In this document: piece after piece, positions 1 to 64,000 of the stretch
Position numbering within the stretch: the stretch's first letter is position 1
Layout: every line of letters starts with the position of its first letter
Source of the DNA: Bacteroidota bacterium
Lineage (GTDB): Bacteria; Bacteroidota; Bacteroidia; Chitinophagales; Chitinophagaceae
Assembly (NCBI GenBank): GCA_023391015.1
Contig: JAEWBT010000047.1
Location: 8,119-72,118, forward strand
DNA: 64,000 bases
Direction of reading: 5' to 3'
The notes under the pieces: model-generated
The model's input: the letters and a program-made list of their open reading frames with translations, nothing else
Told to the model about the DNA's origin: nothing
The model's database searches: none
Program-made: the position numbers and the translations under genes

Positions 1-2
1 TG

Positions 3-389
3 AAAAAGGCCGGTGCCGAGCAGGATAAAATCGCGGTTATCGGGTATTGTTTTGGCGGAACCGGCGCACTGGAAGCCGCCCGCGGACAATTGCCCGTGCA
101 AGGGGTGGTTTCTATCCACGGCGGCTTGGCAAAAGACCCAAACCGGAAGAATGGCCCACTGCCGGTAAAGATTTTGGTGGAAAATCCCGCCGAAGACCAA
201 AGCGTAACACCGGAGCAACTCCAGAAGCTGCAACAAGAGTTGAACGAAGGCAAAGCAGACTGGCAACTCATCACTTACGCGTATTCCAAACACACCTTTA
301 CCGATCCGAAATCGCCCGACTACAACCCCACCATGGCGAAACGCGCCTGGCAGCACACGCTGTTGTTTTTGCGGGAAGTATTGCAATAG
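3..389 (+). CDS. dienelactone hydrolase family protein (5' end lies outside the window)
   Basis: The frame is open from base 3. The translation contains the IAVIGYCFGGTGALEAA nucleophile-elbow Cys motif and a C-terminal region typical of the DLH fold. Confidence 0.7.
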   Translation, partial: KKAGAEQDKIAVIGYCFGGTGALEAARGQLPVQGVVSIHGGLAKDPNRKNGPLPVKILVENPAEDQSVTPEQLQKLQQELNEGKADWQLITYAYSKHTFTDPKSPDYNPTMAKRAWQHTLLFLREVLQ

Positions 390-497
390 CTTAGCTTCTG
401 GATTGTTAGAATACTAAGTCTGCTTCCCTTGTCTCAGCTCCTATGCCTGATTGGTTTTGCCATTTTCCAGAAGCACTGCATTGGACTTTAAACTAAA

Positions 498-526
498 AGC
501 CCAGCCTTTTTCAGACTGGGCTTTTC
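498..526 (+). terminator. rho-independent terminator-like hairpin
   Basis: AGCCCAG-N11-CTGGGCT stem followed by a T run. It lies between the hydrolase stop and the displaced tRNA-Pro 3' fragment. It is also the likely ancestral terminator of the convergent tRNA. Confidence 0.55.
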
Positions 527-536
527 TTTCGTTTCT

Positions 537-582
537 GTCGGGACGACTGGATTCGAACCAGCGACCCCATGCACCCCATGCA
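537..582 (-). repeat. att direct repeat: displaced copy of the tRNA-Pro 3' portion (anticodon arm to 3' end)
   Basis: GTCGGGACGACTGGATTCGAACCAGCGACCCCATGCACCCCATGCA is identical to 47261-47306. No 5' half of a tRNA follows it. Confidence 0.85.
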
Positions 583-692
583 AGGAAATTTAGGTTTTAG
601 ATATTTTGTTTTGTTTCTGTTTTTGCTGAAAATCAGCACTTTACGCAGTAGTTATTTATTTTTGTTTGCTTCTGTTTTTGGATTTTTAGCCC

Positions 693-729
693 AAATGTTG
701 TACCTATGTTGTACCCATTTTGTTGTACC
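693..729 (+). promoter_or_regulatory. candidate integrase arm-type binding sites (three TGTTGTACC repeats)
   Basis: TGTTGTACC at 697, 708 and 721. The 25-bp block AAATGTTGTACCTATGTTGTACCCA recurs at 47187-47211, just inside the other island end. Confidence 0.45.
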
Positions 730-751
730 CAAAATCTACTAGTACTCTTTT

Positions 752-1972
752 ATGTCCACCATTCAGACTATTCTGCGTACTCAGAAAACCAATAAACAAG
801 GTGAACATCCAATTTACCTGCGCATCCTTAAAGATCGCAAAGCGCGCTTTATTTCGACTGGTTTTTATGCTAGTCCTGCGCAGTGGGACAACAAGCTAAA
901 CCAGCCCAAAAGGAAGCATCCCTTCTACCACGAAATCCTGCTGACTATTGAAGCCAAAAAGAAGGAATGTCTTCATCTATTAATGCAAGCAGATAGTGAG
1001 GATACGGACCTCTCTTCTGAGCAACTTAAAGCACACCTACAGAAAAAGAAGCCCGTTAAAATGATGGTGCTGGAGTATTTCAATCAGGTATTCCAACAAC
1101 TAAAAGAGAACCAGAAATTGGGTACTGCAGAGGTGTTCAAGAATACCCGAAACGTACTCACATCGTTCCGGAATGGTGCTGATTTTTCTTTTTCTGATAT
1201 CACGCCTGCTTTCTTGGGCAAGTTTGAAGACTTCTGTATCAACAGAGGGAACAAGCTTACGACTCGCTCGGTCTATATGCGCACCTTTCAACGCTTGGTC
1301 AATATGGCCAAGGCAGAGGACATGGTCAAAAAGGACTTTGACCCTTTCAATCAGTATGGCTTCACCAAGTTTCGCAATCCAAAAACCCGAAAGCGTGCTG
1401 TGCCTAAAGAAGACATCCATAGAATACGGGAGTATGCTACAGAGCCGGGCACACAGGTATTTCACTCTCAGCAGTACTTTATGTTCAGCTACTACAACCG
1501 GGGTATCAACTTCAACGATATGGCACGGCTGAAGTGGTCGGACATTCAATATGGCAGGTTACACTACACCAGAACTAAGTCGAAGCAGCAGTACAGTATT
1601 GGGTTGCTGGAACCTGCGCAAGAAATTCTAGCTTACTACAAAGAGCATTATTATGCTGGGCAGGACAGTTACATCTTCCCGATTCTGAACCCGAATTTTC
1701 CAACAGAAGTTTCAATTCGCAACCGCATCAAAAAGGTGCTGCGTCAGGTCAATAAAGACCTGAAATCAATTGCAGAAGCGATTGGGATGGAGGAGATTAA
1801 CATCACCAGTTATGTAGCAAGACATTCATATGCAACAGCTCTTAAAAAGAGTGGTCAACCAATCGGAGTTATAAGTCAGGCACTTGGGCACACAAGCGAA
1901 AAGACGACGCAGATCTACCTAGACAGTTTTGAAAATGATGTGCTTGATGAGGCAAGTAAAGCAATTTTATAG
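752..1972 (+). CDS. int: tyrosine site-specific integrase (Bacteroidota type with N-terminal Arm DNA-binding domain)
   Basis: 406 aa. The C-terminal HSYATALKK...LGHTSEKTTQIYLD matches the HxxR...H...Y catalytic region. It is adjacent to the att repeat. Confidence 0.9.
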   Translation: MSTIQTILRTQKTNKQGEHPIYLRILKDRKARFISTGFYASPAQWDNKLNQPKRKHPFYHEILLTIEAKKKECLHLLMQADSEDTDLSSEQLKAHLQKKKPVKMMVLEYFNQVFQQLKENQKLGTAEVFKNTRNVLTSFRNGADFSFSDITPAFLGKFEDFCINRGNKLTTRSVYMRTFQRLVNMAKAEDMVKKDFDPFNQYGFTKFRNPKTRKRAVPKEDIHRIREYATEPGTQVFHSQQYFMFSYYNRGINFNDMARLKWSDIQYGRLHYTRTKSKQQYSIGLLEPAQEILAYYKEHYYAGQDSYIFPILNPNFPTEVSIRNRIKKVLRQVNKDLKSIAEAIGMEEINITSYVARHSYATALKKSGQPIGVISQALGHTSEKTTQIYLDSFENDVLDEASKAIL

Positions 1973-2073
1973 TCACCTAAAGCTTTGTATTCTTCTCGGA
2001 AAAACCATTTTAGTGTGATTTTGGGCTAAAAATGATCGTGCTAATCCTATTTTTACACCTAAACCACACGATA

Positions 2074-2289
2074 ATGTTAGTTGAGCGATTTAGTCAAAAA
2101 ATCAAAAGCCAACGGAAAAGCTTAGGAATTACCCAGCCGCACCTCGCGGAATTGGCAGGTGTAAGTGTGAACTGGTTAAGTGCTTTTGAACGCGGAAAAG
2201 CTAATCCTACATTAGTAATCTTGGAAAAAATCATCGAGGTGCTTGGCTTGGAAATTCGTCTAGAGGTCAAAAGCCCAGACTCGCTATGA
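2074..2289 (+). CDS. hipB: XRE-family HTH protein, HipB-like
   Basis: LGITQPHLAELAGVSVNWLSAFERGK helix-turn-helix motif. Its stop overlaps the start of the next gene by 4 bp. I chose the ATG at 2074 rather than the longer ORF-track start. Confidence 0.7.
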   Translation: MLVERFSQKIKSQRKSLGITQPHLAELAGVSVNWLSAFERGKANPTLVILEKIIEVLGLEIRLEVKSPDSL

Positions 2290-2618
2290 GGAAGGCCATC
2301 GTTTATCGCAATGGTATAGAAGCGGGCATTCTAACGGAGGAAAATAGACAGCGATATACTTTTCGCTATCACGATACTTATCTCGCTGATGCCACCCTTC
2401 CAGCCGTGAGCCTGACTCTCCCTAAAACAGCTTCAGAACACAGCAGTGAATACCTATTTCCGTTCTTTTTCAATATGCTAAGTGAAGGCGTGAATCGGAA
2501 GCTGCAAAGCCTGCAATGGAAGATTGACGAAGAAGATTCTTTTGGCCTGTTACTCGCTACCGCACAGTGGGACACGATTGGAGCCATAACTGTTAAGCCC
2601 ATAGAATCTGAAGCATGA
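2286..2618 (+). CDS. hipS: stand-alone HipA N-terminal-subdomain protein, HipS-like
   Basis: 110 aa with the couple_hipA-like pattern (VYRNGIEAGILTEE...LFPFFFNMLSEG...GLLLATAQWDTIGAITV). It overlaps both neighbouring genes by 4 bp. Confidence 0.7.
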   Translation: MRKAIVYRNGIEAGILTEENRQRYTFRYHDTYLADATLPAVSLTLPKTASEHSSEYLFPFFFNMLSEGVNRKLQSLQWKIDEEDSFGLLLATAQWDTIGAITVKPIESEA

Positions 2619-3621
2619 ATCCCTACGAACTTGATCGCTGTCCAGGATTACTTGCTGAAGGCTTTAGTACTTATAGTCCGCGCGTGCTGCGTCGCATGTT
2701 TGGCGGTAAGAAAGTAAGCCATATTCTTCCCTACGATCCGTCACATCAAAACGAAGAAGTAGAAGCTCTTTTTATAGAGAATCGCAAGCGGATTTCTATC
2801 TCTGGCGTACAGGAAAAGCTGAGTCTGGTTTTAGACAAAAACAAATTGCGCCTTACAGAGGTAGGGGAGCGTGGTACCTATATCCTGAAGCCGATTCCGC
2901 GTGACCTAAAAAGAGTGTCTCAGGTGCCCGCCAATGAGCATCTCACGATGCAATTAGCCACACAGGTTTACGGGATTGAAACCGCTGAGGCCGTCCTAAT
3001 ATTTTTCAAGGATGGGCACCTGCTTACCTCACTAAGCGCTTTGATGTAAAACCTGACGGACAACAAAGGGGTAAAGAGGATTTTGCTACGCTTGCAGGTA
3101 AAACGACGCAAAGTGCCGGTCCTGATTTTAAGTATGAATTCAACTACGAATCCGCTGGTAAACTGATTCAGAAATACGTTCCAGCCTGGCGGGTAGAGAT
3201 TGAAAAATATTTTGTGCTGGTGTTGTTCAATTACCTGTATGCAAATGGTGATGCGCACCTCAAAAACTTCTCCCTTCTGGAATCGGATACAGGTGATTAC
3301 CGGATAAGTCCCGCCTACGATTTGATTAATACTCGCCTTCATGTAGATGATACAGACTTTGCTTTAAACAATGGACTTTTTGAAGACAAATTCCAAAGTG
3401 AAAAGCGACAAATACGCGGTTATGCGTGTAAGGCCGATTTTGTAGAATTTGGACGTCGGCTTGGCGTTTTAGAAAGTCGGATTGAAAAGCTGATCGTTCC
3501 TTTTCTGATTAATCAATCTGCAGTTGAATCGCTTATTAGTCGCTCGTTCTTGAGCGAAGAAAGCAAGCGAGGGTACTTGCATACCTATAGAACAAGGCGG
3601 AATAGATTGATGACGAGCTAA
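2615..3621 (+). pseudogene. hipT: HipT-like kinase toxin (HipA kinase core), broken by a 1-nt frameshift at the GGG run 3014-3016
   Basis: The frame-2 ORF (RISISGVQEKLS Gly-rich loop) stops at 3049. Frame 1 continues APAYLTKRFDVKPDG...YANGDAHLKNFSLL...SPAYDLINT to 3621. The total length of 1007 nt is one base short of 336 codons. Confidence 0.75.
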
Positions 3622-3656
3622 CTTATAGAGTGGATCATTTACAGCGACGTTGCGAC

Positions 3657-4451
3657 TTAGGGCTTATTAAGCCACCATGTCACTAAAATCACTGCTATAA
3701 ATCCCAATACTCCCAGTATAATAGAAGTACTATGCCTTGATTTGCTTTTCTGAGCGGAAACAAGAAGTTCTTCAGAAAGCTTTTGTTGGGATTGCGCAAA
3801 ATCGGCTGTCAGCCCGCTCAGTGTATTGGTGATTTTTTCCTCCAGCTTTGTAACAGAAGTCTGCTGATTTTGGATTCCGATATTAATAGCGGCTACAGTA
3901 GCATCTAGCTTGTCGAGTCGCAGAGGCAGATTGATGTCTGCCAATTGGCGGACAAAAGCTTTGAGCTGATCTGCAGTTCCCTGAATGCTGCTTATCTGTG
4001 CCACTATGTTTTGACTAGCTGCATTCAGTTCCCCTGTCCTTAGGTCTATTGACTTGTTGAGGTGGTCAACTTTATCAGCGTGAATATTGCTAATACTCGT
4101 AAGATTTTCTTGGAAGCTCTTCGTGATTCCAGAAAGATTTCTTTCTAGCTCTTTTCGTGCGCTGTCCAGTTTTTCCTGTACAGTATCCAGATTGCTTAAC
4201 AATGTATCTTGCATCAAGGCTGGTACACCTTTCAACTTCTCATAGGCTCTCTCACAAATGACCTGTGATTGCGTAAGATGACCATCAAGCTTCTTGCCCG
4301 TCTCTGTAAGAAGCTTGTGATGCGAGTCTCCAATAGTGCGAACTAGTTCCGTCGCTTCTTGGGCAATTCGTGTATGCTCAATGGCTGGTTCCAGTTCTAA
4401 CAACTTGCTTTGCAGTTTAAGGAGACCTTCGGTTACGGCTTGGGAAGGCAT
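3657..4451 (-). CDS. coiled-coil protein with C-terminal transmembrane anchor, function unknown
   Basis: 264 aa. Heptad-rich and Leu/Gln/Glu-rich throughout, ending in IILGVLGFIAVILVTWWL. Its start lies 1 nt after the stop of the upstream giant gene. Confidence 0.55.
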   Translation of the reverse strand: MPSQAVTEGLLKLQSKLLELEPAIEHTRIAQEATELVRTIGDSHHKLLTETGKKLDGHLTQSQVICERAYEKLKGVPALMQDTLLSNLDTVQEKLDSARKELERNLSGITKSFQENLTSISNIHADKVDHLNKSIDLRTGELNAASQNIVAQISSIQGTADQLKAFVRQLADINLPLRLDKLDATVAAINIGIQNQQTSVTKLEEKITNTLSGLTADFAQSQQKLSEELLVSAQKSKSRHSTSIILGVLGFIAVILVTWWLNKP

Positions 4452-4452
4452 A

Positions 4453-7400
4453 TCAGGTTTTTTTTAAAAAGTGCGTGTGAAATTGCTTGAGCCAGTCGTA
4501 ATGATACTCTAGAAGCACTTCATCATCCAACGACTGAAAGATTTCAGCGACATCTACTTCTCTCACTTTCGCTTCAATCTTTTGTTGGAGGCTACTCAGA
4601 AATGAGGTGAGTTGCTCAGTGCTTACTTGGTTTTGCAGCAGGCGTACTCCTCGCTTCAGGTCCTCGATTGCGTTCTCAACTAGTAGTTGGGTGTTGGTTT
4701 CTTCGCTTTGAACAATAAGACAGTAGGCACGTAAAAAATAGGCGGCAGCAAAATTGGGGTAAGCATTAATACTTCGTTGCGCAGCTCCGCGCAGGTGTTT
4801 TAGATTGTTCTTGAAGCTGCCTGTTATGTCCGTATCTAAGAGATCGATAAATTCGTCTGCAACCACTTCCGCTTCATCGTCCCTCCGCTTCAACAAGCAA
4901 GCAGGAGTTTTCTTTCCATTTTCTAGAACGGCTTCGTTTTCCGGTCGGGCATATTTCGCATTGAAGTAGTAATACACCTCAGATTTAATCGCTTCCGACT
5001 GCTCAATGGGCTCTTTGATTTGGAGCGCGTATTCGCAAAGACGCACCACGTCGTTCATAGCAAGCTGACGTTTCTCCGCAATCTTAGCGTACACAAATTC
5101 AGTGAGACGCTCGAGACAATAGCGCATCTCCGACTGTTCACTGCTCTTGTATTTCTGCCGGTAACCGCTGACTATTTGGGCTGCGTCTTTAGCGCTGCTG
5201 TATCTGCTAATAACTCTTTCCAACTCATTGAGGTAAAAGCCTTCTTTCTTTCGTCTGCATAGAATTTCAAAGCAATTATTTTGGTAATCAATAGTATAGC
5301 TGTCTACTATACCTAGCGTGGTGAGTCGGTAAATTGCTTTCGCTGTATCCTGCCCGTTCCGAGGAAGACTATACACTTGCTGTACCTCCTTATTGGTAAA
5401 GATTTTTTCTTGCAAACCCGGAGATGAATCATTCACGAAGCCATTTACAAATTCATGAAAAGAGTGACTTGTCCTCAGTGAATGCTCTACACGAAAGTCT
5501 ATAGCATCATTTGCGTAAATGCCTTCTTCGATAAGCTTCTTAAACAGTGCACAGTCTTTGAGCTTTTGCCGCAATTCCGACGAAATAATTTTCTCTTTTG
5601 TGACTCTGTTTGTAGTGGGATAATACTTGTTTTGGAATGGAATGGTGAGGCGCACTTCTTTCTTTACAGATAGCAGGGTTTCTATGCCTCCGTAAGGCAC
5701 ATCACTTTCCACCACTGCGCCTAGTGCAAGCCAAAAGGCAACATCGTTTGCTGCTTTTACACTATCACGCAGATGATCCCGGAAATGACCAACTACAGAT
5801 TCATAACCCGCAGGCGTGTACATAGGCACAATACCATTGGGAGTGATGTTCAGATAGCCCACCTCCTCTCCGTCTATTTTGACGTAGACCTTTCTCTCCG
5901 CATTACTTGTCCGAGGATTGGCATCTATCTCTTTCAACCCATGTACAGCAGCAAATTGATTTGCCAGTAGTTGGAGTCGGCTGATTCTTGGTGGTAGAAT
6001 CCGAGTAAGAAGTTCATCCAAAATCACAGTCTCCTTTATCGCACCCTGAAACGAAAGTCGGTAGAAGAAATCTAGAATCTCGCGATCAGGCAGAAAGGCA
6101 CCGTCTGTATCTAGCTTGTAAGCGTCTGCATCACCCAAGCGGGTAAAGCGCTGTCGGTTGAAATAAACCGTTGCCAGTGCTACTTTGCCGTCGCGTGCGG
6201 CGCGGCCTGCTTCCTGAACAAACGACTCTATGCTGCCGGGAATGTTCAGGTGATACGTCCAGCGAACATCCGGCTTGTCAATGCCCATGCCGAAAGCTTT
6301 TGTGGCAAACATCAACGACGCTTTTCCAGTAATGAAAGCATCCATGTGCTTGATGGATTCGTCTTGGTGATTGACAATTCTTTCCCCCTCTCTGTCATCA
6401 CCTGCACCCATAAAATAACCTTTTGTCTCACCATTTCCGGCAACTGCTAAGAACAGATTATGCACTCCATAGTCGCCTCTGCGGTGTGGCGCGAATGCAA
6501 TACTGCCGTAGTTGTATCTACCGTCTAGCTGTTGTTGGAGTGGCACATCGGCGTCTTTCAAGAGACGGCCTATCGCTTTCGTTACATAGGCATCCAAGCC
6601 TTTCTCGCGCTCAAAATCGGGTAGGTAGTTTTCATAGGCATTAGGCAGTACTCTCTCCCGAAGCGTTGCTTCTTCCTGGTACTTCTGCAAAGAAGATTTT
6701 TTCTTGTGAACTGCACTCTCTAACAGTGACCGTTTTTCCAACGCTATCTTTCCTTGGAGTTCCTGCCTGTTGTATATCATATCTACATCCACAGGCACTG
6801 TTACTTCCTGAATGCTGAAGAATATTTCGTTGCGTACGGTGTTTTCATGACGCACGACGGCATGACCATCTTCTTTGTCTATCTCCAGTTCTCGTTCAAT
6901 GTCTGCCAGCACGTCAAACGAAGCGGTAGCTGTCAATCCAAATAGTGGTAATTCTTTCCCGTCGCAGGTTTTGCAGAATTCCCGTGCGTTGATACCCAAG
7001 TGTAGATAAGGCGTTCGAAAATCATGTCCCCATTCCGAAAGGCAGTGGACTTCGTCAATCACGCAGTGAGCAAAATGAAAGCCTGCCTCTTGCGTTTGAG
7101 CGAGGCAGTCCCGGAATTCCTGAATCACTAGCCGCTCCGGGGAGATGAACACCAACTGAGCTCTCCCCGCTGCAAGCTCTTTTTGCGCCTCTCGTTTCTC
7201 AGCAGTCGACAATACAGAGTTGATAAACAAGCTACGGGTAATACCAATGTCATTAAGGCCCCGGTGTTGGTCTAGCATAAGACTTCTAATAGGATCTACT
7301 ACTAGTGTAATCCCTGGTTGAAGCATAGCCGCAAACTGGTAAGTAAGCGACTTACCGCCGCCCGTAGGTAGCAGTCCTATCACAGACTTGCGCCGCAAGG

Positions 7401-8823
7401 CACGCGCCAGAATCGGAAGCTGTCCCTCTCGGAAGTCGGTTTTCCGGAAAAGCAGGGAAAGCAACTTTCGTAGATGGACTACGGCTGCCTCTTGTGGAAG
7501 AAAAGAGCCGTCGTTTTGCGCAACGCCAATGTTTTTGAAAAGAACCGGAAGTGCATCTTTGATGGAATCTTGCAGTCCGGGTTCTTTGTAATGGGCACTG
7601 CGGATGAGAATAAGGTTCTCTGCTGCTACGGGCGACTCAAACACGTCCAACCGTTGAAGCAAAGCCAAGTCAAAAACGGCATCATATCCTTCGTCCGTAA
7701 ACTCGGAAATGGCTTTTGCTTCGGGTTGCAGTATCAGTTTACCGAGCCAGTCATTGGTGAAGACGATTAGCTCAATCGCTGGAATGTGTGTAGGCTGTTC
7801 TGCAAGTTCATCCAGTGTATAGAGTAGTTCCTTCAACTCTTTCCAAGCCTGCTTTGCCGCTGGAATATCTTGCTCAATGACAGCTATTTTCAGCGAAGGC
7901 GTTTCAGACGGAATTGTATGTAGCCATTCTAATAAGGCGAGTTGCATCCGTGCAATCGCCGTAGGCAAGAAGGCGTGGCAATAATGCGCATGAGTCAGAG
8001 GTTTTTCCTCTTTGTACAAAGCCGCCAACTTCTGCACGTAGTCGTTCGCACTAACGCTTCTAAGGAACGCTTGCGCATCATTAGAAGCATTAAACTCCCG
8101 TATGTGGTGAATAGCTCTCCCTTCACCAGCGATAGCAAAATCTTTAAGTTCATCAATTGCTTTTTTGTGGTAGCGCTCGCCGTCCACCTCCACAACATGC
8201 TGTTCTTTGTAGCGAATGAAGTGGTCTTTTCCATAGCGGTTTACGGTACGCCATTTCAGGTAAGGAATCTCCAAGCAGAAATCCACACGGCCTTCGTTTC
8301 CGGCTGCTGCCCCCAATGTGGCGCGTGGCCGCTGTCGCGCAAAAAGTTGACGCAGATAAGCCTGTTCCTCCCTGATGTATTCTCCAATAAAGGCCCTCTC
8401 AAAGTTGCTTTCCAAGCCGGCTTTACTGATGCGTAGTTTGCTGGCTTTGCTTTGTGGAAGAATGACATGAAGGGCATTCACAACACCATTGACAAAAACA
8501 TCGGGAACTGTTCCTTCCTGCCAGTCATACCGGATAATTCCTTCTTTTGAATCATCATGTGTTGTGTATTTAAAGGTCTTTGCCAGTAATTCTTCCGTTC
8601 GTGGGCTTGCCATTGTAGGCGCACCCCGGGAAAGTATGTTGTAGGCAATGGCGAATATCCCTGCCATTGGCCTCGACGTGCTGAGGCCCTCCACATGAAA
8701 AAGGCTTAGCTGCTCCAACAGCCCTTCCACTTTCCCGGAAAAAGACGCTGACTCTTCAGCACAACGGCGAAGTAACGCTTGGCGAACTGGTTCGGAGAAG
8801 GCAGAGGCTTTAAGCTGTGGCAT
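4453..8823 (-). CDS. 1456-aa nuclease-helicase: DUF559/Vsr-like endonuclease domain + RecQ-family SF2 helicase + long C-terminal extension
   Basis: N-terminal part: ARQRP...GRVDFCLE...VVEVDGERYH (DUF559 pattern). Helicase motifs: LPTGGGKS, IDEVHCLSEWGHDFR, ATKAFGMGIDKPDVRW...QEAGRAARDG (RecQ motifs I, II, V and VI). Confidence 0.75.
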   Translation of the reverse strand: MPQLKASAFSEPVRQALLRRCAEESASFSGKVEGLLEQLSLFHVEGLSTSRPMAGIFAIAYNILSRGAPTMASPRTEELLAKTFKYTTHDDSKEGIIRYDWQEGTVPDVFVNGVVNALHVILPQSKASKLRISKAGLESNFERAFIGEYIREEQAYLRQLFARQRPRATLGAAAGNEGRVDFCLEIPYLKWRTVNRYGKDHFIRYKEQHVVEVDGERYHKKAIDELKDFAIAGEGRAIHHIREFNASNDAQAFLRSVSANDYVQKLAALYKEEKPLTHAHYCHAFLPTAIARMQLALLEWLHTIPSETPSLKIAVIEQDIPAAKQAWKELKELLYTLDELAEQPTHIPAIELIVFTNDWLGKLILQPEAKAISEFTDEGYDAVFDLALLQRLDVFESPVAAENLILIRSAHYKEPGLQDSIKDALPVLFKNIGVAQNDGSFLPQEAAVVHLRKLLSLLFRKTDFREGQLPILARALRRKSVIGLLPTGGGKSLTYQFAAMLQPGITLVVDPIRSLMLDQHRGLNDIGITRSLFINSVLSTAEKREAQKELAAGRAQLVFISPERLVIQEFRDCLAQTQEAGFHFAHCVIDEVHCLSEWGHDFRTPYLHLGINAREFCKTCDGKELPLFGLTATASFDVLADIERELEIDKEDGHAVVRHENTVRNEIFFSIQEVTVPVDVDMIYNRQELQGKIALEKRSLLESAVHKKKSSLQKYQEEATLRERVLPNAYENYLPDFEREKGLDAYVTKAIGRLLKDADVPLQQQLDGRYNYGSIAFAPHRRGDYGVHNLFLAVAGNGETKGYFMGAGDDREGERIVNHQDESIKHMDAFITGKASLMFATKAFGMGIDKPDVRWTYHLNIPGSIESFVQEAGRAARDGKVALATVYFNRQRFTRLGDADAYKLDTDGAFLPDREILDFFYRLSFQGAIKETVILDELLTRILPPRISRLQLLANQFAAVHGLKEIDANPRTSNAERKVYVKIDGEEVGYLNITPNGIVPMYTPAGYESVVGHFRDHLRDSVKAANDVAFWLALGAVVESDVPYGGIETLLSVKKEVRLTIPFQNKYYPTTNRVTKEKIISSELRQKLKDCALFKKLIEEGIYANDAIDFRVEHSLRTSHSFHEFVNGFVNDSSPGLQEKIFTNKEVQQVYSLPRNGQDTAKAIYRLTTLGIVDSYTIDYQNNCFEILCRRKKEGFYLNELERVISRYSSAKDAAQIVSGYRQKYKSSEQSEMRYCLERLTEFVYAKIAEKRQLAMNDVVRLCEYALQIKEPIEQSEAIKSEVYYYFNAKYARPENEAVLENGKKTPACLLKRRDDEAEVVADEFIDLLDTDITGSFKNNLKHLRGAAQRSINAYPNFAAAYFLRAYCLIVQSEETNTQLLVENAIEDLKRGVRLLQNQVSTEQLTSFLSSLQQKIEAKVREVDVAEIFQSLDDEVLLEYHYDWLKQFHTHFLKKT

Positions 8824-8917
8824 CTAATAGGTATAGATTAAAGTTGCTGAACGCTATGTGTAGACTGTAGAGTCAGCGCGTTCTACAAGTACTAAGATCA
8901 ACCAGATTTCCGGAGTT

Positions 8918-11900
8918 TCATCTCGCTAAATGCTCTGGGTTATTTTGAGCTATGGAAAGCGTATAAAGCAATGGGTTGGTATCTCTCTTATCTATTTCCA
9001 AAACCTTCGTAGCCGAAGCATCAAAAAAGGACGTTTTTGACGAAATGCGTGCTACACTCCAGCCATGCTCAATGCCACCGTCGGGGCGTAAAATTATTTT
9101 TGCCTTCTGGTTGTAAAGCTCTAAGGAGCGGTAGTGCGGAAGAGGAGTGTTCTGCGCAGATACCTTTGGAATACCTATTTGGGCTGCGAAAGAGCAAATG
9201 GCTTCATTCCTTGCCTCCCCATCAGGATAATTATGTGTGAGCCGATAAGGCGTTTTATCTTCCCTAAAATCATGGCCCTGAAAGGTAAAGGAATCTATCT
9301 CAAAGCCAAGCCGTGCCTGCAACCGCTGGATAAATTGAATCAGCAATATCACACCAAAAGGTGTCCTCATATAGCGATCGCTATAGGTGAGGTGAAAAGA
9401 CTGCCCTTCCATAAGTGCTTTGAGGTCAACCTTCTTCCCCAGTTCGGTTAGCACCAAGTCGGCAACGCTGTCTGAAGAGACAGGTTTATCTGTAGTAATC
9501 TTCGCCTCGTGGATGCGTTGGTTGTGGATACGCAAATCGGGTTCGGAAAAGGCCTCTAAACTTTCCTCGCTCTTCTTGTAGAGTAGTCCTTCTTTGAGCC
9601 GTCCCCAATTTACGTTTAGATCCTCTTCATGTGCAACTGCTAAAAAAGACATAAGTGCGCCATCGCGAAACTGCATCTTACAAACAGGGTGTAGGGGCGC
9701 ATTGGGATCTATTTTGCTTGTCAGTACAGTGTACCAAGCCTGCGCTTGAAGGAGTGTTAGCTGATCCTCCTCCGATAAAAAACCGGAAAGGGGTGGCATA
9801 ACCAGACTTACTTTCACCCGTTGGCGAAGTGCATCTAAAAGTGCCAATTCGGAAGTATTCCAATTTCCTAAATTATTAGAAACATAGAGATATGCGTGTT
9901 CTAATTGATTGCTGTTTAGGTGCTTCAGAATCTCATTGCGCAAAGGCGTTGTTGCCAATTGTAAGCCGGGATACTGCCTACTTAACGTGTCAGGCACTTT
10001 TACGTCTGCCGCTTTTTGAAGCCATTCCAGTGCTTTCTTCCGGTCTAATTGAGGTAAATGCCACTGGGTATTCCGGTCTATAAGACATTTTGTGCAGGCC
10101 CTATCGCACTCGCACACCAACTTTTGCTGCGCAATCTGAATGATTTTCCAGAGGTACGAGGAAAGTTGCGAGGTGTAACCCGCGCCCCCTTTGGCTGTGT
10201 CAAAAAAGAAAATGGTCGTGAACTTTTCATACTTCTTGATACCGAAGCCAATCTCATCCGATTCTACAGTCAGATAGTGTGCTAACTCTTTGGAAAGCAC
10301 CGCGCCAAGCGTATAAAGAAGCGTTTCATCTTTTACATTAAAAGAACCGTTCTCCTCGCGTAACCGAAGTTCACAATAATCGGTGCGGAATCTTCCGCCC
10401 AAGATGACGTGCTCTTTAATAGCATAGGAGTTTTCATTTCCGGAGCAAAAGGCAGTCGTTTGTTCTTCACCTTTGCCGCCTCTCAACCGTTTGTGGCTGG
10501 CAAGCGCATCTTTATCATAGGCGGTTCTGCCACAATGCAAACAAACGGCGTATCCGTCGCCCGCGCCGGTGTTGTAGAACACGATTTCGCCATTTTCTTC
10601 ACTGTCTCGGATTTCGTAAAGCAATGGACTTTCAGGTAACCAAGGCTTCACGTTCAACAGGAGCGGGTCAATGTATTGGACGTAACCTGTTCGGTCTTCT
10701 ATGTTCCTGCTGGGCTGTTGGTAGATATCCACCGCAAAACCGGCGGGCTGAATCATTTCTGTGTACCCACTTCGCAGATTTTTGCTTTTAAAGCTCAAGC
10801 CGGTAAAGGTGTTTTGCTCTTCGCAATGGGGACAGTTTTGGCTGATTGCCTGTCCTTGAGCAGCTTCTAAGATGCGTTGGTAGCCACATTTTCGGCACGA
10901 CTGAATGATTTCCCGCTCTGCTTGTTTGCCGTGTTCGTCCTTTAGGATAATACCTGCTGATAGGTAGCTTTTCCCGTCTATCACTACGTTTTTGCCAGGT
11001 GCAAACTCGGAGAGCGCCCGCGTAATAAAGTAAGAGGGTTTGGATGATTTTCGCTGATTGTTTCTTCCTTTTTCCTCCAACTCGCTGATGGTGAGGGTAT
11101 CAAATTCCACAATGCCGGTAGGAAGTCCTGCACTTGGCAAAAAGCCTTCTTCCACCATAAAGCTGATAGCATCCTTATCCTGGAACTGCTGCTTTTGATA
11201 TTTTACAGCTTTGTAGGCAGGCGAATCTTCCCCAAAATCCCGCTCCAGCATTTTGAGCTTTTCCTCTAGTGCCAACTGCTTTTGAGTTGTTGCCCCATAT
11301 ACGTCCTCAAAATGTTTGGTGGCCTTACTCAGCAGAAAGGAAAAAGTGTGGTCACGCCAAGGCGTATTTTGCAGAATAGGCTTGAGTGCATTTTTGCAAC
11401 TATCGGCCTCTCCATTTTGCAACCAAAGCAAGAATTGCGAGGCAAAGCCACCTTCGTCCAAAAAGAAGTTCTGAACTTTAATGCGCACGTTTAAGCCTTG
11501 AATGGCATCCGTTTGCACGAAATGGCCTAGAAAAAAGGCGTTTACATGGCGTGCGATTACCGCACTGCTGTGAAACGAAAGGCTAGGTGGTGCGATAGGG
11601 TGTCTTAATGCCCATAAAGGATTGGCCATTACCTGGAGGCCCACCGGATTGGGGGCACAGATAGTGAAGGCAGTTGATTTTGCCTCGGCCCGCCGTCCTG
11701 CTCGCCCTGCCCGCTGCAAATAGTTGGCTGGTGCAGGCGGAACATTATTCATTACCACCGTAGAAATGCCGCCAATATCTACGCCCATTTCCATTGTGGT
11801 AGAGCAGTTGAGTACGTTCAACTTTCCCCGTTCAAATTCATTTTCCAGCGTCTTTAACCGGCTGTCGGATTGCTGAGCAGAGTGTTCGCCGGCAAGATAG

Positions 11901-14900
11901 AGCGGTTGGTTTAGGATGACCTGTTCGTGCAAGTTATTCCAAACCCCTTGCTCACGCATATGCAAAGCGTTTTCCGCAATCCACGCACGCGTCCGTCCTA
12001 TTTGTGGGTTCTTCTCCGCATCCAAATGGAAAGGGAAAGGCATCAGCGGTATGGACACCTCTTTTTTTATCCTGTAATGATTAATATTATCAGGGTGGAG
12101 ACGACCCTTTATCCAAGGCGAATAGTGCCGGAAATGGGCATCAATCAGACGACGCTTGACTGGACAAAGCCATACTGTTGAGGACAGTTTAAAAGCAGAG
12201 GCGTTTTCCAGATAGAGCTTGTAGCCGTTGCCAAATTCATCCAGGACTCTTACTTTAATGACCTTCCATAGGTCCTCTAGCAGCGCGTTGAGCTGGTCCT
12301 CCCTTTCTGCATCTATGTCATTCAACTGGTGCCAGCCTAATCCCGCACACAGCAACAAAGCCAATCGGTTCGGGTGTGTTTTATCAAACCGCGGCCAGCG
12401 TCTTACGTCCACTTCGCGCGCATCCGGGTTAAAAACAGGCACACTCCTCAAATTGCCTGTTGTATAAGGCAATACTGAATTAGAAACATTGAAATGGTAG
12501 CGTAAACGCACAACGTAGTCCACGGCTATTTTCAAAAGGGACTGCCACTCAGGTTGTGTAATATTCAGTACACGCGCGGCGGTAGGCAGTGGTGCGTCTT
12601 GCAGTTTTGGATAAATGAGGCTTACCAGACCCAAATTTTCCAAAGAACGCATCAGCGGCTGACGCAACGCAAATTGGTCGTAGAGGATGGCATCCAGATA
12701 ACGCTCCTTCGCAAGAGGGTTGTTATCGCCTGGGTTGTTGCCCTTAAAAAGATTGAAGAAGTCGGGCCGTGAAACGAGATATTCCTTCAAATCTTTCCAA
12801 TTGAGCGCCACTTTTTCCCGTGCATCTCCTTTGCCTGTCTGCTGTTCTTTTAAGGCATCAAGAGCTTTCTGTTTTTGGTTTCGCAGGAGCGGGAGCGTGG
12901 TTTTGGCTAGCTCGGCCTCCAACTGCTTAATTGCTTCTTGTATTTCGTCTTCAGAACCCGCAACGTTTTCCTCCTCCCATAGTTTTACTTTTTCACACAA
13001 CTTGTGAAAAACCTGCGAGCGAACCCACCGCGCTTCGTTGTCCTGATTAATAAGCGCAGAGATTTTAGCGGTTCCCTGCCTGCTGTCTGTAAAGGAAATA
13101 TACTTGTGTCCTTGCCAGAGCATTTCGCTCGTAAGCTTTTGAGCTTTGGGGGTCTCTTCCAATATGATATCCGCCAAAACCCGATTGATGAAGGCGGAAG
13201 ACAGCCGGAAATGGTTGGGATTTTCTATCTCACTGTCGCAGTAAGGACAAGAGTCACCGTCGTGCATACACACAAATTCGTCTCCACTTCTATCCACAAT
13301 GGCTCCTGCGCTTAAGGAAAAGGAAGCAGTTGCTTTTAAAAGCGGCGCGCCAGAAAGCTTTCTGGTAAAATAAAACTTCTTTGTTCTTGGGTGCTTTTCT
13401 TCCGCAGATGCTTCTACAGGGTCTTCTTCGTGCTCTTGCAGGTCAAACTGAAAGGCATCCTGCACAAGCGCAGACACGGCATCCAATTTTTCGTTGCCTC
13501 TGGCATCTAGGCTTTTTTCGGCCTCTAAAAGCTGGTGGCCGCAGGAGCGACAGGAGACCAACTCAAACACAGGCGCACCGCAGTTGCACAACGACCCAGC
13601 AATGGTAGTCATCGGCCCAATGGCTTCATTGGGAATAATATCTTGCTGGTGATGCGAGCAGGCTCTGTCAGTGCAAACCCAAATGCCACCAATACCGCGT
13701 GCAAAAAAGTGGGCGCGCACTGGAAGAAGAGGGTGATCATCCACAGAACGTTCACTGAGCTTGTCAATGATTCGCAACCGCTCTGTGGTCGTCCCGCTGG
13801 TGTTCAACAGTTTGCCTATTTCGCTCAGCGAAAGGGCATTATTTCGGAGTAACTCTTTACGCAGAAAATGCACTTGATGAAACGTCTCCGGTCTTTCTTC
13901 CTGTAGCCAATCCGTTGTTTGCTTGGCGGCCTGCGTTGGTTTAGGGAGTTCTTGAGGTAATACTCTGCTTCCGGTAATGACAACAATATTCTCCTTCGGA
14001 ATGCCACAAAGCAGCGACATAAAATCCTGAAGCTGTTGAAAGCTCTCCGGGTTGGAGCCAACGGTGGCAGAAGTGATGGCAAACCGCAGGTTTTTCGTTT
14101 CCACCCCAAAAGCATCCGCAACGCGCCGGATAAGTAGCGCCATTTCCGAAGCTGCGGAGCCGGTGAGCGTGTGAGCTTCATCCAGCAGAATCCAACGCAG
14201 CTTACCCTGCGAATTTTTAAGCAGGGGAACGTCTTTGTTGCGCACCAGAATGTACTCCAACATAGAAGGGTTGGTGAATAAAATCTGCGGAGGCTGTTCG
14301 CGTATCTTGCTCCGGGAGATGACCTCTGGCTGGGCGTCTTTTTCGGCAGACACACTGGACGTTTCATCAGTCTGTCCATTGTACACCGCGTAGCGAACGC
14401 CGCCAATGGCTTTACACCACGCGTGCATCCGCTTGCGCTGGCTACCAATAAGCGCGTTGAGCGGATACAGGAAGATGGCATTCACCCCGGTTCCATTCCG
14501 GCAGTTTTTGAATAAATCATACAGCACTGGAAGCATAAAACACTCCGTTTTGCCGGAGCCAGTGCCGGTGGTAACGGCAATAGATTTGTTTTCGCTGAGT
14601 AGCTTTTCCCAGCTTTCAACTTGGTGTTTGTAGGGATGGCGCTCTATCGGGAACCGAAATTCATTGTCTTTAATGCCGCTAAGCGCTTTAATAAAGTCCT
14701 TGTCAAATACCTCTTCCATATCGCCGAAACGTTGCGAAGCCGCCTCCCATGGAAAAGCCGACTGAATCACCGGCTCGGCCATAAGCTTTTCCTTGGTCAG
14801 GATATGTCCTAAGTAAGTCTGCATATTTGCTTCGCCGGTAGCCCAAAGTGAGAGGGCAGCATCCGTCAGCCTTTTCTTGGTGTTCGTGTAGAAGCGTTGG

Positions 14901-14908
14901 AAGTTCAT
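8918..14908 (-). CDS. druE: 1996-aa DEAD/DEAH helicase with Zn-ribbons and a DUF1998-type C-terminal region, DruE-like
   Basis: TTGTGSGKTE, LLDEAH and TMEMGVDIGG...QRAGRAGRR helicase motifs split by a large insert. Cys clusters: CNCGAPVFELVSCRSCGH and CLHCGRT. The size and architecture are those of Druantia DruE. Confidence 0.6.
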   Translation of the reverse strand: MNFQRFYTNTKKRLTDAALSLWATGEANMQTYLGHILTKEKLMAEPVIQSAFPWEAASQRFGDMEEVFDKDFIKALSGIKDNEFRFPIERHPYKHQVESWEKLLSENKSIAVTTGTGSGKTECFMLPVLYDLFKNCRNGTGVNAIFLYPLNALIGSQRKRMHAWCKAIGGVRYAVYNGQTDETSSVSAEKDAQPEVISRSKIREQPPQILFTNPSMLEYILVRNKDVPLLKNSQGKLRWILLDEAHTLTGSAASEMALLIRRVADAFGVETKNLRFAITSATVGSNPESFQQLQDFMSLLCGIPKENIVVITGSRVLPQELPKPTQAAKQTTDWLQEERPETFHQVHFLRKELLRNNALSLSEIGKLLNTSGTTTERLRIIDKLSERSVDDHPLLPVRAHFFARGIGGIWVCTDRACSHHQQDIIPNEAIGPMTTIAGSLCNCGAPVFELVSCRSCGHQLLEAEKSLDARGNEKLDAVSALVQDAFQFDLQEHEEDPVEASAEEKHPRTKKFYFTRKLSGAPLLKATASFSLSAGAIVDRSGDEFVCMHDGDSCPYCDSEIENPNHFRLSSAFINRVLADIILEETPKAQKLTSEMLWQGHKYISFTDSRQGTAKISALINQDNEARWVRSQVFHKLCEKVKLWEEENVAGSEDEIQEAIKQLEAELAKTTLPLLRNQKQKALDALKEQQTGKGDAREKVALNWKDLKEYLVSRPDFFNLFKGNNPGDNNPLAKERYLDAILYDQFALRQPLMRSLENLGLVSLIYPKLQDAPLPTAARVLNITQPEWQSLLKIAVDYVVRLRYHFNVSNSVLPYTTGNLRSVPVFNPDAREVDVRRWPRFDKTHPNRLALLLCAGLGWHQLNDIDAEREDQLNALLEDLWKVIKVRVLDEFGNGYKLYLENASAFKLSSTVWLCPVKRRLIDAHFRHYSPWIKGRLHPDNINHYRIKKEVSIPLMPFPFHLDAEKNPQIGRTRAWIAENALHMREQGVWNNLHEQVILNQPLYLAGEHSAQQSDSRLKTLENEFERGKLNVLNCSTTMEMGVDIGGISTVVMNNVPPAPANYLQRAGRAGRRAEAKSTAFTICAPNPVGLQVMANPLWALRHPIAPPSLSFHSSAVIARHVNAFFLGHFVQTDAIQGLNVRIKVQNFFLDEGGFASQFLLWLQNGEADSCKNALKPILQNTPWRDHTFSFLLSKATKHFEDVYGATTQKQLALEEKLKMLERDFGEDSPAYKAVKYQKQQFQDKDAISFMVEEGFLPSAGLPTGIVEFDTLTISELEEKGRNNQRKSSKPSYFITRALSEFAPGKNVVIDGKSYLSAGIILKDEHGKQAEREIIQSCRKCGYQRILEAAQGQAISQNCPHCEEQNTFTGLSFKSKNLRSGYTEMIQPAGFAVDIYQQPSRNIEDRTGYVQYIDPLLLNVKPWLPESPLLYEIRDSEENGEIVFYNTGAGDGYAVCLHCGRTAYDKDALASHKRLRGGKGEEQTTAFCSGNENSYAIKEHVILGGRFRTDYCELRLREENGSFNVKDETLLYTLGAVLSKELAHYLTVESDEIGFGIKKYEKFTTIFFFDTAKGGAGYTSQLSSYLWKIIQIAQQKLVCECDRACTKCLIDRNTQWHLPQLDRKKALEWLQKAADVKVPDTLSRQYPGLQLATTPLRNEILKHLNSNQLEHAYLYVSNNLGNWNTSELALLDALRQRVKVSLVMPPLSGFLSEEDQLTLLQAQAWYTVLTSKIDPNAPLHPVCKMQFRDGALMSFLAVAHEEDLNVNWGRLKEGLLYKKSEESLEAFSEPDLRIHNQRIHEAKITTDKPVSSDSVADLVLTELGKKVDLKALMEGQSFHLTYSDRYMRTPFGVILLIQFIQRLQARLGFEIDSFTFQGHDFREDKTPYRLTHNYPDGEARNEAICSFAAQIGIPKVSAQNTPLPHYRSLELYNQKAKIILRPDGGIEHGWSVARISSKTSFFDASATKVLEIDKRDTNPLLYTLSIAQNNPEHLAR

Positions 14909-14924
14909 GGAGTTCTTAAGATTT

Positions 14925-17900
14925 TTAGGGTTGAAGGCGGCTCAGACAGTGGCAAATGGCTTGTCCATACCATTGTGGGTGGAGCTGATAGCAATACTGA
15001 ATGTTACGACGCACGATTTCAGCATCTATGCTCCATAAATCATGTGTTTCCCCTGCTATAGAAAGCGCAACAGCAGTTGGTGCTTTAAGCAGGATCTTTA
15101 CGGTGCGATTGCCCTCGTTTACAGGAATCAATTCCTTAAACTTGAGCGCTATTTTCGGCTGTTCTCTGGGCAGCACGGTTAATACTTGTTCTCCCAAAGT
15201 CGTACGCAATTCCTGTATGGCACTGTTCAAATGGAAGCCGGGCGTTGGAAAGAGTGACTCTCCTAAAATATACTTAGTGATAGCCCTAAAGCTTGTATTG
15301 GGAACGAGGTTATTGAAATAGCGACTTAGGTTGCTTATGACAATAGACATCAGCTCTGGATTTTGAAAGCAGCCTATCCAAAACATTGCAAACCCCCAAT
15401 CGTCTTTGGAGATCCAATGAAAGCACAACCCCAGTTCTGCTTCTAGGCGTTTTTGAATCTCCTCATCAAATGACTCCTCTTCACTGTAACAAAGCAGATA
15501 TACAAACGCCTTCGCCGCCAGCTCGCCAGAACATGCAATACACCGCAGCAACTCAAAAGAAGCTAAGGGCAAACTGTACTTCAGACAGAGTTGGTAGCAG
15601 TTATAAAATTGCTTCCAAATCTCATCTTCTGGGGTGGCTGCTTGAAGCAACAAAGTCCGCATTTGAAGGGTGCGCGCCTGCGTTTCCTCCTCTTGGCGCT
15701 GAGGGGGGAAGTCTTCCTCCGTTTCCAGAATATTCTCACCAGAAACAGCCTCTTTTTTAAACGTTATCAGGGTAGGTTTCAGCACAGCGCCTTCCCCAAA
15801 AACAAAGTAGCGCGCTTCTTCATTTTCGGGAAAGAGCATCCAGCCTTCCGCTGATTTTTCCAGCGCCTGAAGTTCCTTGGTTTCGGAGAGACTGTCTAGC
15901 GAAATGGCCCATAAGGGATGGTCTGCCGCACTACTCTTCACGAGAATTTTATCTTCGCGCTGCTCGTAGGTAATCTGGCCTTCGTACGGGGAAATGTGGT
16001 AAGTAGCGCAGGTACGCTCGTTGCCGTTTTGGCGGATGCACAACTCCAACGCAATCTGCGCGGGTGCGCCCGGCCCGGTGAGCCGAAGTAGGTGATTTAT
16101 TTTGTCCTCAAAAAACGACAGGGGCGTAACCCGTTGCGAAATGGGATGAACGCTTGCAACTACGGGATTGCTCTTGTTCCGAAGTCGGAGGATAACGTTC
16201 TCTTCGTTCACTAAAATCCGGTGACCGTAGAGTTTTGAAACGCATAGGTTTTCTTCCTGCGAAAGCATCCGCTGGTCTTTATCCACAAGGGCTATTCCTT
16301 TAAACGGCGCACAAAAACCAAAACGCAACGCCCGTTGCCCGGGTAGGCTGATCCGACCATTCAGCGAAGCCGGAAATCTATCATGCTGCTCCAGCCGGAC
16401 ATGGACGCGCTGGGGTGTTTCGGCTGTTATTTGGCAAAGCACCTTCGGCTCCACAATCGCAAAGTCAAAAGGGTCTCCGTTCAAGGATAATGTGGCTTCC
16501 TGGAACTGTTGGTTAGAGGCCGAAAGGTCAAAAGTGCCGATATTGTAGCAGCGGTCGTACTCTACCATCTCGCCCACCTGAATCTTTAAGTGGACAACAC
16601 CTAACGGCAATGGACCACCCAGTGGCTGCCAGTCGCGCGCACCGGAGATTTTCCAGCGCACCGACACAGGTCTAATGGGTTTACCTTCTTTGTCGGTTAC
16701 GTCTATAAGGGGCCTGCGACGCAACACAGGCATATTGGCTCGCTGCATCCACGAAGGCCTTTCCTCCCGCAACGTCCACTGAAAACTGGGGCAATGGGTG
16801 CAAAACTGGTAGGACGTTTCGTTTTGCCGAACGCTCTGGGTGCCTTCAAATTTGGTCCAATAAAGGCAACTGCCAGCTACCTCAATCAGTTCTGTTTCCT
16901 CCAGCGCCAACAAGTCGCAGGATTCTGGCCCCAGCAGGTAGGCCGTTGCTTCTTCCGTGTTGTTGCCTCTCGCTAGTAGGAACTGGTTCTCCGAGTATTG
17001 CGTCCAGAGTGTAGGCCGGTCCAGCCGCGGACTGTTCGGAATCATTTGCGTGCAATCGTAGCGGTTGCCCTCTATGTCCAGCAGATACACTTCCGGCAGC
17101 GCGCTTTGCGCTTCCCAAAAAAGCGAATCCTGATTTACCCACACAGGCCGATACGTATCATCACCCCGCCGCACCAGTTTACACAGCAGTTCATCGTTGT
17201 AGAACAAGCGATACTCCGGGCTGCCAAAATCTGTTTCCGGGTCTTCACCACACAAAGCCAGCAGTTCTTTTTTGCTCAACTCTCCGATGGTTAAGTAGAG
17301 GCGAATACGCTTTCTCTCCGGTTCCAACACCCAACTGGCGCGCACTTTTCGCAGGGCTTTCTTTTCGGTGGGGCGCTCTTTTTCTGCGCGAAGCACCCGT
17401 ACGATTTCTGTAAGCTCTGCCGTTTCTTCTAAAAGCGTCAGCACCTCAGCGTGGCCTTGCCGGTCTGTGCCGTCACTCAAGATGGCCTGCACAATCGCTA
17501 AGCAGCACTCGTACACTTGATCGTTGCGGCTGGAGAGTGGCAGCAGGGAGGTGAGTGTTGCGTCAAAGGCAAAATCGTCAATGTTTTTGGGGCGCAAAGC
17601 CAGAATGCGCAAAAGGAAGGTTTTGTAAGCGCCGTCGTTTTTGCGGATGTGCAGGATAGGCAGGCCGCCCTGTTGAAGCAGGGTTTTAAAATAAAACGTG
17701 CGGTCATGGCGCATCCACCGCACACCCAGCAACTTGGCTCCTTTTTTAGCGTGCTGGAAGAAATCTTCCGCATCAAAAAGCGGATTGTTTTGAAAGCTCA
17801 CAAAAACCATTTGCTTAGAGGGTACGCCGCCTTCGTAACAACGCTTCCACCATTCGGCATAATACAGCGCACAGTCGCGCGGGTCAAGGCCACTTAAGTG

Positions 17901-18026
17901 GCGTGTGCTTCTCAAAAGGTTTTTTAGGTGGTGAAACTCATTGTCACTGAGGTTATACTTCCATAGCGCGCGGGAGTCATGGCGATTTATGTTCCGCTTT
18001 TCTAAGAGTTGTAAGAATAGGCCCAT
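14925..18026 (-). CDS. 1033-aa protein with no motif I can recognise; its position and size fit DruH of type III Druantia
   Basis: Long uninterrupted ORF ending 16 bp upstream of the DruE-like gene. The assignment rests on synteny only. Confidence 0.4.
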   Translation of the reverse strand: MGLFLQLLEKRNINRHDSRALWKYNLSDNEFHHLKNLLRSTRHLSGLDPRDCALYYAEWWKRCYEGGVPSKQMVFVSFQNNPLFDAEDFFQHAKKGAKLLGVRWMRHDRTFYFKTLLQQGGLPILHIRKNDGAYKTFLLRILALRPKNIDDFAFDATLTSLLPLSSRNDQVYECCLAIVQAILSDGTDRQGHAEVLTLLEETAELTEIVRVLRAEKERPTEKKALRKVRASWVLEPERKRIRLYLTIGELSKKELLALCGEDPETDFGSPEYRLFYNDELLCKLVRRGDDTYRPVWVNQDSLFWEAQSALPEVYLLDIEGNRYDCTQMIPNSPRLDRPTLWTQYSENQFLLARGNNTEEATAYLLGPESCDLLALEETELIEVAGSCLYWTKFEGTQSVRQNETSYQFCTHCPSFQWTLREERPSWMQRANMPVLRRRPLIDVTDKEGKPIRPVSVRWKISGARDWQPLGGPLPLGVVHLKIQVGEMVEYDRCYNIGTFDLSASNQQFQEATLSLNGDPFDFAIVEPKVLCQITAETPQRVHVRLEQHDRFPASLNGRISLPGQRALRFGFCAPFKGIALVDKDQRMLSQEENLCVSKLYGHRILVNEENVILRLRNKSNPVVASVHPISQRVTPLSFFEDKINHLLRLTGPGAPAQIALELCIRQNGNERTCATYHISPYEGQITYEQREDKILVKSSAADHPLWAISLDSLSETKELQALEKSAEGWMLFPENEEARYFVFGEGAVLKPTLITFKKEAVSGENILETEEDFPPQRQEEETQARTLQMRTLLLQAATPEDEIWKQFYNCYQLCLKYSLPLASFELLRCIACSGELAAKAFVYLLCYSEEESFDEEIQKRLEAELGLCFHWISKDDWGFAMFWIGCFQNPELMSIVISNLSRYFNNLVPNTSFRAITKYILGESLFPTPGFHLNSAIQELRTTLGEQVLTVLPREQPKIALKFKELIPVNEGNRTVKILLKAPTAVALSIAGETHDLWSIDAEIVRRNIQYCYQLHPQWYGQAICHCLSRLQP

Positions 18027-18266
18027 AGAGTTGAGAATAGCATTTTAACCAGCGTTTTTACAGAATTTATTTGCCTCCTGACAAGAGAGTTGTAAATGTC
18101 AAAGGGAGTTGTGCAATCTATTTGCGCAGCTAAATGGAAATTTCGTCTTTCCTAAAAACACTCCCTATGTCTGGCCCATTTCGCGACCCTTTCCTCTAAA
18201 GGCTTTCCCGCTCCTTGATAGCGGCCTTTCACCATCAATGAAAATTCTTTTGGGGGAGAGCGTCGT

Positions 18267-21200
18267 TTATGCTACTTCCTGCATCGCACTTTCATTCAGA
18301 CCATCCAGAATCTCAATCACTCTTTTCGCCTCGTTATCTGCAAAAACGCCGCTCAATCCTTCATGACTGAAATTGATAAACGGCGACTCAAAAAGTTGCC
18401 CTCTGTCGATCATGCCGTTCTTGCACAGCGCGTTGATGATGGTGTTGATGAAGTGAATCTGCGTGGAACTGAAACGGTCAGTTTGCAGGAATTCACCGAA
18501 AGCTTCCTTGGCTGCATTGATATCCATACCCAGTAAGCCTCGGATGAAAGCCGCTAGTGATTTCCCTTTAGTGATATCCTCCAAATTGATTGCTGCTTGC
18601 TGTTCCCCATCAAGGGTATAAAGCATCTGCGCTAAGGCCTCTAGCTCCGCGCGGGTAATGGGCTGTGCGGTGCGGATACGATGAATCGTCAGGTGGTGCT
18701 GATTCTCTCGCAGAAAGCGCTCTATGCGTTTACGGTAAGCATCCAAGGGCGAATAGCCGGTCATTATTTCGGATTCTTCCACTGCGCCTGTCAGCATATC
18801 CTCTACATTGGTATAAAGGTTGCGCTTCTGCTCGGTTTCTACATAGGCAATAAGGCCCCGAAGTACTTCCCGGAGGTTTTCTATGCGCTCCACGCTCGCT
18901 TCCTGCCAGAACTCGGGTTCTTGTGTGGCCCAGATGAGGGGCTCTTGTGCTGCCACTGCAGGAATGCGGAGTTTTTGCAACAACCCGGCCACAGCAGCCG
19001 CGATCTTTTGCTGATAGCTTGCGATGCGCGTACCGCTGCTCAACATTTCAGTCAGCAGCCGATAGCACAAGAGATCAAAGCGCCGTGCGGCTTCTTCACT
19101 GCCTTCCGCATTCCCAACCAAGGACGCCAATTTTCCCAAGTCTGCAATGGCAATGCGGGAAAGCGAATGCCAGCTTTCGGGCTGTTGGTAGATGTGCAGC
19201 TCCCGAAGCACCCGCTTCACGCGGAAGTCGTCATCGGTGAGCGCATTAACTTCTTTTTGCAGTCCGGCTATTAAGCTTTCCCCCAGCGTTTGTTCGCCTT
19301 CCGTCTTTCTACTTTTTTGCTGAAGCAGATAAACCAGTTCTAAGCGAATTAGAAAGCGCTGCTCGGTGATGGACATCGGTAATGCAGCTTCCTCTTCTTT
19401 CACCTGGGCACGGAAAAACTCAATGTTCCCGCACACGTCGAAAATGTAGAAGAATGTCTTGTCTTCGCCCGGCCCAAACACGTCGGGACACAGGCGTGTG
19501 CCGCGTCCCACCATCTGCCAGAACTTGGCTTTGCTGCGTACGGGCTTGAAGAAGACAAGGTTCAGTACTTCGGGAATATCAATGCCGGTGTCTAGCATAT
19601 CTACCGAAACGGCGATGCGGAAAAGGCCGTTGCCGGGATCACTGAAAGTGTCAATCAGGCTTTGCGCATAATCAATTTGGCTGTCAATTACCCAAAGCAT
19701 TTTCCCTCCATAATGAGGATAGCGCTTGTTGAAGCATTCTTCTATAAACAGCGCATGAGCATGGTTCTTGGCGAAAATGATCGTTTTGCCTAAGCGGTCA
19801 CCGCCGCTCACCTTTTGACCTTTCTCCATCAGCAAGTCCAGTACTTTGTTTATGGTATCCACATTGAACAGCCAGCTATTGACGGCACCGCTGCTTACGT
19901 CTTCCGGGCCTTCGCCATAGGTAGACATAAAGTCTTCTTCATAACGCGCTTTATCTTCTTCGCTCAGCTCATCATACTTCACGCCCTGCCGGGGGAATTT
20001 CAGCGGAATAGGCAGTGCTTTTGGCGGAACGAGGTAGCGGTCCTGCACAGCTTGTTCCAACTCGTAAGCATAGGTAGGGTTGTGGACTTCCAACCCGAAA
20101 AGCTCGTACGTATCCTTATCGCCGTCGGCTTTAGGCGTAGCGGTAAGGCCGATAAACAGGGCGTCAAAATAGTCGAACAGCGCGCGGTATTTCTGATAGA
20201 CACTGCGGTGCGCTTCGTCAATGATAATCACATCAAAATGGCCCACACCGTAGAAGCGCCGTCCTTCAGGACGTACGCGGTCTATGCGGTTCATCATAGT
20301 GGGGTAGGTGCTGAACACAATCCGGCTGCTGCCGTCGTCTTCCTCCTTGGTAAGGTCTATCGCGGGGAAATTAGAAAGGTGCTGATTGAAAGCGTCTTTC
20401 GCCTGCTTTACCAAGGCGTTGCGATCGGCCAGAAACAGAATACGCTTGGCCCAGCCTGCCTTAGTAAGAAGTTCTACCAGCGCCGCTGCCGTGCGTGTTT
20501 TGCCGCTGCCCGTAGCCATCACCAACAAGGCACCACGGTTGCGCGCCTCCAGTCTTTCGGCGACGCTTTGGATGGCTGCTTTCTGATAGTAACGCTCTAC
20601 AATGGCGGTATTTATCGGTGCACTCATGAGGCTTTGCCGCAGGCTTCGCCGGTTTACCAGCCGCTCCAGTTCGTCCTTGCTGTAGATGCCCAGCACCTGC
20701 CGGGGCGGATAGCCGGAAGCATCATCCCACAGCATTGTTTCAAAACCGTTGGTGTAAAAAATAACCGGACGGCGGCCATGCATCTTCTCCAGGCAATCGG
20801 CGTAAAGCTCCGCCTGCCGTTTCCCTTTCTCCACATCTGCGGTGGTCTTTTTGGCCTCTACCACAGCCAGCGGCACATGGTCGTCGCCCCAGAGCACATA
20901 GTCGGCTTTGCCGTTGCCGCTATTTCTAGGCATGCCCACCACCGGATATTCGCACACATTGGGCGCGCTCACATCCCAGCCTGCTTCTTTGAGCATTACG
21001 TCAATATAGAGGCGGCGGGTTTCAGCTTCGGAGAGCGATGCGCTGAAGGCCGGAGCCGTGTTGCGGTTGCGTTGCTTGGCGGCCTGCACTGCTTCTAATC
21101 GGGCTTCCAGTGCCGCGCGTGCCGCTTCATTTTGTTGTAGCGCCTTATTAGCTCTTTCCAACTGTTGCCGCGTGTCTTCATACTGAGCTCGCAGCGCTTC

Positions 21201-21656
21201 CAATTCCTTGCGGCTGCGCTTCACGGGGTCGCCGGTAGGCAACAGGCTTTCATCAAAAGCACCCGTGGGCGTATGGCTCCGGCTGTAGAGGCGTACTACC
21301 CACTGCGACAGGTCAAAAAGGATGCGCAACGCCGCCAGAGATTCCTGCTGGGTAACGGGCGTGCTGCTATGCGCCGCGAGATTGCCGGTTCTACGCAGCA
21401 GGTGCAGGTTGCGCAGCAGGGTAGGCGGCAGAATTTCCGTAAAGCTTTTTTCATACATCAGCGAAGCGAGGCCTGTGTCGGCAGGTAGCGTCAGGTCGCT
21501 GTCATTGTCATATAACCAACTCACCCAAGCTTCCAGGTTTTTGCGGCTCAGAATGGCACTGTACACCGGGTCGGTAAACACATATTGCTCGGCCTTGCAG
21601 GCATCAGGGGCCAGCGCGGCAAATTCCGATTGTAAAAAGTTGAAGTTGGAAGCCAT
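18267..21656 (-). CDS. hsdR: type I restriction enzyme R subunit with N-terminal DUF4145/HEPN-like domain
   Basis: KADYVLWGDD...AVVEAKK (HsdR_N nuclease core), MATGSGKT, IIIDEAHRS, an EcoEI-type C-terminal region, and N-terminal LRRTGNLAAH. Confidence 0.85.
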   Translation of the reverse strand: MASNFNFLQSEFAALAPDACKAEQYVFTDPVYSAILSRKNLEAWVSWLYDNDSDLTLPADTGLASLMYEKSFTEILPPTLLRNLHLLRRTGNLAAHSSTPVTQQESLAALRILFDLSQWVVRLYSRSHTPTGAFDESLLPTGDPVKRSRKELEALRAQYEDTRQQLERANKALQQNEAARAALEARLEAVQAAKQRNRNTAPAFSASLSEAETRRLYIDVMLKEAGWDVSAPNVCEYPVVGMPRNSGNGKADYVLWGDDHVPLAVVEAKKTTADVEKGKRQAELYADCLEKMHGRRPVIFYTNGFETMLWDDASGYPPRQVLGIYSKDELERLVNRRSLRQSLMSAPINTAIVERYYQKAAIQSVAERLEARNRGALLVMATGSGKTRTAAALVELLTKAGWAKRILFLADRNALVKQAKDAFNQHLSNFPAIDLTKEEDDGSSRIVFSTYPTMMNRIDRVRPEGRRFYGVGHFDVIIIDEAHRSVYQKYRALFDYFDALFIGLTATPKADGDKDTYELFGLEVHNPTYAYELEQAVQDRYLVPPKALPIPLKFPRQGVKYDELSEEDKARYEEDFMSTYGEGPEDVSSGAVNSWLFNVDTINKVLDLLMEKGQKVSGGDRLGKTIIFAKNHAHALFIEECFNKRYPHYGGKMLWVIDSQIDYAQSLIDTFSDPGNGLFRIAVSVDMLDTGIDIPEVLNLVFFKPVRSKAKFWQMVGRGTRLCPDVFGPGEDKTFFYIFDVCGNIEFFRAQVKEEEAALPMSITEQRFLIRLELVYLLQQKSRKTEGEQTLGESLIAGLQKEVNALTDDDFRVKRVLRELHIYQQPESWHSLSRIAIADLGKLASLVGNAEGSEEAARRFDLLCYRLLTEMLSSGTRIASYQQKIAAAVAGLLQKLRIPAVAAQEPLIWATQEPEFWQEASVERIENLREVLRGLIAYVETEQKRNLYTNVEDMLTGAVEESEIMTGYSPLDAYRKRIERFLRENQHHLTIHRIRTAQPITRAELEALAQMLYTLDGEQQAAINLEDITKGKSLAAFIRGLLGMDINAAKEAFGEFLQTDRFSSTQIHFINTIINALCKNGMIDRGQLFESPFINFSHEGLSGVFADNEAKRVIEILDGLNESAMQEVA

Positions 21657-21801
21657 TGTGCAGAAGAGAGGCTAATGTAATAAGAAAACTTTCCAGAAAA
21701 AAGCTACGGGTTATTTTCTGGAGCGCGCTTTCCTACCACAAAGGAAAGAGTGTGTTGTGCAGCGGATTTGCACAACTATCTATTCCTAAATTTGGTCTTA
21801 T

Positions 21802-21852
21802 AATTTCAACAAATCGCAACAGAATCCAATTCTGTTGCGATTTGTTGAAATT
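21802..21852. terminator. perfect 24-bp inverted repeat with 3-nt loop (terminator or operator between the PIN-like gene and hsdR)
   Basis: AATTTCAACAAATCGCAACAGAAT-cca-ATTCTGTTGCGATTTGTTGAAATT. It overlaps the stop codon of the PIN-like gene and lies about 150 bp upstream of the hsdR start. Confidence 0.6.
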
Positions 21853-22396
21853 ATGGCTTCGAGGCCATGAAATCTATATTTCGGCAAGTATATCCGGCGA
21901 ACTTAGTTACCGGCAATCTTGAGCCTGCTGATAATACCGCTGTGATAAAAGCATCGCAACGGGCTTCATCAAACAAGCCAGCCGCAACTGCCTGGCATAG
22001 AAAATCCATCGTTGTCAGGTAGTCTATGTGGTGGAGCTCGCAATAGTGCTTGGTGTCTTTGAGGTTGCTGCTTGCCAGAATATTCTTTTGATAGCGCGCT
22101 ACCGCAAGACAAGCACTTTCGCCATCGCCTTTAAAAAGGTTCTTCTTAATGGAGAAATATTCCCGCTTGATTTCTTCGTTTTCTTCCGGGAAAGCCATGA
22201 GTTGAATACGCTTCTTGGAGAGCAGATGAGACAGCTTTTGCATCATGGCTATCCGTTTCCAGTTCTGCAATTCCCTGTGCACTTTATCCAGCATCCGTAT
22301 CTGGCAATCGGGAAAAATCAGGTGAAGAATCTCTTCCTCTCCCGCGCTGATAAAATGGGAGACGACATCCGCATCAATCAAGATAGTCCGCTTCAT
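21851..22396 (-). CDS. PIN-like nuclease domain protein (DUF4411-like)
   Basis: 181 aa with acidic residues in PIN-like positions (ILIDADVV, GDGESACLAVA, SSNLKD). Its start overlaps the end of the ImmA gene. Confidence 0.55.
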   Translation of the reverse strand: MKRTILIDADVVSHFISAGEEEILHLIFPDCQIRMLDKVHRELQNWKRIAMMQKLSHLLSKKRIQLMAFPEENEEIKREYFSIKKNLFKGDGESACLAVARYQKNILASSNLKDTKHYCELHHIDYLTTMDFLCQAVAAGLFDEARCDAFITAVLSAGSRLPVTKFAGYTCRNIDFMASKP

Positions 22397-23135
22397 CTGA
22401 TTGAGATTCTAAACCGGAAAAATCTACGCCCAAATCATGAAGCAGTGCGTAGTAGTGACTCTGCGAAATAACCTCCTTGTCGTACAAAGTGCGGGCGAGG
22501 CTGCCATAGCCGCCAATCACCACGTCATTGTTTCCCGGCTCATATAGGCTGGTGCTGTAACCGTGTTCCCATGCACTGCGCCGCACGTTTTGCAAAAAGA
22601 CTGCTTCATCGTCTTTGTGAATAAGTTTCCGCTCGCGTAAGCGGCGCACCAATACGCGGCGGCTACAGGAATACAATTGTTCAATGTATAGCAGTGTTCG
22701 GAGCGTAACCCGACCCGCGCGCAGATCTTCGTCGGGAACGTGCATCAACAAGCCGTCTTCCGGCAGCAGCAGATAAGACGCAAAAACATCGGCCTGATAT
22801 TCTACTGGATCGGCTTTCTTGTTAAACCGTTCTACGTAAGAAACCTGGCTGGTAAAATTGGGCTGCACATACAGATGATACAGTTCATGGCAAATCGTGA
22901 AGTGCTGCTTGCCGAGCGACTGATTGCTGTTCACGAGCATAAAACGCCAAAAATCGTCGCCGTCAGGCCTTGCTATCTTCAGCGCCATGCCTGAAAAAGC
23001 ATCCGACAGTGGCTTAAAAACCGTGAGGACACCGCGCTTCTGTAACAGGCTTTTGAGCCGGATAGGCTCGCTGTTGTTGAAGCCACATTCCAACCGAAAG
23101 TGAGCGGCTTCTTTTTTCAACAGGTCTTCATTCAT
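22374..23135 (-). CDS. ImmA/IrrE-family zinc metallopeptidase
   Basis: HFTICHELYHLY contains the HExxH motif. Its start overlaps the preceding XRE gene by 8 bp. Confidence 0.8.
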   Translation of the reverse strand: MNEDLLKKEAAHFRLECGFNNSEPIRLKSLLQKRGVLTVFKPLSDAFSGMALKIARPDGDDFWRFMLVNSNQSLGKQHFTICHELYHLYVQPNFTSQVSYVERFNKKADPVEYQADVFASYLLLPEDGLLMHVPDEDLRAGRVTLRTLLYIEQLYSCSRRVLVRRLRERKLIHKDDEAVFLQNVRRSAWEHGYSTSLYEPGNNDVVIGGYGSLARTLYDKEVISQSHYYALLHDLGVDFSGLESQSDEADYLD

Positions 23136-23481
23136 GCGGCAGCGCTTTTTTCATGTCCACGTAGTTGCGGACGATTTTCTTAAAGGCGGCAATGCTGGGA
23201 AGATCTTCCGCTTTCAAATCTTCGGCGCGAAAGGCGAAAGAAAGGTTTACGCTTTGCGCTGCTGAATCTTCTTCATAGAAGTCATATTCATGAATGCAGA
23301 ACAAAGCGGCAGCCTTACTCAGTACGGCACTAGGAACTGACCGTTTACCATTTTCGTAATAGCTGACTTCTTCGCGGTTAACGCCTAGATAATTTGCTAG
23401 TGCTTCTTGGGTGAGGCCGAACCGTTGCCGGTACTGCGCTAAATTCCGGCCAACGATGGGATTGAAGGTTGTTGTGGCCAT
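23128..23481 (-). CDS. XRE-family HTH regulator
   Basis: FGLTQEALANYLGVNREEVSYYENGKR. The ATG at 23481 is preferred over the longer ORF-track start. Confidence 0.8.
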   Translation of the reverse strand: MATTTFNPIVGRNLAQYRQRFGLTQEALANYLGVNREEVSYYENGKRSVPSAVLSKAAALFCIHEYDFYEEDSAAQSVNLSFAFRAEDLKAEDLPSIAAFKKIVRNYVDMKKALPHE

Positions 23482-23607
23482 AAAAAGGAGGGAGTGCTTT
23501 GCGGTAATGTACCGTGATGTACGGCACACTACCGTGTTACAAAATTAGACCACTTTCTGAGATTCCAAAGTTATTGTAACAGCAAACCACAATTTTTTTT
23601 ACACAAC

Positions 23608-24753
23608 CTATGGATGCGCAAACACCCGATGTAGCAGGCTTTGGAACAAGGCCTCGCTTTTGGCTGCCGCTTCTTTTACCAATGCCTTCTGCCGCTGAAT
23701 GTTTTGCGCGATTTGGGCAAATTGAGTTTGAAGGGAAAGGGGTGGGAAGGGGATTTGAAGGTTTCTAATGATGCTTTGGTTTAAATTAGCCATTGTTACA
23801 CCTTGCGCTTTCTTCTCCAATTCCCTTTTAATCTCCTTGCTCGACAGAACCAATAGTAAGTAAACAGAGTTTATGTTGTTTGGCCTAACAAACAAGGAGC
23901 CAGTTCCACACATCCAACCATTTTCGCGTTCAGTTACTAAGGCACACCTTCCCATTTCTCCTCTTCTCCCCATAATAATATCTCCTTCTAAAAGACGATA
24001 GTTATCTAAAGAGTTAGCTTTTTCAGGTGTTATGGAAAACTCCCTGTCTTCGCAAATCAATGACGCGCGAATATGCATAGGATTTATTAGAGGAATGCCA
24101 CCATCTACATAGTCTTCTGCGTGAAGTTGTGTGCCGAATGGACCAATCTGTATAGTAGAGTTCGTATCACCCAGCTTCTTTACTTCCCACCCCTTTTCAT
24201 TCTTCACCGGGTCGCCGAAAAGGTGGTGGAAATTGCTTTGCAGCAGGGCATCATACTTTGCCAATAAGGCTTTGTCTTTCTGGCGCACGGCATCCGCCGC
24301 GTCCAACAATGCCGCTATTTTTTGCTGGGCTGGAAGCGGGGGCAAGGGGATTTCTAAGTCTTTTACTACGCCTGTTGTAATAGCAGAGAAGGTTGAACCT
24401 GTGCCTTGCTGAGAAAGTTTTGGCTCTATATGCTTGAAGTAATAATAAGCGTACTTGGGATGAATTGAGCTCCCTGAACGGATAGCTGCCAAACCTCTGC
24501 CTATACAACTCTTAGTATCGCAAATGTTTGTAGGGCCAACTGGTGCCCTTACAGAGAGAAGTATATCATCTGGAAAGGCAATTTTATTAGGTGTATCGCA
24601 CCACATTCTGACCTTAGGAAAATGCACGCCAAAGTCGGCTTTCCCTTGAAAGAAAGGTAATCCATTCCCCTCATTATTATAAGTTGAAGAAGGTGGAGAC
24701 TGCCCGGCAATTACCTCACATACTTCCCCCAACCGTACTTTTTCCCACCTCAT
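23608..24753 (-). CDS. hsdS: type I R-M specificity subunit
   Basis: Two TRD halves each followed by a conserved helix (PLPPLPAQQKIAALLD and PFPPLSLQTQFAQIAQ). The ATG at 24753 overlaps the hsdM stop (ATGA). The longer ORF-track extension is an artefact inside hsdM. Confidence 0.8.
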   Translation of the reverse strand: MRWEKVRLGEVCEVIAGQSPPSSTYNNEGNGLPFFQGKADFGVHFPKVRMWCDTPNKIAFPDDILLSVRAPVGPTNICDTKSCIGRGLAAIRSGSSIHPKYAYYYFKHIEPKLSQQGTGSTFSAITTGVVKDLEIPLPPLPAQQKIAALLDAADAVRQKDKALLAKYDALLQSNFHHLFGDPVKNEKGWEVKKLGDTNSTIQIGPFGTQLHAEDYVDGGIPLINPMHIRASLICEDREFSITPEKANSLDNYRLLEGDIIMGRRGEMGRCALVTERENGWMCGTGSLFVRPNNINSVYLLLVLSSKEIKRELEKKAQGVTMANLNQSIIRNLQIPFPPLSLQTQFAQIAQNIQRQKALVKEAAAKSEALFQSLLHRVFAHP

Positions 24754-26237
24754 CCGACCAGCTCCTCCACAGCGCTTTCCTGCAACAGGTTTTCCAATTC
24801 CTGCAAGGCTTCGGCCCGCTCGGCGTCTAAAGCACGGATCTGGGCCATCAGGGTTTCGGGCGTTTCGTGGGCCACGGCTTCGTGTATCACTTCTTTGTAG
24901 CGGTTGATACTGAGGTCGTAGCCCTGCGCGCGGATGTCGGCCACCGGCACGGTAAAGCTTTTGGCCGTGCGTCCGCCGTTTTCGGGCTGGCCATTGTTCC
25001 ACTTCGCAATCACATCGGGAATGTCGTTTTGCGCTACGGGCTGCCGCTTGTCGTCGAGGCTCAAGCCGTCGGCGGTCATGTCGTAGAACCACACGTCATC
25101 TGTGCCGCCTGTGCCGGTTTTGGTAAACAAGAGGATGGCCGTGCTGACGCCCGCGTATGGCTTAAACACGCCGGAGGGCATAGAGATCACGCCCTGCAAG
25201 CGGTGGTTGTCCACCAGTTCGGTGCGGATTTGCTTATGCGCCTTGCTGGAGCCAAAGAGCACGCCGTCGGGCACAATCACCGCCGCGCGTCCGCCCACCT
25301 GCAAGCCGCGCAGAATGAGCGCCAGAAACAGCAATTCCGTTTTCTTGGAATCGGCCATGCGGAGAATGGCTTTGTCCACCGCGTCTTTATCGAGCGAGCC
25401 GGTAAAAGGCGGATTGGCCAGGATGAGCGAAGCCTTGTTGGTAAACGCCGCATTGGCCTCCGAGAGGGCGTCCACATCGCGCAGGCGCGGCTCTTCAATG
25501 CCGTGCAAAATCATGTTCATGGCCCCGATGCGAATCATTGTTGGGTCGAACTCCATGCCGAGGAACATATCGGTGGCGAAATGTTTCCGGAAATCGGCAT
25601 CGTGAAACGCGTCGGCGTGGTGCGTATGGAGGTATTCGGCAGCACCCACCAGAAAGCCGCAGCTTCCGGCACTCGGGTCGCAGACGACGTCGGTGGTCTG
25701 CGGGCGCATCAGCTCCACCATCATTTGAATGATGTGGCGCGGCGTGCGAAACTGGCCATTTTGACCGGCGGTGGCAATCTTGCTCAGCAGGTATTCATAC
25801 ACGTCGCCTTTGGTGTCGCGGTCGGCCATCTGGATGTCCGAAAGCATATCCACCACCGCTGTGAGTAGGCGCGGCGTAGGAATCATGAACACCGCGCCTT
25901 TCATAAAGCGGCCAAAAGCGCTGTCGGCGCTGCCATAGGCCTTCATAAAGTCAAAGACGCCGTTTTCTTTGGTGAAGAGGCGGAACATGCCCTCCGGGTC
26001 GAGGTCTTTGAAGGTACTCCAGCGCAGGTCTTTTTGTTCGGGCGTGAAGATGGGGTTTTCTATCGGCGTACCGAGGAGCGCCGCTTTCTTTTCTTTCGCG
26101 GTTTGCAGCTCATCGAGCCGCTTGATGAAGAGCAGGTAGGTGATTTGCTCAATAACGGTGAGCGGATTAGAAAGACCGCCCGTCCAGAAGGTATTCCAGA
26201 TGCGGTCGATGTCGGCGCGGAGGGAGGAGGGGAGCAT
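24750..26237 (-). CDS. hsdM: type I R-M N6-adenine DNA methyltransferase
   Basis: HsdM_N region, motif I VCDPSAGSCGF and motif IV ILANPPFTG. Confidence 0.9.
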   Translation of the reverse strand: MLPSSLRADIDRIWNTFWTGGLSNPLTVIEQITYLLFIKRLDELQTAKEKKAALLGTPIENPIFTPEQKDLRWSTFKDLDPEGMFRLFTKENGVFDFMKAYGSADSAFGRFMKGAVFMIPTPRLLTAVVDMLSDIQMADRDTKGDVYEYLLSKIATAGQNGQFRTPRHIIQMMVELMRPQTTDVVCDPSAGSCGFLVGAAEYLHTHHADAFHDADFRKHFATDMFLGMEFDPTMIRIGAMNMILHGIEEPRLRDVDALSEANAAFTNKASLILANPPFTGSLDKDAVDKAILRMADSKKTELLFLALILRGLQVGGRAAVIVPDGVLFGSSKAHKQIRTELVDNHRLQGVISMPSGVFKPYAGVSTAILLFTKTGTGGTDDVWFYDMTADGLSLDDKRQPVAQNDIPDVIAKWNNGQPENGGRTAKSFTVPVADIRAQGYDLSINRYKEVIHEAVAHETPETLMAQIRALDAERAEALQELENLLQESAVEELVG

Positions 26238-27125
26238 TTACTTAGTGAGCTTTGTTGACGCCCAGGCAAAGGTATCTGCGAGGCCGAGGGCGAGTCCTAT
26301 AATTGTATTGTGAGTAGGGTAGTCAGCAATTGCGTTAGCGGCTTGTGGTGTATGACTACCGTATGCACTGGCTATTTTGCGGATAGCCGTGAGATTGCTG
26401 TGAACATGAACGGGAATGTCTTTTTGGTCAGACAGATATTGAACGACATCACCCAAACGACTTGCCTGGGTTTTGATAATTCCAGGGCTGCTTCCTAAAT
26501 AACCATCATAGAGCAAATCCGCTAGATGTTCGGCGCAGCGACGAAGCGCGCTTAGAGAGGCAATCCGATCTTCAATCCTGAAAGACGTGTATTTATCGTT
26601 TTTGAAGAGATTACTGACAACTTCTAAATCGGCTTGGGCAAAGTGGGCATCTACAAAACCAAAGATTTCAGGGTGTGCAAATCTGATTTTGGCATGGTCA
26701 GAATCGTTGTAGGTGTCCCAGATGTGCTTTAGGAGACTTTGTTCATCACCTTTCTCAAAAATGGGACATTTTACAGCATTACCTCCTAACCGAAGATTTA
26801 TATCTGCGAATCCAGTATTGATGCAATGAGGGATGTGTAATTTTTGTTCGTACTCCAGTTGTTGAAGCTCCCGAAAAATACGAAATAGGTTTACCTCGTC
26901 TTCTGTCCCTTCTTGCTGTCCCTCTTGATTATAGGCGCGTGCATCGAGCACTAGAAACTGATATCTACTTGGCTTAGTTTTAAGTCGTTCTAGGAGGTCA
27001 TCCACGTTATCAACCTGTTCTGTGATAACACGACTTTTTTGAGCGAGAAGTCTAAAGCTCGCAGCATAATCAGGTTTGTCTTCGTAAAGAAGAATGCGAA
27101 TTGGTTTGGCTTGTTCTGTGCTCAT
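26238..27125 (-). CDS. receiver (REC)-like domain protein with uncharacterised ~150-aa C-terminal domain
   Basis: IRILLYEDKPD (acidic pair), FLVLDARA (candidate phospho-acceptor Asp), INTG and VKCP match CheY-like beta1/beta3/beta4/beta5 positions. Its start overlaps the kinase gene stop (ATGA), and its stop abuts the hsdM start. Confidence 0.5.
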   Translation of the reverse strand: MSTEQAKPIRILLYEDKPDYAASFRLLAQKSRVITEQVDNVDDLLERLKTKPSRYQFLVLDARAYNQEGQQEGTEDEVNLFRIFRELQQLEYEQKLHIPHCINTGFADINLRLGGNAVKCPIFEKGDEQSLLKHIWDTYNDSDHAKIRFAHPEIFGFVDAHFAQADLEVVSNLFKNDKYTSFRIEDRIASLSALRRCAEHLADLLYDGYLGSSPGIIKTQASRLGDVVQYLSDQKDIPVHVHSNLTAIRKIASAYGSHTPQAANAIADYPTHNTIIGLALGLADTFAWASTKLTK

Positions 27126-29869
27126 GGCAGAAGGATTTTGAATCGAACCTTAAATTCGGAATTGCCTATTTCTCTAGGCGTTGCTATAAGTATCTCCCCT
27201 TTATGACTCGCTACAATACGTTTGGTGTGAAAACCACCGAAGCCAGTTCCACCTCTTCGGTTAGAGGTTAGTCCTTGCGATAAAAATTGCTCTCTATTAA
27301 ATCCCTCAGGGAAGGGTGCCCCATTATTTTCTACAATGATCTCGTTATAATCTTCAAAAGATTTCCTTTTGGACAAGCGGATGTTGATTATATTAGTATG
27401 TTTAGGTGTGTCTTTTTTAAAGCCGTGTTTAATAGCATTTTCAATTAAGCGCTTAAAAAGAAGTTCCAGTTGATATCTATCACCTTCTATTTCCAGTTCT
27501 TCACCTTTGATATTTATAATGCAATTAGCGGTGCTAAATACAGGCTTGACCACTTTTGATAAAAAATCCTTCAAACTTATCTTTTCTGGCTGGAACCCCC
27601 CACTTCCAATATTCAAAATGGCCTCTGCTTTTGACAAAGTGCTTTGTGCTTCTTTGACAGCTGATTTCATTCTTTCTATAATTGTCTGAAGTCGGAAGCT
27701 AGAAAGTTCCTCCTCGCCTTGTCCTGGTAATGCTTCCACAGTTAGATCAGTCCAGTTAATAGGATGCTGGGTATTTACCTTTTCTTCTAGAAATTCTTGT
27801 AAAGAGTTTATATCCATTCCTAAAGTAGAAACTGGCTGTTTAATTTCATGCTTCAAAGTAGCAATGACATTGTATAAATCATCTTCGCGCTGCTGTGCAT
27901 TAATTTGTTGTTCTACTTGAAGCTTTTTTCCGTAAAAAGAGGCAACGAATTTGCGCTGCTCATCTAAAGAAAGCACTTTAATTCTCACTTTTAATAAGTC
28001 TGCCTTGCTAAAGTGAGGGACACCTATATTGTGACGAATTGTCTCTATCTGCTTTAGTACTTCTTCGCTCTCCAGTTGTGTAATAAGGTATTCTGGAAGT
28101 AGCCTCTCTTGATCAGTCGCAATAACGATGATATTAGGATTGCATAAAGCGTCACCCGTGTACTTATAAAGGGTTGGCTTAAGCTTGGTACCAACCTTGG
28201 CAATTAAGATTGCATCATTAGGAATATAGTTAGGGTTACGAGAGAGTAATTCTGGATCGGAAACAAATGAATTTGCACGGGTCTGATCAATTTCATTAAT
28301 TCCTTCCTGATCAGGTAGATCACCAACCTGAATATAGGGAATACCCTCTGTCTTATTGAGATTGCTTTTAGGAACCCCTGTGCCAGTACCCACATATTTT
28401 GTTAATTCACTCAGTGAGCTATAAGAGTCATCAAATATCTGGTCATTGAGATGACGCTTGGGTTCTAAGTTGTAGGAACCTTCAGATAATGCTTTATAAT
28501 TTACTATACCCGAATTATAAATATCCGCAACGTTTTTTCGAAATGCGCTAACTATATAGCTACTTTTTTTCTCGAATTCATCCATCGAATAAGATGATCC
28601 GTCAAGCATAAAAATGCCATCTGTATGCTTACCTAACTCTATGATTAGCACTGAGCAAGCCACAGATGAAAAGGGTTTAAAACTATCCTTTGGGAGTGAG
28701 ATAATTCCCTTAAGTAGATGGTTTCGCACCAAATACTGACGAATAATAGTGTAGTCTTGTTTTGTACTAAACAAAAAGCTGTCTGGTACTATTAAAACCA
28801 TCTTGCCCGAAAGGTTTAGAGCAGAAAGTCCAATAGAAAGCGCAGCAAGCACACTGTCAACAGTATTTGAGTTAGAGGTAAGAAGCGGGATTGAAGGATG
28901 ACTATCCCAAAAGGCTCTTCTTGGAATAGACACTTTTCTTCCAAAGGCTGGAGAACTTATTACCAAGTCAATTTTCTCCAGTCTCTCGTTATATAGAATG
29001 GAATCTTCAGATTCGTATATAAAATCTGTACAGCCGCTGCTAAGAAGATGTAAAGCACCAAGTAAGCGTAAATTTTTATCCTGTTCAATACCAATAATAA
29101 AAGGTACGCGCTCTTTATTCTTATGAAAAGCCGCTGAGATCAATGTTCCATTTCCTGCAAATGGATCAAATATCTTACCATTGTTGCCTACTTCATAAAA
29201 CGACCCTATGAACTTAGCCAAAGCAGCAGGAACATAATAATGACCTTGCGTAAATGTCAATTCACTAATCGCCTCACTAATAAAATTGCTAAAGTGAACT
29301 TCCTCCAGAATTTCAACTTCCTGAAGCATTTCTAGAATTTGACACAATTCGGGGAGGAGTGGACCTCGAATGTCACTTAGTATTCTAATCAATTCATGAA
29401 ATACATATGGCTGATGAACTAATTCTCCAGTACTGGATAGGAGATAGAACAAATCATTCAGCTCTACTTTGCTGCTTAAATTTAACTTCACTTGGGAAGC
29501 CCTCCAAAAAGAATAAATTAAGCCGACTGCTAGAGAATTGGCTAAAGGAGAAGAGATCCTTGATTCTTTAGCTAACTCCGTAATCCTTTTATAGGCTTCC
29601 TTATAGTACACAATTGACTTGTTCGGAAGTCGTACTAAACCGTTGTTACTAACGTCAAATAGAGCTTTATAACGAGCTAATCTTGCGGTTAGTTGCGCCG
29701 TTGTAATGTCTTTTCCGTCCCTCCGGTAGTATAGACCAAGCTCATTGATTGTATCAGTAATTTCATTGAGATACATTGGCTCCTGACTACTCATGAGTAT
29801 AACTTGCACAGCTTCATGCAATGTCATTTTACCAGTCTTCTCTGGAGTCAACGGTGATTTTCTCAACAT
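27122..29869 (-). CDS. 915-aa fusion: HARE-HTH + N6-MTase-like domain (degenerate motif IV) + single TRD + HisKA/HATPase_c histidine kinase
   Basis: N-terminus: MTLHEAVQVIL...MYLNEITDTI (HARE-HTH-like). Motif I: IFDPFAGNGT. Motif IV position reads VISSPAFG rather than NPPF/Y. TRD-like middle region. H-box: ATLKHEIKQPVSTL. N-box: LIENAIKHGF. G-boxes: VENNGAPF and GGTGFGGF. No TM segment. Confidence 0.7.
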   Translation of the reverse strand: MLRKSPLTPEKTGKMTLHEAVQVILMSSQEPMYLNEITDTINELGLYYRRDGKDITTAQLTARLARYKALFDVSNNGLVRLPNKSIVYYKEAYKRITELAKESRISSPLANSLAVGLIYSFWRASQVKLNLSSKVELNDLFYLLSSTGELVHQPYVFHELIRILSDIRGPLLPELCQILEMLQEVEILEEVHFSNFISEAISELTFTQGHYYVPAALAKFIGSFYEVGNNGKIFDPFAGNGTLISAAFHKNKERVPFIIGIEQDKNLRLLGALHLLSSGCTDFIYESEDSILYNERLEKIDLVISSPAFGRKVSIPRRAFWDSHPSIPLLTSNSNTVDSVLAALSIGLSALNLSGKMVLIVPDSFLFSTKQDYTIIRQYLVRNHLLKGIISLPKDSFKPFSSVACSVLIIELGKHTDGIFMLDGSSYSMDEFEKKSSYIVSAFRKNVADIYNSGIVNYKALSEGSYNLEPKRHLNDQIFDDSYSSLSELTKYVGTGTGVPKSNLNKTEGIPYIQVGDLPDQEGINEIDQTRANSFVSDPELLSRNPNYIPNDAILIAKVGTKLKPTLYKYTGDALCNPNIIVIATDQERLLPEYLITQLESEEVLKQIETIRHNIGVPHFSKADLLKVRIKVLSLDEQRKFVASFYGKKLQVEQQINAQQREDDLYNVIATLKHEIKQPVSTLGMDINSLQEFLEEKVNTQHPINWTDLTVEALPGQGEEELSSFRLQTIIERMKSAVKEAQSTLSKAEAILNIGSGGFQPEKISLKDFLSKVVKPVFSTANCIINIKGEELEIEGDRYQLELLFKRLIENAIKHGFKKDTPKHTNIINIRLSKRKSFEDYNEIIVENNGAPFPEGFNREQFLSQGLTSNRRGGTGFGGFHTKRIVASHKGEILIATPREIGNSEFKVRFKILLP

Positions 29870-29880
29870 AGCTAAACGCT

Positions 29881-30504
29881 TTAATTTTTGTAGAAATCCT
29901 TACTTGTGTCTTCTTTATCCCGAATCTTCTGATTGAAGCGCTGGCGGGCATTGCGCTCTTCCAACATCACCTCACGTAGGCCTGCTTCGTCTTTAGAGAA
30001 CGAGATGGTGTTGGTAATAGAAATGTGCGTGGCTGCTGTTTGAACATTATGATCGGTACCGATATAGGTGAACGTCCAGCCTTTCTGTTGCAGCTTTTCC
30101 ACTAGCTTTTTAATATCGGTACGCTTCCATTCTACCGAAGCGTTTTCTTCGCCGTCGGTGAAGATGGTTACGAGTACGTTGTATTCCTTCACATCACTCA
30201 GTTCTGTGTGGAGTTTGCTGACAGCAAAACCCATCGCGTCGTAGAGTGGAGTGGAAGCGTCCGGTTGGTATTTGTTCTCGTCAATGAGAGTAGCTTCGGC
30301 TACCGGCTGACTCCACAGATGCACTTTCCGGCCAGCGCCATTGAAAGTGATAAAAGAGACGCGGTGCTCTTGTTCCGGAAACTGGGCCTCCATTGCTTTT
30401 GCCGTCTGGATGATTTCGTTGAAACTTTGGATGGTGGGCTTCTTGATGCTTTCCATGGAGCCGCTTTCGTCTAGGATAATCAGGTTATGGACAAGGTGTT
30501 TCAT
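29881..30504 (-). CDS. von Willebrand factor A (vWA) domain protein
   Basis: MIDAS motif ILDESGSM, plus STPLYD and TIFTDGEEN. Confidence 0.75.
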   Translation of the reverse strand: MKHLVHNLIILDESGSMESIKKPTIQSFNEIIQTAKAMEAQFPEQEHRVSFITFNGAGRKVHLWSQPVAEATLIDENKYQPDASTPLYDAMGFAVSKLHTELSDVKEYNVLVTIFTDGEENASVEWKRTDIKKLVEKLQQKGWTFTYIGTDHNVQTAATHISITNTISFSKDEAGLREVMLEERNARQRFNQKIRDKEDTSKDFYKN

Positions 30505-30571
30505 AAAGGTGCTGGTTTAGGCCGTTAGAAAAACAAATGTGCATGCACCTTGTGCAGCCTATTTGCACAAA

Positions 30572-31573
30572 TCAGTTATAGGCCTGTAATCCTTCTTGAA
30601 ACAAGTTGCCCATTTGCTCCCGCAGAGACGATGGGGAAAGTACCTCAATGCTAGGGCCATAGCTGAGCAAATGACTCCGCAGCTCATAGTTGTTGAAGAC
30701 GGTTAGTCGGACCGTCATGCAGTCCTCCTCTTCGGCTACAATCTCCTGTGAAGTATGAATAGGCTTGGTGCGCACATAGTAGCACTGAATCCCTTTGACG
30801 CGAATAAGAATCTCTTGCGGCACTTCTCCGGCAGGAACTGAGACGCCAATGAGGCTATGGAAAAAGCTCTGCGGGTCGAAGAGTGTGTTGGGAATAAAGT
30901 CGCAGGTAGCCGGTTTTAATTTCTGAATGCGATCAAGTGCCAGCACGGTATGCGTAGGGGAATCATCCTTCCGGCCCATAAGAAACCAACGTCCCCGATA
31001 TTCTTTGAGGAGATAGGGATGGATACACCAGATCTGTGCTTCTGCCATCTGGAAAGACTGATAGGTAATGTGAAGCGGCAGTTGTGTCCGGATGGCCTGC
31101 AACAGGTCGTCCAAAAACTGGCTACCAGAGGCCTGGATATGTTGTTCAAAAAGAATCGCAGGCGTGGTGGCTTCTGTGGTAACGGAAGCGGCGTGTTCCA
31201 GTTTTTTGATAACTGCCTCTATATCATCAATAACGACTAAGCTCCCAATTTGCCGCAGCATCGGAACAAGTTCTCGGAGATAGCTGACTTCTTCACTTGC
31301 GAGAGGTAATTTCCGGATGGAAAAGTCTTTATCGCTGTAGCTGTAATAGACCTTCCCGTTTTCCGTACGCTTCTCTAGCGGCGCGTGGAGTTCATTGACC
31401 AGATGCTTTAAGTCATTGAACAAAGTGCGCTTTGCAATCTTCTTATGCCAGTTTGCTTCTAGTTTCTCATTGACTTCCTCCAACAAAGCTTCTATGTCCC
31501 ATTGCTTGCCGAAACGTCGTAAGCATGTATCAAGCACTTCAAGACGATAGGAGAATTCTTTGGTAGCGGGCAT
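30572..31573 (-). CDS. HTH-WYL domain transcriptional regulator (BrxR/CapW-like position at the head of the defence array)
   Basis: 333 aa. WYL-type core IHPYLLKEYRGRWFLMGR, followed by a WCX-like C-terminus. Confidence 0.7.
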   Translation of the reverse strand: MPATKEFSYRLEVLDTCLRRFGKQWDIEALLEEVNEKLEANWHKKIAKRTLFNDLKHLVNELHAPLEKRTENGKVYYSYSDKDFSIRKLPLASEEVSYLRELVPMLRQIGSLVVIDDIEAVIKKLEHAASVTTEATTPAILFEQHIQASGSQFLDDLLQAIRTQLPLHITYQSFQMAEAQIWCIHPYLLKEYRGRWFLMGRKDDSPTHTVLALDRIQKLKPATCDFIPNTLFDPQSFFHSLIGVSVPAGEVPQEILIRVKGIQCYYVRTKPIHTSQEIVAEEEDCMTVRLTVFNNYELRSHLLSYGPSIEVLSPSSLREQMGNLFQEGLQAYN

Positions 31574-31742
31574 GTGTACAGTTGGTTCTGTAATGATTGA
31601 AAACGTAGCTTAGAATAAAGAAGGAATTGTGAGTGCTGTCTTACGGAGTGATTCGTGGGGCTTTGATAACTCTAGGCTTGTAAAGCAAAACAATTTTACG
31701 TTGGGTTATTTACTTCTGCTATTATCCTGCTAAATAAGCAGA

Positions 31743-32186
31743 CTAATTTACGTCATACACTCTTCCAGAAACACCTGTCATGTGGTATGCGTAAAGTCTT
31801 CCGTTTTTCACCCCTCTGCTCAGTATCACAGAGAGCGTCTTTCGGGGATCATTCCAATTCACCAGTTTGTGATCTTTATCCCGCTGCTCTAAATGCCGCA
31901 AAATCTGCGCTGCATTCATGGGCTCGTCACCAACATCTTCAATACAGTGAACGACCTTCTCCAGCCACGTCTTGTCCTCGTAAGCAGCATCCCCCGAACG
32001 CAGGTAAGTTATTTCCTGCTTTAACTTCCCCATTTGGCTCTCAAGGCTCTGAATATATCTATTTTGCCTCTCCAGAATATCTTTCAAGACGGATACAGAC
32101 ACTTCTGCTATTTCTAATCGGTCCTTTAGAGATAGTTCTTTTGGTTTCGCACCTATTTCTGATGCGGTTTGATTTTGGTTTTCCAT
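31743..32186 (-). CDS. hypothetical protein (coiled coil + winged-helix-like C-terminus)
   Basis: 147-aa ORF with protein-like composition. No catalytic motif recognised. Confidence 0.5.
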   Translation of the reverse strand: MENQNQTASEIGAKPKELSLKDRLEIAEVSVSVLKDILERQNRYIQSLESQMGKLKQEITYLRSGDAAYEDKTWLEKVVHCIEDVGDEPMNAAQILRHLEQRDKDHKLVNWNDPRKTLSVILSRGVKNGRLYAYHMTGVSGRVYDVN

Positions 32187-32286
32187 GCTTCTTGATTTAA
32201 AAAGACGTGTAAATGCATTCTTTTCGCCGCAGAATAGGGGCGTTTGAGGTGGTTTGGGCTCCTTTTAGAGCTGTTTCACCGCCTTT

Positions 32287-32459
32287 GCTAACAGGTTGCC
32301 TACAGCTAATAACCTGTTTTCGGTGCGTTTGCTAACAGTTACCTTACAACTACTGTACAGCCTGCTTACAACAATCCTACAGTTCGCTAACAAGCCGCTT
32401 ACCACTTGCTTACAAGTATTCTACAGCTCGGTGTTGTTTTCTAAAAGGTACCTAACAAC
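32287..32459. repeat. intergenic array of at least 8 degenerate CT(A/T)ACA(A/G) motifs interleaved with CTACAG
   Basis: GCTAACAG at 32287 and 32331; CTTACAAC at 32343; GCTTACAAC at 32364; GCTAACAAG at 32386; GCTTACAAG at 32408; CCTAACAAC at 32451; C/TCTACAG at 32299, 32376 and 32420. Confidence 0.5.
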
Positions 32460-32470
32460 CGTTTGTGGTT

Positions 32471-32815
32471 TTACTGCGCTTTGTCACGCAGTTTAGCTCT
32501 GATCTGTGTTACAGAATCCTTTTTGCCTTCCTGAAGCCAAGTGTCTAACTCGCTTTTCCGGAATAATAAGCGCTTTGCCCGTTTAATGAATGGAATCTTC
32601 CGGCTGGAAGTAAAGCCATAGACGGTCTGTTTAGACAGTCTTAGGTATTTGGCTGCCTGTTCAACGTTTAAATACTCCGGCAAGGCAGCATTGTTGTCAG
32701 GCAATTCTTGTTGTGGATTTGAGTCCTGTTCGTTTTCAGGACGGATAACATCGCGTACAGTCTCTGCAATTATTTGGCGCAGCTCATCGGGGGTGGTGAG
32801 AATGATCTTCTCCAT
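32471..32815 (-). CDS. excisionase-type (MerR-like HTH_17) DNA-binding protein
   Basis: LNVEQAAKYLRLSKQTVYGFTSSRKIPFIKRAKRLLFRKSELDTWL. ATG at 32815 preferred. Confidence 0.65.
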   Translation of the reverse strand: MEKIILTTPDELRQIIAETVRDVIRPENEQDSNPQQELPDNNAALPEYLNVEQAAKYLRLSKQTVYGFTSSRKIPFIKRAKRLLFRKSELDTWLQEGKKDSVTQIRAKLRDKAQ

Positions 32816-32921
32816 AAGTCTATAAGAGGTTTTAAAGGTTCTTGGTTGTTCTCGTTTTGAGAAGGCAAAGCTGAACCTCATATGGCCCCTCGACCTATAG
32901 GGCAGGTCACCCAAAAATTTC

Positions 32922-33764
32922 TTACTGATCCGTAATTTCTTCCTCGCCCTTTTTTTCTCTTGCTCTGATTTTTTGGGTTAAATCGCTATTCTCTGCTAGT
33001 ATTTCTTTGAAGATCGGTTGATCTTTGAAAGGCTCTAGGCAATCCCTTACAAACTTTAAATCCTCTAAGCTGTATTTTGTTTTGGAGGCAGGTAAAGCAT
33101 CTCTATACCCGTTATATAGTGAGCTTTTGTTCATAACCACATTACCCTTCGTATTGACAGGAGGTGTCTTTGCGGAGAGTAAATGCAGTAGCCTAGCGAT
33201 ATCTGTTTTGGATGCGGAATTGGCCTTTAGTATTTGACCAAGAAGTAAATAGAAAGCATAAGACTGCTGCTTAATCGTGTACTCCCGTTTCGCTCCCTGT
33301 TTTTGTTTAGGCACCACCGTAGCAGTGGTTGCCTTTGATTGTTCGATAGGCAGAGAAAGGAGTTCCTTTTCCAGAAACGAGCATATTTTTTCTTTAGTTA
33401 GGGCTTCCTTTATTCTTTCTTTGAGCTGAAGAAAGTGATCCTCTGTGATTGCTTCTGTATTAAAATACTCTTGCAAAAAGTCAACTGCCTCAGTAACGAT
33501 TCCAGAGTCGTCTGAAAGTTGGTCGCCTATATTTTCTCCTCTCTCTTTCCGTATCTGGTTGTAAAATTCAATGAGAGCTGGGTTAGCACCCTTATACTGC
33601 TTATACAGCTTTTTAGCAAAAGAGGCCCTTTGTCTTACTGTCTTTAAAAGATAGTCGTCCTTGATTTCTTGAAGGGTATTTTTTACAATACCTTTTAGCT
33701 CCCTCTCTAAGTCATTTATTATCTGAATAGAGTTTCGGTAGATTTCAAGGTTGCAGAGTGACAC
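32922..33764 (-). CDS. hypothetical protein
   Basis: 280-aa ORF with a GTG start, so the start is uncertain. No recognisable motif. Confidence 0.45.
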   Translation of the reverse strand: MSLCNLEIYRNSIQIINDLERELKGIVKNTLQEIKDDYLLKTVRQRASFAKKLYKQYKGANPALIEFYNQIRKERGENIGDQLSDDSGIVTEAVDFLQEYFNTEAITEDHFLQLKERIKEALTKEKICSFLEKELLSLPIEQSKATTATVVPKQKQGAKREYTIKQQSYAFYLLLGQILKANSASKTDIARLLHLLSAKTPPVNTKGNVVMNKSSLYNGYRDALPASKTKYSLEDLKFVRDCLEPFKDQPIFKEILAENSDLTQKIRAREKKGEEEITDQ

Positions 33765-34238
33765 AGGAGCAGATGATTTAAGTAGCTCAAAATAAGTATC
33801 AGGCAGTCATTGCGCCAAATTGCATATCGCTCATACTGCTCTAAATGTCTTCGGTGTTCTTTTTCTATTGGTCTTTGCAGATCTAGCCTTTTGTATCAGC
33901 ACCCAGAATGTGCTAGTTCTCTTTGTCTATAAGCTTGTAGAGCGTGCTACGGCCCTATATTTTGTTCCGGCTTTTGGTAAATATTTGTTCCCACATGCCG
34001 GATTTGAAGCGCAATTCGACACCGTCGTAGTGGTGAGGTTTTACGAGTTGTACCGAATGGTAATGACCAGTGGAGGTAGGGAAACTGCTCTTGGTAATCG
34101 TCATCGCTTATTCCTCATTACGCAGGGGTATAAGTCCAGACTTTGGAGACGGTGCAAATATATTTGTTATTACTGAGAAGCAGCAAAAAGTTCAGGACTC
34201 TCATTAGGTGGTAAAACTCTGTAAACATGGGCTACCTC

Positions 34239-35069
34239 TTAGTAAGCTTCACCTTTGTATAGGCTGCCGTTGTCAGTATATCTAATTTTTAAGTCAGCAA
34301 GAATTCTATCTTCGGGCAAGATTGTAATTTTACATGCATGATAATCATCTAACCACTTTTCATCAGTTATTGAAGCTGTAATAGCCCCTCTTTCGCCCTC
34401 TTTCAAGAATGTCCATTTGGGCTTGTCGTCAAGAAGCTCGATTCTTTTGAACTTAAGAACAGTTAGAGCCGTGTTTTCATACTGCTGCTGTCCGAGTTCA
34501 TAAAGTAATTTTGGTTTGTTTATTGAGATTGCGATAGAAAGATTAGCAACACCATCATTAGATTTATACTCAAAGCGCTCATCTACCTTTAGATTACTGC
34601 AGATAGTCTGAGCTTTTTCCAATAATATCACTAGCGCAAAGAGATTTACTTCCCCAACAATCATCCCAGCAGCTACAAGTTGCCTAGATGCCCTTTTTAT
34701 TCTTTTAAGAAGAGCATCAAGTTGTCTCCTTGTTAAAATCTCCCTTTCTCCTTCAAGCCAAGCAATCAAATCATACTTGACGCGAACAAGGAGGGTACCA
34801 ACTAGTTTTTTCCATTCTAAATCCTTTATAGCATCATCTGGAACTGCTTTAAGCAATTGAGCGACCCTTGCTCTAATAGAACCGAACTGAACATCTTCCA
34901 ATTCATATTCAGGGGCTGCATTATAGCTAATTGATCTTAGAACGAGGCGATCAAATTCTTGCAGAAATTCACTGAACTTCTGAATTGAGTTGAATGAAAC
35001 ATGAAGGTTCTTTCTTTCCTGAAAGAGGTAAGCAACTTCAAATATCTCGAGAGGGTTTGCTGTCGCCAA
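34239..35069 (-). CDS. hypothetical protein (AT-rich cluster)
   Basis: 276-aa ORF in a strongly AT-rich segment. No recognisable motif. Confidence 0.5.
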   Translation of the reverse strand: MATANPLEIFEVAYLFQERKNLHVSFNSIQKFSEFLQEFDRLVLRSISYNAAPEYELEDVQFGSIRARVAQLLKAVPDDAIKDLEWKKLVGTLLVRVKYDLIAWLEGEREILTRRQLDALLKRIKRASRQLVAAGMIVGEVNLFALVILLEKAQTICSNLKVDERFEYKSNDGVANLSIAISINKPKLLYELGQQQYENTALTVLKFKRIELLDDKPKWTFLKEGERGAITASITDEKWLDDYHACKITILPEDRILADLKIRYTDNGSLYKGEAY

Positions 35070-35214
35070 GGACTTGTATGGTTAAATTCTGGTTTAAAAA
35101 ACAAGATTGAACGTTCTGAAACAACTTTTTTCTAGAATTATTGAGAAACCATCTTTGAGCATAGAATTTTATATTTTTGCATTATATTTAAAATCATTAA
35201 GCATGCATACTTAG

Positions 35215-35856
35215 TCATGACCGTAATATTTCTGCTAATTGCATCTTCACTAACTCAAATTCAGTATATGGCATCTCTATCCTGTTAAACTCAATTATAT
35301 CCTCTTTCGATACTTTACTGAACACAAGCGGTGGATCGCTAGATACTATTTCTGTATATAAGATAGTAACTGAAAATTGTTCACTAGAATTTATTGACTC
35401 ATGAAATTCAGTTGATTCGACAGAGTAATATTCTCCCATCTGCATCACTTGGGTAGTTTCAGGTATCAAATAGTACCTGCCTGGCAATTTTGTAAGCATT
35501 GAACTACCCTCCATATATTCAACACGAAATAATTCACCAGCATCATCAAACTGAGATTCTTGAACTTTATATGTATTATTAATAATTGTACCGTGCAGAA
35601 CTAAACTTTTGAAATTAAAAGTATGGTTATGAATTAACAGGTTGTCATCTTGCACTTTTGCATCACTTGCCCATATATGAAGACGTAGTGCGATTTGGTC
35701 TGTTACATTACCAAGACTAAAAGAATAAAAACCAAGAGGATGGTATTTTCCAACAATATTCAAGTCAGGAAAGCACTTCAAAAGAGCAATCTTTATTTCG
35801 TCTACAGGACGTTCTTTATATAGACTTTGATACAAGTTAGTTAGATGGTTATCCAT
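35215..35856 (-). CDS. hypothetical protein (His-rich beta-type core, possibly cupin-like)
   Basis: 213 aa. LRLHIW...LLIHNHTFNFKSLVLHG is reminiscent of metal-binding cupin cores, a weak resemblance. It overlaps the upstream gene by 8 bp. Confidence 0.5.
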   Translation of the reverse strand: MDNHLTNLYQSLYKERPVDEIKIALLKCFPDLNIVGKYHPLGFYSFSLGNVTDQIALRLHIWASDAKVQDDNLLIHNHTFNFKSLVLHGTIINNTYKVQESQFDDAGELFRVEYMEGSSMLTKLPGRYYLIPETTQVMQMGEYYSVESTEFHESINSSEQFSVTILYTEIVSSDPPLVFSKVSKEDIIEFNRIEMPYTEFELVKMQLAEILRS

Positions 35857-36757
35857 ATGGATTTATATCACTTTTTGCCTTAGTAATAATTTCTTCAATC
35901 TCGGTTTCGTTCACTAATGCACCGAACTTTAGTTGTTCTAACAAAGCCTTTGTCTGAGCAACGTTAATTTCATTTTTACCTACAAATTGTACCTCCATGT
36001 CTAAATTCATAACTTGACTTAGACTTTGTTTTAAGTCCTCACAATAGGCATCATAAAAAAAAGTTCCATTTTCATAGAGTAATGCGGGCTCCGCCGGGTC
36101 TTCTTTAGTGATAATTGCTGTGGAAGAAGAAATGTCGAGGCGAAACAAAGAAAAACTGTCTTTTAGACCTAATTTGATATTCAGCCGTGGTTGTTCAGCT
36201 TTCCACATATAGGCAGCAACGATCGTTGCCAGCAAATCTATTTGGACGCTTCTCATTGTTTTTCTATTTTTAGTACCTGATTTAAGGCTGTTTCTATAAG
36301 TTGCATAGCTCTCACATAACTTTTGATTGTTTGGGTTCATGATTTGAATAGCTACGTCAATTGATCGGTTCTTTTCTCTAGCAAGTGAAGCTAGAAAAGG
36401 TAAGGTTTGAGCTCTAGTATATTGGCCGCTTCCACCATTAAACCACCATTTTTCTGTATCTATTCGTGCCTTAGTCATAGTAGAGCCAATTTCTACTGGC
36501 TGAAGAATTTTCATTTGTGCATTGAGCTTGTTCTTTGGAGTTAACCAGAAAAGAAAAGTTCCTAGTCCCACTGTCACTAGTGTGCTGGTAAATAAGCCGT
36601 CAAGAATTTTATATAAAACTTCATTACTAAAATTTATTCTTTCTTGAGTCAAAAAAGGAATCAACAAATGCCTTACAAGAAATATAGCAAATAGAAGTAG
36701 AAATATAATTATGTAGAAGTATTTCCTCTGCTCCTTTGATGTTAGTTTGTCGATCAT
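35849..36757 (-). CDS. membrane protein with two N-terminal TM helices and a soluble C-terminal domain, function unknown
   Basis: YFYIIIFLLLFAIFLV and LFTSTLVTVGLGTFLFWL hydrophobic segments. 302 aa. Confidence 0.55.
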   Translation of the reverse strand: MIDKLTSKEQRKYFYIIIFLLLFAIFLVRHLLIPFLTQERINFSNEVLYKILDGLFTSTLVTVGLGTFLFWLTPKNKLNAQMKILQPVEIGSTMTKARIDTEKWWFNGGSGQYTRAQTLPFLASLAREKNRSIDVAIQIMNPNNQKLCESYATYRNSLKSGTKNRKTMRSVQIDLLATIVAAYMWKAEQPRLNIKLGLKDSFSLFRLDISSSTAIITKEDPAEPALLYENGTFFYDAYCEDLKQSLSQVMNLDMEVQFVGKNEINVAQTKALLEQLKFGALVNETEIEEIITKAKSDINPYG

Positions 36758-37279
36758 TTTCTAAGTTTTGTGTTGATTGGTTTTCTGGACTTTTTGCGCA
36801 TGATCTGTATTGTACGCCGTTATGAGCATTTTGCCTCAAACGCCTTCTTCAAAATACTCTGAAGGAATACCTCACCTGCTCGGCTGCGGACTTATGCGAT
36901 CACTGGGAGCGGGGAGGTTAACTATTCTTGTTTTGGATCATCCAATATTTAGTCAATGAGGGTTGATAAATCGGTTGGACACTTGACGCTGTATAATTTG
37001 CTACTTCTAATGATTAGGCCACTAATGTAATACACCCTGCATAAAAACAAAAACAAGCCGATCTGCAGCATACTAAGGCTATCTATTTTTAAGATGACTC
37101 CTCTCTAAACTCATTCCTTCCTTTATATTTGCCGCTCTTTTTCACCTGTACCCGTGCGCACTTCCTTTTTTACACGACTCATCCTGCGGAGCTATCTGAA
37201 GGAATATTACGTCTTGTGCCGGGAAAGGTCTCCGCATCCTTGAGATGCATCTGCTAAACCTGATTTTCCATCTTTTGGA

Positions 37280-37318
37280 AAGCCCCGCACGAAGCTTCGC
37301 TGCGGGGCTTTTTATTTC
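37280..37318 (+). terminator. strong rho-independent terminator with no upstream annotated plus-strand gene
   Basis: AAGCCCCGCA...TGCGGGGCTT 10-bp stem (with an inner CGAAGCTTCG palindrome), followed by TTTTATTT. Confidence 0.55.
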
Positions 37319-37429
37319 TCCCTCTTAAAACAATTCAACCCATGAAAAAAGAACAACGCTTCATGTCCCAACCATCGCGATCCGCCGCACCCTGCGGCGG
37401 TCTATTCCTGCAATGCAAAACCATGAAGC

Positions 37430-38167
37430 ATGGGCCACCCATCTTATCAACCAATAACAAACACAACTACCTGCCGGCTTCGTACCAAGCGCCAACGCCG
37501 GCGGGCACTTCTTGAAGACCGCGACAAGCAGCTTTTAAAGCTTGACAGAGAACACGCGCGCCTATGGGAGCAACGTAACAACCTGCCGTGGATACCGTTA
37601 GAGCCGCCTGTAATACGCGGCTGGAAACGCAGTTTTGTCCTTCGCGACGACGTCGCACGCCATAAAGACGCGCCGATGTACGAGCGGATTTTGAAGTGTA
37701 TCAATGAGGTTCAGTACAGCCACCGCCGCGACTTTAAAAAGAAGAAACGGAGCCGAGGCCGAAAAATTCACGTCGTGCGTGACCAGCAACTCAAACGCCT
37801 CGATAGCTGGGAATGGAACAAATGTGCGTTCACGCCGGAAGAAGCAGCTCACTTTGAGCTGGTGGAAAAGGTATCTTATCCGTGTGGTGCTGTTACCTAC
37901 CGCTACGTGTTCCGCGAATCCTGGCGTTTTGTTCTGCGTATCCAGCCGAACATCATCTCCCGAACCCGGCAGTACGACGCAAATCTGGAAGCCGAAATAA
38001 AAGCGATTGACAACTATCTTGACCGCACACAACAGCGTAACCGATTAAACAAGCTGCTACACGGCAGAAGTTGGAACTGGAAAAGCAGAAGGTCCGATGA
38101 TCTTCATTACACCAGCCGCCATCCCTTCCAGAATATTCCGCTCCACAACCTCTTAACCGAAGACTAA
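37430..38167 (+). CDS. basic hypothetical protein
   Basis: 245-aa ORF, Arg/Lys-rich but not low-complexity. First gene of the plus-strand RNA-repair operon. Confidence 0.5.
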   Translation: MGHPSYQPITNTTTCRLRTKRQRRRALLEDRDKQLLKLDREHARLWEQRNNLPWIPLEPPVIRGWKRSFVLRDDVARHKDAPMYERILKCINEVQYSHRRDFKKKKRSRGRKIHVVRDQQLKRLDSWEWNKCAFTPEEAAHFELVEKVSYPCGAVTYRYVFRESWRFVLRIQPNIISRTRQYDANLEAEIKAIDNYLDRTQQRNRLNKLLHGRSWNWKSRRSDDLHYTSRHPFQNIPLHNLLTED

Positions 38168-38183
38168 ATAATCCCAAAATACA

Positions 38184-38288
38184 ATGCTCCTAACTATTAC
38201 CCTCAACCGCGCACCCGATACTGACTTGGGCTACCTGTTGCACAAGCATCCTACTAAAGTGCAGCAGGTAGAAGCAGGTAGACATTAA
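38184..38288 (+). pseudogene. 34-codon remnant resembling the N-terminus of bacterial Hen1 RNA 3'-terminal 2'-O-methyltransferase
   Basis: My own translation gives MLLTITLNRAPDTDLGYLLHKHPTKVQQVEAGRH*. The MLLTIT...TDLGYLLHKHP signature is, from memory, the conserved bacterial Hen1 start. Confidence 0.4.
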
Positions 38289-38326
38289 GGCTGGCGTAGC
38301 CCCTCTCATTCAAACAACAGAATCCC

Positions 38327-39046
38327 ATGATTACCGCTAAATACGGTAGGACTTATCATTACCCTTTCTCGCCGGGTACCTCCTCCGACGACCGTATTCA
38401 ATACGATTACTGGCAGCATATACAAGGCATGTCCACCCTGCTGCACACTGAGAAGTTGGATGGTGAAAACAACTGCCTGAACCGCTACGGTGTCTTTGCC
38501 CGCTCACACGCCGCACCTACTACATCACCTTGGACGGCAGCCCTGCGGCAACGTTGGGAAAGCTTAAAGCACGACCTAGGCGACCTGGAGCTTTTTGGCG
38601 AGAACCTGTATGCTGTTCACTCCATAGAATACTACCGCTTGGAGCAGCACTACTTCGTCTTTGCCGTGCGTTGTTTGGATATGTGGTTGAGTTGGGAGGA
38701 AGTGCAGTTTTATGCTGCTGCATTCGACTTTCCTACAGTGCCACTGTTAGCACAAACCAGCGACTTTCAGAACGAGGCCACCTTTAAAGCAACAGTATTG
38801 TCGCTTGCTGCGCAACGAAGCGGATTTGACTCCCACGATGTGCAAAGCGGTAAGTCTTGTACACGCGAAGGCATTGTGAGTCGAAACAGCGATGCCTTTC
38901 CCGTGGCGGCACTCGGCGAAAATGTATTTAAGTACGTACGCAAAGGGCACGTGAAAACCGACGCGCATTGGACGCGTCACTGGAAACGCGCCCGCCTTAT
39001 TCACGAACAAAAACCTGGCAGCCATGGAACCAATTCTTTCGAATAA
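38327..39046 (+). CDS. ATP-dependent RNA ligase (PF09414/Rnl-type nucleotidyltransferase)
   Basis: Motif I TEKLDGEN (KxDG), motif III LFGENLY, motif IV REGIVSR, motif V FKYVRKGHV. Confidence 0.75.
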   Translation: MITAKYGRTYHYPFSPGTSSDDRIQYDYWQHIQGMSTLLHTEKLDGENNCLNRYGVFARSHAAPTTSPWTAALRQRWESLKHDLGDLELFGENLYAVHSIEYYRLEQHYFVFAVRCLDMWLSWEEVQFYAAAFDFPTVPLLAQTSDFQNEATFKATVLSLAAQRSGFDSHDVQSGKSCTREGIVSRNSDAFPVAALGENVFKYVRKGHVKTDAHWTRHWKRARLIHEQKPGSHGTNSFE

Positions 39047-40130
39047 AGACTGGAACAATCTCCTGCAACGCTATGCGTGGGTTCGGGACATGGAAGGTGT
39101 GCCGCAAGACCCTCGTCACCATGCGGAGGGGGATGTGGCTACGCATACTCGTATGGTGCTGGATGCACTTGTCGGCTTGCCTGAATATCAAGGCCTTAAC
39201 CCGCATCTGCAAGAGGTGATTTGGATAGCCGCGCTGCTGCATGATGTAGAAAAACGCAGCACTACCTTTCGCGAGGAAGACGGCAGCATTGTATCGCCCG
39301 GCCACGCCAAGAAAGGGGCACTCACTACACGGCACATCCTGATGACAGGACTGCCGGTGCCTTTTGCCACACGGGAGGCCATTGTAGGATTGGTGCGCTA
39401 TCATGGTCTGCCGCTTTGGGTGATGCATAAGCCCGATCCGCAAAAAGCTTTGCTCGCCGTTTCGCTCGCCGTCAATACCGAATGGCTGGCGATGTTGGCT
39501 AAGGCCGATGTATTGGGCCGCATCTGCACAGATAGGACAGAGCTGTTGGAGCGGATTGAATTTTTTGAGGCCTATTGCAAAGAACAGGGTTGCTGGGGCA
39601 CTGCCTATGCTTTTGCGAGCGACGCAGCCCGCTTCGAATATTTTCATAAGGAAGGCGGCAGTCCGCTCTACAAACCCCACGAGGCGGCTATTTGCGAGGT
39701 GACGATGCTCTGTGGCCTGCCTGGTATGGGCAAGGATTTTTACTTCCGTCAGCATTGTCCCGATCTGCCCGTGGTAAGCCTGGATGCTATCCGCCGTGCG
39801 CACAAGCTCAAGCCTGATGATAAAGCCGCCACAGGCTGGGTAGTGCAGCAGGCAAAGGAAGCAGCACGCGTACACCTGCGTGCAAAGCAGAATTTTGTGT
39901 GGAATGCCACCAATATCACCCGTCAGATGCGTAGTCAACTCATCGCACTCTTTGCAGATTATGGCGCGCGGATAAAGCTGGTGTATGTAGAAAAGCCTTT
40001 CCACACCTGGCGGACGCAGAATGCGGAGCGGGAACATGTCGTTCCGATTAGCGTACTGAATAAGCTACTGAATAAGCTGGAAGTACCTACGGCGGATGAG
40101 GCGCATGAAGTAGTTTACTGGGTGGCTTAA
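39024..40130 (+). CDS. HD-domain phosphohydrolase fused to a P-loop (AAA_33-type) polynucleotide-kinase-like domain
   Basis: HHAEGDVATH...ALLHDVEK (HD motifs). Walker A CGLPGMGKD in the C-terminal half. Confidence 0.7.
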   Translation: MEPILSNKDWNNLLQRYAWVRDMEGVPQDPRHHAEGDVATHTRMVLDALVGLPEYQGLNPHLQEVIWIAALLHDVEKRSTTFREEDGSIVSPGHAKKGALTTRHILMTGLPVPFATREAIVGLVRYHGLPLWVMHKPDPQKALLAVSLAVNTEWLAMLAKADVLGRICTDRTELLERIEFFEAYCKEQGCWGTAYAFASDAARFEYFHKEGGSPLYKPHEAAICEVTMLCGLPGMGKDFYFRQHCPDLPVVSLDAIRRAHKLKPDDKAATGWVVQQAKEAARVHLRAKQNFVWNATNITRQMRSQLIALFADYGARIKLVYVEKPFHTWRTQNAEREHVVPISVLNKLLNKLEVPTADEAHEVVYWVA

Positions 40131-40277
40131 TCAAAAAGTGTCCTCGCGGTTTTGAGACGTGGGGACACTTTACTTTATACCGTCGTGGGTTCCTACATTT
40201 AAGCAAGCTGGAAAATCATGTTAGCTTGCTTTCCTTATAGCCGATCAATATTTCTACAGATACGCTGAAAGGAAATC

Positions 40278-41123
40278 TTAGGCGACTAGATATTTTTCTA
40301 CCGGAAGGCAGGGTATTCTCTCCACCTTCCGGTAGGAATCTGTCGTGTAAATCGCATCCACGCCAGGTATTTCAATGCCTTTGCTAAAAATACCGTGGCT
40401 TACAATAAGGACGATGGTTTGCGCGCCTTTCGCCTTAAGCATCTGCGCGGTACCCGCGAAAGTTCCACCACCGTCGCAGATATCATCTACGATAAAGCAG
40501 GTCTGGCCGCTGAGGTCTTCTGTCGTTGTTTTAAAAGAGGTAAGCGCACCCGTCTTGAGGTCACGTTCCTTCATACACTCCACCACATTGTCTACGCCGA
40601 GATAGGCAGCGAGTTTATGGATCTTTTTTAGTGCGCCCGCGTCCGGCGAAACAAGGCAATAGTTATCAACGGTATGTTTCGTTTGATAATCCGCTATTGC
40701 ATCACGAACGAACAGATGGTTGGGCACTGCGTAAGACCGATCAATCAGCGCCGTGCTTACTTCTGAATGCGGGTCAAAGATTTTCACCTTTTTAAAGGCA
40801 GCCGCATTGAGCATAGTGGCAATCACCTTAAGCGAAAAGGGCTCGCCTTCCAGCATCACCCTGTCCATGCGCGCAGCCAGCAGATAGGAGAGATGGAGTT
40901 CTATGTGTGTGAACTCCAAATAATCCAGCGTGTTCTTCGCAAATAATAAGAGCAACAAATCGGCTGCGTTAGCCGTTCTGGCCAGAATACGGATGGGGAC
41001 TGTTCGGTCCATGTTTTCCAGACTAGCCATATCTATTTTCAGATGAGGCTGACCGTCGGGAAAGATCATTGCTTGGTAGTGCAGGTCAGAATGCTCCGGG
41101 TAGATGAGGTTGAGGGTTTTCAT
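40278..41123 (-). CDS. ribose-phosphate pyrophosphokinase homologue (Prs-like; alternatively Adps-like)
   Basis: 281 aa. PRPP-binding loop CFIVDDICDGGGT and an N-terminal Prs-like domain. Confidence 0.8.
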   Translation of the reverse strand: MKTLNLIYPEHSDLHYQAMIFPDGQPHLKIDMASLENMDRTVPIRILARTANAADLLLLLFAKNTLDYLEFTHIELHLSYLLAARMDRVMLEGEPFSLKVIATMLNAAAFKKVKIFDPHSEVSTALIDRSYAVPNHLFVRDAIADYQTKHTVDNYCLVSPDAGALKKIHKLAAYLGVDNVVECMKERDLKTGALTSFKTTTEDLSGQTCFIVDDICDGGGTFAGTAQMLKAKGAQTIVLIVSHGIFSKGIEIPGVDAIYTTDSYRKVERIPCLPVEKYLVA

Positions 41124-41854
41124 TTGTTGCGGCCTTTTTCAGTGGGATAAAACTGTTTTACTGTATCACTCTGCCAATACTGTTTGGTGTCGGCATCCAG
41201 CGCCGACAGCTTCCCATAATAGGCGGCTCCCGTGTCTAGATTCCACACGTTGCATCCTTGCATGGGCACTTCAATACCGTAGTTCAAAGTCGGTGTGTGG
41301 CCGATAAAAATCTCCTTAAAAAGCAGTAGCTGCCGTGGATAAAGTTTAGTTTCTCCACGTATATAGCTATCCTTTTCCAAAGCCATATTCCAAAGTGTGC
41401 GGTCTAAGAAAAAAGTACTTTCATGGTATTCTTTCGCTGGGCCATCCATAGAGCAAAAGCCCCCATGAATGAAAAGCCGGTTTTGCTCATCTACATAGTA
41501 GTTGTACAGGTTTTGGAAGAACTCCAAATGTGCTGTCCGTCGCGAATGGCTTAGTTCAGAATAGCTTGCTATTGTTGCTTCCCCTCCGCTGTTGAGCCAC
41601 ACTTTTTGTGGCGTTTCTCCCCGCAACCAACTCTCGCACCAAATGTCATGATTGCCGCGGATGAAGATGCAGTTGTGCTTCTTTTTCAGCGCTATCAGAA
41701 AATCTATCACTTGCGCCGACTGAGACCAGCCGTCTACGTAGTCTCCAAGAAATATGAGACGGTCATCAGGAGAAAGACCAACACGGTTAATCAACTGCTC
41801 CAACGCACGCAGGCTGCCGTGAATGTCGCCGATAACAAGAGTTCTTGGATTCAT
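41120..41854 (-). CDS. calcineurin-like metallophosphoesterase (lambda-phosphatase/PrpE type)
   Basis: VIGDIHG, FLGDYVDGW and IRGNHD motifs. ATG at 41854 preferred. Confidence 0.8.
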   Translation of the reverse strand: MNPRTLVIGDIHGSLRALEQLINRVGLSPDDRLIFLGDYVDGWSQSAQVIDFLIALKKKHNCIFIRGNHDIWCESWLRGETPQKVWLNSGGEATIASYSELSHSRRTAHLEFFQNLYNYYVDEQNRLFIHGGFCSMDGPAKEYHESTFFLDRTLWNMALEKDSYIRGETKLYPRQLLLFKEIFIGHTPTLNYGIEVPMQGCNVWNLDTGAAYYGKLSALDADTKQYWQSDTVKQFYPTEKGRNK

Positions 41855-41864
41855 AAAAGGAAGT

Positions 41865-42416
41865 CTACGCAACGTCCGTGCTGATGTACTGTGATGGTAC
41901 GGCATCCGTCAGCCAAACACCGTTTGCAGACAGGAAAAACTGGTATCCTTCCCGGTGCATATCGCCGCTCTTGACGGTGAGAATAATGGGCTTACCGCGC
42001 CGCTGCCCAACAACTGTAGCGGTGTCTTGGTCCTTACTCAAATGCACATGCTGGCGACTCATTTTCCGGATGCCTTCTTTCCGAATTGCAGGAAGCACAG
42101 CTCCTACCGTTCCATGGTATAAATGCTCAGGCGGCTGCTGCGGGATGAGACCTAGCTCAACATCTATGGAGTGTCCCTGACTCGCTCTGATTTTTGTTTT
42201 ATCCTCATTGAGCGCAAAGCGTTGTTTAGCATTCTCCCGGACTATTTCCATCAGTTCATCTGACGAAAGTGGATGGCCATGGGCTGCCATTTTGCGGAGC
42301 AATTCAGAGACGTCAGCCCAGCCTTGATCGTTTAGCTGTAAACCAATTGTTTCCGGTTTATGCCGGAGGATGAGGCTGAGAAATTTGCTGGTTTGAGTGG
42401 TTTGTTGCGGAGTCAT
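41865..42416 (-). CDS. kptA: RNA 2'-phosphotransferase Tpt1/KptA
   Basis: SKFLSLILRHKPE...DQGWADVSELL...RASQGHS...LYHGT family signature. 183 aa. Confidence 0.85.
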   Translation of the reverse strand: MTPQQTTQTSKFLSLILRHKPETIGLQLNDQGWADVSELLRKMAAHGHPLSSDELMEIVRENAKQRFALNEDKTKIRASQGHSIDVELGLIPQQPPEHLYHGTVGAVLPAIRKEGIRKMSRQHVHLSKDQDTATVVGQRRGKPIILTVKSGDMHREGYQFFLSANGVWLTDAVPSQYISTDVA

Positions 42417-42453
42417 TTGGGATGGATTGAGAAGAATGTTCTGAAGTCCCTTC

Positions 42454-43944
42454 TTAATAAGAATGAGCTGCTAGTCGCTGCGCTAAATCTTCTATATCAT
42501 TTCTCCTTGCCAAGACGGCTATCCATGTCGCCGGTATGCTTTCGCAGCCATATAAAAGTCCTGCTAGTCCACCCGTAACAGCAGCGGTTGTGTCTGTATC
42601 GCTTCCCAGGTTTACGGCTTTCAGGACCGCATCGCTGTAGTTATCGGTTGTCATCAGGCACCACAAGCTCGCTTCCAAGGTGCTCAGTACATATCCATTT
42701 GAGTTCACCTCAGTTTCTTGTGCTTTTTCAATCGCTGTAAAAGAGTTGCTATCGGTAGGGTTGTGCAGAATACGGCGGAACTTCTTGCATTCTGCTTCTG
42801 GACAATCAGGATGTGCGTCTAGAAAAGAGCTGACCTCAGTATGCAGAAATTCTAACGCTGCTGTTTTTGCTGCGCCGGAAAGGAGCTGGATCGCGAACTC
42901 TGTGTAGATGAAACAAGCGATGATGGACCGGATGTGACCATGGGTGAGTGAAGACACTTCCCGTACGTGTTCAAAGCGCTGGGGCATCGGCAACTTCTTT
43001 GTGTAGAAGATCAGCGGCAGAATGCGCATCAGCGAGCCATTACCATTGCTGTCTTCATCGCTTCCGCCCGCAAGCACAGGATTACACCCACGTGCTAGCT
43101 CACTGATAGCAGCGGAGGTGGCGATGCCAATGTCAAACACCCTTCCATGCGCCGACCAATGTCCGTATTTCTTCCATTTGACAAAGCGGTTTGCCAGATT
43201 TTGAAGATCGTAACTGCCGCACAGCATTTCCGCCAGGCAGAACGTGAGGGCGCTATCATCTGACCACGTGCCTGCTTTCTGCTGGTGTGTGCCATACGCG
43301 CGCATGTTGGTTACAGGATTGTAGCGGAGTGCTTCTCTTGAAACAAACTCCACCGGAACTCCCAAAGCGTCACCAACAGCAAGGCCGAGTAAAGCGTCTT
43401 TTACAGGATTGCGTGAACTCTTCGCTGTGATCTGTTCTTTAAGCAAACGCTCATAAATGCTGTAATTCTCGTCGTCAAAGCAAACAAAAAGAATGCGGTT
43501 AAAAGCATCAGAAGGCTTGAAGTTTCTTACGGCTTCAAGGGCTATTACAGCAGCTTTTTCTTTTGGAAAATGATAAATGCCGGTGCTGATATTTGGGAAA
43601 GCAATGGTCTTAATTCCATTCTCTATCGCAAGTTGTAAGGAGTTCCTATAACAAGATGCGAGCAGCTTAGCTTTTTCTTCTTTGTCGCCATTCCAAACTG
43701 GTCCGACTGTATGTATGACATACTTCGCGGGAAGATTTCCACCCGTAGTTATTACAGCGTCACCCGTAACACATCCACCCTGTCGGTCTCGGATGCCCAT
43801 GCATGCTTCAAGAATAGCAGGTCCACCTTTTCGGTGGATAGCTCCGTCAACACCACCTCCGCCAAGCAGAGAGCTGTTAGCGGCATTTACGATGGCGTCA
43901 ACTGACAGCGTTGTAATGTCTGCTTTGATGAGTTCTATGTTCAT
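42454..43944 (-). CDS. macro domain fused to ADP-ribosylglycohydrolase (ARH/DraG family)
   Basis: N-terminal part: [29 protein letters not shown] (macro). C-terminal part: [14 protein letters not shown]...[16 protein letters not shown] (ARH). Confidence 0.85.
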
Positions 43945-44495
43945 TGTTCTTTTAGTTTATCACGTACTTCCATTAAAGCATATCCCAGCAAGTTTTCGCC
44001 ACGCCAGTTTGCCGGATGATGAATCTGCGGATGGTCTGCTGCCATGCCTGTTCCCCAAATGGCATCTACTGGACTAGCTTCAACGATAACTCGATCTGCG
44101 GTACTCAACAGGTACATCTTCAGCGATTCATGCTGACTGAACTTCAGGTAATTTCCGGAAATCACGATTTCATTCTTTTGCGTTTCCCAGAGACTAGGAT
44201 CAAAGTCTTTTACTGCACGCCCAAGTTCTTTTGCTTCTGCAGGCGTCTTCGCAGTAAGTATGTGTGCAAGCGTATCAGCATCGCCGAAAAGCCGAGCTTT
44301 ACCAGCCATCATCCAATGCTCGGCAGTAGGGTAGATCTGTCCATCTTCCCGGAATGGAGAGCCTTCCCACCATTGGCTAAAGCAGGACGCTGTGATGCTA
44401 CCATCTTTAGAAGGACGGTGGCCCCAGAAGAATAAGTATTTTGGTTGACGGCCTTCCTCAATCTGAGCAAGCAGCCACTTGTTGCTGTATCTCAT
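43941..44495 (-). CDS. NADAR (YbiA/DUF1768) family protein
   Basis: FFWGH...CFSQWW...[16 protein letters not shown]...[12 protein letters not shown]. Confidence 0.8.
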
Positions 44496-44905
44496 GACTT
44501 GAATTTTTGCAGAATTGCTGTGAGTTCATTATCGTCAGGTAGAGTTGCTCCTTTCCCTGAGAATGCATTAACCACCCTAATGCAGCCAATGATTTGATTG
44601 TTGAATTCCTCCAAATCCTCCGCTGGTATCCAAAGCTCATCATGTCCATTATTGCCTACATTTTGAACAGGGTATTTTGATAGAAAGGAAGTCTCCAAAT
44701 CAAAAGCTGTTACTACGCCCCAATAGTCGCCAAAGGCGTCTGCGGTATTCCACTCGCGTGCGATTTGCTCTGCATAAGCTTGATGGATCACCGGATAGAA
44801 AATGGGTTGCCAAGCAAGCCGGGGAGGAAAGCGCTTCCAGCCAGAATGCTTAATAAGCGCCAGTTCCTTCAACCCGACGGGCCGGTACAGTGTTTTGCAG
44901 TTCAT
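44492..44905 (-). CDS. conserved hypothetical protein in the NAD/ADP-ribose operon
   Basis: 137-aa ORF with a 4-bp overlap with the NADAR gene. Its start lies 56 nt inside the nadV 3' end. Function not recognised. Confidence 0.5.
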   Translation of the reverse strand: MNCKTLYRPVGLKELALIKHSGWKRFPPRLAWQPIFYPVIHQAYAEQIAREWNTADAFGDYWGVVTAFDLETSFLSKYPVQNVGNNGHDELWIPAEDLEEFNNQIIGCIRVVNAFSGKGATLPDDNELTAILQKFKS

Positions 44906-46382
44906 GGGCCAGATTTGTTTTTATCCGCTCCCGGATTTCCGCAAGCGTTGTTTCTAAGAGCAGCTTCCCATCTCGGAAAACGGTCTTTAATTCCTCCTGT
45001 GCTTCCTCTTCCCAAGTGCAACTGTCTTTGAGGGCCAGCTTCCCGGTTTGTGCGTCTTTGTACACTTGTAGCAGTCCTTTGGCGGAAAGCTTCGTACCGT
45101 CGTCGGTCTTCGGACTTTTAAAAATGTCACGGCCTTCCCCATTTACCTCGCCGTAAGTGGCCTTCATGGCAAAGCCAAAAGAGTCACGCGTTACGTATTC
45201 GTAGGTGAAGGAACCAAGACCGAGGATGACATTATAACTGGCAAAGCCTTTCTGCTTTAATCCTTCCAGAATAGCCTGCTGCCGTTCGGGAGTAATGCCA
45301 TCACCGTAAATCAGTCCTACGTGACTGTCCAGCAGCTTGTAGCCTTGTGGGGTAGTGGTTCCGCCAAAGGTTTCCCACATGCATTCAATCACGCCTTTGT
45401 GTTCCGGACTGCCGGATGCGGCGGCTGCATCGCCAATGATAATTTTCACTGGATCACCACTGTCGGGGCGAATGACCACCTTACCCTCCCGGGCGAGAAT
45501 AACGTCTTTCAGCTTTGGTAAAAACTCCGTGATGACCTGCCAGAAATCCCAGGTATCGCTCACGATAGAGACAATGCCTTTAGGATAGACGTCTGTAATG
45601 AGGCGCTCAAACGTTTCCATCTCGGCGCTTGCCGTGCCCATGCACATTACGCTATGTTCCGTAGCTGGTACAGAGCCTCCAACCAGTTCCCGTTCACAGT
45701 CCGCGCCATAGTATTCCTCTAAGAAGTCAATGGCTGGAATGGTATCGGTGCCGGTGAAACAAAGCAGATGACCCGCACCGCTCATTAGCGCGTCTTCAAT
45801 ACCACTCATTCCACGAAAGGAAAAGTCGTGACCCTGCCAAGGGACAAAGCTCAGATCCTCACCCACCGTATCAAGCGCGTAGCAGGTAAAGGTTTTGAGG
45901 TAATGGTAAGCAGTTGTAGCAGAGGTACAAGGCTTCCAGAGAATGGCACTAAGGAGCGTTTCTAACGCATTCGTCAACCAAAAGAATTCCGGAACCGTGT
46001 TGCGAATCGTGAAGACTGGAACTTTCATCGGCACGAGGGTGCCTTCGGAGAGTGCCTTAATTTCTAAGGGCAGATAGCCGAGATCATGTAGCGCACCAAT
46101 GTGGTCATAGGGAATGCTGTCTTTGCCCAGATAGTTGTCTATGCGGCGGGCATAACGACTCAGTACATCTTCCTTGGGCTGTTTAAAAAAGTGTTCGTTG
46201 AACTGGCGGATGAGATACTCCTTGATGAAGTATTGCAGACCGAAAAATACCACTTCGGGCATTTCCGAATTGCGCGATTTGCGCGGTGTGAGGTTGGAGT
46301 AAACCAAGGTGGTGCCTTCGGGATACTGAAATTTATGGCCGACTTTATAGCCGTCTTTCAGCAGAATGGGGAGGATGTTCAT
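44850..46382 (-). CDS. nadV: nicotinamide phosphoribosyltransferase family protein (NadV/NAMPT; alternatively Namat-like)
   Basis: MNILPILLKDGYKVGHKFQYPEGT... is a typical NAMPT N-terminus. 510 aa. Confidence 0.85.
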   Translation of the reverse strand: MNILPILLKDGYKVGHKFQYPEGTTLVYSNLTPRKSRNSEMPEVVFFGLQYFIKEYLIRQFNEHFFKQPKEDVLSRYARRIDNYLGKDSIPYDHIGALHDLGYLPLEIKALSEGTLVPMKVPVFTIRNTVPEFFWLTNALETLLSAILWKPCTSATTAYHYLKTFTCYALDTVGEDLSFVPWQGHDFSFRGMSGIEDALMSGAGHLLCFTGTDTIPAIDFLEEYYGADCERELVGGSVPATEHSVMCMGTASAEMETFERLITDVYPKGIVSIVSDTWDFWQVITEFLPKLKDVILAREGKVVIRPDSGDPVKIIIGDAAAASGSPEHKGVIECMWETFGGTTTPQGYKLLDSHVGLIYGDGITPERQQAILEGLKQKGFASYNVILGLGSFTYEYVTRDSFGFAMKATYGEVNGEGRDIFKSPKTDDGTKLSAKGLLQVYKDAQTGKLALKDSCTWEEEAQEELKTVFRDGKLLLETTLAEIRERIKTNLAHELQNTVPARRVEGTGAY

Positions 46383-47065
46383 GACACTTGAATATGGAGT
46401 GAAAAGGCCGCTTTTTTAAGCGCCTTATTAAAGCGAAACAATTCAGGGTGACGGTTCTTCCCGCCTTCTCGTTTCATTCCTGTAGCGGTGATGTACTCTG
46501 CTTCCAGAATCTTACGGGCGAAGTTTCTTCGGTCAATATCTGTGTTTAGAATGCACTCGTAAAGCTGGTGCAGCTCACTCATGGTAAACAGCTCGTCTAG
46601 CAGTTCAAAGCCCACCGGGAAGTAGAGAATCTTAGACCTCAGCCGTTGAAGCGCGACATTGAAAATCTGTTTGTGGTCAAAACCTAGTTTCGGCAACTTG
46701 TCTATTTCGAACCACTGCACATCGTTAGCCATTGTTCCGACAGTTACTCTAAATCGCTCCGGATTAATGAGCGCGTAATAGCTCACCGAGAGCACGCGTC
46801 CGCGCGGGTCACGGGCCGGATTGTCAAAGGTGTAGAGCTGCTCCAGATAAAGCCTGGAGATGCCAAGCTTGGTGTGCAGGACACGCGTGCAAGCTTCGTC
46901 CAGCGTTTCTTCCATTTGCAGAAAGGCACCAGGCAGCGTCCAAGTGTTTGCAAAGGGTTCCTCCTTCCGGTTGAGAAGAAGAACGGAAAGCTTGCGCTGA
47001 TTATAGCCAAACAAGACCACATCGGCTGCAAGCGCCGGATTCTTGTATGCGCTGAATGCCTTCAT
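46379..47065 (-). CDS. nrtR: Nudix-related transcriptional regulator NrtR (degenerate Nudix box + C-terminal winged helix)
   Basis: LPGAFLQMEETLDEACTRVLHTKLG (Nudix box lacking REx2EE), RDPRGRVLSVSY, LGFDHKQI, and a C-terminal RRNFARKI wHTH. ATG at 47065 preferred over the upstream TTG. Confidence 0.7.
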   Translation of the reverse strand: MKAFSAYKNPALAADVVLFGYNQRKLSVLLLNRKEEPFANTWTLPGAFLQMEETLDEACTRVLHTKLGISRLYLEQLYTFDNPARDPRGRVLSVSYYALINPERFRVTVGTMANDVQWFEIDKLPKLGFDHKQIFNVALQRLRSKILYFPVGFELLDELFTMSELHQLYECILNTDIDRRNFARKILEAEYITATGMKREGGKNRHPELFRFNKALKKAAFSLHIQVS

Positions 47066-47069
47066 TTTG

Positions 47070-47090
47070 TTTGTGTATATTTTACACAAA
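47070..47090. promoter_or_regulatory. 21-bp palindrome, candidate NrtR operator
   Basis: TTTGTGTA-tattt-TACACAAA, ending 5 bp upstream of the nrtR ATG at the head of the 8-gene minus-strand operon. Confidence 0.4.
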
Positions 47091-47186
47091 GTAAAGACAT
47101 CTCAAGGTGACTTCCAAATAGTACTGCGCTAGCACCTTAATGAGGACAATTAATAGCTACGCGCGCAAAATTTCCCTAGTCTCCCA

Positions 47187-47211
47187 AAATGTTGTACCTA
47201 TGTTGTACCCA
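47187..47211 (+). promoter_or_regulatory. candidate integrase arm-type sites (two TGTTGTACC repeats)
   Basis: AAATGTTGTACCTATGTTGTACCCA is identical to 693-717. It lies 50 bp inside the right att repeat. Confidence 0.45.
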
Positions 47212-47223
47212 CCGGAAAAGAAA

Positions 47224-47249
47224 AAGGCTTCCAGATCGCTGGAAGCCTT
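47224..47249 (-). terminator. hairpin terminator downstream of tRNA-Pro, supplied by island DNA
   Basis: AAGGCTTCCAG-atcg-CTGGAAGCCTT. On the minus strand it is followed by a TTTTTCTTTT run. Confidence 0.55.
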
Positions 47250-47260
47250 GATTTTACTGG

Positions 47261-47306
47261 GTCGGGACGACTGGATTCGAACCAGCGACCCCATGCACCC
47301 CATGCA
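47261..47306 (-). repeat. att direct repeat within the intact tRNA-Pro
   Basis: Identical to 537-582. Confidence 0.85.
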
Positions 47307-47335
47307 TGTGCGCTACCGGGCTGCGCTACGTCCCG
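47262..47335 (-). tRNA. tRNA-Pro (anticodon GGG)
   Basis: The reverse complement is CGGGACGTAGCGCAGCCCGGTAGCGCACATGCATGGGGTGCATGGGGTCGCTGGTTCGAATCCAGTCGTCCCGA. It folds by hand into a cloverleaf: 7-bp acceptor stem, anticodon loop AUGGGGU, T-loop TTCGAAT. Confidence 0.9.
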
Positions 47336-47383
47336 AAACTTTCCGGTAATGGGCGGCGAAGATAAACAACTTTTCCGGAAATT

Positions 47384-47980
47384 TTAGACCCGCCGGTTGC
47401 TGATCAGCTGCATAAACTCGGCGCGCGTCTTTCCATCTTCAAAACAACCCGAAAACGCACTCGTCGTGGTCACGCTGTTTTGCTTTTGCACGCCCCGCAT
47501 CATCATGCACAGGTGCTGCGCTTCAATCACCACCGCCACACCCAGGGGTTGCAGCGTTTCCTGAATCACATCCACAATCTGATGCGTCATCCGCTCCTGC
47601 ACCTGCAGGCGCCGCGCATAGCAATCCACCACCCGCGCAATCTTGCTCAGGCCGGTAATGTAGCCATTGGGGATATACGCCACATGTGCCTTGCCAAAAA
47701 ACGGCAGCAGGTGATGCTCACACAAGGAATACAGCTCAATGTCTTTCACAATCACCATCTCCGAGTATTCTTCGTGAAAGCGCGCGCCGTTCAGGATGGC
47801 CGCCGGGTCCTGGGTGTAACCGGAAGTCAACACCTGCATAGCCTTGGCCACGCGTTCCGGCGTTTTCAGCAGGCCTTCCCGCGTCGGGTCTTCGCCCAGC
47901 AGCTCCAGGGCGCTTGCATAGTGCCCGGTCAGCTGTTGGGTAATCGCTTCGTCGTATTGATCAATCTTTTGGTAAGCCAA
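47384..47980 (-). CDS. folE: GTP cyclohydrolase I
   Basis: [12 protein letters not shown]...[20 protein letters not shown]...RLQVQERMT signature. Confidence 0.9.
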
Positions 47981-48072
47981 AACAGGAATCAGGAGTTAGG
48001 AATTAGGAATAAGTCTGCTAACGAAAACAGCGCTTTATCAAACATGACACATGAAACATAGCACATGAACCA

Positions 48073-48492
48073 TCACCCTTCTTCCCCGTAATACTCCACG
48101 TAAATCCGGGGTGTTTCCTGGAGTTTAATGCGGTAGAGCTGTGCGCCGGCGGCCCGCAGGTGCGGCTCCAGCTCGTTCCAGATGCCAATGGCCAGATTTT
48201 CAGAAGAGGCAAATTTGCCTTGCATAAAATCCACGTCGAGGTTCAGGTTGCGATGGTCAATCTTCTCAATCACCGCTTCCTTCATAATATCGCCCAAGGT
48301 TTTGGCGTTGAAAACAAAGCCGGTTTCCGGGTTGGGCTTTCCTTTGATGGTCACGTGCAGCTCATAGTTGTGGCCGTGCCAGTTGGGGTTAGAGCATTTG
48401 CCAAACACCTCCGCGTTTTGGGCGTCGTCCCAGTCGGCGTTAAAAAGGCGGTGAGCCGCGTTGAAATGTTCTACCCGCGTCAGGTAAATCAT
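48073..48492 (-). CDS. queD: 6-carboxytetrahydropterin / 6-pyruvoyl-tetrahydropterin synthase
   Basis: FNAAHRL...CSNPNWHGHNY...NLDVDF motifs. ATG at 48492 preferred over the longer ORF. Confidence 0.8.
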   Translation of the reverse strand: MIYLTRVEHFNAAHRLFNADWDDAQNAEVFGKCSNPNWHGHNYELHVTIKGKPNPETGFVFNAKTLGDIMKEAVIEKIDHRNLNLDVDFMQGKFASSENLAIGIWNELEPHLRAAGAQLYRIKLQETPRIYVEYYGEEG

Positions 48493-48572
48493 AAAAATAA
48501 ATACTGAAAAAAGTCTGTAAAGGTACAACGCATTAAAAACCACTTTTGCTAAAAAGACCCGAATTTGCCCCG

Positions 48573-49211
48573 GTGAAAATCCTTTTAACCGCCGCCACCG
48601 CCGCCGAAATCGCTCCTGCTATAGAAGCGCTTCAAACAAAGCCTTCCCTTTTCGACGTCCGCGTTTGCGTTACCGGCGTGGGCATTTGCGCTGCCACTTT
48701 GGGTCTCACCGAAGGTTTGATTTCCGGAAAATACGACCTTGTAATTGCCGCCGGCATTGCTGGCAGCTTTGACCGCTCGCTGCCTCTGGGAACCGTTGTG
48801 CGGGTAACACGCGATTGCTTTGGCGACCTCGGCGTGGAGGATAACGGCACTTTTCTGGACCTGCAACAGCTACAGTTGGCAAAGCCCGAAGACGTTTGTA
48901 TCGAAGCATTTTCCCCGGAATTTCCGGAAAATTTGAGTAAAATAGTTCTTTCGCTACCCACCCGCGAAGCCATCACCGTTCACACCGCTACCGGTACTGC
49001 CCTCACGGCCGCCGCCCGCGAAAAGCGCTTCGGCCCTGTACTGGAAAGCATGGAAGGCGCGGCGTTTCACTACGTCTGCCGGCACAAAGACACGCCTTTG
49101 CTGCATCTGCGCGCCATCTCTAACTACGCCGAAGCCCGCAACCGTCCGGCCTGGGATATTCCCCGCGCCGTTCAAAACCTCAATGCAGTGCTGAAAGATT
49201 TGTTGTTTTAG
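48573..49211 (+). CDS. mqnB: futalosine hydrolase (PNP/UDP phosphorylase fold)
   Basis: ILLTAATAAE...VTGVGICAA...IAAGIAGSF...ESMEGAAF. The GTG at 48573 is the likely start, but the start is uncertain. Confidence 0.7.
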   Translation: MKILLTAATAAEIAPAIEALQTKPSLFDVRVCVTGVGICAATLGLTEGLISGKYDLVIAAGIAGSFDRSLPLGTVVRVTRDCFGDLGVEDNGTFLDLQQLQLAKPEDVCIEAFSPEFPENLSKIVLSLPTREAITVHTATGTALTAAAREKRFGPVLESMEGAAFHYVCRHKDTPLLHLRAISNYAEARNRPAWDIPRAVQNLNAVLKDLLF

Positions 49212-49250
49212 AAAAGAAAAGCCCCGCAAGGTGCAGGGCTTTCTACTTTA

Positions 49251-49300
49251 GGGAGGCATATGGGTTTCGAACCCACGACCTTCGGAACCACAATCCGACG
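49251..49300 (-). repeat. tRNA-His(GTG) 3' fragment (anticodon arm to 3' end, no 5' half): candidate prophage att site
   Basis: The reverse complement is CGTCGGATTGTGGTTCCGAAGGTCGTGGGTTCGAAACCCATATGCCTCCC. It has anticodon loop TTGTGGT and a T-arm. The upstream sequence does not form a D-arm or a 5' acceptor strand. Confidence 0.6.
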
Positions 49301-49344
49301 GCCCCATAAAGTTTTAAGCAACAACCCGCGCCAGTAGTGGGTTT

Positions 49345-49743
49345 CTAATTTTTTGAGGTCTTGGTTTTAGGGGCTTTTTTGGGGCGAGTGTTACCGGAAG
49401 TGTTACCCTCCGTAAAATCTTCGGAGACCGCGCCAGCGCTTGCTTTCAGGCGCAAATCCATTTCCAAAAGGGCCAGTGAGGTGCGCATGTTTTCAATGAT
49501 GTCCGTGCTGGTGTAGGCGGATTGGGGAGATCGGAACATCGTATCGGTAAAGCCATAGATGAAATCCATACTGACACCGAACAGTTTTCCTACAGCCTGG
49601 TGGTGGTGTTTGGTGAAGCCACTATTGCCGGAAGTGTAGTTGGATTGGTTGGTAGGCGATATGCCGATTGCTTCAAACCATTTCGCGTTGGTATCAATTC
49701 CGGAAATGCGTTGCTGGATGCAATAGTCTTTTACGTCCAGCAT
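49345..49743 (-). CDS. hypothetical DNA-binding-like protein with basic C-terminal tail
   Basis: 132 aa from the ATG at 49743. It has a Lys-rich tail (RPKKAPKTKTSKN). HTH assignment is weak. Confidence 0.4.
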   Translation of the reverse strand: MLDVKDYCIQQRISGIDTNAKWFEAIGISPTNQSNYTSGNSGFTKHHHQAVGKLFGVSMDFIYGFTDTMFRSPQSAYTSTDIIENMRTSLALLEMDLRLKASAGAVSEDFTEGNTSGNTRPKKAPKTKTSKN

Positions 49744-49766
49744 CCGTTCGTCGGTTATAAACAGGC

Positions 49767-49952
49767 TTATTTCCGTATTTCCGGAATTTTCCCGTTTTGC
49801 AGTGCTGCCAGCTTTTGGTCTTGTAGTTGCTGCCATTCCTTATAGAGGTTTAGGTAGTCAGAGATAATGTCACCGTGCTCCAGCATATAATCCACGAGCT
49901 GTTGCTCTTTGGCTGCAATGAGGGTGTCGATGGCGCCTATTGCTTTTTCCAT
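49767..49952 (-). CDS. small hypothetical protein
   Basis: 61-aa helical ORF directly downstream of the lipoprotein gene. Confidence 0.35.
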   Translation of the reverse strand: MEKAIGAIDTLIAAKEQQLVDYMLEHGDIISDYLNLYKEWQQLQDQKLAALQNGKIPEIRK

Positions 49953-49954
49953 TT

Positions 49955-50482
49955 TTAGAAAGTGTCCGGGCTTTGGTGGAGCGCTGAGGAGAGGCTTTTC
50001 ATCAGGCTATCTGTGTGCCTACGTATCTCCTCTTTGGTGTGTGCTACCTCTTGCCGGTATTTTTTATCTGCCTTTTCTGTAGGATCGCTGAGTCGAAAGG
50101 TTGCCGGAGTGCCAACGCTGGCACGGTCCGCCTTAAAGTCACCTATCCGGTAGCGATAGCGGCCATCTTGAACATCTACTGTTAGGGTGTAGGAGACATT
50201 CATATTCACTGGCCATTGCCCTTTTTTCGGCATTGCAACGATGTGATACCCTTTTAGGATGAGTTTCCCGGCGGCCTTGTCGCTGAGCTGAACCGTGCCG
50301 GTTGGGGTAGTATAGGTGGTGGCTACCCACTGGGCGGCTTTGACAAAAAGCTGGTCTGCTGTGCCGGAGGCTGTATCCACTTCCTCAAAAACAAATGATT
50401 CCGGCTTTGCGTCGCTCTGGGCGCTTACAGGCTCAAAACCGAACAAAACCACAATAGAAAGGAGGGCAAATGCTTTTTTCAT
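49955..50482 (-). CDS. secreted/lipoprotein-like DUF4468-type protein
   Basis: Signal peptide MKKAFALLSIVVLFGFEPVSAQ. The body resembles DUF4468 (recalled from memory). Confidence 0.55.
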   Translation of the reverse strand: MKKAFALLSIVVLFGFEPVSAQSDAKPESFVFEEVDTASGTADQLFVKAAQWVATTYTTPTGTVQLSDKAAGKLILKGYHIVAMPKKGQWPVNMNVSYTLTVDVQDGRYRYRIGDFKADRASVGTPATFRLSDPTEKADKKYRQEVAHTKEEIRRHTDSLMKSLSSALHQSPDTF

Positions 50483-50494
50483 AATGAGGTTGTT

Positions 50495-51352
50495 TTAGTC
50501 GTTCATGACGCGTTTGATGACAAAGAAAATTTGGGAACAGTCGTCCAGATTTATATCAAAGTCAGGGTAGGCTTTTTTATCCGGGTTGCGGCAGCAGCAG
50601 TGAAGAATTCCCTTTTCTACGTCCTGGCTTTTAATCATGGCTACCTGAATGCCATGCTGCCGGTCCACAATTATCCAATACGGGTATCGTTTCCCTTTTG
50701 CCGGTAACTCTACTTCATTGTCGCCCGCTTTAATCTTTGGCTCCTTTTTGCCTGGAACAGCCGGCTCAAAAGGGAGTTTATATTTCCACATAGAGCGCGG
50801 ATAGCTTTCGCCCGTCAGCTCCATGTCTTCCTGAATGCCTTTTATAGAACCGTCGTCCTGACAGCTTCCGGTAACGGTAAAGGAAACAAAGAGCGCTTCT
50901 GATACTCCGGCAACGATGGTGGAATGCTCCGGAAGCGTCTCGGTGTATTCCGGATCGCCCCAGCCTGCAACGTAGGCGGCGTGGGCCGCGATAGGTACAT
51001 GCTTATGGTAAACGCGCCACATGCCGTCCGTGAGCGGCTCAAAACGGTTGCCGTGCTTGTTGGTACGCCAGTCACGTGCTGTATCACTGGTTCGCGTTGC
51101 AACCTGTGCGTGATTTGTGTTTTTTTGGGTAGCATGGTGTAACGTTCCCGGCGTGAGCAAAGTGTCAGTGGTAACGTCTATTGCTGTGGCTATCAGCTCC
51201 TTTGTCTCTGGTGGTATTACAACTTGTTCAAAAACACGGTAAAGGCGCGGCCTGTTCCAGCCCAGCTTTTCTGCCACTCCTTTTATGCCAAGGGGCGAGT
51301 ATTTAAGCACCTCTTTAAGCAACTGGCCTTCATGAATCGCGGGCTGGTTCAT
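50495..51352 (-). CDS. phage repressor-like protein (N-terminal HTH)
   Basis: LGIKGVAEKLGWNRPRLYRVF HTH-like segment. It is divergent from a Cro-like ORF across an operator-bearing spacer. Confidence 0.5.
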   Translation of the reverse strand: MNQPAIHEGQLLKEVLKYSPLGIKGVAEKLGWNRPRLYRVFEQVVIPPETKELIATAIDVTTDTLLTPGTLHHATQKNTNHAQVATRTSDTARDWRTNKHGNRFEPLTDGMWRVYHKHVPIAAHAAYVAGWGDPEYTETLPEHSTIVAGVSEALFVSFTVTGSCQDDGSIKGIQEDMELTGESYPRSMWKYKLPFEPAVPGKKEPKIKAGDNEVELPAKGKRYPYWIIVDRQHGIQVAMIKSQDVEKGILHCCCRNPDKKAYPDFDINLDDCSQIFFVIKRVMND

Positions 51353-51375
51353 TTCACAAATATTTGTTAATACGA

Positions 51376-51452
51376 CGTTACACGGTGTATCGTATGCGTT
51401 ACACGGTGTAATATTGCATTGTAATAAAGAACGCGCATTTATACGCGCATTT
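51376..51452. promoter_or_regulatory. lysogeny-switch operators: 2 x CGTTACACGGTGTA (palindromic core TACAC-G-GTGTA) and 2 x ACGCGCATTT
   Basis: 14-mers at 51376-51389 and 51397-51410 (21-bp spacing). 10-mers at 51431-51440 and 51443-51452. All lie within the 124-bp divergent intergenic region. Confidence 0.6.
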
Positions 51453-51476
51453 GTTCGCCCAAAAGTAAAAGAAAAA

Positions 51477-51743
51477 ATGTTGAAAAAACAAAACAGCCAT
51501 CAAATCCTGACTAAGGCGCGTCGCAGTGTACCGCTTACAAGTGAGATGAAAAAGGCGCTTCGTGTGCATATCAAGGCGCATATGAGCCTTGATGATGCGG
51601 CTAAAGCGTTGGGCATTAACCGGGGCGCAACATTGGCCAAAGTGCGCAAAGACGGCACTTGCGCCTCTTCCACTTACAATAAAATTCTGGTTTTGGTAAA
51701 TCCGGATTTGGCTCCAAAGGCGGAATCTGAAAAACAGGGTTAA
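51477..51743 (+). CDS. Cro/antirepressor-like small DNA-binding protein
   Basis: 88 aa. LDDAAKALGINRGATLAKVRK is an HTH-like segment. ATG at 51477 preferred. Confidence 0.45.
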   Translation: MLKKQNSHQILTKARRSVPLTSEMKKALRVHIKAHMSLDDAAKALGINRGATLAKVRKDGTCASSTYNKILVLVNPDLAPKAESEKQG

Positions 51744-51746
51744 ACC

Positions 51747-51956
51747 ATGTCCACCGAGCAATTACTAAACGATTTCAAGATGCTGGAAGCCTACCACACG
51801 GCAGCCGCTAAACTCGCTACCGGCCTGCGGAAAGAGCTGGAGAAGGGTCTTACCGGCCCGGTATCCGGCTCTTCCAAAGGGCTAACTATTTCCGGCGAAC
51901 AGTTGGATGCGATGGCAGCAACGCTTCGGGCAAGCCGCTCCAAAACAAAGCATTAA
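51747..51956 (+). CDS. hypothetical phage protein
   Basis: 69-aa ORF, tightly packed after the Cro-like gene. Confidence 0.4.
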   Translation: MSTEQLLNDFKMLEAYHTAAAKLATGLRKELEKGLTGPVSGSSKGLTISGEQLDAMAATLRASRSKTKH

Positions 51957-52030
51957 AAAAGCCGCGCTGCTACGGCAAATAGCAACACGGCAATTCTCAA
52001 TAACAGGCCACAGGGCCAAAAACAAATTCT

Positions 52031-52252
52031 ATGTCAAAGGTAGCACAACCCACCATTCCGATTCTGGCGGCAGTTCAGGTCGCAGAGAATTACATCAGCC
52101 GCGTCCTGGCACCCGGCCAACTCACAGCAGCGGAAGGCCTTGTCCTTTCCATGCTGCGCCGATACGGCCACAGCGAACGCGCGCAGTTCCACGCCAATGC
52201 ACTACGGAACCTCATTCACGTCAAGCGCTGCGAGCTCATCGCATTTTCCTAA
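52031..52252 (+). CDS. hypothetical phage protein
   Basis: 73-aa ORF. Confidence 0.4.
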   Translation: MSKVAQPTIPILAAVQVAENYISRVLAPGQLTAAEGLVLSMLRRYGHSERAQFHANALRNLIHVKRCELIAFS

Positions 52253-52298
52253 TCACCGACTTCTTTTTTCATTTTTCAATACCCCAAACAGACACGTT

Positions 52299-53291
52299 AT
52301 GTCGCTTATCAAAAAACCCCACCAGATTCAGATGCAGGCCTTCATCAAGGCTATGCTCTACGGCCAACCCGGCTCCCGCAAGTCCACCCTCGCCCTTTCC
52401 GCACCGGCTCCGCTACTGTTGGACTTTGATGGTGGTGTGAGCCGGATTGATTCCCACCATCATGTTGATACCGTCCAAATCCAATCCTGGCAAGATTGTC
52501 TGGATGTTCTTAAAGAGGATTTGAGTTCTTACAAAACGCTGGTAATTGACACTGCCGGAAAGATGCTGGATTTTATGGGCTTGTGGCTTATTCAGCGAAA
52601 CCCGAAACTGGGAAAAGCCAACGGCGCGCTCACCATGCAGGGATACGGCGAACGGAAAGCAGAGTTCAATGCATTTCTCAAACGTGTAGCCATGATGGGA
52701 AAGCACCTTGTTTTTGTGGCCCATGAAAAGGTAGAAAAGGATGGAGATCAGATAATCATCCGCCCGGAAATTGGCGGCAGTTCCGGAAGCGACTTGATTA
52801 AAGAACTGGACCTCGTTGGTTATACGCAACTGGTAGGAAACAGGAATACGGTTTCATTTGACCCGTGTGAGAAATTTTACGGAAAAAATACCTGCAAGCT
52901 ACCGGCACTTATTGAAATTACCGAAACGCTGCGAATTGAAAACGATACGCACGGGAATGCTGTAAGTGTGCCTATTGCGCCCAATAATCAGCTTTCCGGA
53001 ATTTTTGAAAAATACCAGAAGGGGTTGGAAAGCCGGCAAGAGATGGCGGCTGACTACGCGGATTTGCTGAACGTGATAGCAAATACAGTTGAGGGAGTGA
53101 TGGACGCGGAGACGGCAAACGAAGTTTCGGACTGGGCTCGGACGTTTGAGGGCCACATTTGGGACAGCAAGATGCAGACCGCCCTGCGTCTGAAAGAGCG
53201 GACTAAAGAGTTGGGCCTTACGTTGGATGGCGCTACCAAAAAATATGTAGCTGCAGAGCCAGCAAATCAAAAGGAGGTGGCCAATGGCTAA
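52299..53291 (+). CDS. AAA_24 / Sak4-like RecA-fold ATPase (phage recombination)
   Basis: Walker A LYGQPGSRKST and Walker B TLVIDTAGKM. ATG at 52299 preferred. Confidence 0.7.
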   Translation: MSLIKKPHQIQMQAFIKAMLYGQPGSRKSTLALSAPAPLLLDFDGGVSRIDSHHHVDTVQIQSWQDCLDVLKEDLSSYKTLVIDTAGKMLDFMGLWLIQRNPKLGKANGALTMQGYGERKAEFNAFLKRVAMMGKHLVFVAHEKVEKDGDQIIIRPEIGGSSGSDLIKELDLVGYTQLVGNRNTVSFDPCEKFYGKNTCKLPALIEITETLRIENDTHGNAVSVPIAPNNQLSGIFEKYQKGLESRQEMAADYADLLNVIANTVEGVMDAETANEVSDWARTFEGHIWDSKMQTALRLKERTKELGLTLDGATKKYVAAEPANQKEVANG

Positions 53292-53619
53292 GTTTAAAAT
53301 TGTTGGCAATTGCGCCAACTGCGGGGCGCCTGACGCCATACACCATTTCGACACAATGCAATGTCCGAAAGGCGGAGAAGAAGCGCCCATTGGAAGAAGA
53401 CAGCTCTGGATGAGCAGTACTTATGAGGAGGTGTTGCCACCAACACAAGAAGCGCGCGTAAGAGATGCGGCTCTTGAATTGTTGGAGGCGCTATTAGCTA
53501 TTAAAGGTGCAAGCGTTGATGGCTTTAAGGGTTGGGCTGAGGGCTACGCTGATGCTATCAAAAAAGCCGAAGCCGCTATCGCTAAAGCAACCGGACGGGA
53601 GGGCCAACCCAATGGTTAA
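53284..53619 (+). CDS. hypothetical phage protein (CxxC...C zinc-ribbon-like N-terminus)
   Basis: 111-aa ORF containing GNCANCGAPD...MQCPKGG. Confidence 0.4.
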   Translation: MAKFKIVGNCANCGAPDAIHHFDTMQCPKGGEEAPIGRRQLWMSSTYEEVLPPTQEARVRDAALELLEALLAIKGASVDGFKGWAEGYADAIKKAEAAIAKATGREGQPNG

Positions 53620-54307
53620 GCCAAAATATAAGTTCTATGCAACGTTGCTGGACTCCTACCAACACTATTTAAAAAGCGACAGAGAGGAGGCCTTCCAAGA
53701 GTTTATCAACAAGGTAAACCGCGTTCCTTTCACTTCCGAGGCTGCCAATCGTGGTATCGCTTTCAACGAACTTCTGGACTCCCTGCTGCAAATGGCAGGG
53801 AGTGCGGATTGCCGGAAACGGCGGGAACTGGAAGTGTATCTGGATCTGCCCGGAGAGGCCGGCATCCGGCACGGTGGCTTTGAGTTCCGGAAAAGCATCG
53901 TGGAGTATTTCCGGGAAAGGCTCACCGGCTCGGTGTGCCAGGTGTTTGTAAAAGCCACCCTCCCAACCCGCTACGGCGACGTTGAACTCTATGGATACAT
54001 CGATAACCTACTGGCCGGTTCTGCCCTGGATGTGAAGACCTGCAACCGCTACGACTTCCCAAAGTTTAACCGCAACTGGCAGCACATCGTTTACCCGTAC
54101 TGTCTTATACAGCAAGGGATTTCCGAAGAAGTTTCCGGGCAGTTCACCTACGAAGTAACAGACTTCAAAGACACTTACCGGGAAGAATACATCTATCAGG
54201 CAGAACGGGACCTTCCCCGGCTACAAAGCCACTGTGAGAGCCTGATTGAATTTCTGGAGCAACATCGCAGCCGGATAACTGACCGGAAAGTATTTGCATT
54301 AGACTAA
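53612..54307 (+). CDS. PD-(D/E)XK (RecB/Cas4-like) nuclease
   Basis: LYGYIDNL...ALDVKT...WQHIVYPY is a D...D-x-K...Q-x-x-x-Y pattern. The ATG at 53612 overlaps the previous stop. Confidence 0.6.
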   Translation: MVKPKYKFYATLLDSYQHYLKSDREEAFQEFINKVNRVPFTSEAANRGIAFNELLDSLLQMAGSADCRKRRELEVYLDLPGEAGIRHGGFEFRKSIVEYFRERLTGSVCQVFVKATLPTRYGDVELYGYIDNLLAGSALDVKTCNRYDFPKFNRNWQHIVYPYCLIQQGISEEVSGQFTYEVTDFKDTYREEYIYQAERDLPRLQSHCESLIEFLEQHRSRITDRKVFALD

Positions 54308-54573
54308 GAGCACTTTTTCAGCGGGAGACATTGCCCTGTGCCGCCGCCTTGCGGCTGGGTAACCAACACACATAGGTCGTCTGCGAGTCTGTTCCCGCTG
54401 GCCCTTTCGCTCAAGGGTTTTTTGTTGCAGGCAAGATGACCAGAGGCGCGGCTACTGCGAGAGTGTAGCAACCTGGGGTGTGGTGTAATGGACATGCACG
54501 GCGCAGCGCACGCAGGATCCTGTTCGAATCAGGGCGCCCCCCACACTTTTTTCATTTCAAATCCTTTTTTAAA

Positions 54574-54924
54574 ATGGCGACAAATAATGCCACACTCGAC
54601 TGCTGGTGCATCGTTGAACTCTTTGGCCATGCCCGGATTGCCGGAAAATGTACCGAGCAAAGTATCGCTGGGGCAAACATGCTCCGTGTAGATGTTCCGG
54701 AAACCGAAAAACAACCGGCGTTTACTCGCTTCTTCGGAAACGCTGCTATCTACGCCATCAATCCGGTGGACGAACAGACCGCCCGCACAGTTGCCGTAGG
54801 TCTTGACAAGCAGCCTGTACAAATCTGGGAACTGCGCTCTATGCTGGACAAGCAAAAGCAGTTGCCTTCATCCGATGAAGCCGCGACATACGGGGGCGAT
54901 TTTGACCCATCCGAGGATTACTAA
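54574..54924 (+). CDS. hypothetical phage protein
   Basis: 116 aa from the ATG at 54574. Confidence 0.45.
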   Translation: MATNNATLDCWCIVELFGHARIAGKCTEQSIAGANMLRVDVPETEKQPAFTRFFGNAAIYAINPVDEQTARTVAVGLDKQPVQIWELRSMLDKQKQLPSSDEAATYGGDFDPSEDY

Positions 54925-54948
54925 TCTTAATAAACTCCATTTCACAAC

Positions 54949-55875
54949 ATGGCAACCCAAAAGCATTTTTTCCTAACCGGCGACCGGGTGCGTTGCACTG
55001 ACGACGATACGGTCGGCGTAATTGAGAGCACCAATTCGCCTATTACCCGCGGCCACATCGACCTCCGGCTGGATGAGCCCAACGCGGACGGCAATACCCT
55101 TGTTACTTGCCACCCCGACCTGCTGGTGCCGTACAATCCGGACGCAGAGCCACGTAACTACATCATCACCGCAGCGGCCATTAAGGACCAGCTCTGCAAC
55201 TACTCGTTCCTCACCACCGGCGGGCTGGGTACCGGCGATGTCCACAGCGTAAAAGGAAGCGGCATTGTAAAGCCGGACATGAACGACGCGTTCCAAGCCC
55301 TGAATGTACATCTGGCGGTTATTGACGACGTGTTTAAGCACAGCGGAATTACCCTTGACTACATCGACAAATTCCACGGCCACGAGCTCACCTGGCTTTA
55401 CGGCGTTTCCGGAATTAAGATTATCGGCGGGCAGGAAAACGAGAGCGTCGTACTGATTGGTAGTAAACAGGTAAGCGCCGCCGGTGGCCGGATTGACCTC
55501 AGCAGCCCGAAAATCCCGCTGGACGGCATGTCCTCTTACCCGTGGTACAACGAGCTGCGGGAAGCGGTGGAGAAGGTTCGTGAGGAGGTAAGCCTCTACC
55601 GGGAGGGTAAATATGACGCTGCCGATGAGGAGGAGGAAAAGCCCAAAAAGAAGGGCAGGGGTAAACAGTTGACGATTGGCGACGCTCTGGGCGACTTTGT
55701 AGAGACACTTCAGGAGTCGGGTGCTACCCTATCGTTCCGTTCCGGAAAGGACGCAGCAGCCGGTGAGGATTCGGATGATGACGAAACGGGCAATCCGTTT
55801 GGAGGTTCCGGAAATTCATCTTTTCCATACCCTGCCACTGGATCAGATACTGATTTTGAAAACGCCCGGGTGTAG
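54949..55875 (+). CDS. hypothetical phage protein with acidic C-terminal tail
   Basis: 308 aa. The EDSDDDETGNPFGG...DTDFE tail is reminiscent of SSB-type interaction tails, a weak resemblance. Confidence 0.45.
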   Translation: MATQKHFFLTGDRVRCTDDDTVGVIESTNSPITRGHIDLRLDEPNADGNTLVTCHPDLLVPYNPDAEPRNYIITAAAIKDQLCNYSFLTTGGLGTGDVHSVKGSGIVKPDMNDAFQALNVHLAVIDDVFKHSGITLDYIDKFHGHELTWLYGVSGIKIIGGQENESVVLIGSKQVSAAGGRIDLSSPKIPLDGMSSYPWYNELREAVEKVREEVSLYREGKYDAADEEEEKPKKKGRGKQLTIGDALGDFVETLQESGATLSFRSGKDAAAGEDSDDDETGNPFGGSGNSSFPYPATGSDTDFENARV

Positions 55876-55877
55876 CA

Positions 55878-56096
55878 ATGAAATCTCTTTATCCCCGCAC
55901 TGGCATTTTCAGGACGGATACCGGCCAATACAAACTTCCGGAAGGATGGCTTTATGAGCTAAAGGAACTTGAAATCATTGGTGAGAGTAAGGAGTACTAT
56001 GAATACCGCCGAATCGGAGATGGCCGAAAACTTTCTATTCACCGCACCCATCTCCATCAGTGGAAAACGGGTCAGCAAACCCTTTTTCCAAGATGA
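55878..56096 (+). CDS. hypothetical phage protein
   Basis: 72-aa ORF whose stop overlaps the helicase start (ATGA). Confidence 0.4.
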   Translation: MKSLYPRTGIFRTDTGQYKLPEGWLYELKELEIIGESKEYYEYRRIGDGRKLSIHRTHLHQWKTGQQTLFPR

Positions 56097-57247
56097 GCTT
56101 CCAGCCCCGACCCTACCAGACCGAAGCCGTGAGCCGGGCCGTTGACTTTTTCAGCAGCGACCGGCCCGGCAATGGTCTTGAAATTTTGCCGACCGGTTCC
56201 GGAAAATCGGTGGTGATCGCCAACATCGCCAGCAATATTTCCGGAAAAACAGTGGTGTTTCAGCCCAGCAAAGAAATTCTGGAACAGAACTACCGGAAAT
56301 ATACCAGCTACGGCTACCGTGCGGGCATCTATTCGGCCAGCGCCGGGGCCAAACATCTGGGAGAGGTAACGTTTGCCACGATTGGCAGCGTGATCCGAAA
56401 GAAACACATCTTTCGGGAGTTCTCCAACATCATTATTGACGAATGTCATTTGGTGAACCCGGAGGGTGGCATGTACCACGACTTCATTAAGTCGCACGAC
56501 CACATGAAAGTACTGGGGCTAACGGCCACGCCCTACCGGCTCAGCTCCACCATGGAGGGCTCCATGCTGAAATTCCTGACCCGCACCAAGCCCCGGATTT
56601 TTGACCGCATCCTTTACAGTGTACAAAACAAAGTACTCTTTGATGCCGGCTTTCTGGCCCCGCTCGAGTACTTCAGTTTTGACGTGGTGGACCGGCGAAT
56701 GCTGATGGTGAACAGTAACGGTTCGGACTTCGACCAGCGGTCGCTGCGTCAGTACTACCAGAAAATCAACATGCCGCAGCAAACAGCCTACTGGGCAACC
56801 CGGCTGCTGGCAAAGCGTAAAAACCTGCTGATTTTCTGCTCCTTGCTGGAAGAAGCCTACCAGACCGCGCACCTGATTGATGGGGCCGTGGTGCTGACGG
56901 GTGATACACCGAAGCCGGAGCGGGAACGTATCCTGGCGGCTTTTACTTCCGGAAAAATCCGCTGCCTGGTGAACGTGGGTGTGCTGACCACCGGCTTTGA
57001 CTATCCAGAGCTGGAGTGCGTACTGCTGGCGCGTTCCACCATGAGCCTGGCGCTGTACTACCAGATGATTGGCCGGGTGATGCGGCCGCACCCCGGCAAG
57101 CAATCCGGCTGGGTGGTGGATCTGGGCGGCAACCTGGCCATGTTCGGAAAGATTGAAACAATGCGGCTGGAATGGGACCGAAACAGTAAACCCATCATCA
57201 CCAACGGTGGCCGGCAGCTCACCAACATCCTTTTCTCCAAAGCCTAA
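56093..57247 (+). CDS. SF2 DEAD/DEAH-box (ResIII-type) DNA helicase
   Basis: RPYQTEAV, LPTGSGKS, IIDECH, GLTATP and QMIGRVMR motifs. Confidence 0.8.
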   Translation: MSFQPRPYQTEAVSRAVDFFSSDRPGNGLEILPTGSGKSVVIANIASNISGKTVVFQPSKEILEQNYRKYTSYGYRAGIYSASAGAKHLGEVTFATIGSVIRKKHIFREFSNIIIDECHLVNPEGGMYHDFIKSHDHMKVLGLTATPYRLSSTMEGSMLKFLTRTKPRIFDRILYSVQNKVLFDAGFLAPLEYFSFDVVDRRMLMVNSNGSDFDQRSLRQYYQKINMPQQTAYWATRLLAKRKNLLIFCSLLEEAYQTAHLIDGAVVLTGDTPKPERERILAAFTSGKIRCLVNVGVLTTGFDYPELECVLLARSTMSLALYYQMIGRVMRPHPGKQSGWVVDLGGNLAMFGKIETMRLEWDRNSKPIITNGGRQLTNILFSKA

Positions 57248-57251
57248 AGCC

Positions 57252-57476
57252 ATGTACTACGATTCTGATGACCAGCCTCTTGAAAGTTTTGGTATTCGCT
57301 ACTGCCGCCATGTCAACAGGCAAAACACAGCACGGGTCGCCGCCATCAACCGGGAGCATTCCAGATTCAATTCCAACATGAACATATCCACGATAAAGTC
57401 AACGGATATGGATTTGGAAACGCTTATGCACCGTAAGGCTGAGGCCGAGGCCAAATCACTCAAATCCAGTTTTTAG
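57252..57476 (+). CDS. hypothetical phage protein
   Basis: 74 aa from the ATG at 57252. Confidence 0.4.
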   Translation: MYYDSDDQPLESFGIRYCRHVNRQNTARVAAINREHSRFNSNMNISTIKSTDMDLETLMHRKAEAEAKSLKSSF

Positions 57477-57497
57477 AAAGCCGGTTCCGTACCAGAA

Positions 57498-58565
57498 ATG
57501 AAGACCAAACAGCGTATCAACTATGTATCCCACCACAGGGCGGCTTCGCTGCGTATGGCAGAGGATGCGCAGCTGTCTTCAATAGACGTGTCGGTGTACA
57601 ACACGCTGTTTATGCTGTGGAATCTGTCTGGCTTTCCGGAAAGACTGCCAGCGGAGCCGGAGGAGGTTATGAAGATGGCCAAGGTAGGCAACATCCGCAC
57701 CTACCGGAAGGCATTGGAAACCTTGCAGGCGGGTGATTACATCGAGGTAAAAAGCCAGCGCGGTTCAGGTGGCGGAACCTTTATTTCCTTCGCCGATTTT
57801 TCCGGAAATGAAGATTCCAAATGGGGCAAAAGTGCCCTATCTGAAGGAGCGGCAAATGGGGCAAAAGTGCCCTATTTAAATAGAGCAGAATTGCCCCATT
57901 TAAACCGTCCAAATGGGGCAAAAGTGCCCTATTCATATAAGGAAGTACAAACTACAGATAATGTAGTTAAACATCCTACTACTGTACAAACCTTCGTTCC
58001 TAACGGAACGAGTGCGCCTTCGGCCGCACGGGCTGAAAAAAAAGAGGGCGAGAGTAAAATTCCGGAAGCCCAAACACCACCGCAGCCGCAGGCCCCAAAA
58101 GAAAAAAAGGTTGCGCCAAAAAAAGAAAAGGTAGAACCGGCTACCGCCCACTGGCGGGCGCTGGTGGAAGAGTGGTTCCGGTTTTACGCAGAAAAGCACG
58201 AGGGCAATAATCCCCGGTTCCGAAAATCGGACACGGCGCACTTCAAAGAAATCATTCAGGCGCTGGAAAGGCGCGCAATCGCCAAAGACGTAGCCTGGAC
58301 AGAGGAGGTGGCCGTCGAGCGGCTCCGCTATTTCCTCACCCATGCCTACGGGCGCAACTGGCTTCAAAAACATTTTCTCCTTCCCAATCTCAATTCCCAA
58401 TTCGATGCAATCGTTAATTCCAAACCAGAACAACAGCAACCTTCCGGCTCAGGTTTCCGAACAGGCGGTGGCGCTGTCATTGGCTCAGGCAATGAACATC
58501 ACGCCGCAAAACTTGCCGAGCGTGCTGCAGCATTTGCCCGTAAGCATGGAAACCCTACCGGTTGA
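57498..58565 (+). CDS. replication-initiator-like protein (winged-helix N-terminus) containing internal iterons
   Basis: 355 aa. The N-terminal wHTH-like region and in-gene iterons are analogous to lambda O. The assignment is an inference. Confidence 0.5.
   Translation: MKTKQRINYVSHHRAASLRMAEDAQLSSIDVSVYNTLFMLWNLSGFPERLPAEPEEVMKMAKVGNIRTYRKALETLQAGDYIEVKSQRGSGGGTFISFADFSGNEDSKWGKSALSEGAANGAKVPYLNRAELPHLNRPNGAKVPYSYKEVQTTDNVVKHPTTVQTFVPNGTSAPSAARAEKKEGESKIPEAQTPPQPQAPKEKKVAPKKEKVEPATAHWRALVEEWFRFYAEKHEGNNPRFRKSDTAHFKEIIQALERRAIAKDVAWTEEVAVERLRYFLTHAYGRNWLQKHFLLPNLNSQFDAIVNSKPEQQQPSGSGFRTGGGAVIGSGNEHHAAKLAERAAAFARKHGNPTG
57817..57932 (+). repeat. iterons: 3 x CAAATGGGGCAAAAGTGCCCTAT plus one inverted half-site (candidate phage ori)
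   Basis: Copies at 57817-57840, 57853-57875 and 57909-57932. Each contains the dyad GGGCA-N4-TGCCC. An inverted TTGCCCCATTT half-site lies at 57891-57901. Confidence 0.6.
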
Positions 58566-59259
58566 AGCGCTGCGGCTTAGAACGCCCTCTCTTTCCCAAA
58601 TCACAGCCCATTATGGCGGCGATAGGGAAATGTCCCTAATCGTGATTGAGGCTTTCGTTTTGAAGATAACGAGCTTCTACGGGGTGGTCTATGACGAGAT
58701 CCAGCTTTCGGAATTGGTTGCAGAGGCCTACAAGGGGTACTACTGGATGAGCCTTGCGGAGTGGAAGCTGTTTGAGGAAAAAATCAGGTCGGGGGCATTC
58801 GGAAAACAGTACCACAAGCTTTCCCCGGCGGTGCTGATGGATCACCTCGGAACATTCGCTTTGAGTTGCGAAGACGCAAGGGCCGGGCAGGACAGGGTGC
58901 GGACGGCACAGCAAATTCAACAACAGCAGGCCGAACGCCCGGCAGATAAATGGGTGCTGAAATACTGCCCGTTCCTGCGTATCCCCTACTGGTCGGAGCG
59001 TTACGTTTCGGATGCCAAAATGCAGGCCTTGCGGCGGCAGTTAAGCCAGAATGCGGCGCAGATGAAAGCAGAAAGAGACGCGGAGTTCGCCGAGCGCCAG
59101 CGCCGGAAAACCGCCGAACGCAAGGCTGAAAGCGAAGCGGCTATGCGCCAATGGTGCAAAGACCGGGGCCTGAATTACGAAAACTGGAAGGCCCAAATGG
59201 ACGCGGAAGAAAAAAGCATCCGGCAGGAGGTGCCCCAGCCCCAACAAACAAATTCTTAA
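58546..59259 (+). CDS. hypothetical phage protein (charged/coiled C-terminus)
   Basis: ORF in the replication module. The start is uncertain (ATG at 58546 or 58492). Confidence 0.4.
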   Translation: METLPVEALRLRTPSLSQITAHYGGDREMSLIVIEAFVLKITSFYGVVYDEIQLSELVAEAYKGYYWMSLAEWKLFEEKIRSGAFGKQYHKLSPAVLMDHLGTFALSCEDARAGQDRVRTAQQIQQQQAERPADKWVLKYCPFLRIPYWSERYVSDAKMQALRRQLSQNAAQMKAERDAEFAERQRRKTAERKAESEAAMRQWCKDRGLNYENWKAQMDAEEKSIRQEVPQPQQTNS

Positions 59260-59280
59260 AACCAACTAAAGCTAAAAACG

Positions 59281-60336
59281 ATGGCTGAGAACACAGAAAT
59301 TTCATGGTGCGACCACACCTTAAACTTGTGGTGGGGATGTACCGAGGTACACGCAGGCTGCGATAACTGCTACGCGAAAACATTGGCTACCCGCTGGGGG
59401 TTTGATGTTTGGGGCGCTCCCGGAAGTAAAGGCGGTGTCCGGCGTGTTATTCAGAGCGCTTGGAAAGACCTTGACCGCTATCAGCGCAATGCCGCGAAAG
59501 ACGGCGTTATCCGGACGGTATTCGTCGGTTCCATGATGGACATCTTCGAGAAGCCGATGCTGGTAGTAAACATCGAAGGCGATGCTTTGTATCTGGAATC
59601 TGCCCCAGATCCCAATATGCGCGCCGATACAGGACACCTGCGTAATCGATTTTTTCACGAAATCAGCGAAGGCAAGTATCCCAACCTGCTGTTCCTGCTG
59701 CTGACAAAGCGGCCCAGCAATATCAACAAATACATTCCGGAAAGCTGGCGCAATTTCGGCGCTCCCAACAATGTCATGTTTGGAACCAGTGTGGTCAATC
59801 AGGAGACCGCCGACAAGCTGATACCGCAACTGCTGGAAGTGAAAGGCAAGCGGTTTCTTTCATGCGAACCGCTGCTGGGGTCGGTGAACCTGAAAGAGTG
59901 GATTGGAACGGCAAGAGACCGCGCATTCTTTCATTACAAGCGAACTCCACATGAAACCAGTTGGAGCGAAGAAAATGATACAGCCACCTGTGAACAAGGA
60001 TGCGATTTGGATTCGGCACGTATTGACTGGGTTATTGTCGGCGGCGAATCCGGACACCATGCCCGCCCGATGCACCCTGACTGGGCGCAATCAATACAAA
60101 AGCAATGTGCAGAAGCAGGGGTGAAGTTCCACTTCAAACAGTGGGGGGAATGGATTGCCATGTCTCAGGCTATGCACCCGGTAGAACTCGCCGATGGTGA
60201 GGAGTATTCCATCAGCCTAAAATTTCCGGACAACGGCATTATCAAAATTGGAGATGATGCAATGGTGCGGTCTGGCAAAAAAGCCGCCGGTCGTCTGCTT
60301 GACGGTAAAGAATACAACGCACTGGCAACGGATTAG
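59281..60336 (+). CDS. phage Gp37/Gp68 family protein (DUF5131)
   Basis: N-terminal ISWCDHTLNLWWGCTEVHAGCDNCYA signature and a later WVIVGGESG. Confidence 0.7.
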   Translation: MAENTEISWCDHTLNLWWGCTEVHAGCDNCYAKTLATRWGFDVWGAPGSKGGVRRVIQSAWKDLDRYQRNAAKDGVIRTVFVGSMMDIFEKPMLVVNIEGDALYLESAPDPNMRADTGHLRNRFFHEISEGKYPNLLFLLLTKRPSNINKYIPESWRNFGAPNNVMFGTSVVNQETADKLIPQLLEVKGKRFLSCEPLLGSVNLKEWIGTARDRAFFHYKRTPHETSWSEENDTATCEQGCDLDSARIDWVIVGGESGHHARPMHPDWAQSIQKQCAEAGVKFHFKQWGEWIAMSQAMHPVELADGEEYSISLKFPDNGIIKIGDDAMVRSGKKAAGRLLDGKEYNALATD

Positions 60337-60518
60337 CTTTCCTTGCCCGGCTTTTGGGGGAGTTGGTCGCGGTTGGCTTCGACAAAAGCAGCTATAAGCC
60401 GGACGGCGGTGTCATTAGCAGAGCGCCCTTCTACGATTTCGGCCAAGACCTTAAAATCTTCCCATAGCTCGGTTTTCAGGTATAATACCGGGCGAACCTT
60501 ATCCAATGATTTAGCCAT
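60333..60518 (-). CDS. small hypothetical protein (possible ribbon-helix-helix regulator)
   Basis: 61 aa from the ATG at 60518. It is the only minus-strand gene in this module and is divergent from the repeat array. Confidence 0.35.
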   Translation of the reverse strand: MAKSLDKVRPVLYLKTELWEDFKVLAEIVEGRSANDTAVRLIAAFVEANRDQLPQKPGKES

Positions 60519-60542
60519 AGCGGCAAAAGTAAGCAAAATATT

Positions 60543-60640
60543 TGCTATCAAAGTGCTATCATTTTATTAACAGGATTTTTACAAAACAGGCGTATAAATT
60601 GCTATCACTTTGCTATCAAAATGCTATCTTTGTGGTATCA
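60543..60640. promoter_or_regulatory. six TG(C/G)TATC(A) boxes, four of them in perfect 11-bp phase
   Basis: Boxes start at 60543, 60554, 60600, 60611, 60622 and 60633, in the divergent intergenic region. Confidence 0.55.
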
Positions 60641-60655
60641 AAACACAAACAGAAA

Positions 60656-60982
60656 ATGACTACCGTAATCACCACCGACTTCTACAACCGATATGCTTTC
60701 AGCAGTGACCGCAAGGAGCTGGCCGACAACCACTGGGACTGCGAAATCTTCGAGAACCGTCCCGGCACAGACGCACCACGCTACAAAGTCCGGATTTGGT
60801 TTTTCGCGGATTCTTCGGATTGCGTGGTAGGTGACCGGAGCATGGGTAGCGAACTGGTAGCAAGCGCTGAAAGAATTGAGGTTTTGGAGGGCTGCTTTAT
60901 CGCTTTCCTGAATTACGAAGGTTCTCTGGAAGACATCACTATCGCCTATAACGAAGCCCTGAATAAAGCCTACGCTGCCTAA
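60656..60982 (+). CDS. hypothetical phage protein
   Basis: 108 aa from the ATG at 60656. Confidence 0.4.
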   Translation: MTTVITTDFYNRYAFSSDRKELADNHWDCEIFENRPGTDAPRYKVRIWFFADSSDCVVGDRSMGSELVASAERIEVLEGCFIAFLNYEGSLEDITIAYNEALNKAYAA

Positions 60983-61018
60983 GTGCAGCGGGCTTCACCC
61001 TTCAAAATTTCCGGAAAA

Positions 61019-61243
61019 ATGCACGACTTCAATCCCATCTCCCACCCCATCGCTTCTCGGTACAGCGCCGATGAAATCGAAGGTATCCTGCAACGCCTGG
61101 GCGCTTACTCCAACAGTGCCAAGCGTTTTTCTCAAACGGGCTATGCGCCCATGCGGGAAGAACACGCCCGCATCGCGAAGGCTACAAACCGCATCCTGAC
61201 ACCCGCCAATTGGCATTTAGATGCTGAGGAAGCCGGATTTTAA
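61019..61243 (+). CDS. hypothetical phage protein
   Basis: 74 aa from the ATG at 61019. Confidence 0.35.
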   Translation: MHDFNPISHPIASRYSADEIEGILQRLGAYSNSAKRFSQTGYAPMREEHARIAKATNRILTPANWHLDAEEAGF

Positions 61244-61275
61244 AATCAAAACACAGAAAATAAAAACGCAATTAT

Positions 61276-61494
61276 ATGAACACTGCCACTACCCAAGAAG
61301 AATTCTGCACCCAGCAACACGCCCAGGCTCTTGCCGAGATGGGGTTTCCGCAGGATGAATCCGATCACTGCTGGTGCAAAGGCGAGAAAGGCACCTGGGA
61401 ACTGCTCCCTATCTCCGCGATAGAAGATGCGATAGAATGCTTTGCCGCCCCACGGCTATCCGAAGCGGTGTCTTTCCAGAACGCTCTTTCTTAA
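61276..61494 (+). CDS. hypothetical phage protein
   Basis: 72-aa ORF. Confidence 0.4.
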   Translation: MNTATTQEEFCTQQHAQALAEMGFPQDESDHCWCKGEKGTWELLPISAIEDAIECFAAPRLSEAVSFQNALS

Positions 61495-61522
61495 CCCATC
61501 AATCTGTAAAAAATAATTCCTT

Positions 61523-61720
61523 ATGAGTGCTTGGAAATATGACCTCGATTATTGGGCGGAGCAGGATGCCCAAGCTGACGCCCGTGCAGAGCAGGAGCGC
61601 GAGATGGAAGAAGAGTGGCGCCAGTGGGAAGAGCGCAAAATTTCCGGAAACAATCCGGCTCCCCAGTCAGCTACCCCGGCAACAAACCCGACCTCAAACC
61701 CTTACGCAGACCTTTTTTGA
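61523..61720 (+). CDS. hypothetical acidic phage protein
   Basis: 65-aa ORF ending 5 bp before the MTase ATG. Confidence 0.35.
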   Translation: MSAWKYDLDYWAEQDAQADARAEQEREMEEEWRQWEERKISGNNPAPQSATPATNPTSNPYADLF

Positions 61721-61724
61721 TGCC

Positions 61725-63154
61725 ATGTTTGACTCCGAATTTTTCCCGACGCCCAGCGAAGTAATTGATGCGATGGGTATTGATTGTTTTGATAAAGTTG
61801 TTCTGGAGCCGAGCGCCGGTTCCGGAAATATCGTTCGCTGGCTGAATGCCAACGGCGCGAAAGAGGTGCTGGCCTGCGAAAAAAACCTGCACCTCCGCGC
61901 TATGCTCCGGGATTGCGCTTTGCTGGGCAGCGACTTTTTCGCCGTAACGGCTGAAGATGTGAGCCATGTCCGGCTAATTGTGATGAACCCGCCGTTCAGC
62001 AACGGGGCCGAACACATCCTTCACGCTTGGAAGGTTGCCCCGGAAGGCTGTGAAATCATCAGCCTTTGCAACTGGGAAACAGTAAATAAAAATTATTGGG
62101 GTCTCAACAAGCAGCTGGCGGCGGTTATTGCCGATTACGGCGAAGCGCAGCATTTGGGGGATTGTTTCCGGAAAGCCGAGCGGCAAACCGATGTAGAAGT
62201 GGGACTGGTGCGCTTGTTTAAACCGGTGGTGAGCGAAACAACCGATTTTGACGGCTTTTATCTGGATATGGATGCCCACCCCGGCGATACGGGCGTGATG
62301 CGGTACGATGAAATCCGGGCGGTAGTCCAAAACTACGTGGGGGCCGTTCGAGCATTTGACAAGGTGGCCGCTGCCGGTGAGGAGTTGGCCCGCTACACCA
62401 CTACCCAATTTGGCTCAAATCGATTCAGCTTCGGCCACGGCGTTGCCTTTCAGGCGGTGTGGGGTGATAAAGCAGGCATTACAACCAAAAAGGACTTTGC
62501 CCGCCAGATGCAAATTGCGTCCTGGCGTTTCATCTTCAACCAGGTGGGCATTGAGAAATATGTTACCACCGGGGTCTTGAAAGATGTAAACCGCTTTATT
62601 GATTCCCGGAAAAACTACCCGTTCACGGTCCGCAACGTGTACCGGATGCTGGAAATCATCGTGGGCACGCGGGAACACACCATGAACCGGGCTATTGTGG
62701 AAGCGGTGGATTATTTCACGCGCAGCACCCACGACAATCGCTACGGCGTTGAGGGCTGGAAAACCAACGAAGGACACCTGCTGAACCGCAAGTTTATTAC
62801 CGGCTGGATTGCGGAAAACAACTGGGCAATGGTCTGCGCATTCGCTCCTACTATTCGGTTTTTGAGCAGATAAAAGACCTGGTAAAGGCACTGTGCTACG
62901 TAACCGGGAAAAACATAGATACCATTCCGGACGTGAATACCTGTGGCGAAGAAGGAAAGCAGGTTTTTTACCCGAACACATGGTATGACTGGGGCTTTTT
63001 CCGGTTCAAAGTCTTCAAAAAAGGCACCGGCCATTTTGAATTTAAAAGTGAAGATGACTGGGCCATGCTGAACCGGGCCTACGCCAAGGCTAAAGGTCAG
63101 GCCCTTCCGGAAACAACGTTTCGCAAAAAATCCCGCGCTAAAAAAGCCGCCTGA
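61725..63154 (+). pseudogene. orphan N6-adenine DNA methyltransferase with C-terminal extension, interrupted by a 1-nt frameshift at the GGG run 62824-62826
   Basis: Motif I LEPSAGSGN and motif IV IVMNPPFSNG. Frame 0 stops at 62873, but the +2 frame reads through (GNGLRIRSYYSVFEQIKD...YDWGFFRFKVFKKGTGHFEF) to 63154. Confidence 0.7.
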
Positions 63155-63286
63155 TACCATGAACAGAAAATTTGCCTTTGCCCTGTTACGGCATTGGTCC
63201 CGGCTCCTGCTCGCGGTAGCCTTAATTGTCGCCTCTCTTTACCTCATCCCTTTCTGTTTCAAATTCTCTTAAAAACGCCACCAACT

Positions 63287-63673
63287 ATGCCACGTGCTTA
63301 TAAGACCCACAACAAAACTATCATTCAGCGTTCCGCTAATGGCCGGTTTCGCCAAACACTGCTTTCCGAACTGGTGGAAGGCGTAAATGAAAAGCAACAA
63401 GTATTCATCTGCAATGTATGCGGACGGGAGTTTATGCCTGTAATGCTGGAGGGTATCTGCTGCGGCGTAAACAACAAGCGCCCAAAGCCAGAGCGGATTC
63501 CATCGCCGGAAGAACAGGCGCTCCTCGTTCGCATTCAGGTCATCAGGGATAAGCCATTTATTAACCTCCAAGACCTGCACGATATTCAGAAACTGGAAAT
63601 GGAACTGTATTGGGCAAAACGCAGATCTATACAAGAAGGACCTCAAAATCCCAATGGCCCCACTCCTGAGTAA
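63287..63673 (+). CDS. hypothetical phage protein
   Basis: 128 aa from the ATG at 63287. Contains CNVCGRE...GICCG Cys pairs. Confidence 0.4.
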   Translation: MPRAYKTHNKTIIQRSANGRFRQTLLSELVEGVNEKQQVFICNVCGREFMPVMLEGICCGVNNKRPKPERIPSPEEQALLVRIQVIRDKPFINLQDLHDIQKLEMELYWAKRRSIQEGPQNPNGPTPE

Positions 63674-63929
63674 ACCCGTTTCCGCCCTTCCAGTGATGAA
63701 GGCCTGCTGTAAGACGTGTCCTTTCCAGCAAAATGCCGCCGGCCACTGGCAGAATCCGGAACTGGCAGCAGCGGTCATCAGCCACAATCTTTTTCGGAGC
63801 CAGCAGATATGCCACGGTACGGAAGGCCCGAAAAGAGAAGCCCGGAACCGCTGCAAGGGATACTTCGACTACGCATTTGAAATCTACCAGCGCATGGGGC
63901 TGGAACCCGAAAAACACCTGATAGAATGA
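63654..63929 (+). CDS. hypothetical Cys-rich phage protein
   Basis: 91-aa ORF. An alternative ATG at 63696 would avoid the overlap with the previous gene. Confidence 0.35.
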   Translation: MAPLLSKPVSALPVMKACCKTCPFQQNAAGHWQNPELAAAVISHNLFRSQQICHGTEGPKREARNRCKGYFDYAFEIYQRMGLEPEKHLIE

Positions 63930-64000
63930 AATCTACCCTCAAGCCAGTTTATGAGTACCGTTTCGGAACCTGCATTAGGGTATTTGGTAGCAGGTATTCA
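63926..64000 (+). CDS. hypothetical protein (3' end lies outside the window)
   Basis: The ATG at 63926 overlaps the previous stop (ATGA). The frame is open to the window end. Confidence 0.3.
   Translation, partial: MKSTLKPVYEYRFGTCIRVFGSRYS

Follow-up and report, generated by a model that had tools for sequence, protein, structure and literature searches.

The gene pair considered here lies directly downstream of a Druantia III locus in a member of the Chitinophagaceae, on the same strand, and raises the question of whether its two genes are further components of that system or constitute a system of their own. The window is the whole stretch of DNA that was analysed, 64,000 nucleotides of contig JAEWBT010000047.1. 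The pair (genes A and B) and its borders are as follows:

4453..8823, minus strand: gene A, encoding a 1456-aa multidomain RecQ-like helicase and putative nuclease (whole ORF including the stop; ORF list and translation)
3657..4451, minus strand: gene B, encoding a 264-aa helical, predicted tail-anchored partner (translation and family alignment)
4449..4455, minus strand: translational-coupling junction TGA-T-ATG (read from the sequence)
8824..8917, minus strand: 94-nt spacer from the DruE stop to the A start, marking the border between two systems

The first-pass annotation had placed A and B 1 nt apart as translationally coupled genes, 94 bp downstream of a DruE-like gene on the same strand and within a defence island, and all of this agrees with the present analysis. 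The junction reads ...ACC TGA T ATG CCT..., with 1 nt between the stop of A and the start of B. At homologous loci the start-stop offsets are mostly between -53 and +33 nt, and many of them are overlaps of 1-14 nt. The ORF upstream of A encodes a 1996-aa DruE3 protein (PADLOC, 2147 bits) and is preceded by a divergent DruH3-like gene. A sigma-70 scan, whose consensus does not include the Bacteroidota promoter types, found no sigma-70-like consensus in the 94-nt spacer. The surrounding island is bounded by an integrase and contains, besides Druantia III, a split hipA, Type I restriction-modification (R-M) genes, more methyltransferases and a WYL regulator.

The A protein can be divided into five regions:

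8449..8823, minus strand: residues 1-125, conserved N-terminal domain (alignments; AF2 pLDDT 84-92)
8044..8436, minus strand: residues ~130-260, putative divergent DUF559/Vsr-like PD-(D/E)xK nuclease (family profile, Pfam matches of relatives, invariant residues)
7489..7986, minus strand: residues ~280-445, conserved alpha/beta linker domain (AF2 pLDDT about 90, alternating strands and helices)
6154..7476, minus strand: residues ~450-890, RecQ-type SF2 helicase core (Pfam DEAD and Helicase_C; RecQ matches in the PDB)
4456..6141, minus strand: residues 895-1456, family-specific C-terminal region (no Pfam family; AF2 pLDDT 79)

The helicase core contains the Walker A motif GGGKS (488-492), the DEVH box (590-593) with an aromatic loop, and motif VI QEAGRAARDG; its two RecA lobes are separated by an insertion of about 170 aa. 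The top 37 matches of A in a phmmer search of the PDB are all RecQ-family chains; the best of them (E 1e-42 to 1e-39) are headed by 4q47 (1.8e-42), followed by 1oyw, BLM, RECQ1/5 and WRN. These matches cover residues 454-649 and 826-888, including DEVHCLSEWGHDFR, which is aligned with DEAHCVSQWGHDFR of RecQ; GGGKS is aligned as well. A thus shares core motifs 0-VI and the aromatic loop HC(L/I)S(E/Q)WGHDFR with RecQ of E. coli (1OYW) and D. radiodurans (4Q47), BLM and RECQ1. In contrast to these proteins, it carries the inter-lobe insertion, about 450 extra N-terminal and about 560 extra C-terminal residues and a gene for a membrane partner, and it scores below the cutoffs of both NCBIfam models, recQ_fam TIGR00614 (206.0 bits against 219.8) and recQ TIGR01389 (243.7 against 640.2). 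No Pfam match to the RecQ C-terminal module (Zn-binding, RQC winged-helix and HRDC domains) was found in A, no RecQ chain aligns past residue ~890, and the Foldseek search with the C-terminal model retrieved no RecQ structure.

The nuclease region is more divergent. No direct match to PF04480, PF03852 or PF18741 was found for residues 1-433 of A even at E<=10, nor any DUF559/Vsr-like Pfam match in 22 members of its clade, and the profile of this narrow clade aligned with the YcjD/DUF559 profile gave an hhalign probability of only 0.5%. All nine divergent relatives tested, however, match PF04480 (E 0.11 to 9e-5; three above the gathering score), and seven of the nine also match PF18741/MTES_1575 (down to 1.2e-6). 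With divergent family members added to the profile, the assignment was supported: the 47-sequence family profile, with the window protein as master, matches DUF559/YcjD with a probability of 95.8% (E 7.8e-9), residues 208-257 of A being aligned to YcjD 57-106.

The motifs of this region are QR (164-165), RVDF (179-182), EVDGERYH (212-219) and D224/K227/D228. Residues D181, E212, D214, G215, Y218, H219, D224, K227, D228 and H240 are invariant across the family; those of catalytic type (D on strand 2, E-x-D-G..H on strand 3), namely D181, E212, D214, G215 and H219, are invariant in two sets of 22 and 20 aligned sequences. The core QR...(V/L)DF...E-x-D-G-x-x-(x)-H...D-x-x-(R/K)-D is shared with DUF559 (PF04480), REase_MTES_1575 (PF18741) and Vsr-like nucleases such as E. 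coli YcjD. The copy in A is too divergent for direct detection and differs by a hairpin insertion of about 20 residues between VDF and ExDG and by loss of the GW..R motif; YcjD stands alone, whereas in A the nuclease is fused to the helicase N-terminus. In the AF2 model residues ~140-258 form a helix, strands, a helix, a strand and a helix (pLDDT 63-70), and Foldseek retrieved only non-significant PD-(D/E)xK matches (MspJI, PA endonuclease, DUF4297; E 0.2-1).

The N-terminal domain, with invariant N62, R66, G67, P69 and T70, is common to all family variants, and its NIISRGLPT block is retained in variants that have no nuclease. The linker domain has invariant P287, R292, E317, D319, P348 and D385 and no match in Pfam or the PDB. 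The C-terminal region comprises a small beta domain, a winged-helix-like element around DTAKAIYRL...YTIDYQN, long helices, the YYFNAKY and NLKHLRG motifs and a terminal TPR-like helical repeat. A Pfam scan of these ~560 residues gave no match, and no Foldseek hit in the PDB was below E 0.03, with only weak TPR/14-3-3-like matches. The earlier reading of A as a Vsr/DUF559-like nuclease, a RecQ-like helicase and some 550 unassigned C-terminal residues is therefore upheld, for the nuclease via the family-wide profile only. Wherever the full-length protein is seen, the C-terminal region defines the family, which amounts to about 956 clusters (50% identity, E<=1e-3).

The partner protein has one recognizable topological feature:

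3669..3722, minus strand: B residues ~244-261, single C-terminal transmembrane anchor, IILGVLGFIAVILVTWWL (hydropathy)

The anchor is flanked by KSKSRH on its N-terminal side and by NKP on its C-terminal side. Hydropathy (KD19) reaches 2.44 at the C-terminus and at most 0.88 elsewhere, so that B has one hydrophobic segment; no signal peptide or second transmembrane segment was found in it. The basic residues N-terminal of the anchor indicate that the bulk of the protein faces the cytoplasm, and B is thus a predicted tail-anchored protein; the same anchor pattern is present in all partners listed. Two blocks are conserved, at residues ~8-45 (L..LEPAIEH) and ~170-205 (INLPLRLDKLDATVAAINIGIQN). 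B had been described as a coiled coil ending in a single transmembrane helix. Its second half agrees with the hydropathy profile; the coiled coil is backed only indirectly, by weak matches that fall on coiled-coil segments of ZorA, LmuB, JetC and apolipoprotein, and the helices of B are broken by several Gly and Pro residues. A database-wide search with the single B sequence found only one homologue (53% identity), which points to fast evolution; in this closest pair B is 53% and A 70% identical.

Are A and B inherited together? Besides the homologue at 70% identity, more than 120 full-length homologues of A were found at 35-37%. The genome scan yielded at least 584 relatives of A, of which the best 80 loci were examined. 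The helicase is followed by a tail-anchored protein in 69 of the 73 evaluable homologous loci, compared with 2 of 354 background ORFs (0.6%). The downstream proteins are homologous to each other, as 71 of 72 were gathered by jackhmmer and the family alignment agrees. The pair is found in at least 69 species-level genomes, and A and B are co-inherited in nearly every genome with A. The family occurs mainly in Bacteroidota and is scattered over different phyla; some members are located on plasmids. N-terminal modules are shuffled within it, the protein carrying the nuclease, a SAM-methyltransferase-like domain or both, and the nuclease is missing from much of the family. A DUF1848 gene is located nearby in 25 loci. 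The version in the window has no SAM-methyltransferase-like/DUF1848 module.

The position of the pair, 94 nt downstream of DruE on the same strand, could mean that A and B act with DruH and DruE as extra components of an expanded Druantia III system; in a second case the pair adjoins a system with a DUF1998-type helicase. Against this, tblastn with the DruE and DruH proteins of the window found neither gene adjacent to the pair in any of 84 homologous loci (flanks of up to 8 kb), the sole match being a weak one of 150 aa in locus L034. Druantia profiles match A and B at noise level only (DruE3, 0.0018 on Helicase_C; DruC1, 0.00085 on a helical stretch of B). Moreover, Type III Druantia is a two-gene DruH-DruE system (PMC13316683; bioRxiv 10.64898/2026.05.12.722862). 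The closest homologue (L001, 70% identity) also lies elsewhere: it is flanked by PTPS, GTP cyclohydrolase I and gliding-motility SprB genes, and no defence genes occur in these flanks. The absence of adjacent DruE and DruH in the 84 loci argues that the pair is not a Druantia component, and this assignment, which the first-pass annotation had offered as a fourth and fifth component of an expanded locus, was rejected; it is already largely refuted and we give it almost no weight. The other option named there, an independent two-gene system, is favored by the many genomes that contain the pair and by the missing Druantia neighbors.

No PADLOC, Pfam or NCBIfam model recognizes A and B as a system. 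At E<=0.01 A matches 18 PADLOC families, the best being the defence helicases DpdF (3e-74) and PsyrT (8e-49). DpdF belongs to the Dpd 7-deazaguanine modification/restriction island, and its match to A is limited to the helicase core; in divergent relatives the DpdF model PDLC02868 also matches the nuclease plus linker, upstream of that core. Sequence comparison suggests that the nuclease-RecQ architecture of DpdF and of the A family is of shared ancestry. A scores 134.1 bits with the NCBIfam DpdF equivalog NF041063, compared with a cutoff of 550, and among the island ORFs scanned against PADLOC no other Dpd component (DpdA-K) was found, save for helicase-core cross-hits. We know of no tail-anchored partner in Dpd systems.

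The PsyrT match and the two-gene layout bring to mind PsyrTA/RqlHI, also a two-gene module around a RecQ-like helicase and classed as a defence or toxin-antitoxin system. By analogy, A would act as a genotoxic toxin and B, the small protein encoded downstream, as its antitoxin; PsyrT/RqlH is described as a RecQ-like helicase constrained by its partner (Russell & Mulvey 2015, as cited in PMC9122126). The match to A is confined to the helicase core (positions 9-201 of the 689 in the PsyrT profile), A has twice the length, and its N- and C-terminal regions, which include the putative nuclease and the large C-terminal region, are unrelated. B has no PsyrA match, is unrelated to it and is predicted to be membrane-anchored. 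A toxin-antitoxin role of this kind thus seems very unlikely.

A relationship to Hhe had been suggested as well. Hhe was reportedly described by Gao et al. in 2020 as a helicase plus Vsr-nuclease defence gene. Like A, it joins a helicase and a Vsr-type nuclease in one polypeptide and is found in defence islands. PADLOC-DB includes an Hhe model, which is absent from the 18 families matched by A and has no match on the nuclease regions at E<=1. To our knowledge, the Hhe helicase is not RecQ-like. The nuclease active site of Hhe is C-terminal (E1731) and is needed for defence (bioRxiv 10.1101/2022.06.16.496414). In A, by contrast, the nuclease is N-terminal (~130-260), and Hhe is a single gene, whereas here a second, tail-anchored partner is conserved and obligatory, so that the suggested link did not survive the comparison. 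On profile scores, architecture and partner, the identification of the pair as Hhe, PsyrTA or Dpd was rejected.

Zorya and Kiwa have an analogous, not homologous, layout: a membrane protein with a long cytoplasmic helical part is combined with a nuclease/helicase or DNA-binding effector. One weak match of B (2.6e-5) falls on the coiled-coil tail of ZorA3. ZorA, which works with ZorB, is MotA-like and multi-pass, and KwaA is multi-pass too. B differs in its one C-terminal anchor and in having no periplasmic domain; with such a predicted topology, envelope sensing as in Zorya and Kiwa would be impossible.

The neighborhoods of the pair were examined for defence genes in 75 loci. In Pinibacter it is located between Type I R-M genes on one side and EVE/McrBC on the other, and on a Haliscomenobacter plasmid it adjoins DISARM-like genes. 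Close to the pair, clusters of Type I R-M subunits are found repeatedly (S, 7 loci; M, 6; R, 6 plus 4), and the immediate neighbors of the pair include GmrSD, C5-methyltransferase, Schlafen/AlbA_2, PglZ and YhcG nucleases. Other neighbors are hypervariable, with 343 clusters among 441 ORFs. We estimate at roughly one half the probability that A and B are a two-gene module, autonomous, horizontally mobile and separate from Druantia III, which most likely provides anti-phage or anti-plasmid defence. This reading draws on the constancy of the partner and the lack of adjacent Druantia genes in the homologous loci; on the gene content of the window island, the R-M, McrBC, GmrSD and DISARM-like neighbors and the hypervariable flanks; on the scattered phyla, the shuffling of N-terminal modules and a partner that diverges faster than the enzyme; and on the RecQ core, the nuclease homology with invariant acidic and His residues, and DpdF and PsyrT as best PADLOC matches. 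The ordinary-looking genes around the closest homologue count against it, as does the failure of all PADLOC, Pfam and NCBIfam models to recognize the system.

Those same surroundings, which resemble a housekeeping context, would suit a repair or recombination module with no role in defence, in which a RecQ paralogue and a Vsr-like nicking nuclease act at membrane-attached DNA (replication or segregation sites) or on transforming DNA. Vsr and the RecQ helicases both have a classical role in repair. Subfamily neighbors also include DUF1848 (radical-SAM-like) genes and AlkB-type 2OG-Fe(II) oxygenases, which likewise fit a role in DNA repair or modification and count against defence. We regard such a module as improbable given the patchy, cross-phylum distribution with plasmid members, the hypervariable flanks that often contain R-M, McrBC, GmrSD, Druantia or DISARM genes, the lack in A of RQC and HRDC, domains used by RecQ repair helicases, and the position of the window copy in an integrase-bounded island.

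Within the defence reading, DNA cleavage cannot be the universal effector step, as much of the family has no nuclease. In an abortive-infection scheme, the helicase would sense foreign DNA and the tail-anchored B would be the effector, oligomerizing and damaging the membrane, with the nuclease and methyltransferase modules as accessories. Effectors that span the membrane are frequent among known abortive-infection systems. Consistent with such a scheme, the universal core consists of the partner and the C-terminal region of A, many relatives have no nuclease, and B evolves fast. A single C-terminal helix with 0-4 residues beyond it would be an unusual pore former, and the window clade keeps an intact nuclease with invariant catalytic residues; we consider abortive infection an unlikely mechanism.

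For an anti-phage or anti-plasmid module with A as the DNA-targeting component, the following mechanism can be proposed. B would bind A, probably via its two conserved blocks and either the C-terminal TPR-like region or the N-terminal domain of A, and could hold or gate A on the cytoplasmic side of the inner membrane, the place at which phage or conjugative DNA arrives. The motor of RecQ type would load on the foreign DNA and translocate 3'-5', as RecQ helicases do, and the N-terminal nuclease might then nick or cleave it. In sister subfamilies a SAM-methyltransferase-like domain and a DUF1848 gene accompany or replace the nuclease, which suggests that some versions tell self from non-self by DNA modification. 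We also put forward, as a tentative and rather doubtful extension, that a sizeable family of RecQ-like immune systems tethered to the membrane has gone unrecognized (about 1000 clusters at 50% identity), with the pair as its minimal form. The larger relatives would be single-polypeptide modification/restriction machines of a new kind at the membrane, with a SAM-methyltransferase-like domain and a Vsr-like nuclease on the same motor plus a DUF1848 enzyme, and the entry of DNA at the envelope would be linked to motor activation by the partner.

Should A and B prove to be a defence system, they would add a family that is widespread and has so far gone without annotation, notably in Bacteroidota, which are under-represented in defence-system discovery. 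The design would be unusual, with a tail-anchored helical protein linking a RecQ-type motor and a Vsr-like nuclease to the membrane. The pair could provide a simple two-gene model for the positioning or gating of cytoplasmic DNA-targeting effectors at the site of DNA entry, a question currently approached only via the far more complex Zorya and Kiwa, and the methyltransferase and DUF1848 variants could reveal new self/non-self marking chemistry. In current annotation, these genes are labeled only as "DEAD/DEAH box helicase" or "RecQ" and "hypothetical protein".

On its minus strand, the window carries a 1456-aa ORF (A, 4453-8823) followed by a 264-aa ORF (B, 3657-4451). Their junction reads ACC-TGA-T-ATG, with the stop and the start 1 nucleotide apart. 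The start of A is 94 nt beyond the stop of a 1996-aa ORF (8918-14908), an unambiguous DruE3 (PADLOC, 2147 bits, full profile), upstream of which come a divergent gene of the DruH3 type (1033 aa) and one for a Type I HsdR. Farther into the island are genes for an M78 peptidase, HsdS, HsdM, a 915-aa methyltransferase/TRD/HATPase fusion and a WYL regulator. On the opposite side of the pair, hipA is broken up over three ORFs, and there is a tyrosine integrase carrying an Arm-DNA-bind_5 domain. The coordinates, translational coupling and defence-island setting in the first-pass annotation all proved correct when the ORFs, the junction and the neighbours were re-read. The main neighbouring features are:

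2286-3621, plus strand: split hipA (Couple_hipA, 2286-2618; HipA_C fragments, 2615-3049 and 3214-3621)
14925-18026, minus strand: divergent DruH; DruH3 match weak (1e-32), mainly to residues 6-234; NCBIfam YjiT_fam below cutoff
22374-23135, minus strand: IrrE/M78-type peptidase gene, between Type I hsdR and hsdS/hsdM
26238-31573, minus strand: region of the 915-aa fusion, with HARE-HTH, N6-methyltransferase and Type I S-like target-recognition domains and, at the C-terminus, HATPase_c (GHKL)

Lying between the pair and the integrase (752-1972), the split hipA resembles a toxin gene in decay. The 915-aa fusion, with weak PADLOC mad2/mad5 matches and with an unassigned 295-aa gene and the WYL/WCX regulator as neighbours, may represent a second, unusual methyltransferase-centred system within the same island. 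Scanning the region with Rfam and for repeats gave nothing relevant. A scan of the 94-nt spacer for promoters of the sigma-70 type, a model that does not extend to Bacteroidota promoters, was uninformative.

Full-length homologues of A number over 120, and its family-specific C-terminal region is found in 956 clusters (50% identity) at E<=1e-3, as the C-terminus of ~1350-1780-aa proteins wherever the full-length protein is seen. A scan of one genome per species yielded at least 584 relatives. The best 80 loci, which were examined, are mostly from Bacteroidota and also from Ignavibacteria, Clostridium, Lachnospiraceae, Pirellulaceae, Alphaproteobacteria, Synergistales, Marinimicrobia, Anaerolineaceae, Desulfovibrio and Ellagibacter. 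In 69 of the 73 loci with sufficient downstream DNA, the helicase is followed on the same strand by an ORF with a single C-terminal anchor, compared with 2 of 354 background ORFs under the same rule; most of these partners start between -53 and +33 nt relative to the helicase stop. The pair thus co-occurs in other genomes. Megablast against 5,426 E. coli genomes gave no match, and tblastn against 50,697 phage records detected no family member.

The first-pass annotation had proposed either an expanded Druantia-like locus or an independent two-gene system. A relative of DruE or DruH was observed near the pair in 0 of 84 loci, and the closest homologous pair (70% identity) is flanked by folE/PTPS/GIY-YIG genes on one side and SprB genes on the other. 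Since the pair is co-inherited in these loci without DruE/DruH, and its closest homologue occupies a different setting, Druantia membership is ruled out; even an accessory role in Druantia, which the 94-nt spacing could suggest, is extremely improbable. The pair is conserved and autonomous, in agreement with the second proposal. ARMADA II, a neighbour of Druantia III in EHEC, is according to the literature an unrelated YprA-type system.

In the core of A, Pfam detects only DEAD (467-639) and Helicase_C (820-879). The top 37 PDB sequence matches of A are all RecQ, BLM, RECQ1/4/5 or WRN (4q47 leading at 1.8e-42), and A retains the RecQ aromatic loop (DEVHCLSEWGHDFR); judged by sequence, the core is specifically RecQ-like. 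The NCBIfam recQ_fam score of A is below the cutoff (206 vs 219.8 bits). Unlike RecQ, A carries ~170 additional residues between the RecA lobes and is devoid of an RQC, Zn or HRDC module. PADLOC matches of A are confined to the helicase cores of DpdF (3e-74), PsyrT (8e-49) and a Cas3-like model. A toxin-antitoxin pair of the PsyrTA type, with which the two-gene layout and the PsyrT match would be compatible, is very unlikely; A has only the RecQ-like core in common with PsyrTA/RqlHI.

The DUF559 motif reported previously in A is genuine, and across the family its residues are invariant (D181, E212, D214, G215, Y218, H219, D224, K227, D228, H240). Pfam, run at E<=10 on the two terminal parts of A, found no DUF559 and nothing for the C-terminus, nor did it find DUF559 in 22 members of the window's clade, the close relatives of A. 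The profile of the N-terminal 450 residues had only chance matches to acetyltransferases among PDB sequences. In hhalign, the clade profile did not significantly match a purpose-built YcjD/DUF559 profile (probability 0.5%), and taking out the insertion ad hoc did not make the match significant (P 0.008 over 17 columns). Foldseek against PDB with the AF2 model of these 450 residues (pLDDT 83.5) gave no match at E<0.03, the Foldseek tests being weakened by queries of several domains and by a nuclease core modelled with moderate confidence. Divergent family members have the canonical E-[IV]-D-G-x-Q-H ~20 residues past R-[LIV]-D-F. The window's clade departs from canonical DUF559 in having a hairpin insertion of ~20 residues. 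PF04480 is matched by all nine divergent relatives scanned (three above the gathering score) and REase_MTES_1575 by seven of them. Among the hhalign runs against DUF559, significance was reached only with the family-wide alignment, comprising 47 regional sequences with the window sequence as master (probability 95.8%, E 7.8e-9). Because the divergent relatives and the family-wide profile match DUF559, the nuclease assignment is supported by transitive homology.

Residues 1-125 and ~280-445 of A form conserved, confidently folded domains (AF2 pLDDT about 85-95) for which Pfam and PDB searches found no known relatives. Residues 895-1456 are family-specific: these 562 residues (AF2 pLDDT 79) have no Pfam match and no Foldseek PDB match at E<0.03, the non-significant TPR/14-3-3-like matches being limited to the terminal helical repeat.

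B has one hydrophobic stretch (residues ~244-261), between KSKSRH and NKP, and is predicted to be tail-anchored with its bulk in the cytoplasm. Of the earlier description as a tail-anchored coiled-coil protein, the anchor holds, and the coiled coil is indirect, coming from weak matches to ZorA, LmuB, JetC and apolipoprotein in their coiled-coil segments. A database-wide search with the single B sequence retrieved one homologue, 53% identical, whose A partner is 70% identical; B evolves fast. Profile iteration over the loci united 71 of 72 downstream proteins, and an alignment has two genuinely conserved blocks, the N-terminal L..LEKLEPAIKH and INFP.RLDKLDA.V..I...IQ.

We suggest, with a probability of about 0.5, that A and B form an autonomous defence module against mobile genetic elements. 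B would contact A and tether or gate this nuclease-helicase on the cytoplasmic side of the inner membrane, and the DNA of such elements would be the presumed target. An abortive-infection design with B as the effector seems unlikely to us. Zorya and Kiwa, which also join a membrane component to a DNA-targeting effector, are functional analogues of the proposed defence module and not homologues. The nuclease-helicase defence logic is already familiar. The RecQ, DUF559 and tail-anchor architecture, in a family of ~1000 clusters, is neither described nor modelled in Pfam, NCBIfam or PADLOC, and a literature search, including full text, found no description of the family.

The flanks of the pair are hypervariable, with 441 neighbouring ORFs in 343 clusters. 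Type I R-M subunit clusters recur near it (6-7 loci each), the Pinibacter pair has EVE/McrBC and Mrr in its flanks, and immediate neighbours include GmrSD, C5-methyltransferases, Schlafen/AlbA_2, PglZ and YhcG nucleases. A role in repair or recombination, which the RecQ-like core would fit, seems unlikely beside such surroundings. One pair is plasmid-borne:

NC_015512.1, 97382-111488 (locus L087): helicase and small-protein pair on Haliscomenobacter hydrossis plasmid pHALHY02

Downstream of it come genes for a hypothetical protein (792 aa), a helicase-related protein and a DUF1998 protein; the arrangement looks DISARM-like. This is the second case, after Druantia III in the window, of the pair adjoining a DUF1998/MZB-type helicase system.

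The helicase N-terminus has three forms: in the window's clade it carries the nuclease alone, and elsewhere a SAM-methyltransferase-like domain is present together with the nuclease or by itself. This domain, found in many relatives, has the motif DWGCGQG and matches Pfam Methyltransf_31 at 2e-5, below the cutoff.

1680-1746-aa helicases with the methyltransferase-like domain: loci L030, L034, L041, L043-L047, L050, L057
Methyltransferase-like forms without nuclease: loci L053, L056, L060-L063, L069-L084
DUF1848 gene, examples: L076, 5875-6936; L034, 6059-7120; L030, 6022-7137

As the methyltransferase-like domain is seen both beside the DUF559-like nuclease and in its absence, the N-terminus is an exchangeable module, and the universal core therefore consists of the RecQ-like motor, the C-terminal region and the tail-anchored partner. 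A DUF1848 gene (PF08902; PADLOC 'RTasDUF1848') is present in 25 loci, directly upstream of the helicase in 21, and overlaps the helicase start in the example checked (L076); it forms a three-gene version of the module with the helicase and the partner. In the defence literature, the sole paper mentioning DUF1848 is a survey of UG/Abi reverse transcriptases. A ~205-231-aa gene found directly upstream of methyltransferase-only forms (position -1 in L053, L060, L061, L069 and L084, -2 in L062) probably belongs, in these six loci, to the 2OG-FeII_Oxy_2 (AlkB-like) family, counted five times by Pfam among immediate neighbours.

A link to Hhe, also raised in the first-pass annotation, was not borne out. 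No Hhe or PDC models are among the PADLOC matches of A; in Hhe the Vsr nuclease is C-terminal (E1731) (bioRxiv 10.1101/2022.06.16.496414) and there is no partner gene, whereas A has an N-terminal nuclease and the partner B. A is far below the NCBIfam DpdF equivalog (134 vs 550 bits), and no other dpd genes were detected among the island ORFs scanned against PADLOC. The PADLOC 'DpdF' model PDLC02868 matches the nuclease plus linker of divergent relatives, with E down to 3e-7; in L028, L035, L078 and L016 this match lies in the nuclease region, upstream of the helicase-core match. This hints at common ancestry of the family with some DpdF-like proteins. The closest homologous pair is just downstream of PTPS/QueD-like, GTP cyclohydrolase I and GIY-YIG genes (L001, 2789-4456). 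The PDLC02868 match and these neighbours may point to an evolutionary connection with the Dpd 7-deazaguanine restriction module or be coincidental.

Follow-up and report, generated by a model that had tools for sequence, protein, structure and literature searches.

A conserved pair of genes in a 64,000-nt window of a Bacteroidota bacterium (Chitinophagaceae; contig JAEWBT010000047.1) probably forms an anti-phage two-component module of a new kind. The first gene encodes a sensor histidine kinase with an input region derived from a type I methyltransferase, and the second encodes a 295-aa protein composed of a receiver domain and an all-alpha output domain. Judged from sequence comparisons and structural models, the two proteins are a genuine kinase/receiver pair, and the view that the methyltransferase moiety has been recruited as a catalytically impaired sensor is well supported by residue conservation. 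The pair is read here as a cytoplasmic two-component sensor-effector cassette with a receiver-gated, HEPN-like effector, most likely serving in defence against phages or mobile elements; we give this reading about an even chance. The first-pass annotation of the window was not aware of any characterisation of the architecture, and a description was found neither in the searchable literature nor in PADLOC. Since the family, with 255 representatives, is not rare, this absence is a real annotation gap.

Locus organization

All coordinates (Table 1) are positions within the window. The ORF coordinates and strands proposed earlier for the kinase, receiver, vWA, WYL and hsdM genes were reproduced without change. 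Because homologues of the kinase begin at M15 of the 915-aa ORF, its true start is probably at 29827, which would give a protein of 901 aa. The kinase stop and the receiver start are joined by an ATGA overlap, and the receiver TAA stands immediately before the hsdM ATG with 0 nt between; both junctions had been noted before and both were seen in the junction sequences. A further ATGA overlap lies between hsdM and hsdS, and from these arrangements hsdM and hsdS are judged to be translationally coupled to the receiver gene. An XRE/ImmA/181-aa insert is located between hsdS and hsdR. The HsdR protein carries an N-terminal DUF4145 (HEPN) domain (E 4e-10).

Table 1. Features of the locus within the window
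Feature	Position	Strand	Remarks
WYL regulator gene	30572-31573	(-)	
vWA gene	29881-30504	(-)	
Sensor histidine kinase with type I methyltransferase-derived input	27122-29869	(-)	915-aa ORF; Pfam, PADLOC and NCBIfam matches
HARE-HTH-like N-terminal DNA-binding domain	29600-29827	(-)	residues 15-90; PF05066
HsdM-like N6-adenine methyltransferase domain, probably catalytically dead	28445-29260	(-)	PF02384
Single HsdS-type TRD and HsdS conserved helix (LDEQ...)	27875-28417	(-)	PADLOC Specificity_I
DHp dimerisation/phosphoacceptor domain	27680-27907	(-)	H-box KHEIKQPV
CA (HATPase_c) ATP-binding domain	27140-27484	(-)	PF02518; N, G1 and G2 boxes
Receiver partner gene, 295 aa	26238-27125	(-)	
Receiver (REC) domain of the 295-aa partner	26706-27125	(-)	D16, D61, T104, K125
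All-alpha output domain, residues 141-295	26241-26705	(-)	possible divergent DUF4145-like HEPN domain
hsdM	24750-26237	(-)	PADLOC MTase_I, E 5e-178
hsdS	23608-24753	(-)	
hsdR, type I	18267-21656	(-)	PADLOC REase_I, E 3e-190

The block that had been noted as AT-rich has a GC content of 0.380 (kinase) and 0.439 (receiver), versus 0.584 for hsdM and 0.533 for hsdR. A scan for promoters and terminators, whose models do not cover Bacteroidota promoters, gave counts at chance level.

The WYL gene product matches PF13280 (E 7e-12) and then PF25583 (E 3e-11), i.e., a WYL domain followed by WCX as in BrxR/CapW-like proteins. The gene stands at the head of the operon, and 13 of 18 distinct loci show a homologue of it beside the pair. 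The vWA protein matches PF00092 (E 5e-11) and has the MIDAS sequence DESGSM. Both genes are thus present upstream, as the first-pass annotation had it, but the vWA gene is not a conserved part of the module: the slot between WYL and kinase is elsewhere occupied by DUF2130, UCP032817, DUF4407 or RmuC genes or is empty, and the vWA gene is therefore regarded as variable, locus-specific cargo.

Related loci

A representative library clustered at 50% identity was searched exhaustively with the kinase protein and yielded 255 representatives at E<=1e-30. Among the best 150 of these 255 matches most are about 800-1000 aa long, and many aligned near full length. A word-based homologue search with the 915-aa protein returned 4 proteins only. 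Scanning the genome collection with a kinase-domain alignment gave 4 loci, and a metagenome scan gave 8. The loci stem from genomes of Mucilaginibacter and Sphingobacterium, from MAGs of Bacteroidales, Flavipsychrobacter and Taibaiella, and from metagenome contigs.

Kinase and partner are adjacent in every related locus that shows both, mostly with overlapping genes, so that the fusion is indeed conserved beside a receiver elsewhere. About two thirds of these loci also contain a WYL regulator and type I hsdM/hsdS. The distance from receiver to hsdM is 0-45 nt in most loci, and in seven of nine related loci hsdM is 54-73% identical, even where kinase identity drops to about 24%. The association with type I R-M proposed for the window thus holds for most loci, but the pair also occurs without R-M or WYL genes within about 8-10 kb (loci L001, L003, L018 and L019/L024/L027), which marks it as an autonomous cassette. 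Together with the GC step described above, the shuffling of modules indicates horizontal mobility.

Most of the loci lie in defence islands or mobile elements with WYL, R-M, relaxase and integrase genes, and their neighbourhoods include Druantia III, AbiEii, GmrSD, reverse transcriptases, CBASS and nSTAND. L018 and L001 are situated amid metabolic, transport and housekeeping-type genes. A second receiver gene, comparable to the DtcB buffer, was not found in any locus examined.

Sensor protein

The domain set assigned to the 915-aa protein in the first-pass annotation (HARE-HTH, N6-methyltransferase, one TRD, HisKA-type DHp and CA) was recovered with Pfam, PADLOC, NCBIfam and PDB profile comparisons, and a search for transmembrane segments found none, in agreement with the cytoplasmic location suggested before. 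The HARE-HTH match (residues 15-65) is weak, its E of 2e-4 falling short of the Pfam cut-off, but PF05066 was matched in 26 of the 39 relatives over which residue conservation was counted (best E 2e-8). The other assignments comprise N6_Mtase (residues 204-475, E 8e-20), the HsdS TRD (residues 485-665, PADLOC E 3e-13; PF01420 in 26 of 39 relatives), HATPase_c (residues 796-910, E 2e-9) and NCBIfam kinase models spanning residues 666-900. Compared with the PDB, the family profile matched solved HsdM structures (best E 2e-59, ranging to 1e-33), HsdS (1e-22) and, from the DHp domain onward, the HK853-type kinases HK853 and ThkA (1e-16).

Neither the kinase region nor the 295-aa partner was matched by any PADLOC model. 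A PADLOC mad2 match (2e-15) reflects no more than the similarity common to N6-methyltransferases and scores below the MTase_I match; MADS, moreover, consists of eight genes with an active methylase, and membership in that system was ruled out.

The H-box with the codon of His674 (27848-27850), the N-box NAIKHGF and the G-boxes ENNGAPF (G1) and GGTGFGGF (G2) of the CA domain are placed as first described; H674 is invariant (39/39 relatives), as are N811, G850, G876 and G878. The G1 box reads NNGAP instead of DxGxG (Asp replaced by Asn), and the solved sensor kinase 7zp0, which aligns ENPGTP at this position, has the same N-type box.

The methyltransferase domain presents a different picture. 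Base-level checks confirmed motif I (DPFAGNG, 29147-29167) and, at the position of motif IV, the sequence SSPAFG (28940-28957) rather than (N/D)PP(F/Y/W). The canonical tetrapeptide, as NPPF or DPPY, occurs in just 7 of 39 relatives. Across the relatives the first position of the motif is N in 11, D in 7, H in 7, S in 3, A in 2 and another residue in the rest. In contrast, G239 of motif I and the acidic residue of beta-2 (D/E262) are each retained in 36 of the 39. Motif IV being so rarely canonical while motif I and the beta-2 acid are kept, the domain is best regarded as an impaired methyltransferase that acts as a sensor, as the first reading of the sequence had proposed. With the SAM pocket kept and (N/D)PP(F/Y) lost, it would be a pseudo-enzyme for ligand binding, the ligand presumably being DNA and probably also SAM.

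The seven relatives with NPPF or DPPY could methylate, and this bears on a reading in which the pair serves host epigenetic or physiological control, either as a two-component system of the ordinary regulatory kind or as an orphan or type IIG-like methyltransferase that is active and carries a kinase. The settings of L018 and L001 and the lack of a match to known defence models fit that reading. We consider it very improbable, given the SSPAF of the window protein, the loss of the catalytic residue in most relatives, the lack of a DNA-binding output in the partner, the fact that by far the most loci fall within defence islands or mobile elements, and the signs of horizontal mobility.

Mean identity is 30% for the methyltransferase domain versus 42-53% for the TRD and kinase domains. 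A slowly evolving TRD next to a fast methyltransferase domain is the opposite of what is seen in true R-M enzymes. When 10 kinases were compared with 10 HsdS proteins by BLASTP, matches within the same locus were not enriched, and all had E>1e-7 at 20-27% identity. A specificity shared between the sensor TRD and the adjacent HsdS was rejected on this basis, and the idea that the sensor reads the same sites as the neighbouring R-M system is unsupported, since its TRD is dissimilar to those of HsdS. A TRD that is conserved, not diversifying, and unlike HsdS also disfavours sequence-specific reading of unmethylated foreign DNA, so that host DNA would be a ligand too.

The HsdS conserved helix continues directly into the DHp helix that bears His674. 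Of the 39 relatives, 14 have a Q638-to-H674 spacing of 36 residues, and 11 of these belong to the 12 closest; outside this close clade the spacing is 30-47. As it is fixed in the close clade only, support for rigid helical coupling is just modest.

The retained SAM pocket with lost catalysis and the conserved TRD unrelated to the adjacent HsdS would also suit a second reading, with the same wiring and phage counter-defence as the signal. The pseudo-methyltransferase would stand in as decoy or guard for type I methyltransferases. It would respond when phage SAM lyases deplete SAM, or when DNA-mimic anti-restriction proteins such as Ocr or ArdA capture its M2S1-like DNA groove, and the effector would then fire by analogy to PrrC with EcoprrI or to PARIS. 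Type I restriction requires SAM, which is in keeping with such a guard, as is the frequent position of the pair inside type I R-M operons. HEPN nucleases linked to R-M, e.g., PrrC, are established (PMC3710099). The argument is nevertheless purely inferential, HARE-HTH and TRD point to DNA as at least a co-ligand, and the stand-alone loci offer no nearby R-M system to guard. We therefore rate this second reading as quite unlikely.

Partner protein

The N-terminal half of the 295-aa protein, described from its sequence as CheY-like, does model as a receiver (AlphaFold2 pLDDT 88.9), with five strands and five helices in alternation. Its best Foldseek matches in the PDB are receivers, including PmrA, CheY and PorX, with target TM-scores of about 0.6-0.8 against solved isolated receiver domains. 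D16 and the phospho-acceptor D61 (codon 26943-26945) are invariant in 17 diverse partner homologues, which reach down to about 18-20% identity; T104 is nearly invariant, and K125 is located at the end of beta-5.

The C-terminal output domain was modeled with a pLDDT of 94.7. Its top 13 Foldseek matches in the PDB are all HEPN proteins or toxins, at probabilities up to 0.93, TM-scores of about 0.4-0.6 and weak E-values of 0.3-1.1; the Foldseek E-values behind the HEPN assignment span 0.3-3 in all. DUF4145 gave a sub-threshold Pfam match (E 0.012) in 2 of 28 family members. A collinear hhalign alignment to the DUF4145 domain of HsdR reached P 0.013 and a probability of 3%; this comparison is underpowered because a word-based search with the HsdR N-terminus returned just one protein. 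A sequence search of the output domain against the PDB gave nothing under E 0.2, a BFVD fold search gave nothing informative, and neither the model nor Foldseek indicated a DNA-binding fold. By model and sequence, then, the domain resembles a DUF4145-type HEPN only weakly, and it could lack nuclease activity altogether.

The sequence LRRCAEH, noted earlier as a possible HEPN R-x4-H motif, is present, but this interpretation of it did not hold. Distant homologues have N, A, S, D or Y in place of H200, and the model puts the sequence midway along a helix, whereas a HEPN motif belongs at the end of helix 3. It was ruled out as the canonical motif and, from alignment and model, is probably not a HEPN motif. 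R195, E199 and W288 do not vary even in homologues of 18% identity, and H258 (codon 26352-26354, within GSHTP) is mostly conserved. In the model H258 ends a helix just ahead of a loop, and E199 belongs to the long helix before it, a placement that agrees with HEPN topology (PMC3710099). This makes H258 a better candidate than H200 for a catalytic His, as far as alignment and model can indicate. No conserved Arg was found 4-6 residues ahead of H258, where the canonical Rx4-6H motif has one, although HEPN families with the His but without the Arg exist (PMC3710099). The identity of the Foldseek matches speaks for the HEPN-like effector suggested at first, their scores and the missing Arg against it.

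That missing Arg is also in accord with a third reading, in which the pair regulates type I R-M and the helical domain of the phosphorylated receiver is a non-catalytic protein-binding module. By docking on HsdR, HsdM or the WYL repressor it would tune restriction, restriction alleviation or operon expression, the input being, e.g., SAM or DNA state perceived through the pseudo-methyltransferase. The close coupling of the receiver gene to hsdM and the single hsdM lineage that accompanies highly divergent kinases agree with this; the DUF4145 domain of HsdR, found in the window and likewise in L017, could pair with a DUF4145-like partner, and the kinase/receiver pair of Ambrosia has been proposed to control R-M-like genes. 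We hold this regulatory role to be unlikely, since the pair exists where R-M and WYL genes are lacking, its output domain has no DNA-binding fold, and R195, E199 and mostly H258 are conserved as in an active site.

Proposed mechanism

For the sensor-effector cassette, the domain architecture, the receiver fold, the pattern of residue conservation and the gene linkage are established here, and the ligand, the direction of switching, phosphotransfer, an RNase activity and a role in defence are inferred. The sensor input corresponds to an 'M plus half-S' of a type I methyltransferase, made up of the HARE-HTH, the HsdM-like domain and one TRD. Histidine kinases form dimers, and the sensor would thereby come to resemble a type I methyltransferase of M2S1 composition. 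Closure on the ligand or its release would act through the helix on the DHp domain and switch autophosphorylation, and the phosphate would pass from the kinase to Asp61 of the 295-aa protein. Dimerisation of the receiver on phosphorylation would then bring the HEPN-like C-terminal domains together as an active effector, probably an RNase, with growth arrest or abortive infection as the outcome. In R-M operons the pair would be co-transcribed with the putative WYL repressor and hsdMS(R) and may serve as a second line or guard of R-M. A more specific version, in which a dimeric, M2S1-like pseudo-methyltransferase kinase senses either DNA state (modification or foreignness) or the sabotage of SAM-dependent restriction by a phage SAM lyase or DNA mimic, and by its phosphoryl signal turns on a receiver-gated HEPN-like RNase, is offered tentatively, with more doubt than confidence. 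In that version the sensor would be the first histidine kinase of immunity to sense DNA or the epigenome, and would guard R-M through a phosphorelay.

Besides the weak HEPN assignment, several observations run against the defence reading: the TRD is conserved and not diversifying, a buffering receiver of the Detocs type is absent, some loci lie amid housekeeping-type genes, and no PADLOC model matches the kinase region or the partner.

If the defence reading is correct, a methyltransferase scaffold (M plus TRD) is convertible into a kinase sensor, and two-component signalling would have a direct nucleic-acid or SAM input that was previously undescribed. The cassette would then add to Detocs a second type of defensive phosphorelay that differs in sensor and effector. 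It would also constitute a testable back-up system wired into type I R-M operons of a phylum, Bacteroidota, that has received little attention for its defence systems. A degenerate methyltransferase with an intact SAM pocket would be a clean model of a pseudo-enzyme sensor.

Comparison with known systems

The pair is read as a new variant of the defensive two-component systems, of which Detocs and Ambrosia are the closest known. In Detocs (DtcA/DtcB/DtcC), relays from a kinase to a receiver-effector protect against phage (10.1101/2023.01.24.525353). Shared features are a soluble sensor kinase beside a receiver with a putative effector in place of a DNA-binding output, the defence-island setting and, as predicted here, activation of the effector by phosphotransfer. 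However, the DtcA sensor is TPR-based, whereas a methyltransferase and TRD pseudo-enzyme is found here; the DtcB buffer receiver has no counterpart; the DtcC output is a PNP ATP nucleosidase and not a HEPN-like helical domain; and the present pair is mostly embedded in a WYL/type I R-M operon. With this sensor, without a second receiver and with no PADLOC match of the partner or kinase region, the pair is not assigned to Detocs.

Ambrosia (AbrR-AbrA-AbrB-AbrC-AbrD), for which an anti-phage role was demonstrated (10.1101/2025.09.30.679545), likewise combines an N6-adenine methyltransferase, a histidine kinase/receiver pair and a transcriptional regulator in one cluster. Its methyltransferase and kinase are separate, whereas here methyltransferase, TRD and kinase form one polypeptide, with a degenerate motif IV. 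In Ambrosia a wHTH-bearing receiver is proposed to work at the level of transcription, a type IV HNH nuclease serves as effector and the regulator is an XRE protein, whereas the present receiver has no HTH and an HNH gene is absent; Ambrosia was described from Gammaproteobacteria, the present pair from Bacteroidota. The fusion, the partner without wHTH and the missing HNH gene exclude membership.

The input region is homologous to HsdM and to the HsdS TRD and helix of type I M2S1 methyltransferases (EcoKI, EcoR124I) and keeps their SAM-binding motifs. It differs in that M and a single TRD form one chain, in motif IV (SSPAF), in the appended DHp-CA kinase and in a TRD more conserved than the methyltransferase domain. 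PrrC and RloC offer the parallel of a putative HEPN-family effector gene inside an operon for type I R-M, an arrangement that points to a back-up once restriction has been neutralised; PrrC, in contrast, is controlled through an ABC-ATPase domain and its direct binding to EcoprrI instead of through a receiver, and has the canonical Rx4-6H that is missing here. As in BrxR/CapW systems, a WYL-WCX gene lies upstream on the same strand as the defence operon, and type I R-M accounts for 16% of BrxR-associated systems (PMC9122601), although the Bacteroidota WYL proteins, known here from their sequences, are distantly related to the characterised proteobacterial ones.

Gene organization of the operon

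The gene block reported in the first-pass annotation was confirmed by checking its open reading frames, junctions and motifs, and the SSPAFG, H674 and DPFAGNG motifs quoted from it translate at the positions listed in the table. The genes of the 915-aa kinase and its 295-aa receiver partner overlap by ATGA, as do hsdM and hsdS, and the stop codon of the partner gene immediately abuts the hsdM ATG (zero gap). The real start of the kinase is probably at 29827 (M15), where its homologues begin; no transmembrane segment was found in its sequence. The AT-richness noted earlier is evident in the GC content of the kinase (0.380) and partner (0.439) genes vs. hsdM (0.584), and the GC step at 26237/26238 is sharp and lies at a gene junction without intergenic gap. 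In the related locus L015 the kinase is ~34% identical to that of the window and the partner only ~24%, which indicates, as far as sequence similarity goes, that modules are shuffled between loci; together with the GC step, this discrepancy points to cassettes swapped within the operon by precise recombination.

Features of the window, in window coordinates
Feature	Position	Strand	Remark
Tyrosine integrase (Bacteroidota-type) and HTH_17 (excisionase-like) gene	752-1972, 32471-32914		bracket the defence genes
DEAD-box helicase (1456 aa), then 264-aa protein	3657-8823		
Complete Druantia type III pair	8918-18026		DruH 1033 aa, DruE 1996 aa
hsdR	18267-21656	minus	
181-aa protein	21851-22396		hsdS-hsdR insert (21851-23529)
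ImmA/IrrE M78 peptidase	22374-23135		hsdS-hsdR insert
XRE HTH protein	23128-23529		hsdS-hsdR insert
hsdS	23608-24753	minus	
hsdM	24750-26237	minus	
Receiver partner	26238-27125	minus	295-aa ORF
Kinase	27122-29869	minus	915-aa ORF
H674 codon	27848-27850	minus	kinase H-box
SSPAFG	28940-28957	minus	MTase motif IV, kinase
DPFAGNG	29147-29167	minus	MTase motif I, kinase
vWA gene	29881-30504	minus	
WYL gene	30572-31573	minus	
147-aa coiled-coil protein	31743-32186	minus	just upstream of WYL gene
Very AT-rich region	32922-36757		GC 0.33-0.42
Macro domain/ADP-ribosylglycohydrolase fusion	42454-43944		496 aa, outside island
tRNA-Pro	47258-47336		beyond island
tRNA-Ser	54459-54542		beyond island

Domain architecture and conservation of the kinase

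The domain set proposed for the 915-aa protein was recovered by Pfam (N6_Mtase, E 8e-20; HATPase_c, E 2e-9; HARE-HTH, sub-threshold), PADLOC (type I specificity TRD at residues 485-665, E 3e-13) and NCBIfam, whose kinase models cover residues 666-900. Against the PDB, the family profile matched solved HsdM (2e-59), solved HsdS (1e-22) and, from the DHp onward, HK853/ThkA (1e-16). The conserved HsdS helix (LDEQ...) continues into the kinase H-box with a spacing of 36 residues that is fixed in most of the close clade. When 1.84 billion representatives were searched exhaustively, 255 homologues matched at E<=1e-30; the 150 best listed are mostly ~800-1000 aa long, and for many the alignment spans almost the whole query. 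Among 39 such homologues that were aligned, N6_Mtase was found in 39, HATPase_c in 38, and Methylase_S and HARE-HTH in 26 each.

Residues H674, N811, G850, G876 and G878 are invariant in this alignment. The G1 box carries Asn in place of Asp, as does that of the solved sensor kinase 7zp0 (ENPGTP), which makes ATP binding plausible. Regarding the methyltransferase domain, the first (catalytic) residue of motif IV is N in 11 relatives, D in seven, H in seven and S in three, with the rest scattered, and a canonical (N/D)PP(F/Y) occurs in only 7/39, whereas motif I G239 and the beta-2 D/E are each kept in 36/39. Read from these residues, methyltransferase catalysis is degenerate in most members and the SAM pocket preserved, in line with the catalytic impairment suggested earlier. 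Judged by the well-established effects of NPPF mutations in EcoKI-type enzymes, the SSPAF methyltransferase of the window should be inactive. That the pair is an active methyltransferase, or else a non-immune regulatory system, appears very improbable. Within the close clade mean identity is 30% in the MTase domain, 42% in the TRD and 53% in the CA domain, so that the MTase domain is the fastest-evolving globular part of the kinase; in true R-M systems the hypervariable part is the TRD.

The receiver partner

The partner matched no Pfam, PADLOC or NCBIfam model. Its family comprises 49 clusters of ~290 aa, with organism-named members from Mucilaginibacter, Pedobacter and Sphingobacterium. The AlphaFold2 model (pLDDT 88.9) has the five-strand, five-helix pattern of a receiver followed by a helical domain, and its best PDB matches in Foldseek are receiver domains (PmrA, CheY, LuxO and PorX; target TM-scores ~0.6-0.8 for isolated receivers), so that the N-terminus folds in the model as the first-pass annotation had expected. 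When the family was aligned with the partners of six divergent loci (~18-24% identical to that of the window), D16, D61, R195, E199 and W288 were invariant and T104 nearly so. Because D16, D61 and T104 persist to such low identity, the receiver is almost certainly phosphorylatable, as judged from sequence.

Modelled alone, the C-terminal domain (pLDDT 94.7) gave HEPN proteins as all of its top 13 PDB matches (HepT/MntA toxins, ST0689, AF_0298), at weak scores (E 0.3-1.1, probability up to 0.93, TM ~0.4-0.6). DUF4145 was weakly matched in 2/28 family members (E 0.012). An hhalign comparison with the DUF4145 of the window's HsdR was weak (P 0.013, probability 3%) and collinear, pairing R195-x3-E199 with the DUF4145 R-x3-E, H258 with the HEPN His and W288 with the terminal Trp. 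HEPN domains are described as having their His where helix 3 ends and the loop begins, and an acidic residue in helix 2 (PMC3710099); H258 and E199 of the model match this topology. The canonical HEPN Arg is absent from the domain; HEPN families with His but without Arg have been described (PMC3710099). The LRRCAEH sequence, previously offered as a possible HEPN motif, does not fit one, since it is placed mid-helix in the model and H200 varies. A HEPN-like fold of the C-terminal domain is somewhat more likely than not, and a function as RNase is putative and somewhat doubtful.

Gene neighbourhood across related loci

Kinase and partner genes are adjacent, and usually overlapping, wherever both are visible; this holds for the window, for another 17 distinct loci and for several contigs that are short or duplicates, and the linkage of the two genes is obligate across this set. 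The organism-named loci are from Mucilaginibacter and Sphingobacterium genomes and from Bacteroidales, Flavipsychrobacter and Taibaiella MAGs. The order WYL-variable cargo-kinase-partner-hsdM-hsdS...hsdR is found in the window, L004, L006, L007, L011, L012, L014, L015 and L016; L009 follows this arrangement with only an HsdM_N fragment, and L017 does so without a recognised WYL gene. The order is WYL-hsdMSR-kinase-partner in L002, and hsdM, two unassigned ORFs and kinase-partner, with a convergent WYL gene, in L020/L021. Only a WYL gene lies beside the pair in L013, and neither WYL nor R-M genes do so in L001, L003, L018 and L019/L024/L027, two of these having an XRE gene upstream. From these arrangements the pair is autonomous, yet lies preferentially within WYL/type I R-M operons, which answers to the co-occurrence anticipated in the first-pass annotation. 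That the pair is a non-catalytic regulator of R-M is rather unlikely.

The associated hsdM is 54-73% identical in 7/9 loci, even where the kinase is ~24% identical, and comparison of the kinases with the HsdS proteins of related loci revealed no special similarity between sensor TRD and neighbouring HsdS. The vWA gene, formerly counted in the block, is not a component of the module, since the WYL-kinase slot carries different cargo in each locus. A CBASS pair (patatin and SMODS/DncV-like) lies ~2 kb downstream of the stand-alone XRE-kinase-partner genes (L019 11909-13874; equivalents in L024 and L027), which fits a location in a defence island also where R-M is absent.

The surrounding island

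The island has the appearance of an integrative mobile element; relaxase and MobC genes are present in related loci. The two Druantia genes (DruE with PADLOC E = 0) lie directly downstream of hsdR. The helicase matches the PADLOC DpdF and PsyrT models (E 3e-74) and the 264-aa protein has weak coiled-coil matches (ZorA, LmuB, SMC-like); from these matches, the two are possibly another defence system. HsdR residues 22-113 form an N-terminal DUF4145 (HEPN; Pfam E 4e-10), also present in the HsdR of L017 (L017 18151-18873), the other related loci having only HSDR_N-type N-termini. This DUF4145 might give the operon a second RNase-like module, or might be what the DUF4145-like receiver protein docks on. 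The 181-aa protein of the hsdS-hsdR insert had no Pfam, NCBIfam or PADLOC match, and in other loci this position holds different cargo, including GmrSD and reverse transcriptase genes. The 147-aa protein has a sub-threshold DUF6742 match (E 1e-5), the very AT-rich region encodes four proteins of 213-302 aa without Pfam family, and the fusion outside the island matches Macro domain (E 6e-49) and ADP-ribosylglycohydrolase (E 1e-73).

Proposed mechanism and relation to known systems

The earlier interpretation is partly supported: the kinase/receiver pair and the impaired methyltransferase stand, while LRRCAEH and the vWA gene are dropped. To the established domain architecture, receiver fold and invariant residues of both proteins, a relay may be added in which the kinase dimer would reproduce an M2S1-like clamp and the binding of ligand (DNA, alone or together with SAM), or the loss of that ligand, would be relayed via the S-helix to the DHp. 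His674 would then phosphorylate Asp61 of the partner, and dimerisation of the receivers would bring the HEPN-like domains together as an active effector, with arrest of the infected cell as the outcome. It is quite unlikely that the relay, otherwise unchanged, senses SAM depletion or DNA mimics and guards type I restriction.

The kinase-partner module is widespread, uncharacterised and mechanistically suggestive, its effector chemistry, signal and defence role being putative. Neither the partner nor the kinase region is covered by a PADLOC v2 model, the searchable literature yielded no account of the fused MTase-TRD-kinase architecture, and similarity to MADS did not go beyond that generic to methyltransferases. 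The pair is placed among R-M-linked two-component modules of a defensive or regulatory kind. It shares the logic of kinase to receiver-effector with Detocs (10.1101/2023.01.24.525353), which differs in its TPR sensor, buffer receiver and PNP effector. Like Ambrosia (10.1101/2025.09.30.679545), it joins R-M-type genes to a kinase/receiver pair; in Ambrosia the proteins are separate, the receiver carries a wHTH and the nuclease is of the HNH type.

Follow-up and report, generated by a model that had tools for sequence, protein, structure and literature searches.

Positions 38327-42416 of the window, the whole stretch of 64,000 nucleotides analysed here, bring together an RNA ligase, an HD/kinase fusion, Tpt1/KptA and a metallophosphoesterase, and the locus raises the question of whether these genes form one complete RNA repair pathway, as the earlier note supposed, or belong to different systems. 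Five genes lie in this stretch. The plus-strand ligase/HD-Pnk pair (Module 1) stands tail to tail with a minus-strand operon headed by nrtR (Module 2), and the two are separate transcription units. The stretch takes in only the last three genes of this eight-gene operon, which extends beyond 42416 to 47089 through genes for a Macro-ARH fusion, NADAR, a 137-aa protein, a NAMPT-like enzyme and NrtR. This continuation and the Prs-like gene (40278-41123, minus strand) within the stretch had been omitted from the earlier note. Where the two operons converge, a gap of 147 nt contains two hairpins read from the sequence (40137-40169 and 40201-40231; arms AGTGTCC/GGACACT and AAGCAAGCT/AGCTTGCTT). Both are likely terminators, and neither was called by a consensus terminator scan.

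Both modules are cargo of a mobile island of 46.7 kb, which is bounded by an exact 46-bp direct repeat (537-582 and 47261-47306) and integrated at a tRNA-Pro gene. The left copy is followed by an integrase gene (752-1972; Pfam Phage_integrase and Arm-DNA-bind_5), while the right copy is the 3' part of tRNA-Pro(GGG) (47258-47336, minus strand; identified by ARAGORN). Defence genes are abundant on the island and include a type I R-M system, giant helicases and a WYL protein.

The ligase and HD-Pnk pair

The first gene of the pair encodes a protein of 239 aa (38327-39046, plus strand; Pfam RNA_ligase PF09414, E 6.6e-28) with 2674 homologues, and the motifs K43-L-D-G (I), FGE92N (III), E181-G-I-V (IV) and K202-Y-V-R-K (V) are invariant in 20 of them. 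A search of the PDB by sequence and by profile found no relative. The product, which supplies the LIG part of the LIG/HD-Pnk cassette, is predicted to be a minimal nucleotidyltransferase of the ATP-dependent RNA ligase type. The next ORF overlaps that of the ligase by 23 nt and encodes HD-Pnk (39024-40130, plus strand; 368 aa), predicted to join an N-terminal HD phosphoesterase (weak Pfam HD match, E 3e-3) to a P-loop 5'-OH polynucleotide kinase at the C-terminus (AAA_33, E 9e-24). Across 76 homologues, conservation is at least 97% at H33, H73-D74, H94, H127, D162 and the P-loop G234-x-G-K-D238. All four genes named in the earlier note are intact and lie where it placed them. The architecture and ORF overlap of the pair are the same as in the Runella cluster (PMC6097658), and the earlier interpretation of the pair as a putative end-healing and sealing cassette holds. 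It is the published Runella/Deinococcus cassette, which also occurs in E. coli and has already been described. In this cassette, HD-Pnk would phosphorylate 5'-OH ends and remove 2',3'-cyclic, 3' and 2' phosphates, and the ligase would self-adenylylate and then seal its substrate.

Two further elements lie 5' of the ligase. The basic protein orf245 (37430-38167, plus strand; 245 aa) gave no match in Pfam, PHROG or NCBIfam, and its AF2 model (pLDDT 87.5) gave no fold match in the PDB. It has 85 homologues and is present in 9 of the 80 related ligase loci; in relatives it is the opening gene of RtcB-PrfH-...-ligase arrays, lying directly 5' of RtcB in L016, L059 and L071. The second element is a remnant of 34 codons (38184-38288, plus strand) of the N-terminal, ligase-activating domain of Hen1, matching positions 1-31 of Pfam Hen1_L PF12623 (E 6.3e-10; 39 bits, cut-off 23), and this is the sole Hen1_L match in the genome.

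The NrtR operon around Tpt1

The operon runs in the order NrtR, Namat, a small ADP-ribosyltransferase (ART)-fold protein, NADAR, Macro-ARH, Tpt1, metallophosphoesterase and Adps-like enzyme, all on the minus strand. NrtR is a Nudix-related regulator of NAD metabolism (46379-47089; Pfam NrtR_WHD E 4.6e-21, NUDIX E 2.9e-10). Just 5' of its gene lies the 21-bp palindrome TTTGTGTAAAATATACACAAA (47070-47090, minus strand), which is found once in the window against 0.04 expected by chance, and palindromes like TTTGTGT-N7-ACACAAA, some degenerate, lie 5' of nrtR in L087, L088, L089, L091 and L104. From its sequence and position we propose it as a candidate NrtR operator.

The second gene (44850-46382) matched SPbetaL1 Namat (PDB 9W5X/9W5W, E 2e-177; 58% identity) far better than human NAMPT (E 4.5e-71), and the clamp residues R40, F392, Y396, T398, R399 and D400 are all conserved (PMC12774641). 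An ordinary NAMPT was thus rejected, and the product is predicted to be Namat, the nicotinamide ADP-ribose transferase of NARP1. The last gene of the operon (40278-41123) scored 241.8 bits with phrog_619, compared with 247.9 bits for the proven SPbetaL1 Adps (34% identity) and 160.5 bits for the genome's own canonical Prs, and it fell far under every NCBIfam Prs equivalog cut-off. Its product is also shorter than the canonical Prs encoded on contig C62 (281 aa vs 319 aa), and the two share 25% identity. HMM scores and length therefore mark it as a predicted Adps-like enzyme, that is, an ADP-ribose pyrophosphokinase of PRPP-synthetase fold. Given these identities, Namat and the Adps-like enzyme would together constitute a NARP1-type NAD+ rebuilding pair.

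Five genes lie between these two. The minimal protein orf137 (44492-44905; 137 aa), whose gene shares 4 nt with the beginning of the NADAR gene, belongs to no assigned family and has 3633 homologues without a Pfam domain. Its AF2 model (pLDDT 94) indicates an ART fold, and Foldseek matched it to the RhsP2 toxin domain (7RT7; E 4e-3, TM 0.50), Tpt1 C-terminal domains and CC0527. The following genes encode a YbiA-type NADAR ADP-ribosyl hydrolase (43941-44495; Pfam NADAR E 9.4e-53; TIGR02464, 167.8 bits) and a two-part protein that joins a MacroD-type macro domain to an ADP-ribosylglycohydrolase, ARH (42454-43944; Pfam Macro E 5.8e-49, ADP_ribosyl_GH E 1.2e-73), and passes the NCBIfam cut-off for O-acetyl-ADP-ribose deacetylase.

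Tpt1/KptA (41865-42416; 183 aa; PF01885, E 1.8e-52) scored 264.8 bits with the NCBIfam equivalog model (cut-off 239). [quoted passage not shown] Its end is overlapped by 41 nt by the metallophosphoesterase gene (41120-41905; 261 aa; Pfam Metallophos, E 4.5e-19), which the earlier note had correctly placed immediately after Tpt1/KptA. The encoded protein matched phrog_246 'NinI-like' of the lambda phosphatase type (E 3e-41), retains the motifs GDIHG, GDYVDG, GNHD and GHTP, and gave weak hits with ApaH, PrpE and the phosphatase domain of Pnkp; its sequence suggests a lambda-phosphatase/ApaH/Pnkp-type enzyme, and its gene is the downstream partner of tpt1. Because it is equally close to the Pnkp RNA-end phosphatase domain and to ApaH/PrpE, RNA ends may be its substrate.

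The sequences show the gene identities, the catalytic residues and the Namat clamp, and the neighbourhood counts given below are likewise observed; every step of the following NAD+ cycle, the metallophosphoesterase substrate and any hand-over of RNA between the modules we infer. Tpt1 would spend NAD+ to remove an RNA 2'-phosphate, the metallophosphoesterase would open or remove the phosphate passed on from this step, and the macro domain would complete the conversion to ADP-ribose. The Adps-like enzyme would then convert ADP-ribose and ATP to ADPR-PP, which Namat would couple with nicotinamide to give NAD+, and NrtR would induce the operon upon a rise in ADP-ribose.

Gene neighbourhoods and competing explanations

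All counts of loci and genomes given here are uncorrected for phylogeny. Of 80 related loci, 78 have HD-Pnk immediately 3' of the ligase, and the usual neighbours of the pair are RtcB (45/80) and PrfH (20/80) rather than Tpt1. In E. coli, about 1000 of 5426 complete genomes carry the bare pair, placed between emrB and luxS, and standalone pairs occur in G018 and G189. Module 1 is therefore self-contained. Tpt1 was surveyed within a radius of 10 kb in 400 Bacteroidota genomes, which gave 23 loci besides this window. Genes of the NAD/ADP-ribose operon surround it in 12 of these (NrtR in 11, NADAR and ARH in 10 each, and metallophosphoesterase, Adps-like enzyme and Namat in 9 each), while the ligase is present at only one; this operon is therefore the main context of Tpt1. 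Moreover, Tpt1 occurs in 11 of the 15 genomes with a Namat-type gene, compared with 23 of 400 overall. We accordingly favour, with moderate confidence, the view that two independent modules, each conserved on its own, meet at their ends in 38327-42416, Module 2 being an ADP-ribose/NAD+ turnover system around Tpt1.

The earlier note read the locus as one eukaryote-like pathway, in which HD-Pnk, together with the metallophosphoesterase, heals cut tRNA leaving a 2'-PO4, sealing by the ligase is confined to ends of this kind, and Tpt1 clears the junction. Runella ligase self-adenylylated yet failed to join any 3'-OH/5'-PO4 substrate on which it was tried, and the authors of that work suggested that Tpt1 takes part (PMC6097658), a hypothesis dating from Munir et al. 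2018. Tpt1 is encoded no farther than 10 kb from the ligase at 4 of 80 loci (L039, L016, L059 and L071), against about 0.02 expected by our estimate, as well as in Runella and this window, and is encoded somewhere in 19 of 50 ligase-bearing genomes (38%) versus 5.75% of the sampled Bacteroidota. Nevertheless, 31 of these 50 genomes lack Tpt1, including all 14 Bacteroides/Phocaeicola and the E. coli representative searched, so that an obligatory 2'-PO4 junction is unlikely, and in most genomes the cassette probably functions with no Tpt1 at hand. In published work, moreover, the HD domain is a 2',3'-phosphoesterase (PMC6097658). No 2H cyclic phosphodiesterase was found, and the gene sets are convergent. 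The HD domain is reported by Munir and Shuman (2017) to remove 2'-PO4 as well, which also speaks against this pathway. The metallophosphoesterase, which the earlier note counted in the repair toolkit, goes with Tpt1 and the NAD operon rather than with the ligase: it follows Tpt1 on the same strand in 9 of 23 Tpt1 loci and accompanies the ligase in just 1 of 80. We thus judge a single pathway quite improbable; the gene identities, the cassette and the Tpt1 linkage of the earlier reading stand, whereas its single complete pathway gives way to two modules that are mostly found apart. A yeast-style 2'-PO4-junction route is possible, yet it is neither obligatory nor demonstrated, and the majority of relatives of these genes do not point to it.

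A related model from the Aravind group places NAD+-dependent 3'-end healing before ligation: the metallophosphoesterase opens an RNA 2',3'-cyclic phosphate so that a 2'-PO4 is left at the terminus, Tpt1 takes this phosphate off, and the clean end passes to the ligase or RtcB (PMC9503650). The resemblance of the metallophosphoesterase to the Pnkp phosphatase domain and its frequent position beside Tpt1 agree with this model, as do Tannerella, Dysgonomonas and Prevotella MAGs, in which Tpt1 lies inside one co-directional RtcB-PrfH-...-Tpt1-...-ligase-HD-Pnk array, in one case with a metallophosphoesterase adjoining RtcB. However, such healing would duplicate the role of the HD domain in HD-Pnk, and 12 of the 23 Tpt1 loci have no RNA ligase, RtcB or kinase within 10 kb, with NAD/ADP-ribose enzymes present instead. 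Removal of a terminal 2'-PO4 is reported for only some Tpt1 enzymes (Munir et al. 2019), and we regard this model as unlikely. The NrtR operon could also be unrelated to RNA repair and serve the mobile island as a counter-measure against NAD+-depleting or ADP-ribosylating attack, its adjacency to the ligase being island clutter. NARP1 would then rebuild NAD+, Macro, ARH and NADAR would erase ADP-ribose marks, and Tpt1 and the small ART-fold protein would be writers or decoys. NARP1 is a proven anti-defence pathway, the island is rich in defence genes, nucleic-acid ADP-ribosylation is reversed by NADAR, macro and ARH enzymes, and orf137, whose modelled fold is closest to the RhsP2 toxin, adjoins a YbiA-type NADAR like the YarT-YbiA pair. 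This explanation, to which we give some but rather low probability, offers no reason why Namat-bearing genomes so strongly and specifically include a Tpt1 with its catalytic residues intact, and the same operon type also occurs in sampled genomes where no ligase or RtcB was recognised nearby.

Returning to the two-module view, the enrichment of Tpt1 in ligase-bearing genomes and the shared Bacteroidales arrays mean that the modules are not fully independent, and we consider cooperation between them facultative. With the 2'-PO4-junction idea on record since 2018, the coupling of Tpt1 with NARP1 is the newer point. For 97% of phage Adps genes a Namat gene lies close by, whereas five genes separate the two here; this spacing and the possible action of the metallophosphoesterase on RNA ends speak against the two-module view. 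Phage NARP1 operons, for their part, carry a Poa1p-like macro phosphatase, a precedent in its favour.

The ligase/HD-Pnk cassette and its island

The earlier note had described an RNA ligase ORF overlapping an HD-domain/P-loop-kinase fusion on the plus strand and, convergent with them, a lambda-phosphatase-type metallophosphoesterase directly after Tpt1, and all four genes proved to be intact and of the types described. The ligase (38327-39046, plus strand, 239 aa) matches the Pfam family RNA_ligase (PF09414, E = 6.6e-28), and its motif I, K43-L-D-G-E-N, is a KxDG motif with the adenylylated-lysine position that is invariant across 20 aligned homologues. Motifs III, IV, and V follow in order (F90-G-E92-N, E181-G-I-V-S-R, and K202-Y-V-R-K) and are invariant or nearly so in the same alignment. 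Because no relative of the ligase was found in the PDB, where a single-sequence search gave no match and a 20-sequence profile returned only chance matches to picornavirus VP2, we do not place it in a named Rnl1-5 class. HD-Pnk (39024-40130, plus strand, 368 aa), whose start overlaps the ligase ORF by 23 nt, carries both domains in one polypeptide, HD at residues 38-131 and AAA_33, a P-loop domain of the polynucleotide-kinase type, at 226-355. The HD metal ligands and the kinase P-loop are preserved: in 76 HD-Pnk sequences, conservation is 97% or more for H33, H73-D74, H94, H127, D162, G234-x-G-K-D238, D254, and R257.

We surveyed 80 genomic loci bearing ligase homologues of 63-70% identity, which came from Bacteroidota and from Escherichia, Serratia, Yokenella, and Superficieibacter. 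HD-Pnk lies directly 3' of the ligase in 78 of the 80 loci, and the window pair is a new member of this published cassette. When the flanking ORFs of these loci were clustered, RtcB (45/80) and PrfH (20/80) were the commonest neighbors, and WYL regulators, an AAA/M41-peptidase protein, and a Ro-like protein were each present at 10-12 loci. In E. coli, the cassette stands between emrB and luxS as an insert of these two genes alone and occurs in about 1000 of 5426 complete genomes. The window ligase shares 64-68% identity with both Enterobacteriaceae ligases (at the fetched loci L080, L082, L030, L035, L037, and L054) and those of Bacteroidota loci, so that the former are about as near to it as the latter are; this similarity points to horizontal movement of the cassette between phyla. 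Among 40 relatives of the window's genome, one has an intact ligase; in a same-genus relative (G008), only a ligase remnant of 27 codons was found and related DNA is absent. A near-identity DNA search with positions 38327-46382 against phages, plasmids, and E. coli gave no match.

An exact 46-bp direct repeat (537-582 and 47261-47306) is a copy of the 3' part of tRNA-Pro(GGG) (47258-47336), and a Bacteroidota-type tyrosine integrase is encoded at 752-1972. Therefore, both the cassette and the convergent genes are cargo of an integrated island of 46.7 kb, at the far end of which they lie. The island also carries a type I restriction-modification system, giant helicases, and a WYL regulator, and the genome assembly to which it belongs is 2.87 Mb and 87% complete.

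Two ORFs precede the ligase on the plus strand. The nearer (38184-38288, 34 codons) aligns with positions 1-31 of Pfam Hen1_L (E = 6e-10), the ligase-activating N-terminal region of bacterial Hen1. It is the sole Hen1_L match in the genome, where full-length Hen1 is absent, and is probably what remains either of a Pnkp/Hen1-type cassette that was replaced or of a Runella-like methyltransferase partner that was lost. Hen1_L was rejected as a general partner of the ligase, being present in just 3 of 50 ligase-bearing genomes, and the surroundings of other ligase loci gave no match to the 34-aa remnant. The second ORF, orf245 (37430-38167), encodes a basic protein of no assigned family, for which 85 homologues were found; its AF2 model is confident (core pLDDT > 95), and comparison with PDB folds gave no match (best TM 0.14). 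In Tannerella, Dysgonomonas, and Prevotella MAGs, a homologue is the first gene of an array that holds RtcB, PrfH, the ligase, and HD-Pnk; orf245 is probably an uncharacterized RNA-repair accessory protein.

Tpt1 within an NrtR operon

The minus-strand genes are the tail of an eight-gene operon, the rest of which the earlier note did not mention, and a fifth gene within its interval, encoding a Prs-like protein (40278-41123, minus strand), had been omitted. The operon order is NrtR (46379-47089), a NAMPT-like protein, a 137-aa ORF, NADAR, a MacroD-type macro domain fused to ARH, Tpt1, the metallophosphoesterase, and the Prs-like protein. Directly upstream of nrtR is a 21-bp palindrome (47070-47090), of which degenerate versions precede nrtR in five related loci; none of the fetched loci contains its exact core. 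Tpt1 (41865-42416, minus strand) matches PF01885 over its full length (E = 1.8e-52; 178.4 bits against a cut-off of 26) and the NCBIfam equivalog (264.8 bits against 239), and is 54% identical (E = 5e-56) to the Runella enzyme (PDB 7KW8), whose activity is proven biochemically. The catalytic Arg-His-Arg-Arg tetrad is kept, with R18, H19, R66, and R121 corresponding to R16, H17, R64, and R119 of the Runella enzyme (PMC6097658). The metallophosphoesterase (41120-41905, minus strand), which overlaps Tpt1 by 41 nt, has the full set of metal-binding motifs and matches Pfam Metallophos (E = 4.5e-19) and a lambda NinI-type PHROG (E = 3e-41).

The first and last enzymes of the operon resemble the phage NARP1 pair, Namat and Adps. 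The NAMPT-like protein is 58% identical to Namat of phage SPbetaL1 and matches its crystal structures (9W5X and 9W5W) with an E value of 2e-177, whereas human NAMPT gives 4.5e-71. ADPR-PP use by Namat is defined by an adenine selectivity clamp made up of R40, F392, Y396, T398, R399, and D400 (PMC12774641); read against that report, all six have counterparts in the window protein, in the stretches R37 and G-S-F-T-Y-E-Y-V-T-R-D. The Prs-like protein is 281 aa long, compared with 319 aa for the canonical Prs of the host (on another contig, C62). The two share 25% identity, and the Prs-like protein falls below every NCBIfam Prs equivalog cut-off. Against phrog_619, it scores 241.8 bits, compared with 247.9 for the proven SPbetaL1 Adps and 160.5 for the host Prs. 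Loss of the C-terminal module, the missing piece being alpha11-alpha12, is an Adps signature (PMC13586617), and the shortness of the Prs-like protein is consistent with such a loss. Taking the clamp and structure matches together with the length, the phrog_619 score, and the failed Prs cut-offs, we read the two genes, 3.7 kb apart in one operon, as a putative NARP1 pair in which Namat is assigned somewhat more securely than Adps. The phage operons often encode a Poa1p-like macro phosphatase, which converts ADPR-1''P to ADPR. The N-terminal half of phrog_12872 (547 aa) matches the Adps-like protein and its C-terminal half matches Namat; thus, phages carry Adps-Namat fusions. In the crAss-like phage cr111_1 from human feces (locus L086:5992-8687), a 143-aa ORF lies between Namat and an Adps-like gene.

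The 137-aa ORF (orf137; 44492-44905, minus strand) is one of more than 3600 family members, which are about 137 aa long and lack a Pfam domain. AF2 models it with confidence as a minimal ADP-ribosyltransferase fold, closest to the RNA-ADP-ribosylating toxin domain of RhsP2, Tpt1 C-terminal domains, and CC0527. Its 4-nt overlap with the start of the YbiA-type NADAR gene recalls the YarT-YbiA toxin-antitoxin pair. It recurs in five fetched Tpt1 operons (L087, L088, L104, L016, and L039) and has a paralogue on another contig of the genome (C99). Identity with the 143-aa protein between Namat and Adps of cr111_1 was rejected, the two showing no similarity. Broken copies of operon genes were seen in relatives (the loci L109:7920-8452 and L089:10537-11261 and the Namat genes of genomes G436, G133, G224, G364, and G189): Tpt1 of G224 is split by TGA, the metallophosphoesterase of L089 is split, and Namat has in-frame stops in the five genomes. 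In some lineages, the operon decays.

Linkage of the two modules and its interpretation

A PF01885 search of 400 other sampled Bacteroidota genomes found Tpt1 in 23, and 20 kb was fetched around each match. An NAD/ADP-ribose context was present at 12 of the 23 loci; within 10 kb of Tpt1, NrtR was found at 11, NADAR and ARH at 10 each, and the metallophosphoesterase, Adps-like, and Namat genes at nine each, with adps-like and namat both present at nine. The metallophosphoesterase near Tpt1 is always on the same strand and downstream, and the ligase pair was seen at only one of these loci. Of 15 genomes carrying a Namat-type gene (identity of 61% or more), 11 have Tpt1. By these counts, the metallophosphoesterase is a partner of Tpt1 and the NAD+ enzymes rather than of the ligase.

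A neighborhood survey of the ligase family with Tpt1, which the earlier note had proposed, gave a divided answer. The association extends beyond this locus, Tpt1 lying within 10 kb of the ligase at 4 of 80 loci against about 0.02 expected by chance on our own estimate (5.75% Tpt1 prevalence x 20 kb / ~4.5 Mb, over 80 ligase loci), and both ligase carriers among the 400 sampled genomes have Tpt1, as do 19 of 50 ligase-bearing genomes. However, the other 31 of these 50 have no PF01885 match; E. coli, E. ruysiae, and every one of the 14 Bacteroidales from the Bacteroides/Phocaeicola group are among them. By these counts, all of them raw ones that ignore kinship, the two modules are linked, but facultatively, and the cassette does not need Tpt1, which is a useful negative. 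A Ferruginibacter MAG has the convergent layout of the window, and the Tannerella, Dysgonomonas, and Prevotella MAGs have Tpt1 inside one co-directional array in the order orf245-like, RtcB, (metallophosphoesterase), PrfH, AAA/M41, Tpt1, (macro-like), (orf137-like), TatD, ligase, HD-Pnk. Arrays of 10-12 co-directional genes at the fetched loci L016:1077-11887, L059:1362-12588, and L071:2522-10958, with orf245-like, RtcB, metallophosphoesterase, PrfH, AAA+/M41 peptidase (FtsH-like), Tpt1, macro-like or DUF4291, TatD, ligase, and HD-Pnk genes, look like an extended ribosome/RNA repair super-operon.

Fungal and plant tRNA splicing employs Trl1 (ligase, kinase, and 2H cyclic phosphodiesterase), Tpt1, Cpd1, and Poa1. 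The earlier note had proposed that the island encodes a complete pathway of this kind, in which Tpt1 removes the 2'-phosphate of a sealed junction. Although ligase and Tpt1 are neighbors here, this pathway is very unlikely: none of the scanned window ORFs has a 2H cyclic phosphodiesterase that would leave a 2'-phosphate as in Trl1, the healing domain is instead an HD 2',3'-phosphoesterase, and most cassette carriers lack Tpt1, which weakens the view of LIG/HD-Pnk as a Tpt1-dependent ligase system of the yeast type. The yeast-like pathway is, moreover, an already published hypothesis. We consider it with modest confidence probable that the locus holds two modules, a self-sufficient LIG/HD-Pnk and an NrtR operon that runs an ADP-ribose/NAD+ cycle around Tpt1, whose gene identities and linkage are as described and whose catalytic steps we infer throughout. 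LIG/HD-Pnk would heal and seal breaks on its own; in the operon, the metallophosphoesterase and macro domain would convert the Tpt1 product to ADP-ribose, from which Adps and Namat would remake NAD+ at the expense of ATP, with NrtR as a putative ADP-ribose sensor.

Two other roles for the operon were weighed against this two-module reading. A pure counter-defense or anti-toxin function, unrelated to RNA repair, seems unlikely. It is still somewhat less probable that the metallophosphoesterase and Tpt1 strip terminal 2'-phosphates before ligation, a model put forward by the Aravind group (PMC9503650). We also give very little credence to a stronger version, in which a closed NAD+ cycle, driven by ATP, runs through Tpt1, the metallophosphoesterase, the macro domain, Adps, and Namat, and LIG/HD-Pnk supplies or consumes its RNA ends because the ligase needs a 2'-phosphate. 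If true, it would allow repeated stripping of 2'-phosphates from damaged RNA without draining NAD+, would be the bacterial equivalent of the Trl1-Tpt1-Cpd1-Poa1 route while regenerating its own cofactor, and would explain what both Tpt1 in bacteria and NARP1 on chromosomes do physiologically.

A review already notes Tpt1 in NAD/ADP-ribose operons "without RNA genes" (PMC8120803). A link between Tpt1 and NARP1 was absent from the literature searched for Tpt1/KptA and NARP1 together. The closed NAD+ cycle is a testable idea, suggested by the position of Tpt1, which in the sampled Bacteroidota mostly lies inside an Adps/Namat operon under NrtR control. The locus and its relatives join two questions, namely the natural substrate of bacterial Tpt1 and the reason why bacteria keep chromosomal NARP1.

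Comparison with known systems

As in fungal and plant tRNA splicing, a ligase, a kinase, a phosphoesterase, and Tpt1 all appear to be encoded, and the macro domain could act as Poa1. Unlike Trl1, however, the window ligase is a nucleotidyltransferase domain only, the phosphoesterase is HD rather than 2H, and co-occurrence of ligase and Tpt1 is not obligatory. With phage NARP1 and NARP1-AP (Adps, Poa1p-like macro phosphatase, and Namat), the operon shares a clamp-intact Namat, a short Adps-like PRPS homologue, and a macro domain; it differs in being bacterial and, as predicted from its genes, NrtR-regulated, with Namat first among the pair, Adps last, and five extra genes including Tpt1 between them.

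The E. coli emrB-luxS cassette has overlapping ORFs as in the window, to whose proteins its ligase and HD-Pnk are 68% and 55% identical, but lacks Tpt1, RtcB, and NAD genes nearby. RtcB and PrfH of the ribosome/rRNA repair module flank many ligase relatives, whereas neither adjoins the window pair, and RtcB of this genome is on another contig. Compared with bacterial Pnkp-Hen1, Hen1 is reduced here to 34 codons directly upstream of the ligase. The Deinococcus radiodurans operon consists of DRB0100 (ligase), DRB0099 (PARG), and DRB0098 (HD-Pnk) (PMC11833690). Likened by gene content from its description, it likewise combines a ligase with an HD/kinase fusion and has an ADP-ribose hydrolase alongside; its macro-type hydrolase lies between ligase and HD-Pnk, whereas the ADP-ribose enzymes of the window are in a separate operon.

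In the Runella slithyformis cluster of Tpt1, MTase-HIT, LIG, and HD-Pnk, reported by the Shuman laboratory (Munir & Shuman 2017; Munir et al. 2018), the first two lie just upstream of the ligase, whose ORF overlaps that of the end-healing HD-Pnk; the ligase forms ligase-AMP and sealed none of the 3'-OH/5'-PO4 substrates tried, and its authors proposed that Tpt1 might join a new repair pathway (PMC6097658). The window HD-Pnk is 52-53% identical to those of two Spirosomataceae relatives (loci L045 and L084), and from these and the shared architecture we infer that the window pair is orthologous to the Runella pair. Unlike the Runella arrangement, Tpt1 of the window resides in a convergent eight-gene operon of the NrtR/NARP1 type rather than co-oriented upstream of the ligase, and an MTase-HIT gene is absent, the Hen1_L remnant alone being present. 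The two loci share a minimal ligase ORF overlapping the HD-Pnk start, a nearby Tpt1 orthologue (54% identical to RslTpt1), and the same question of what the ligase seals.
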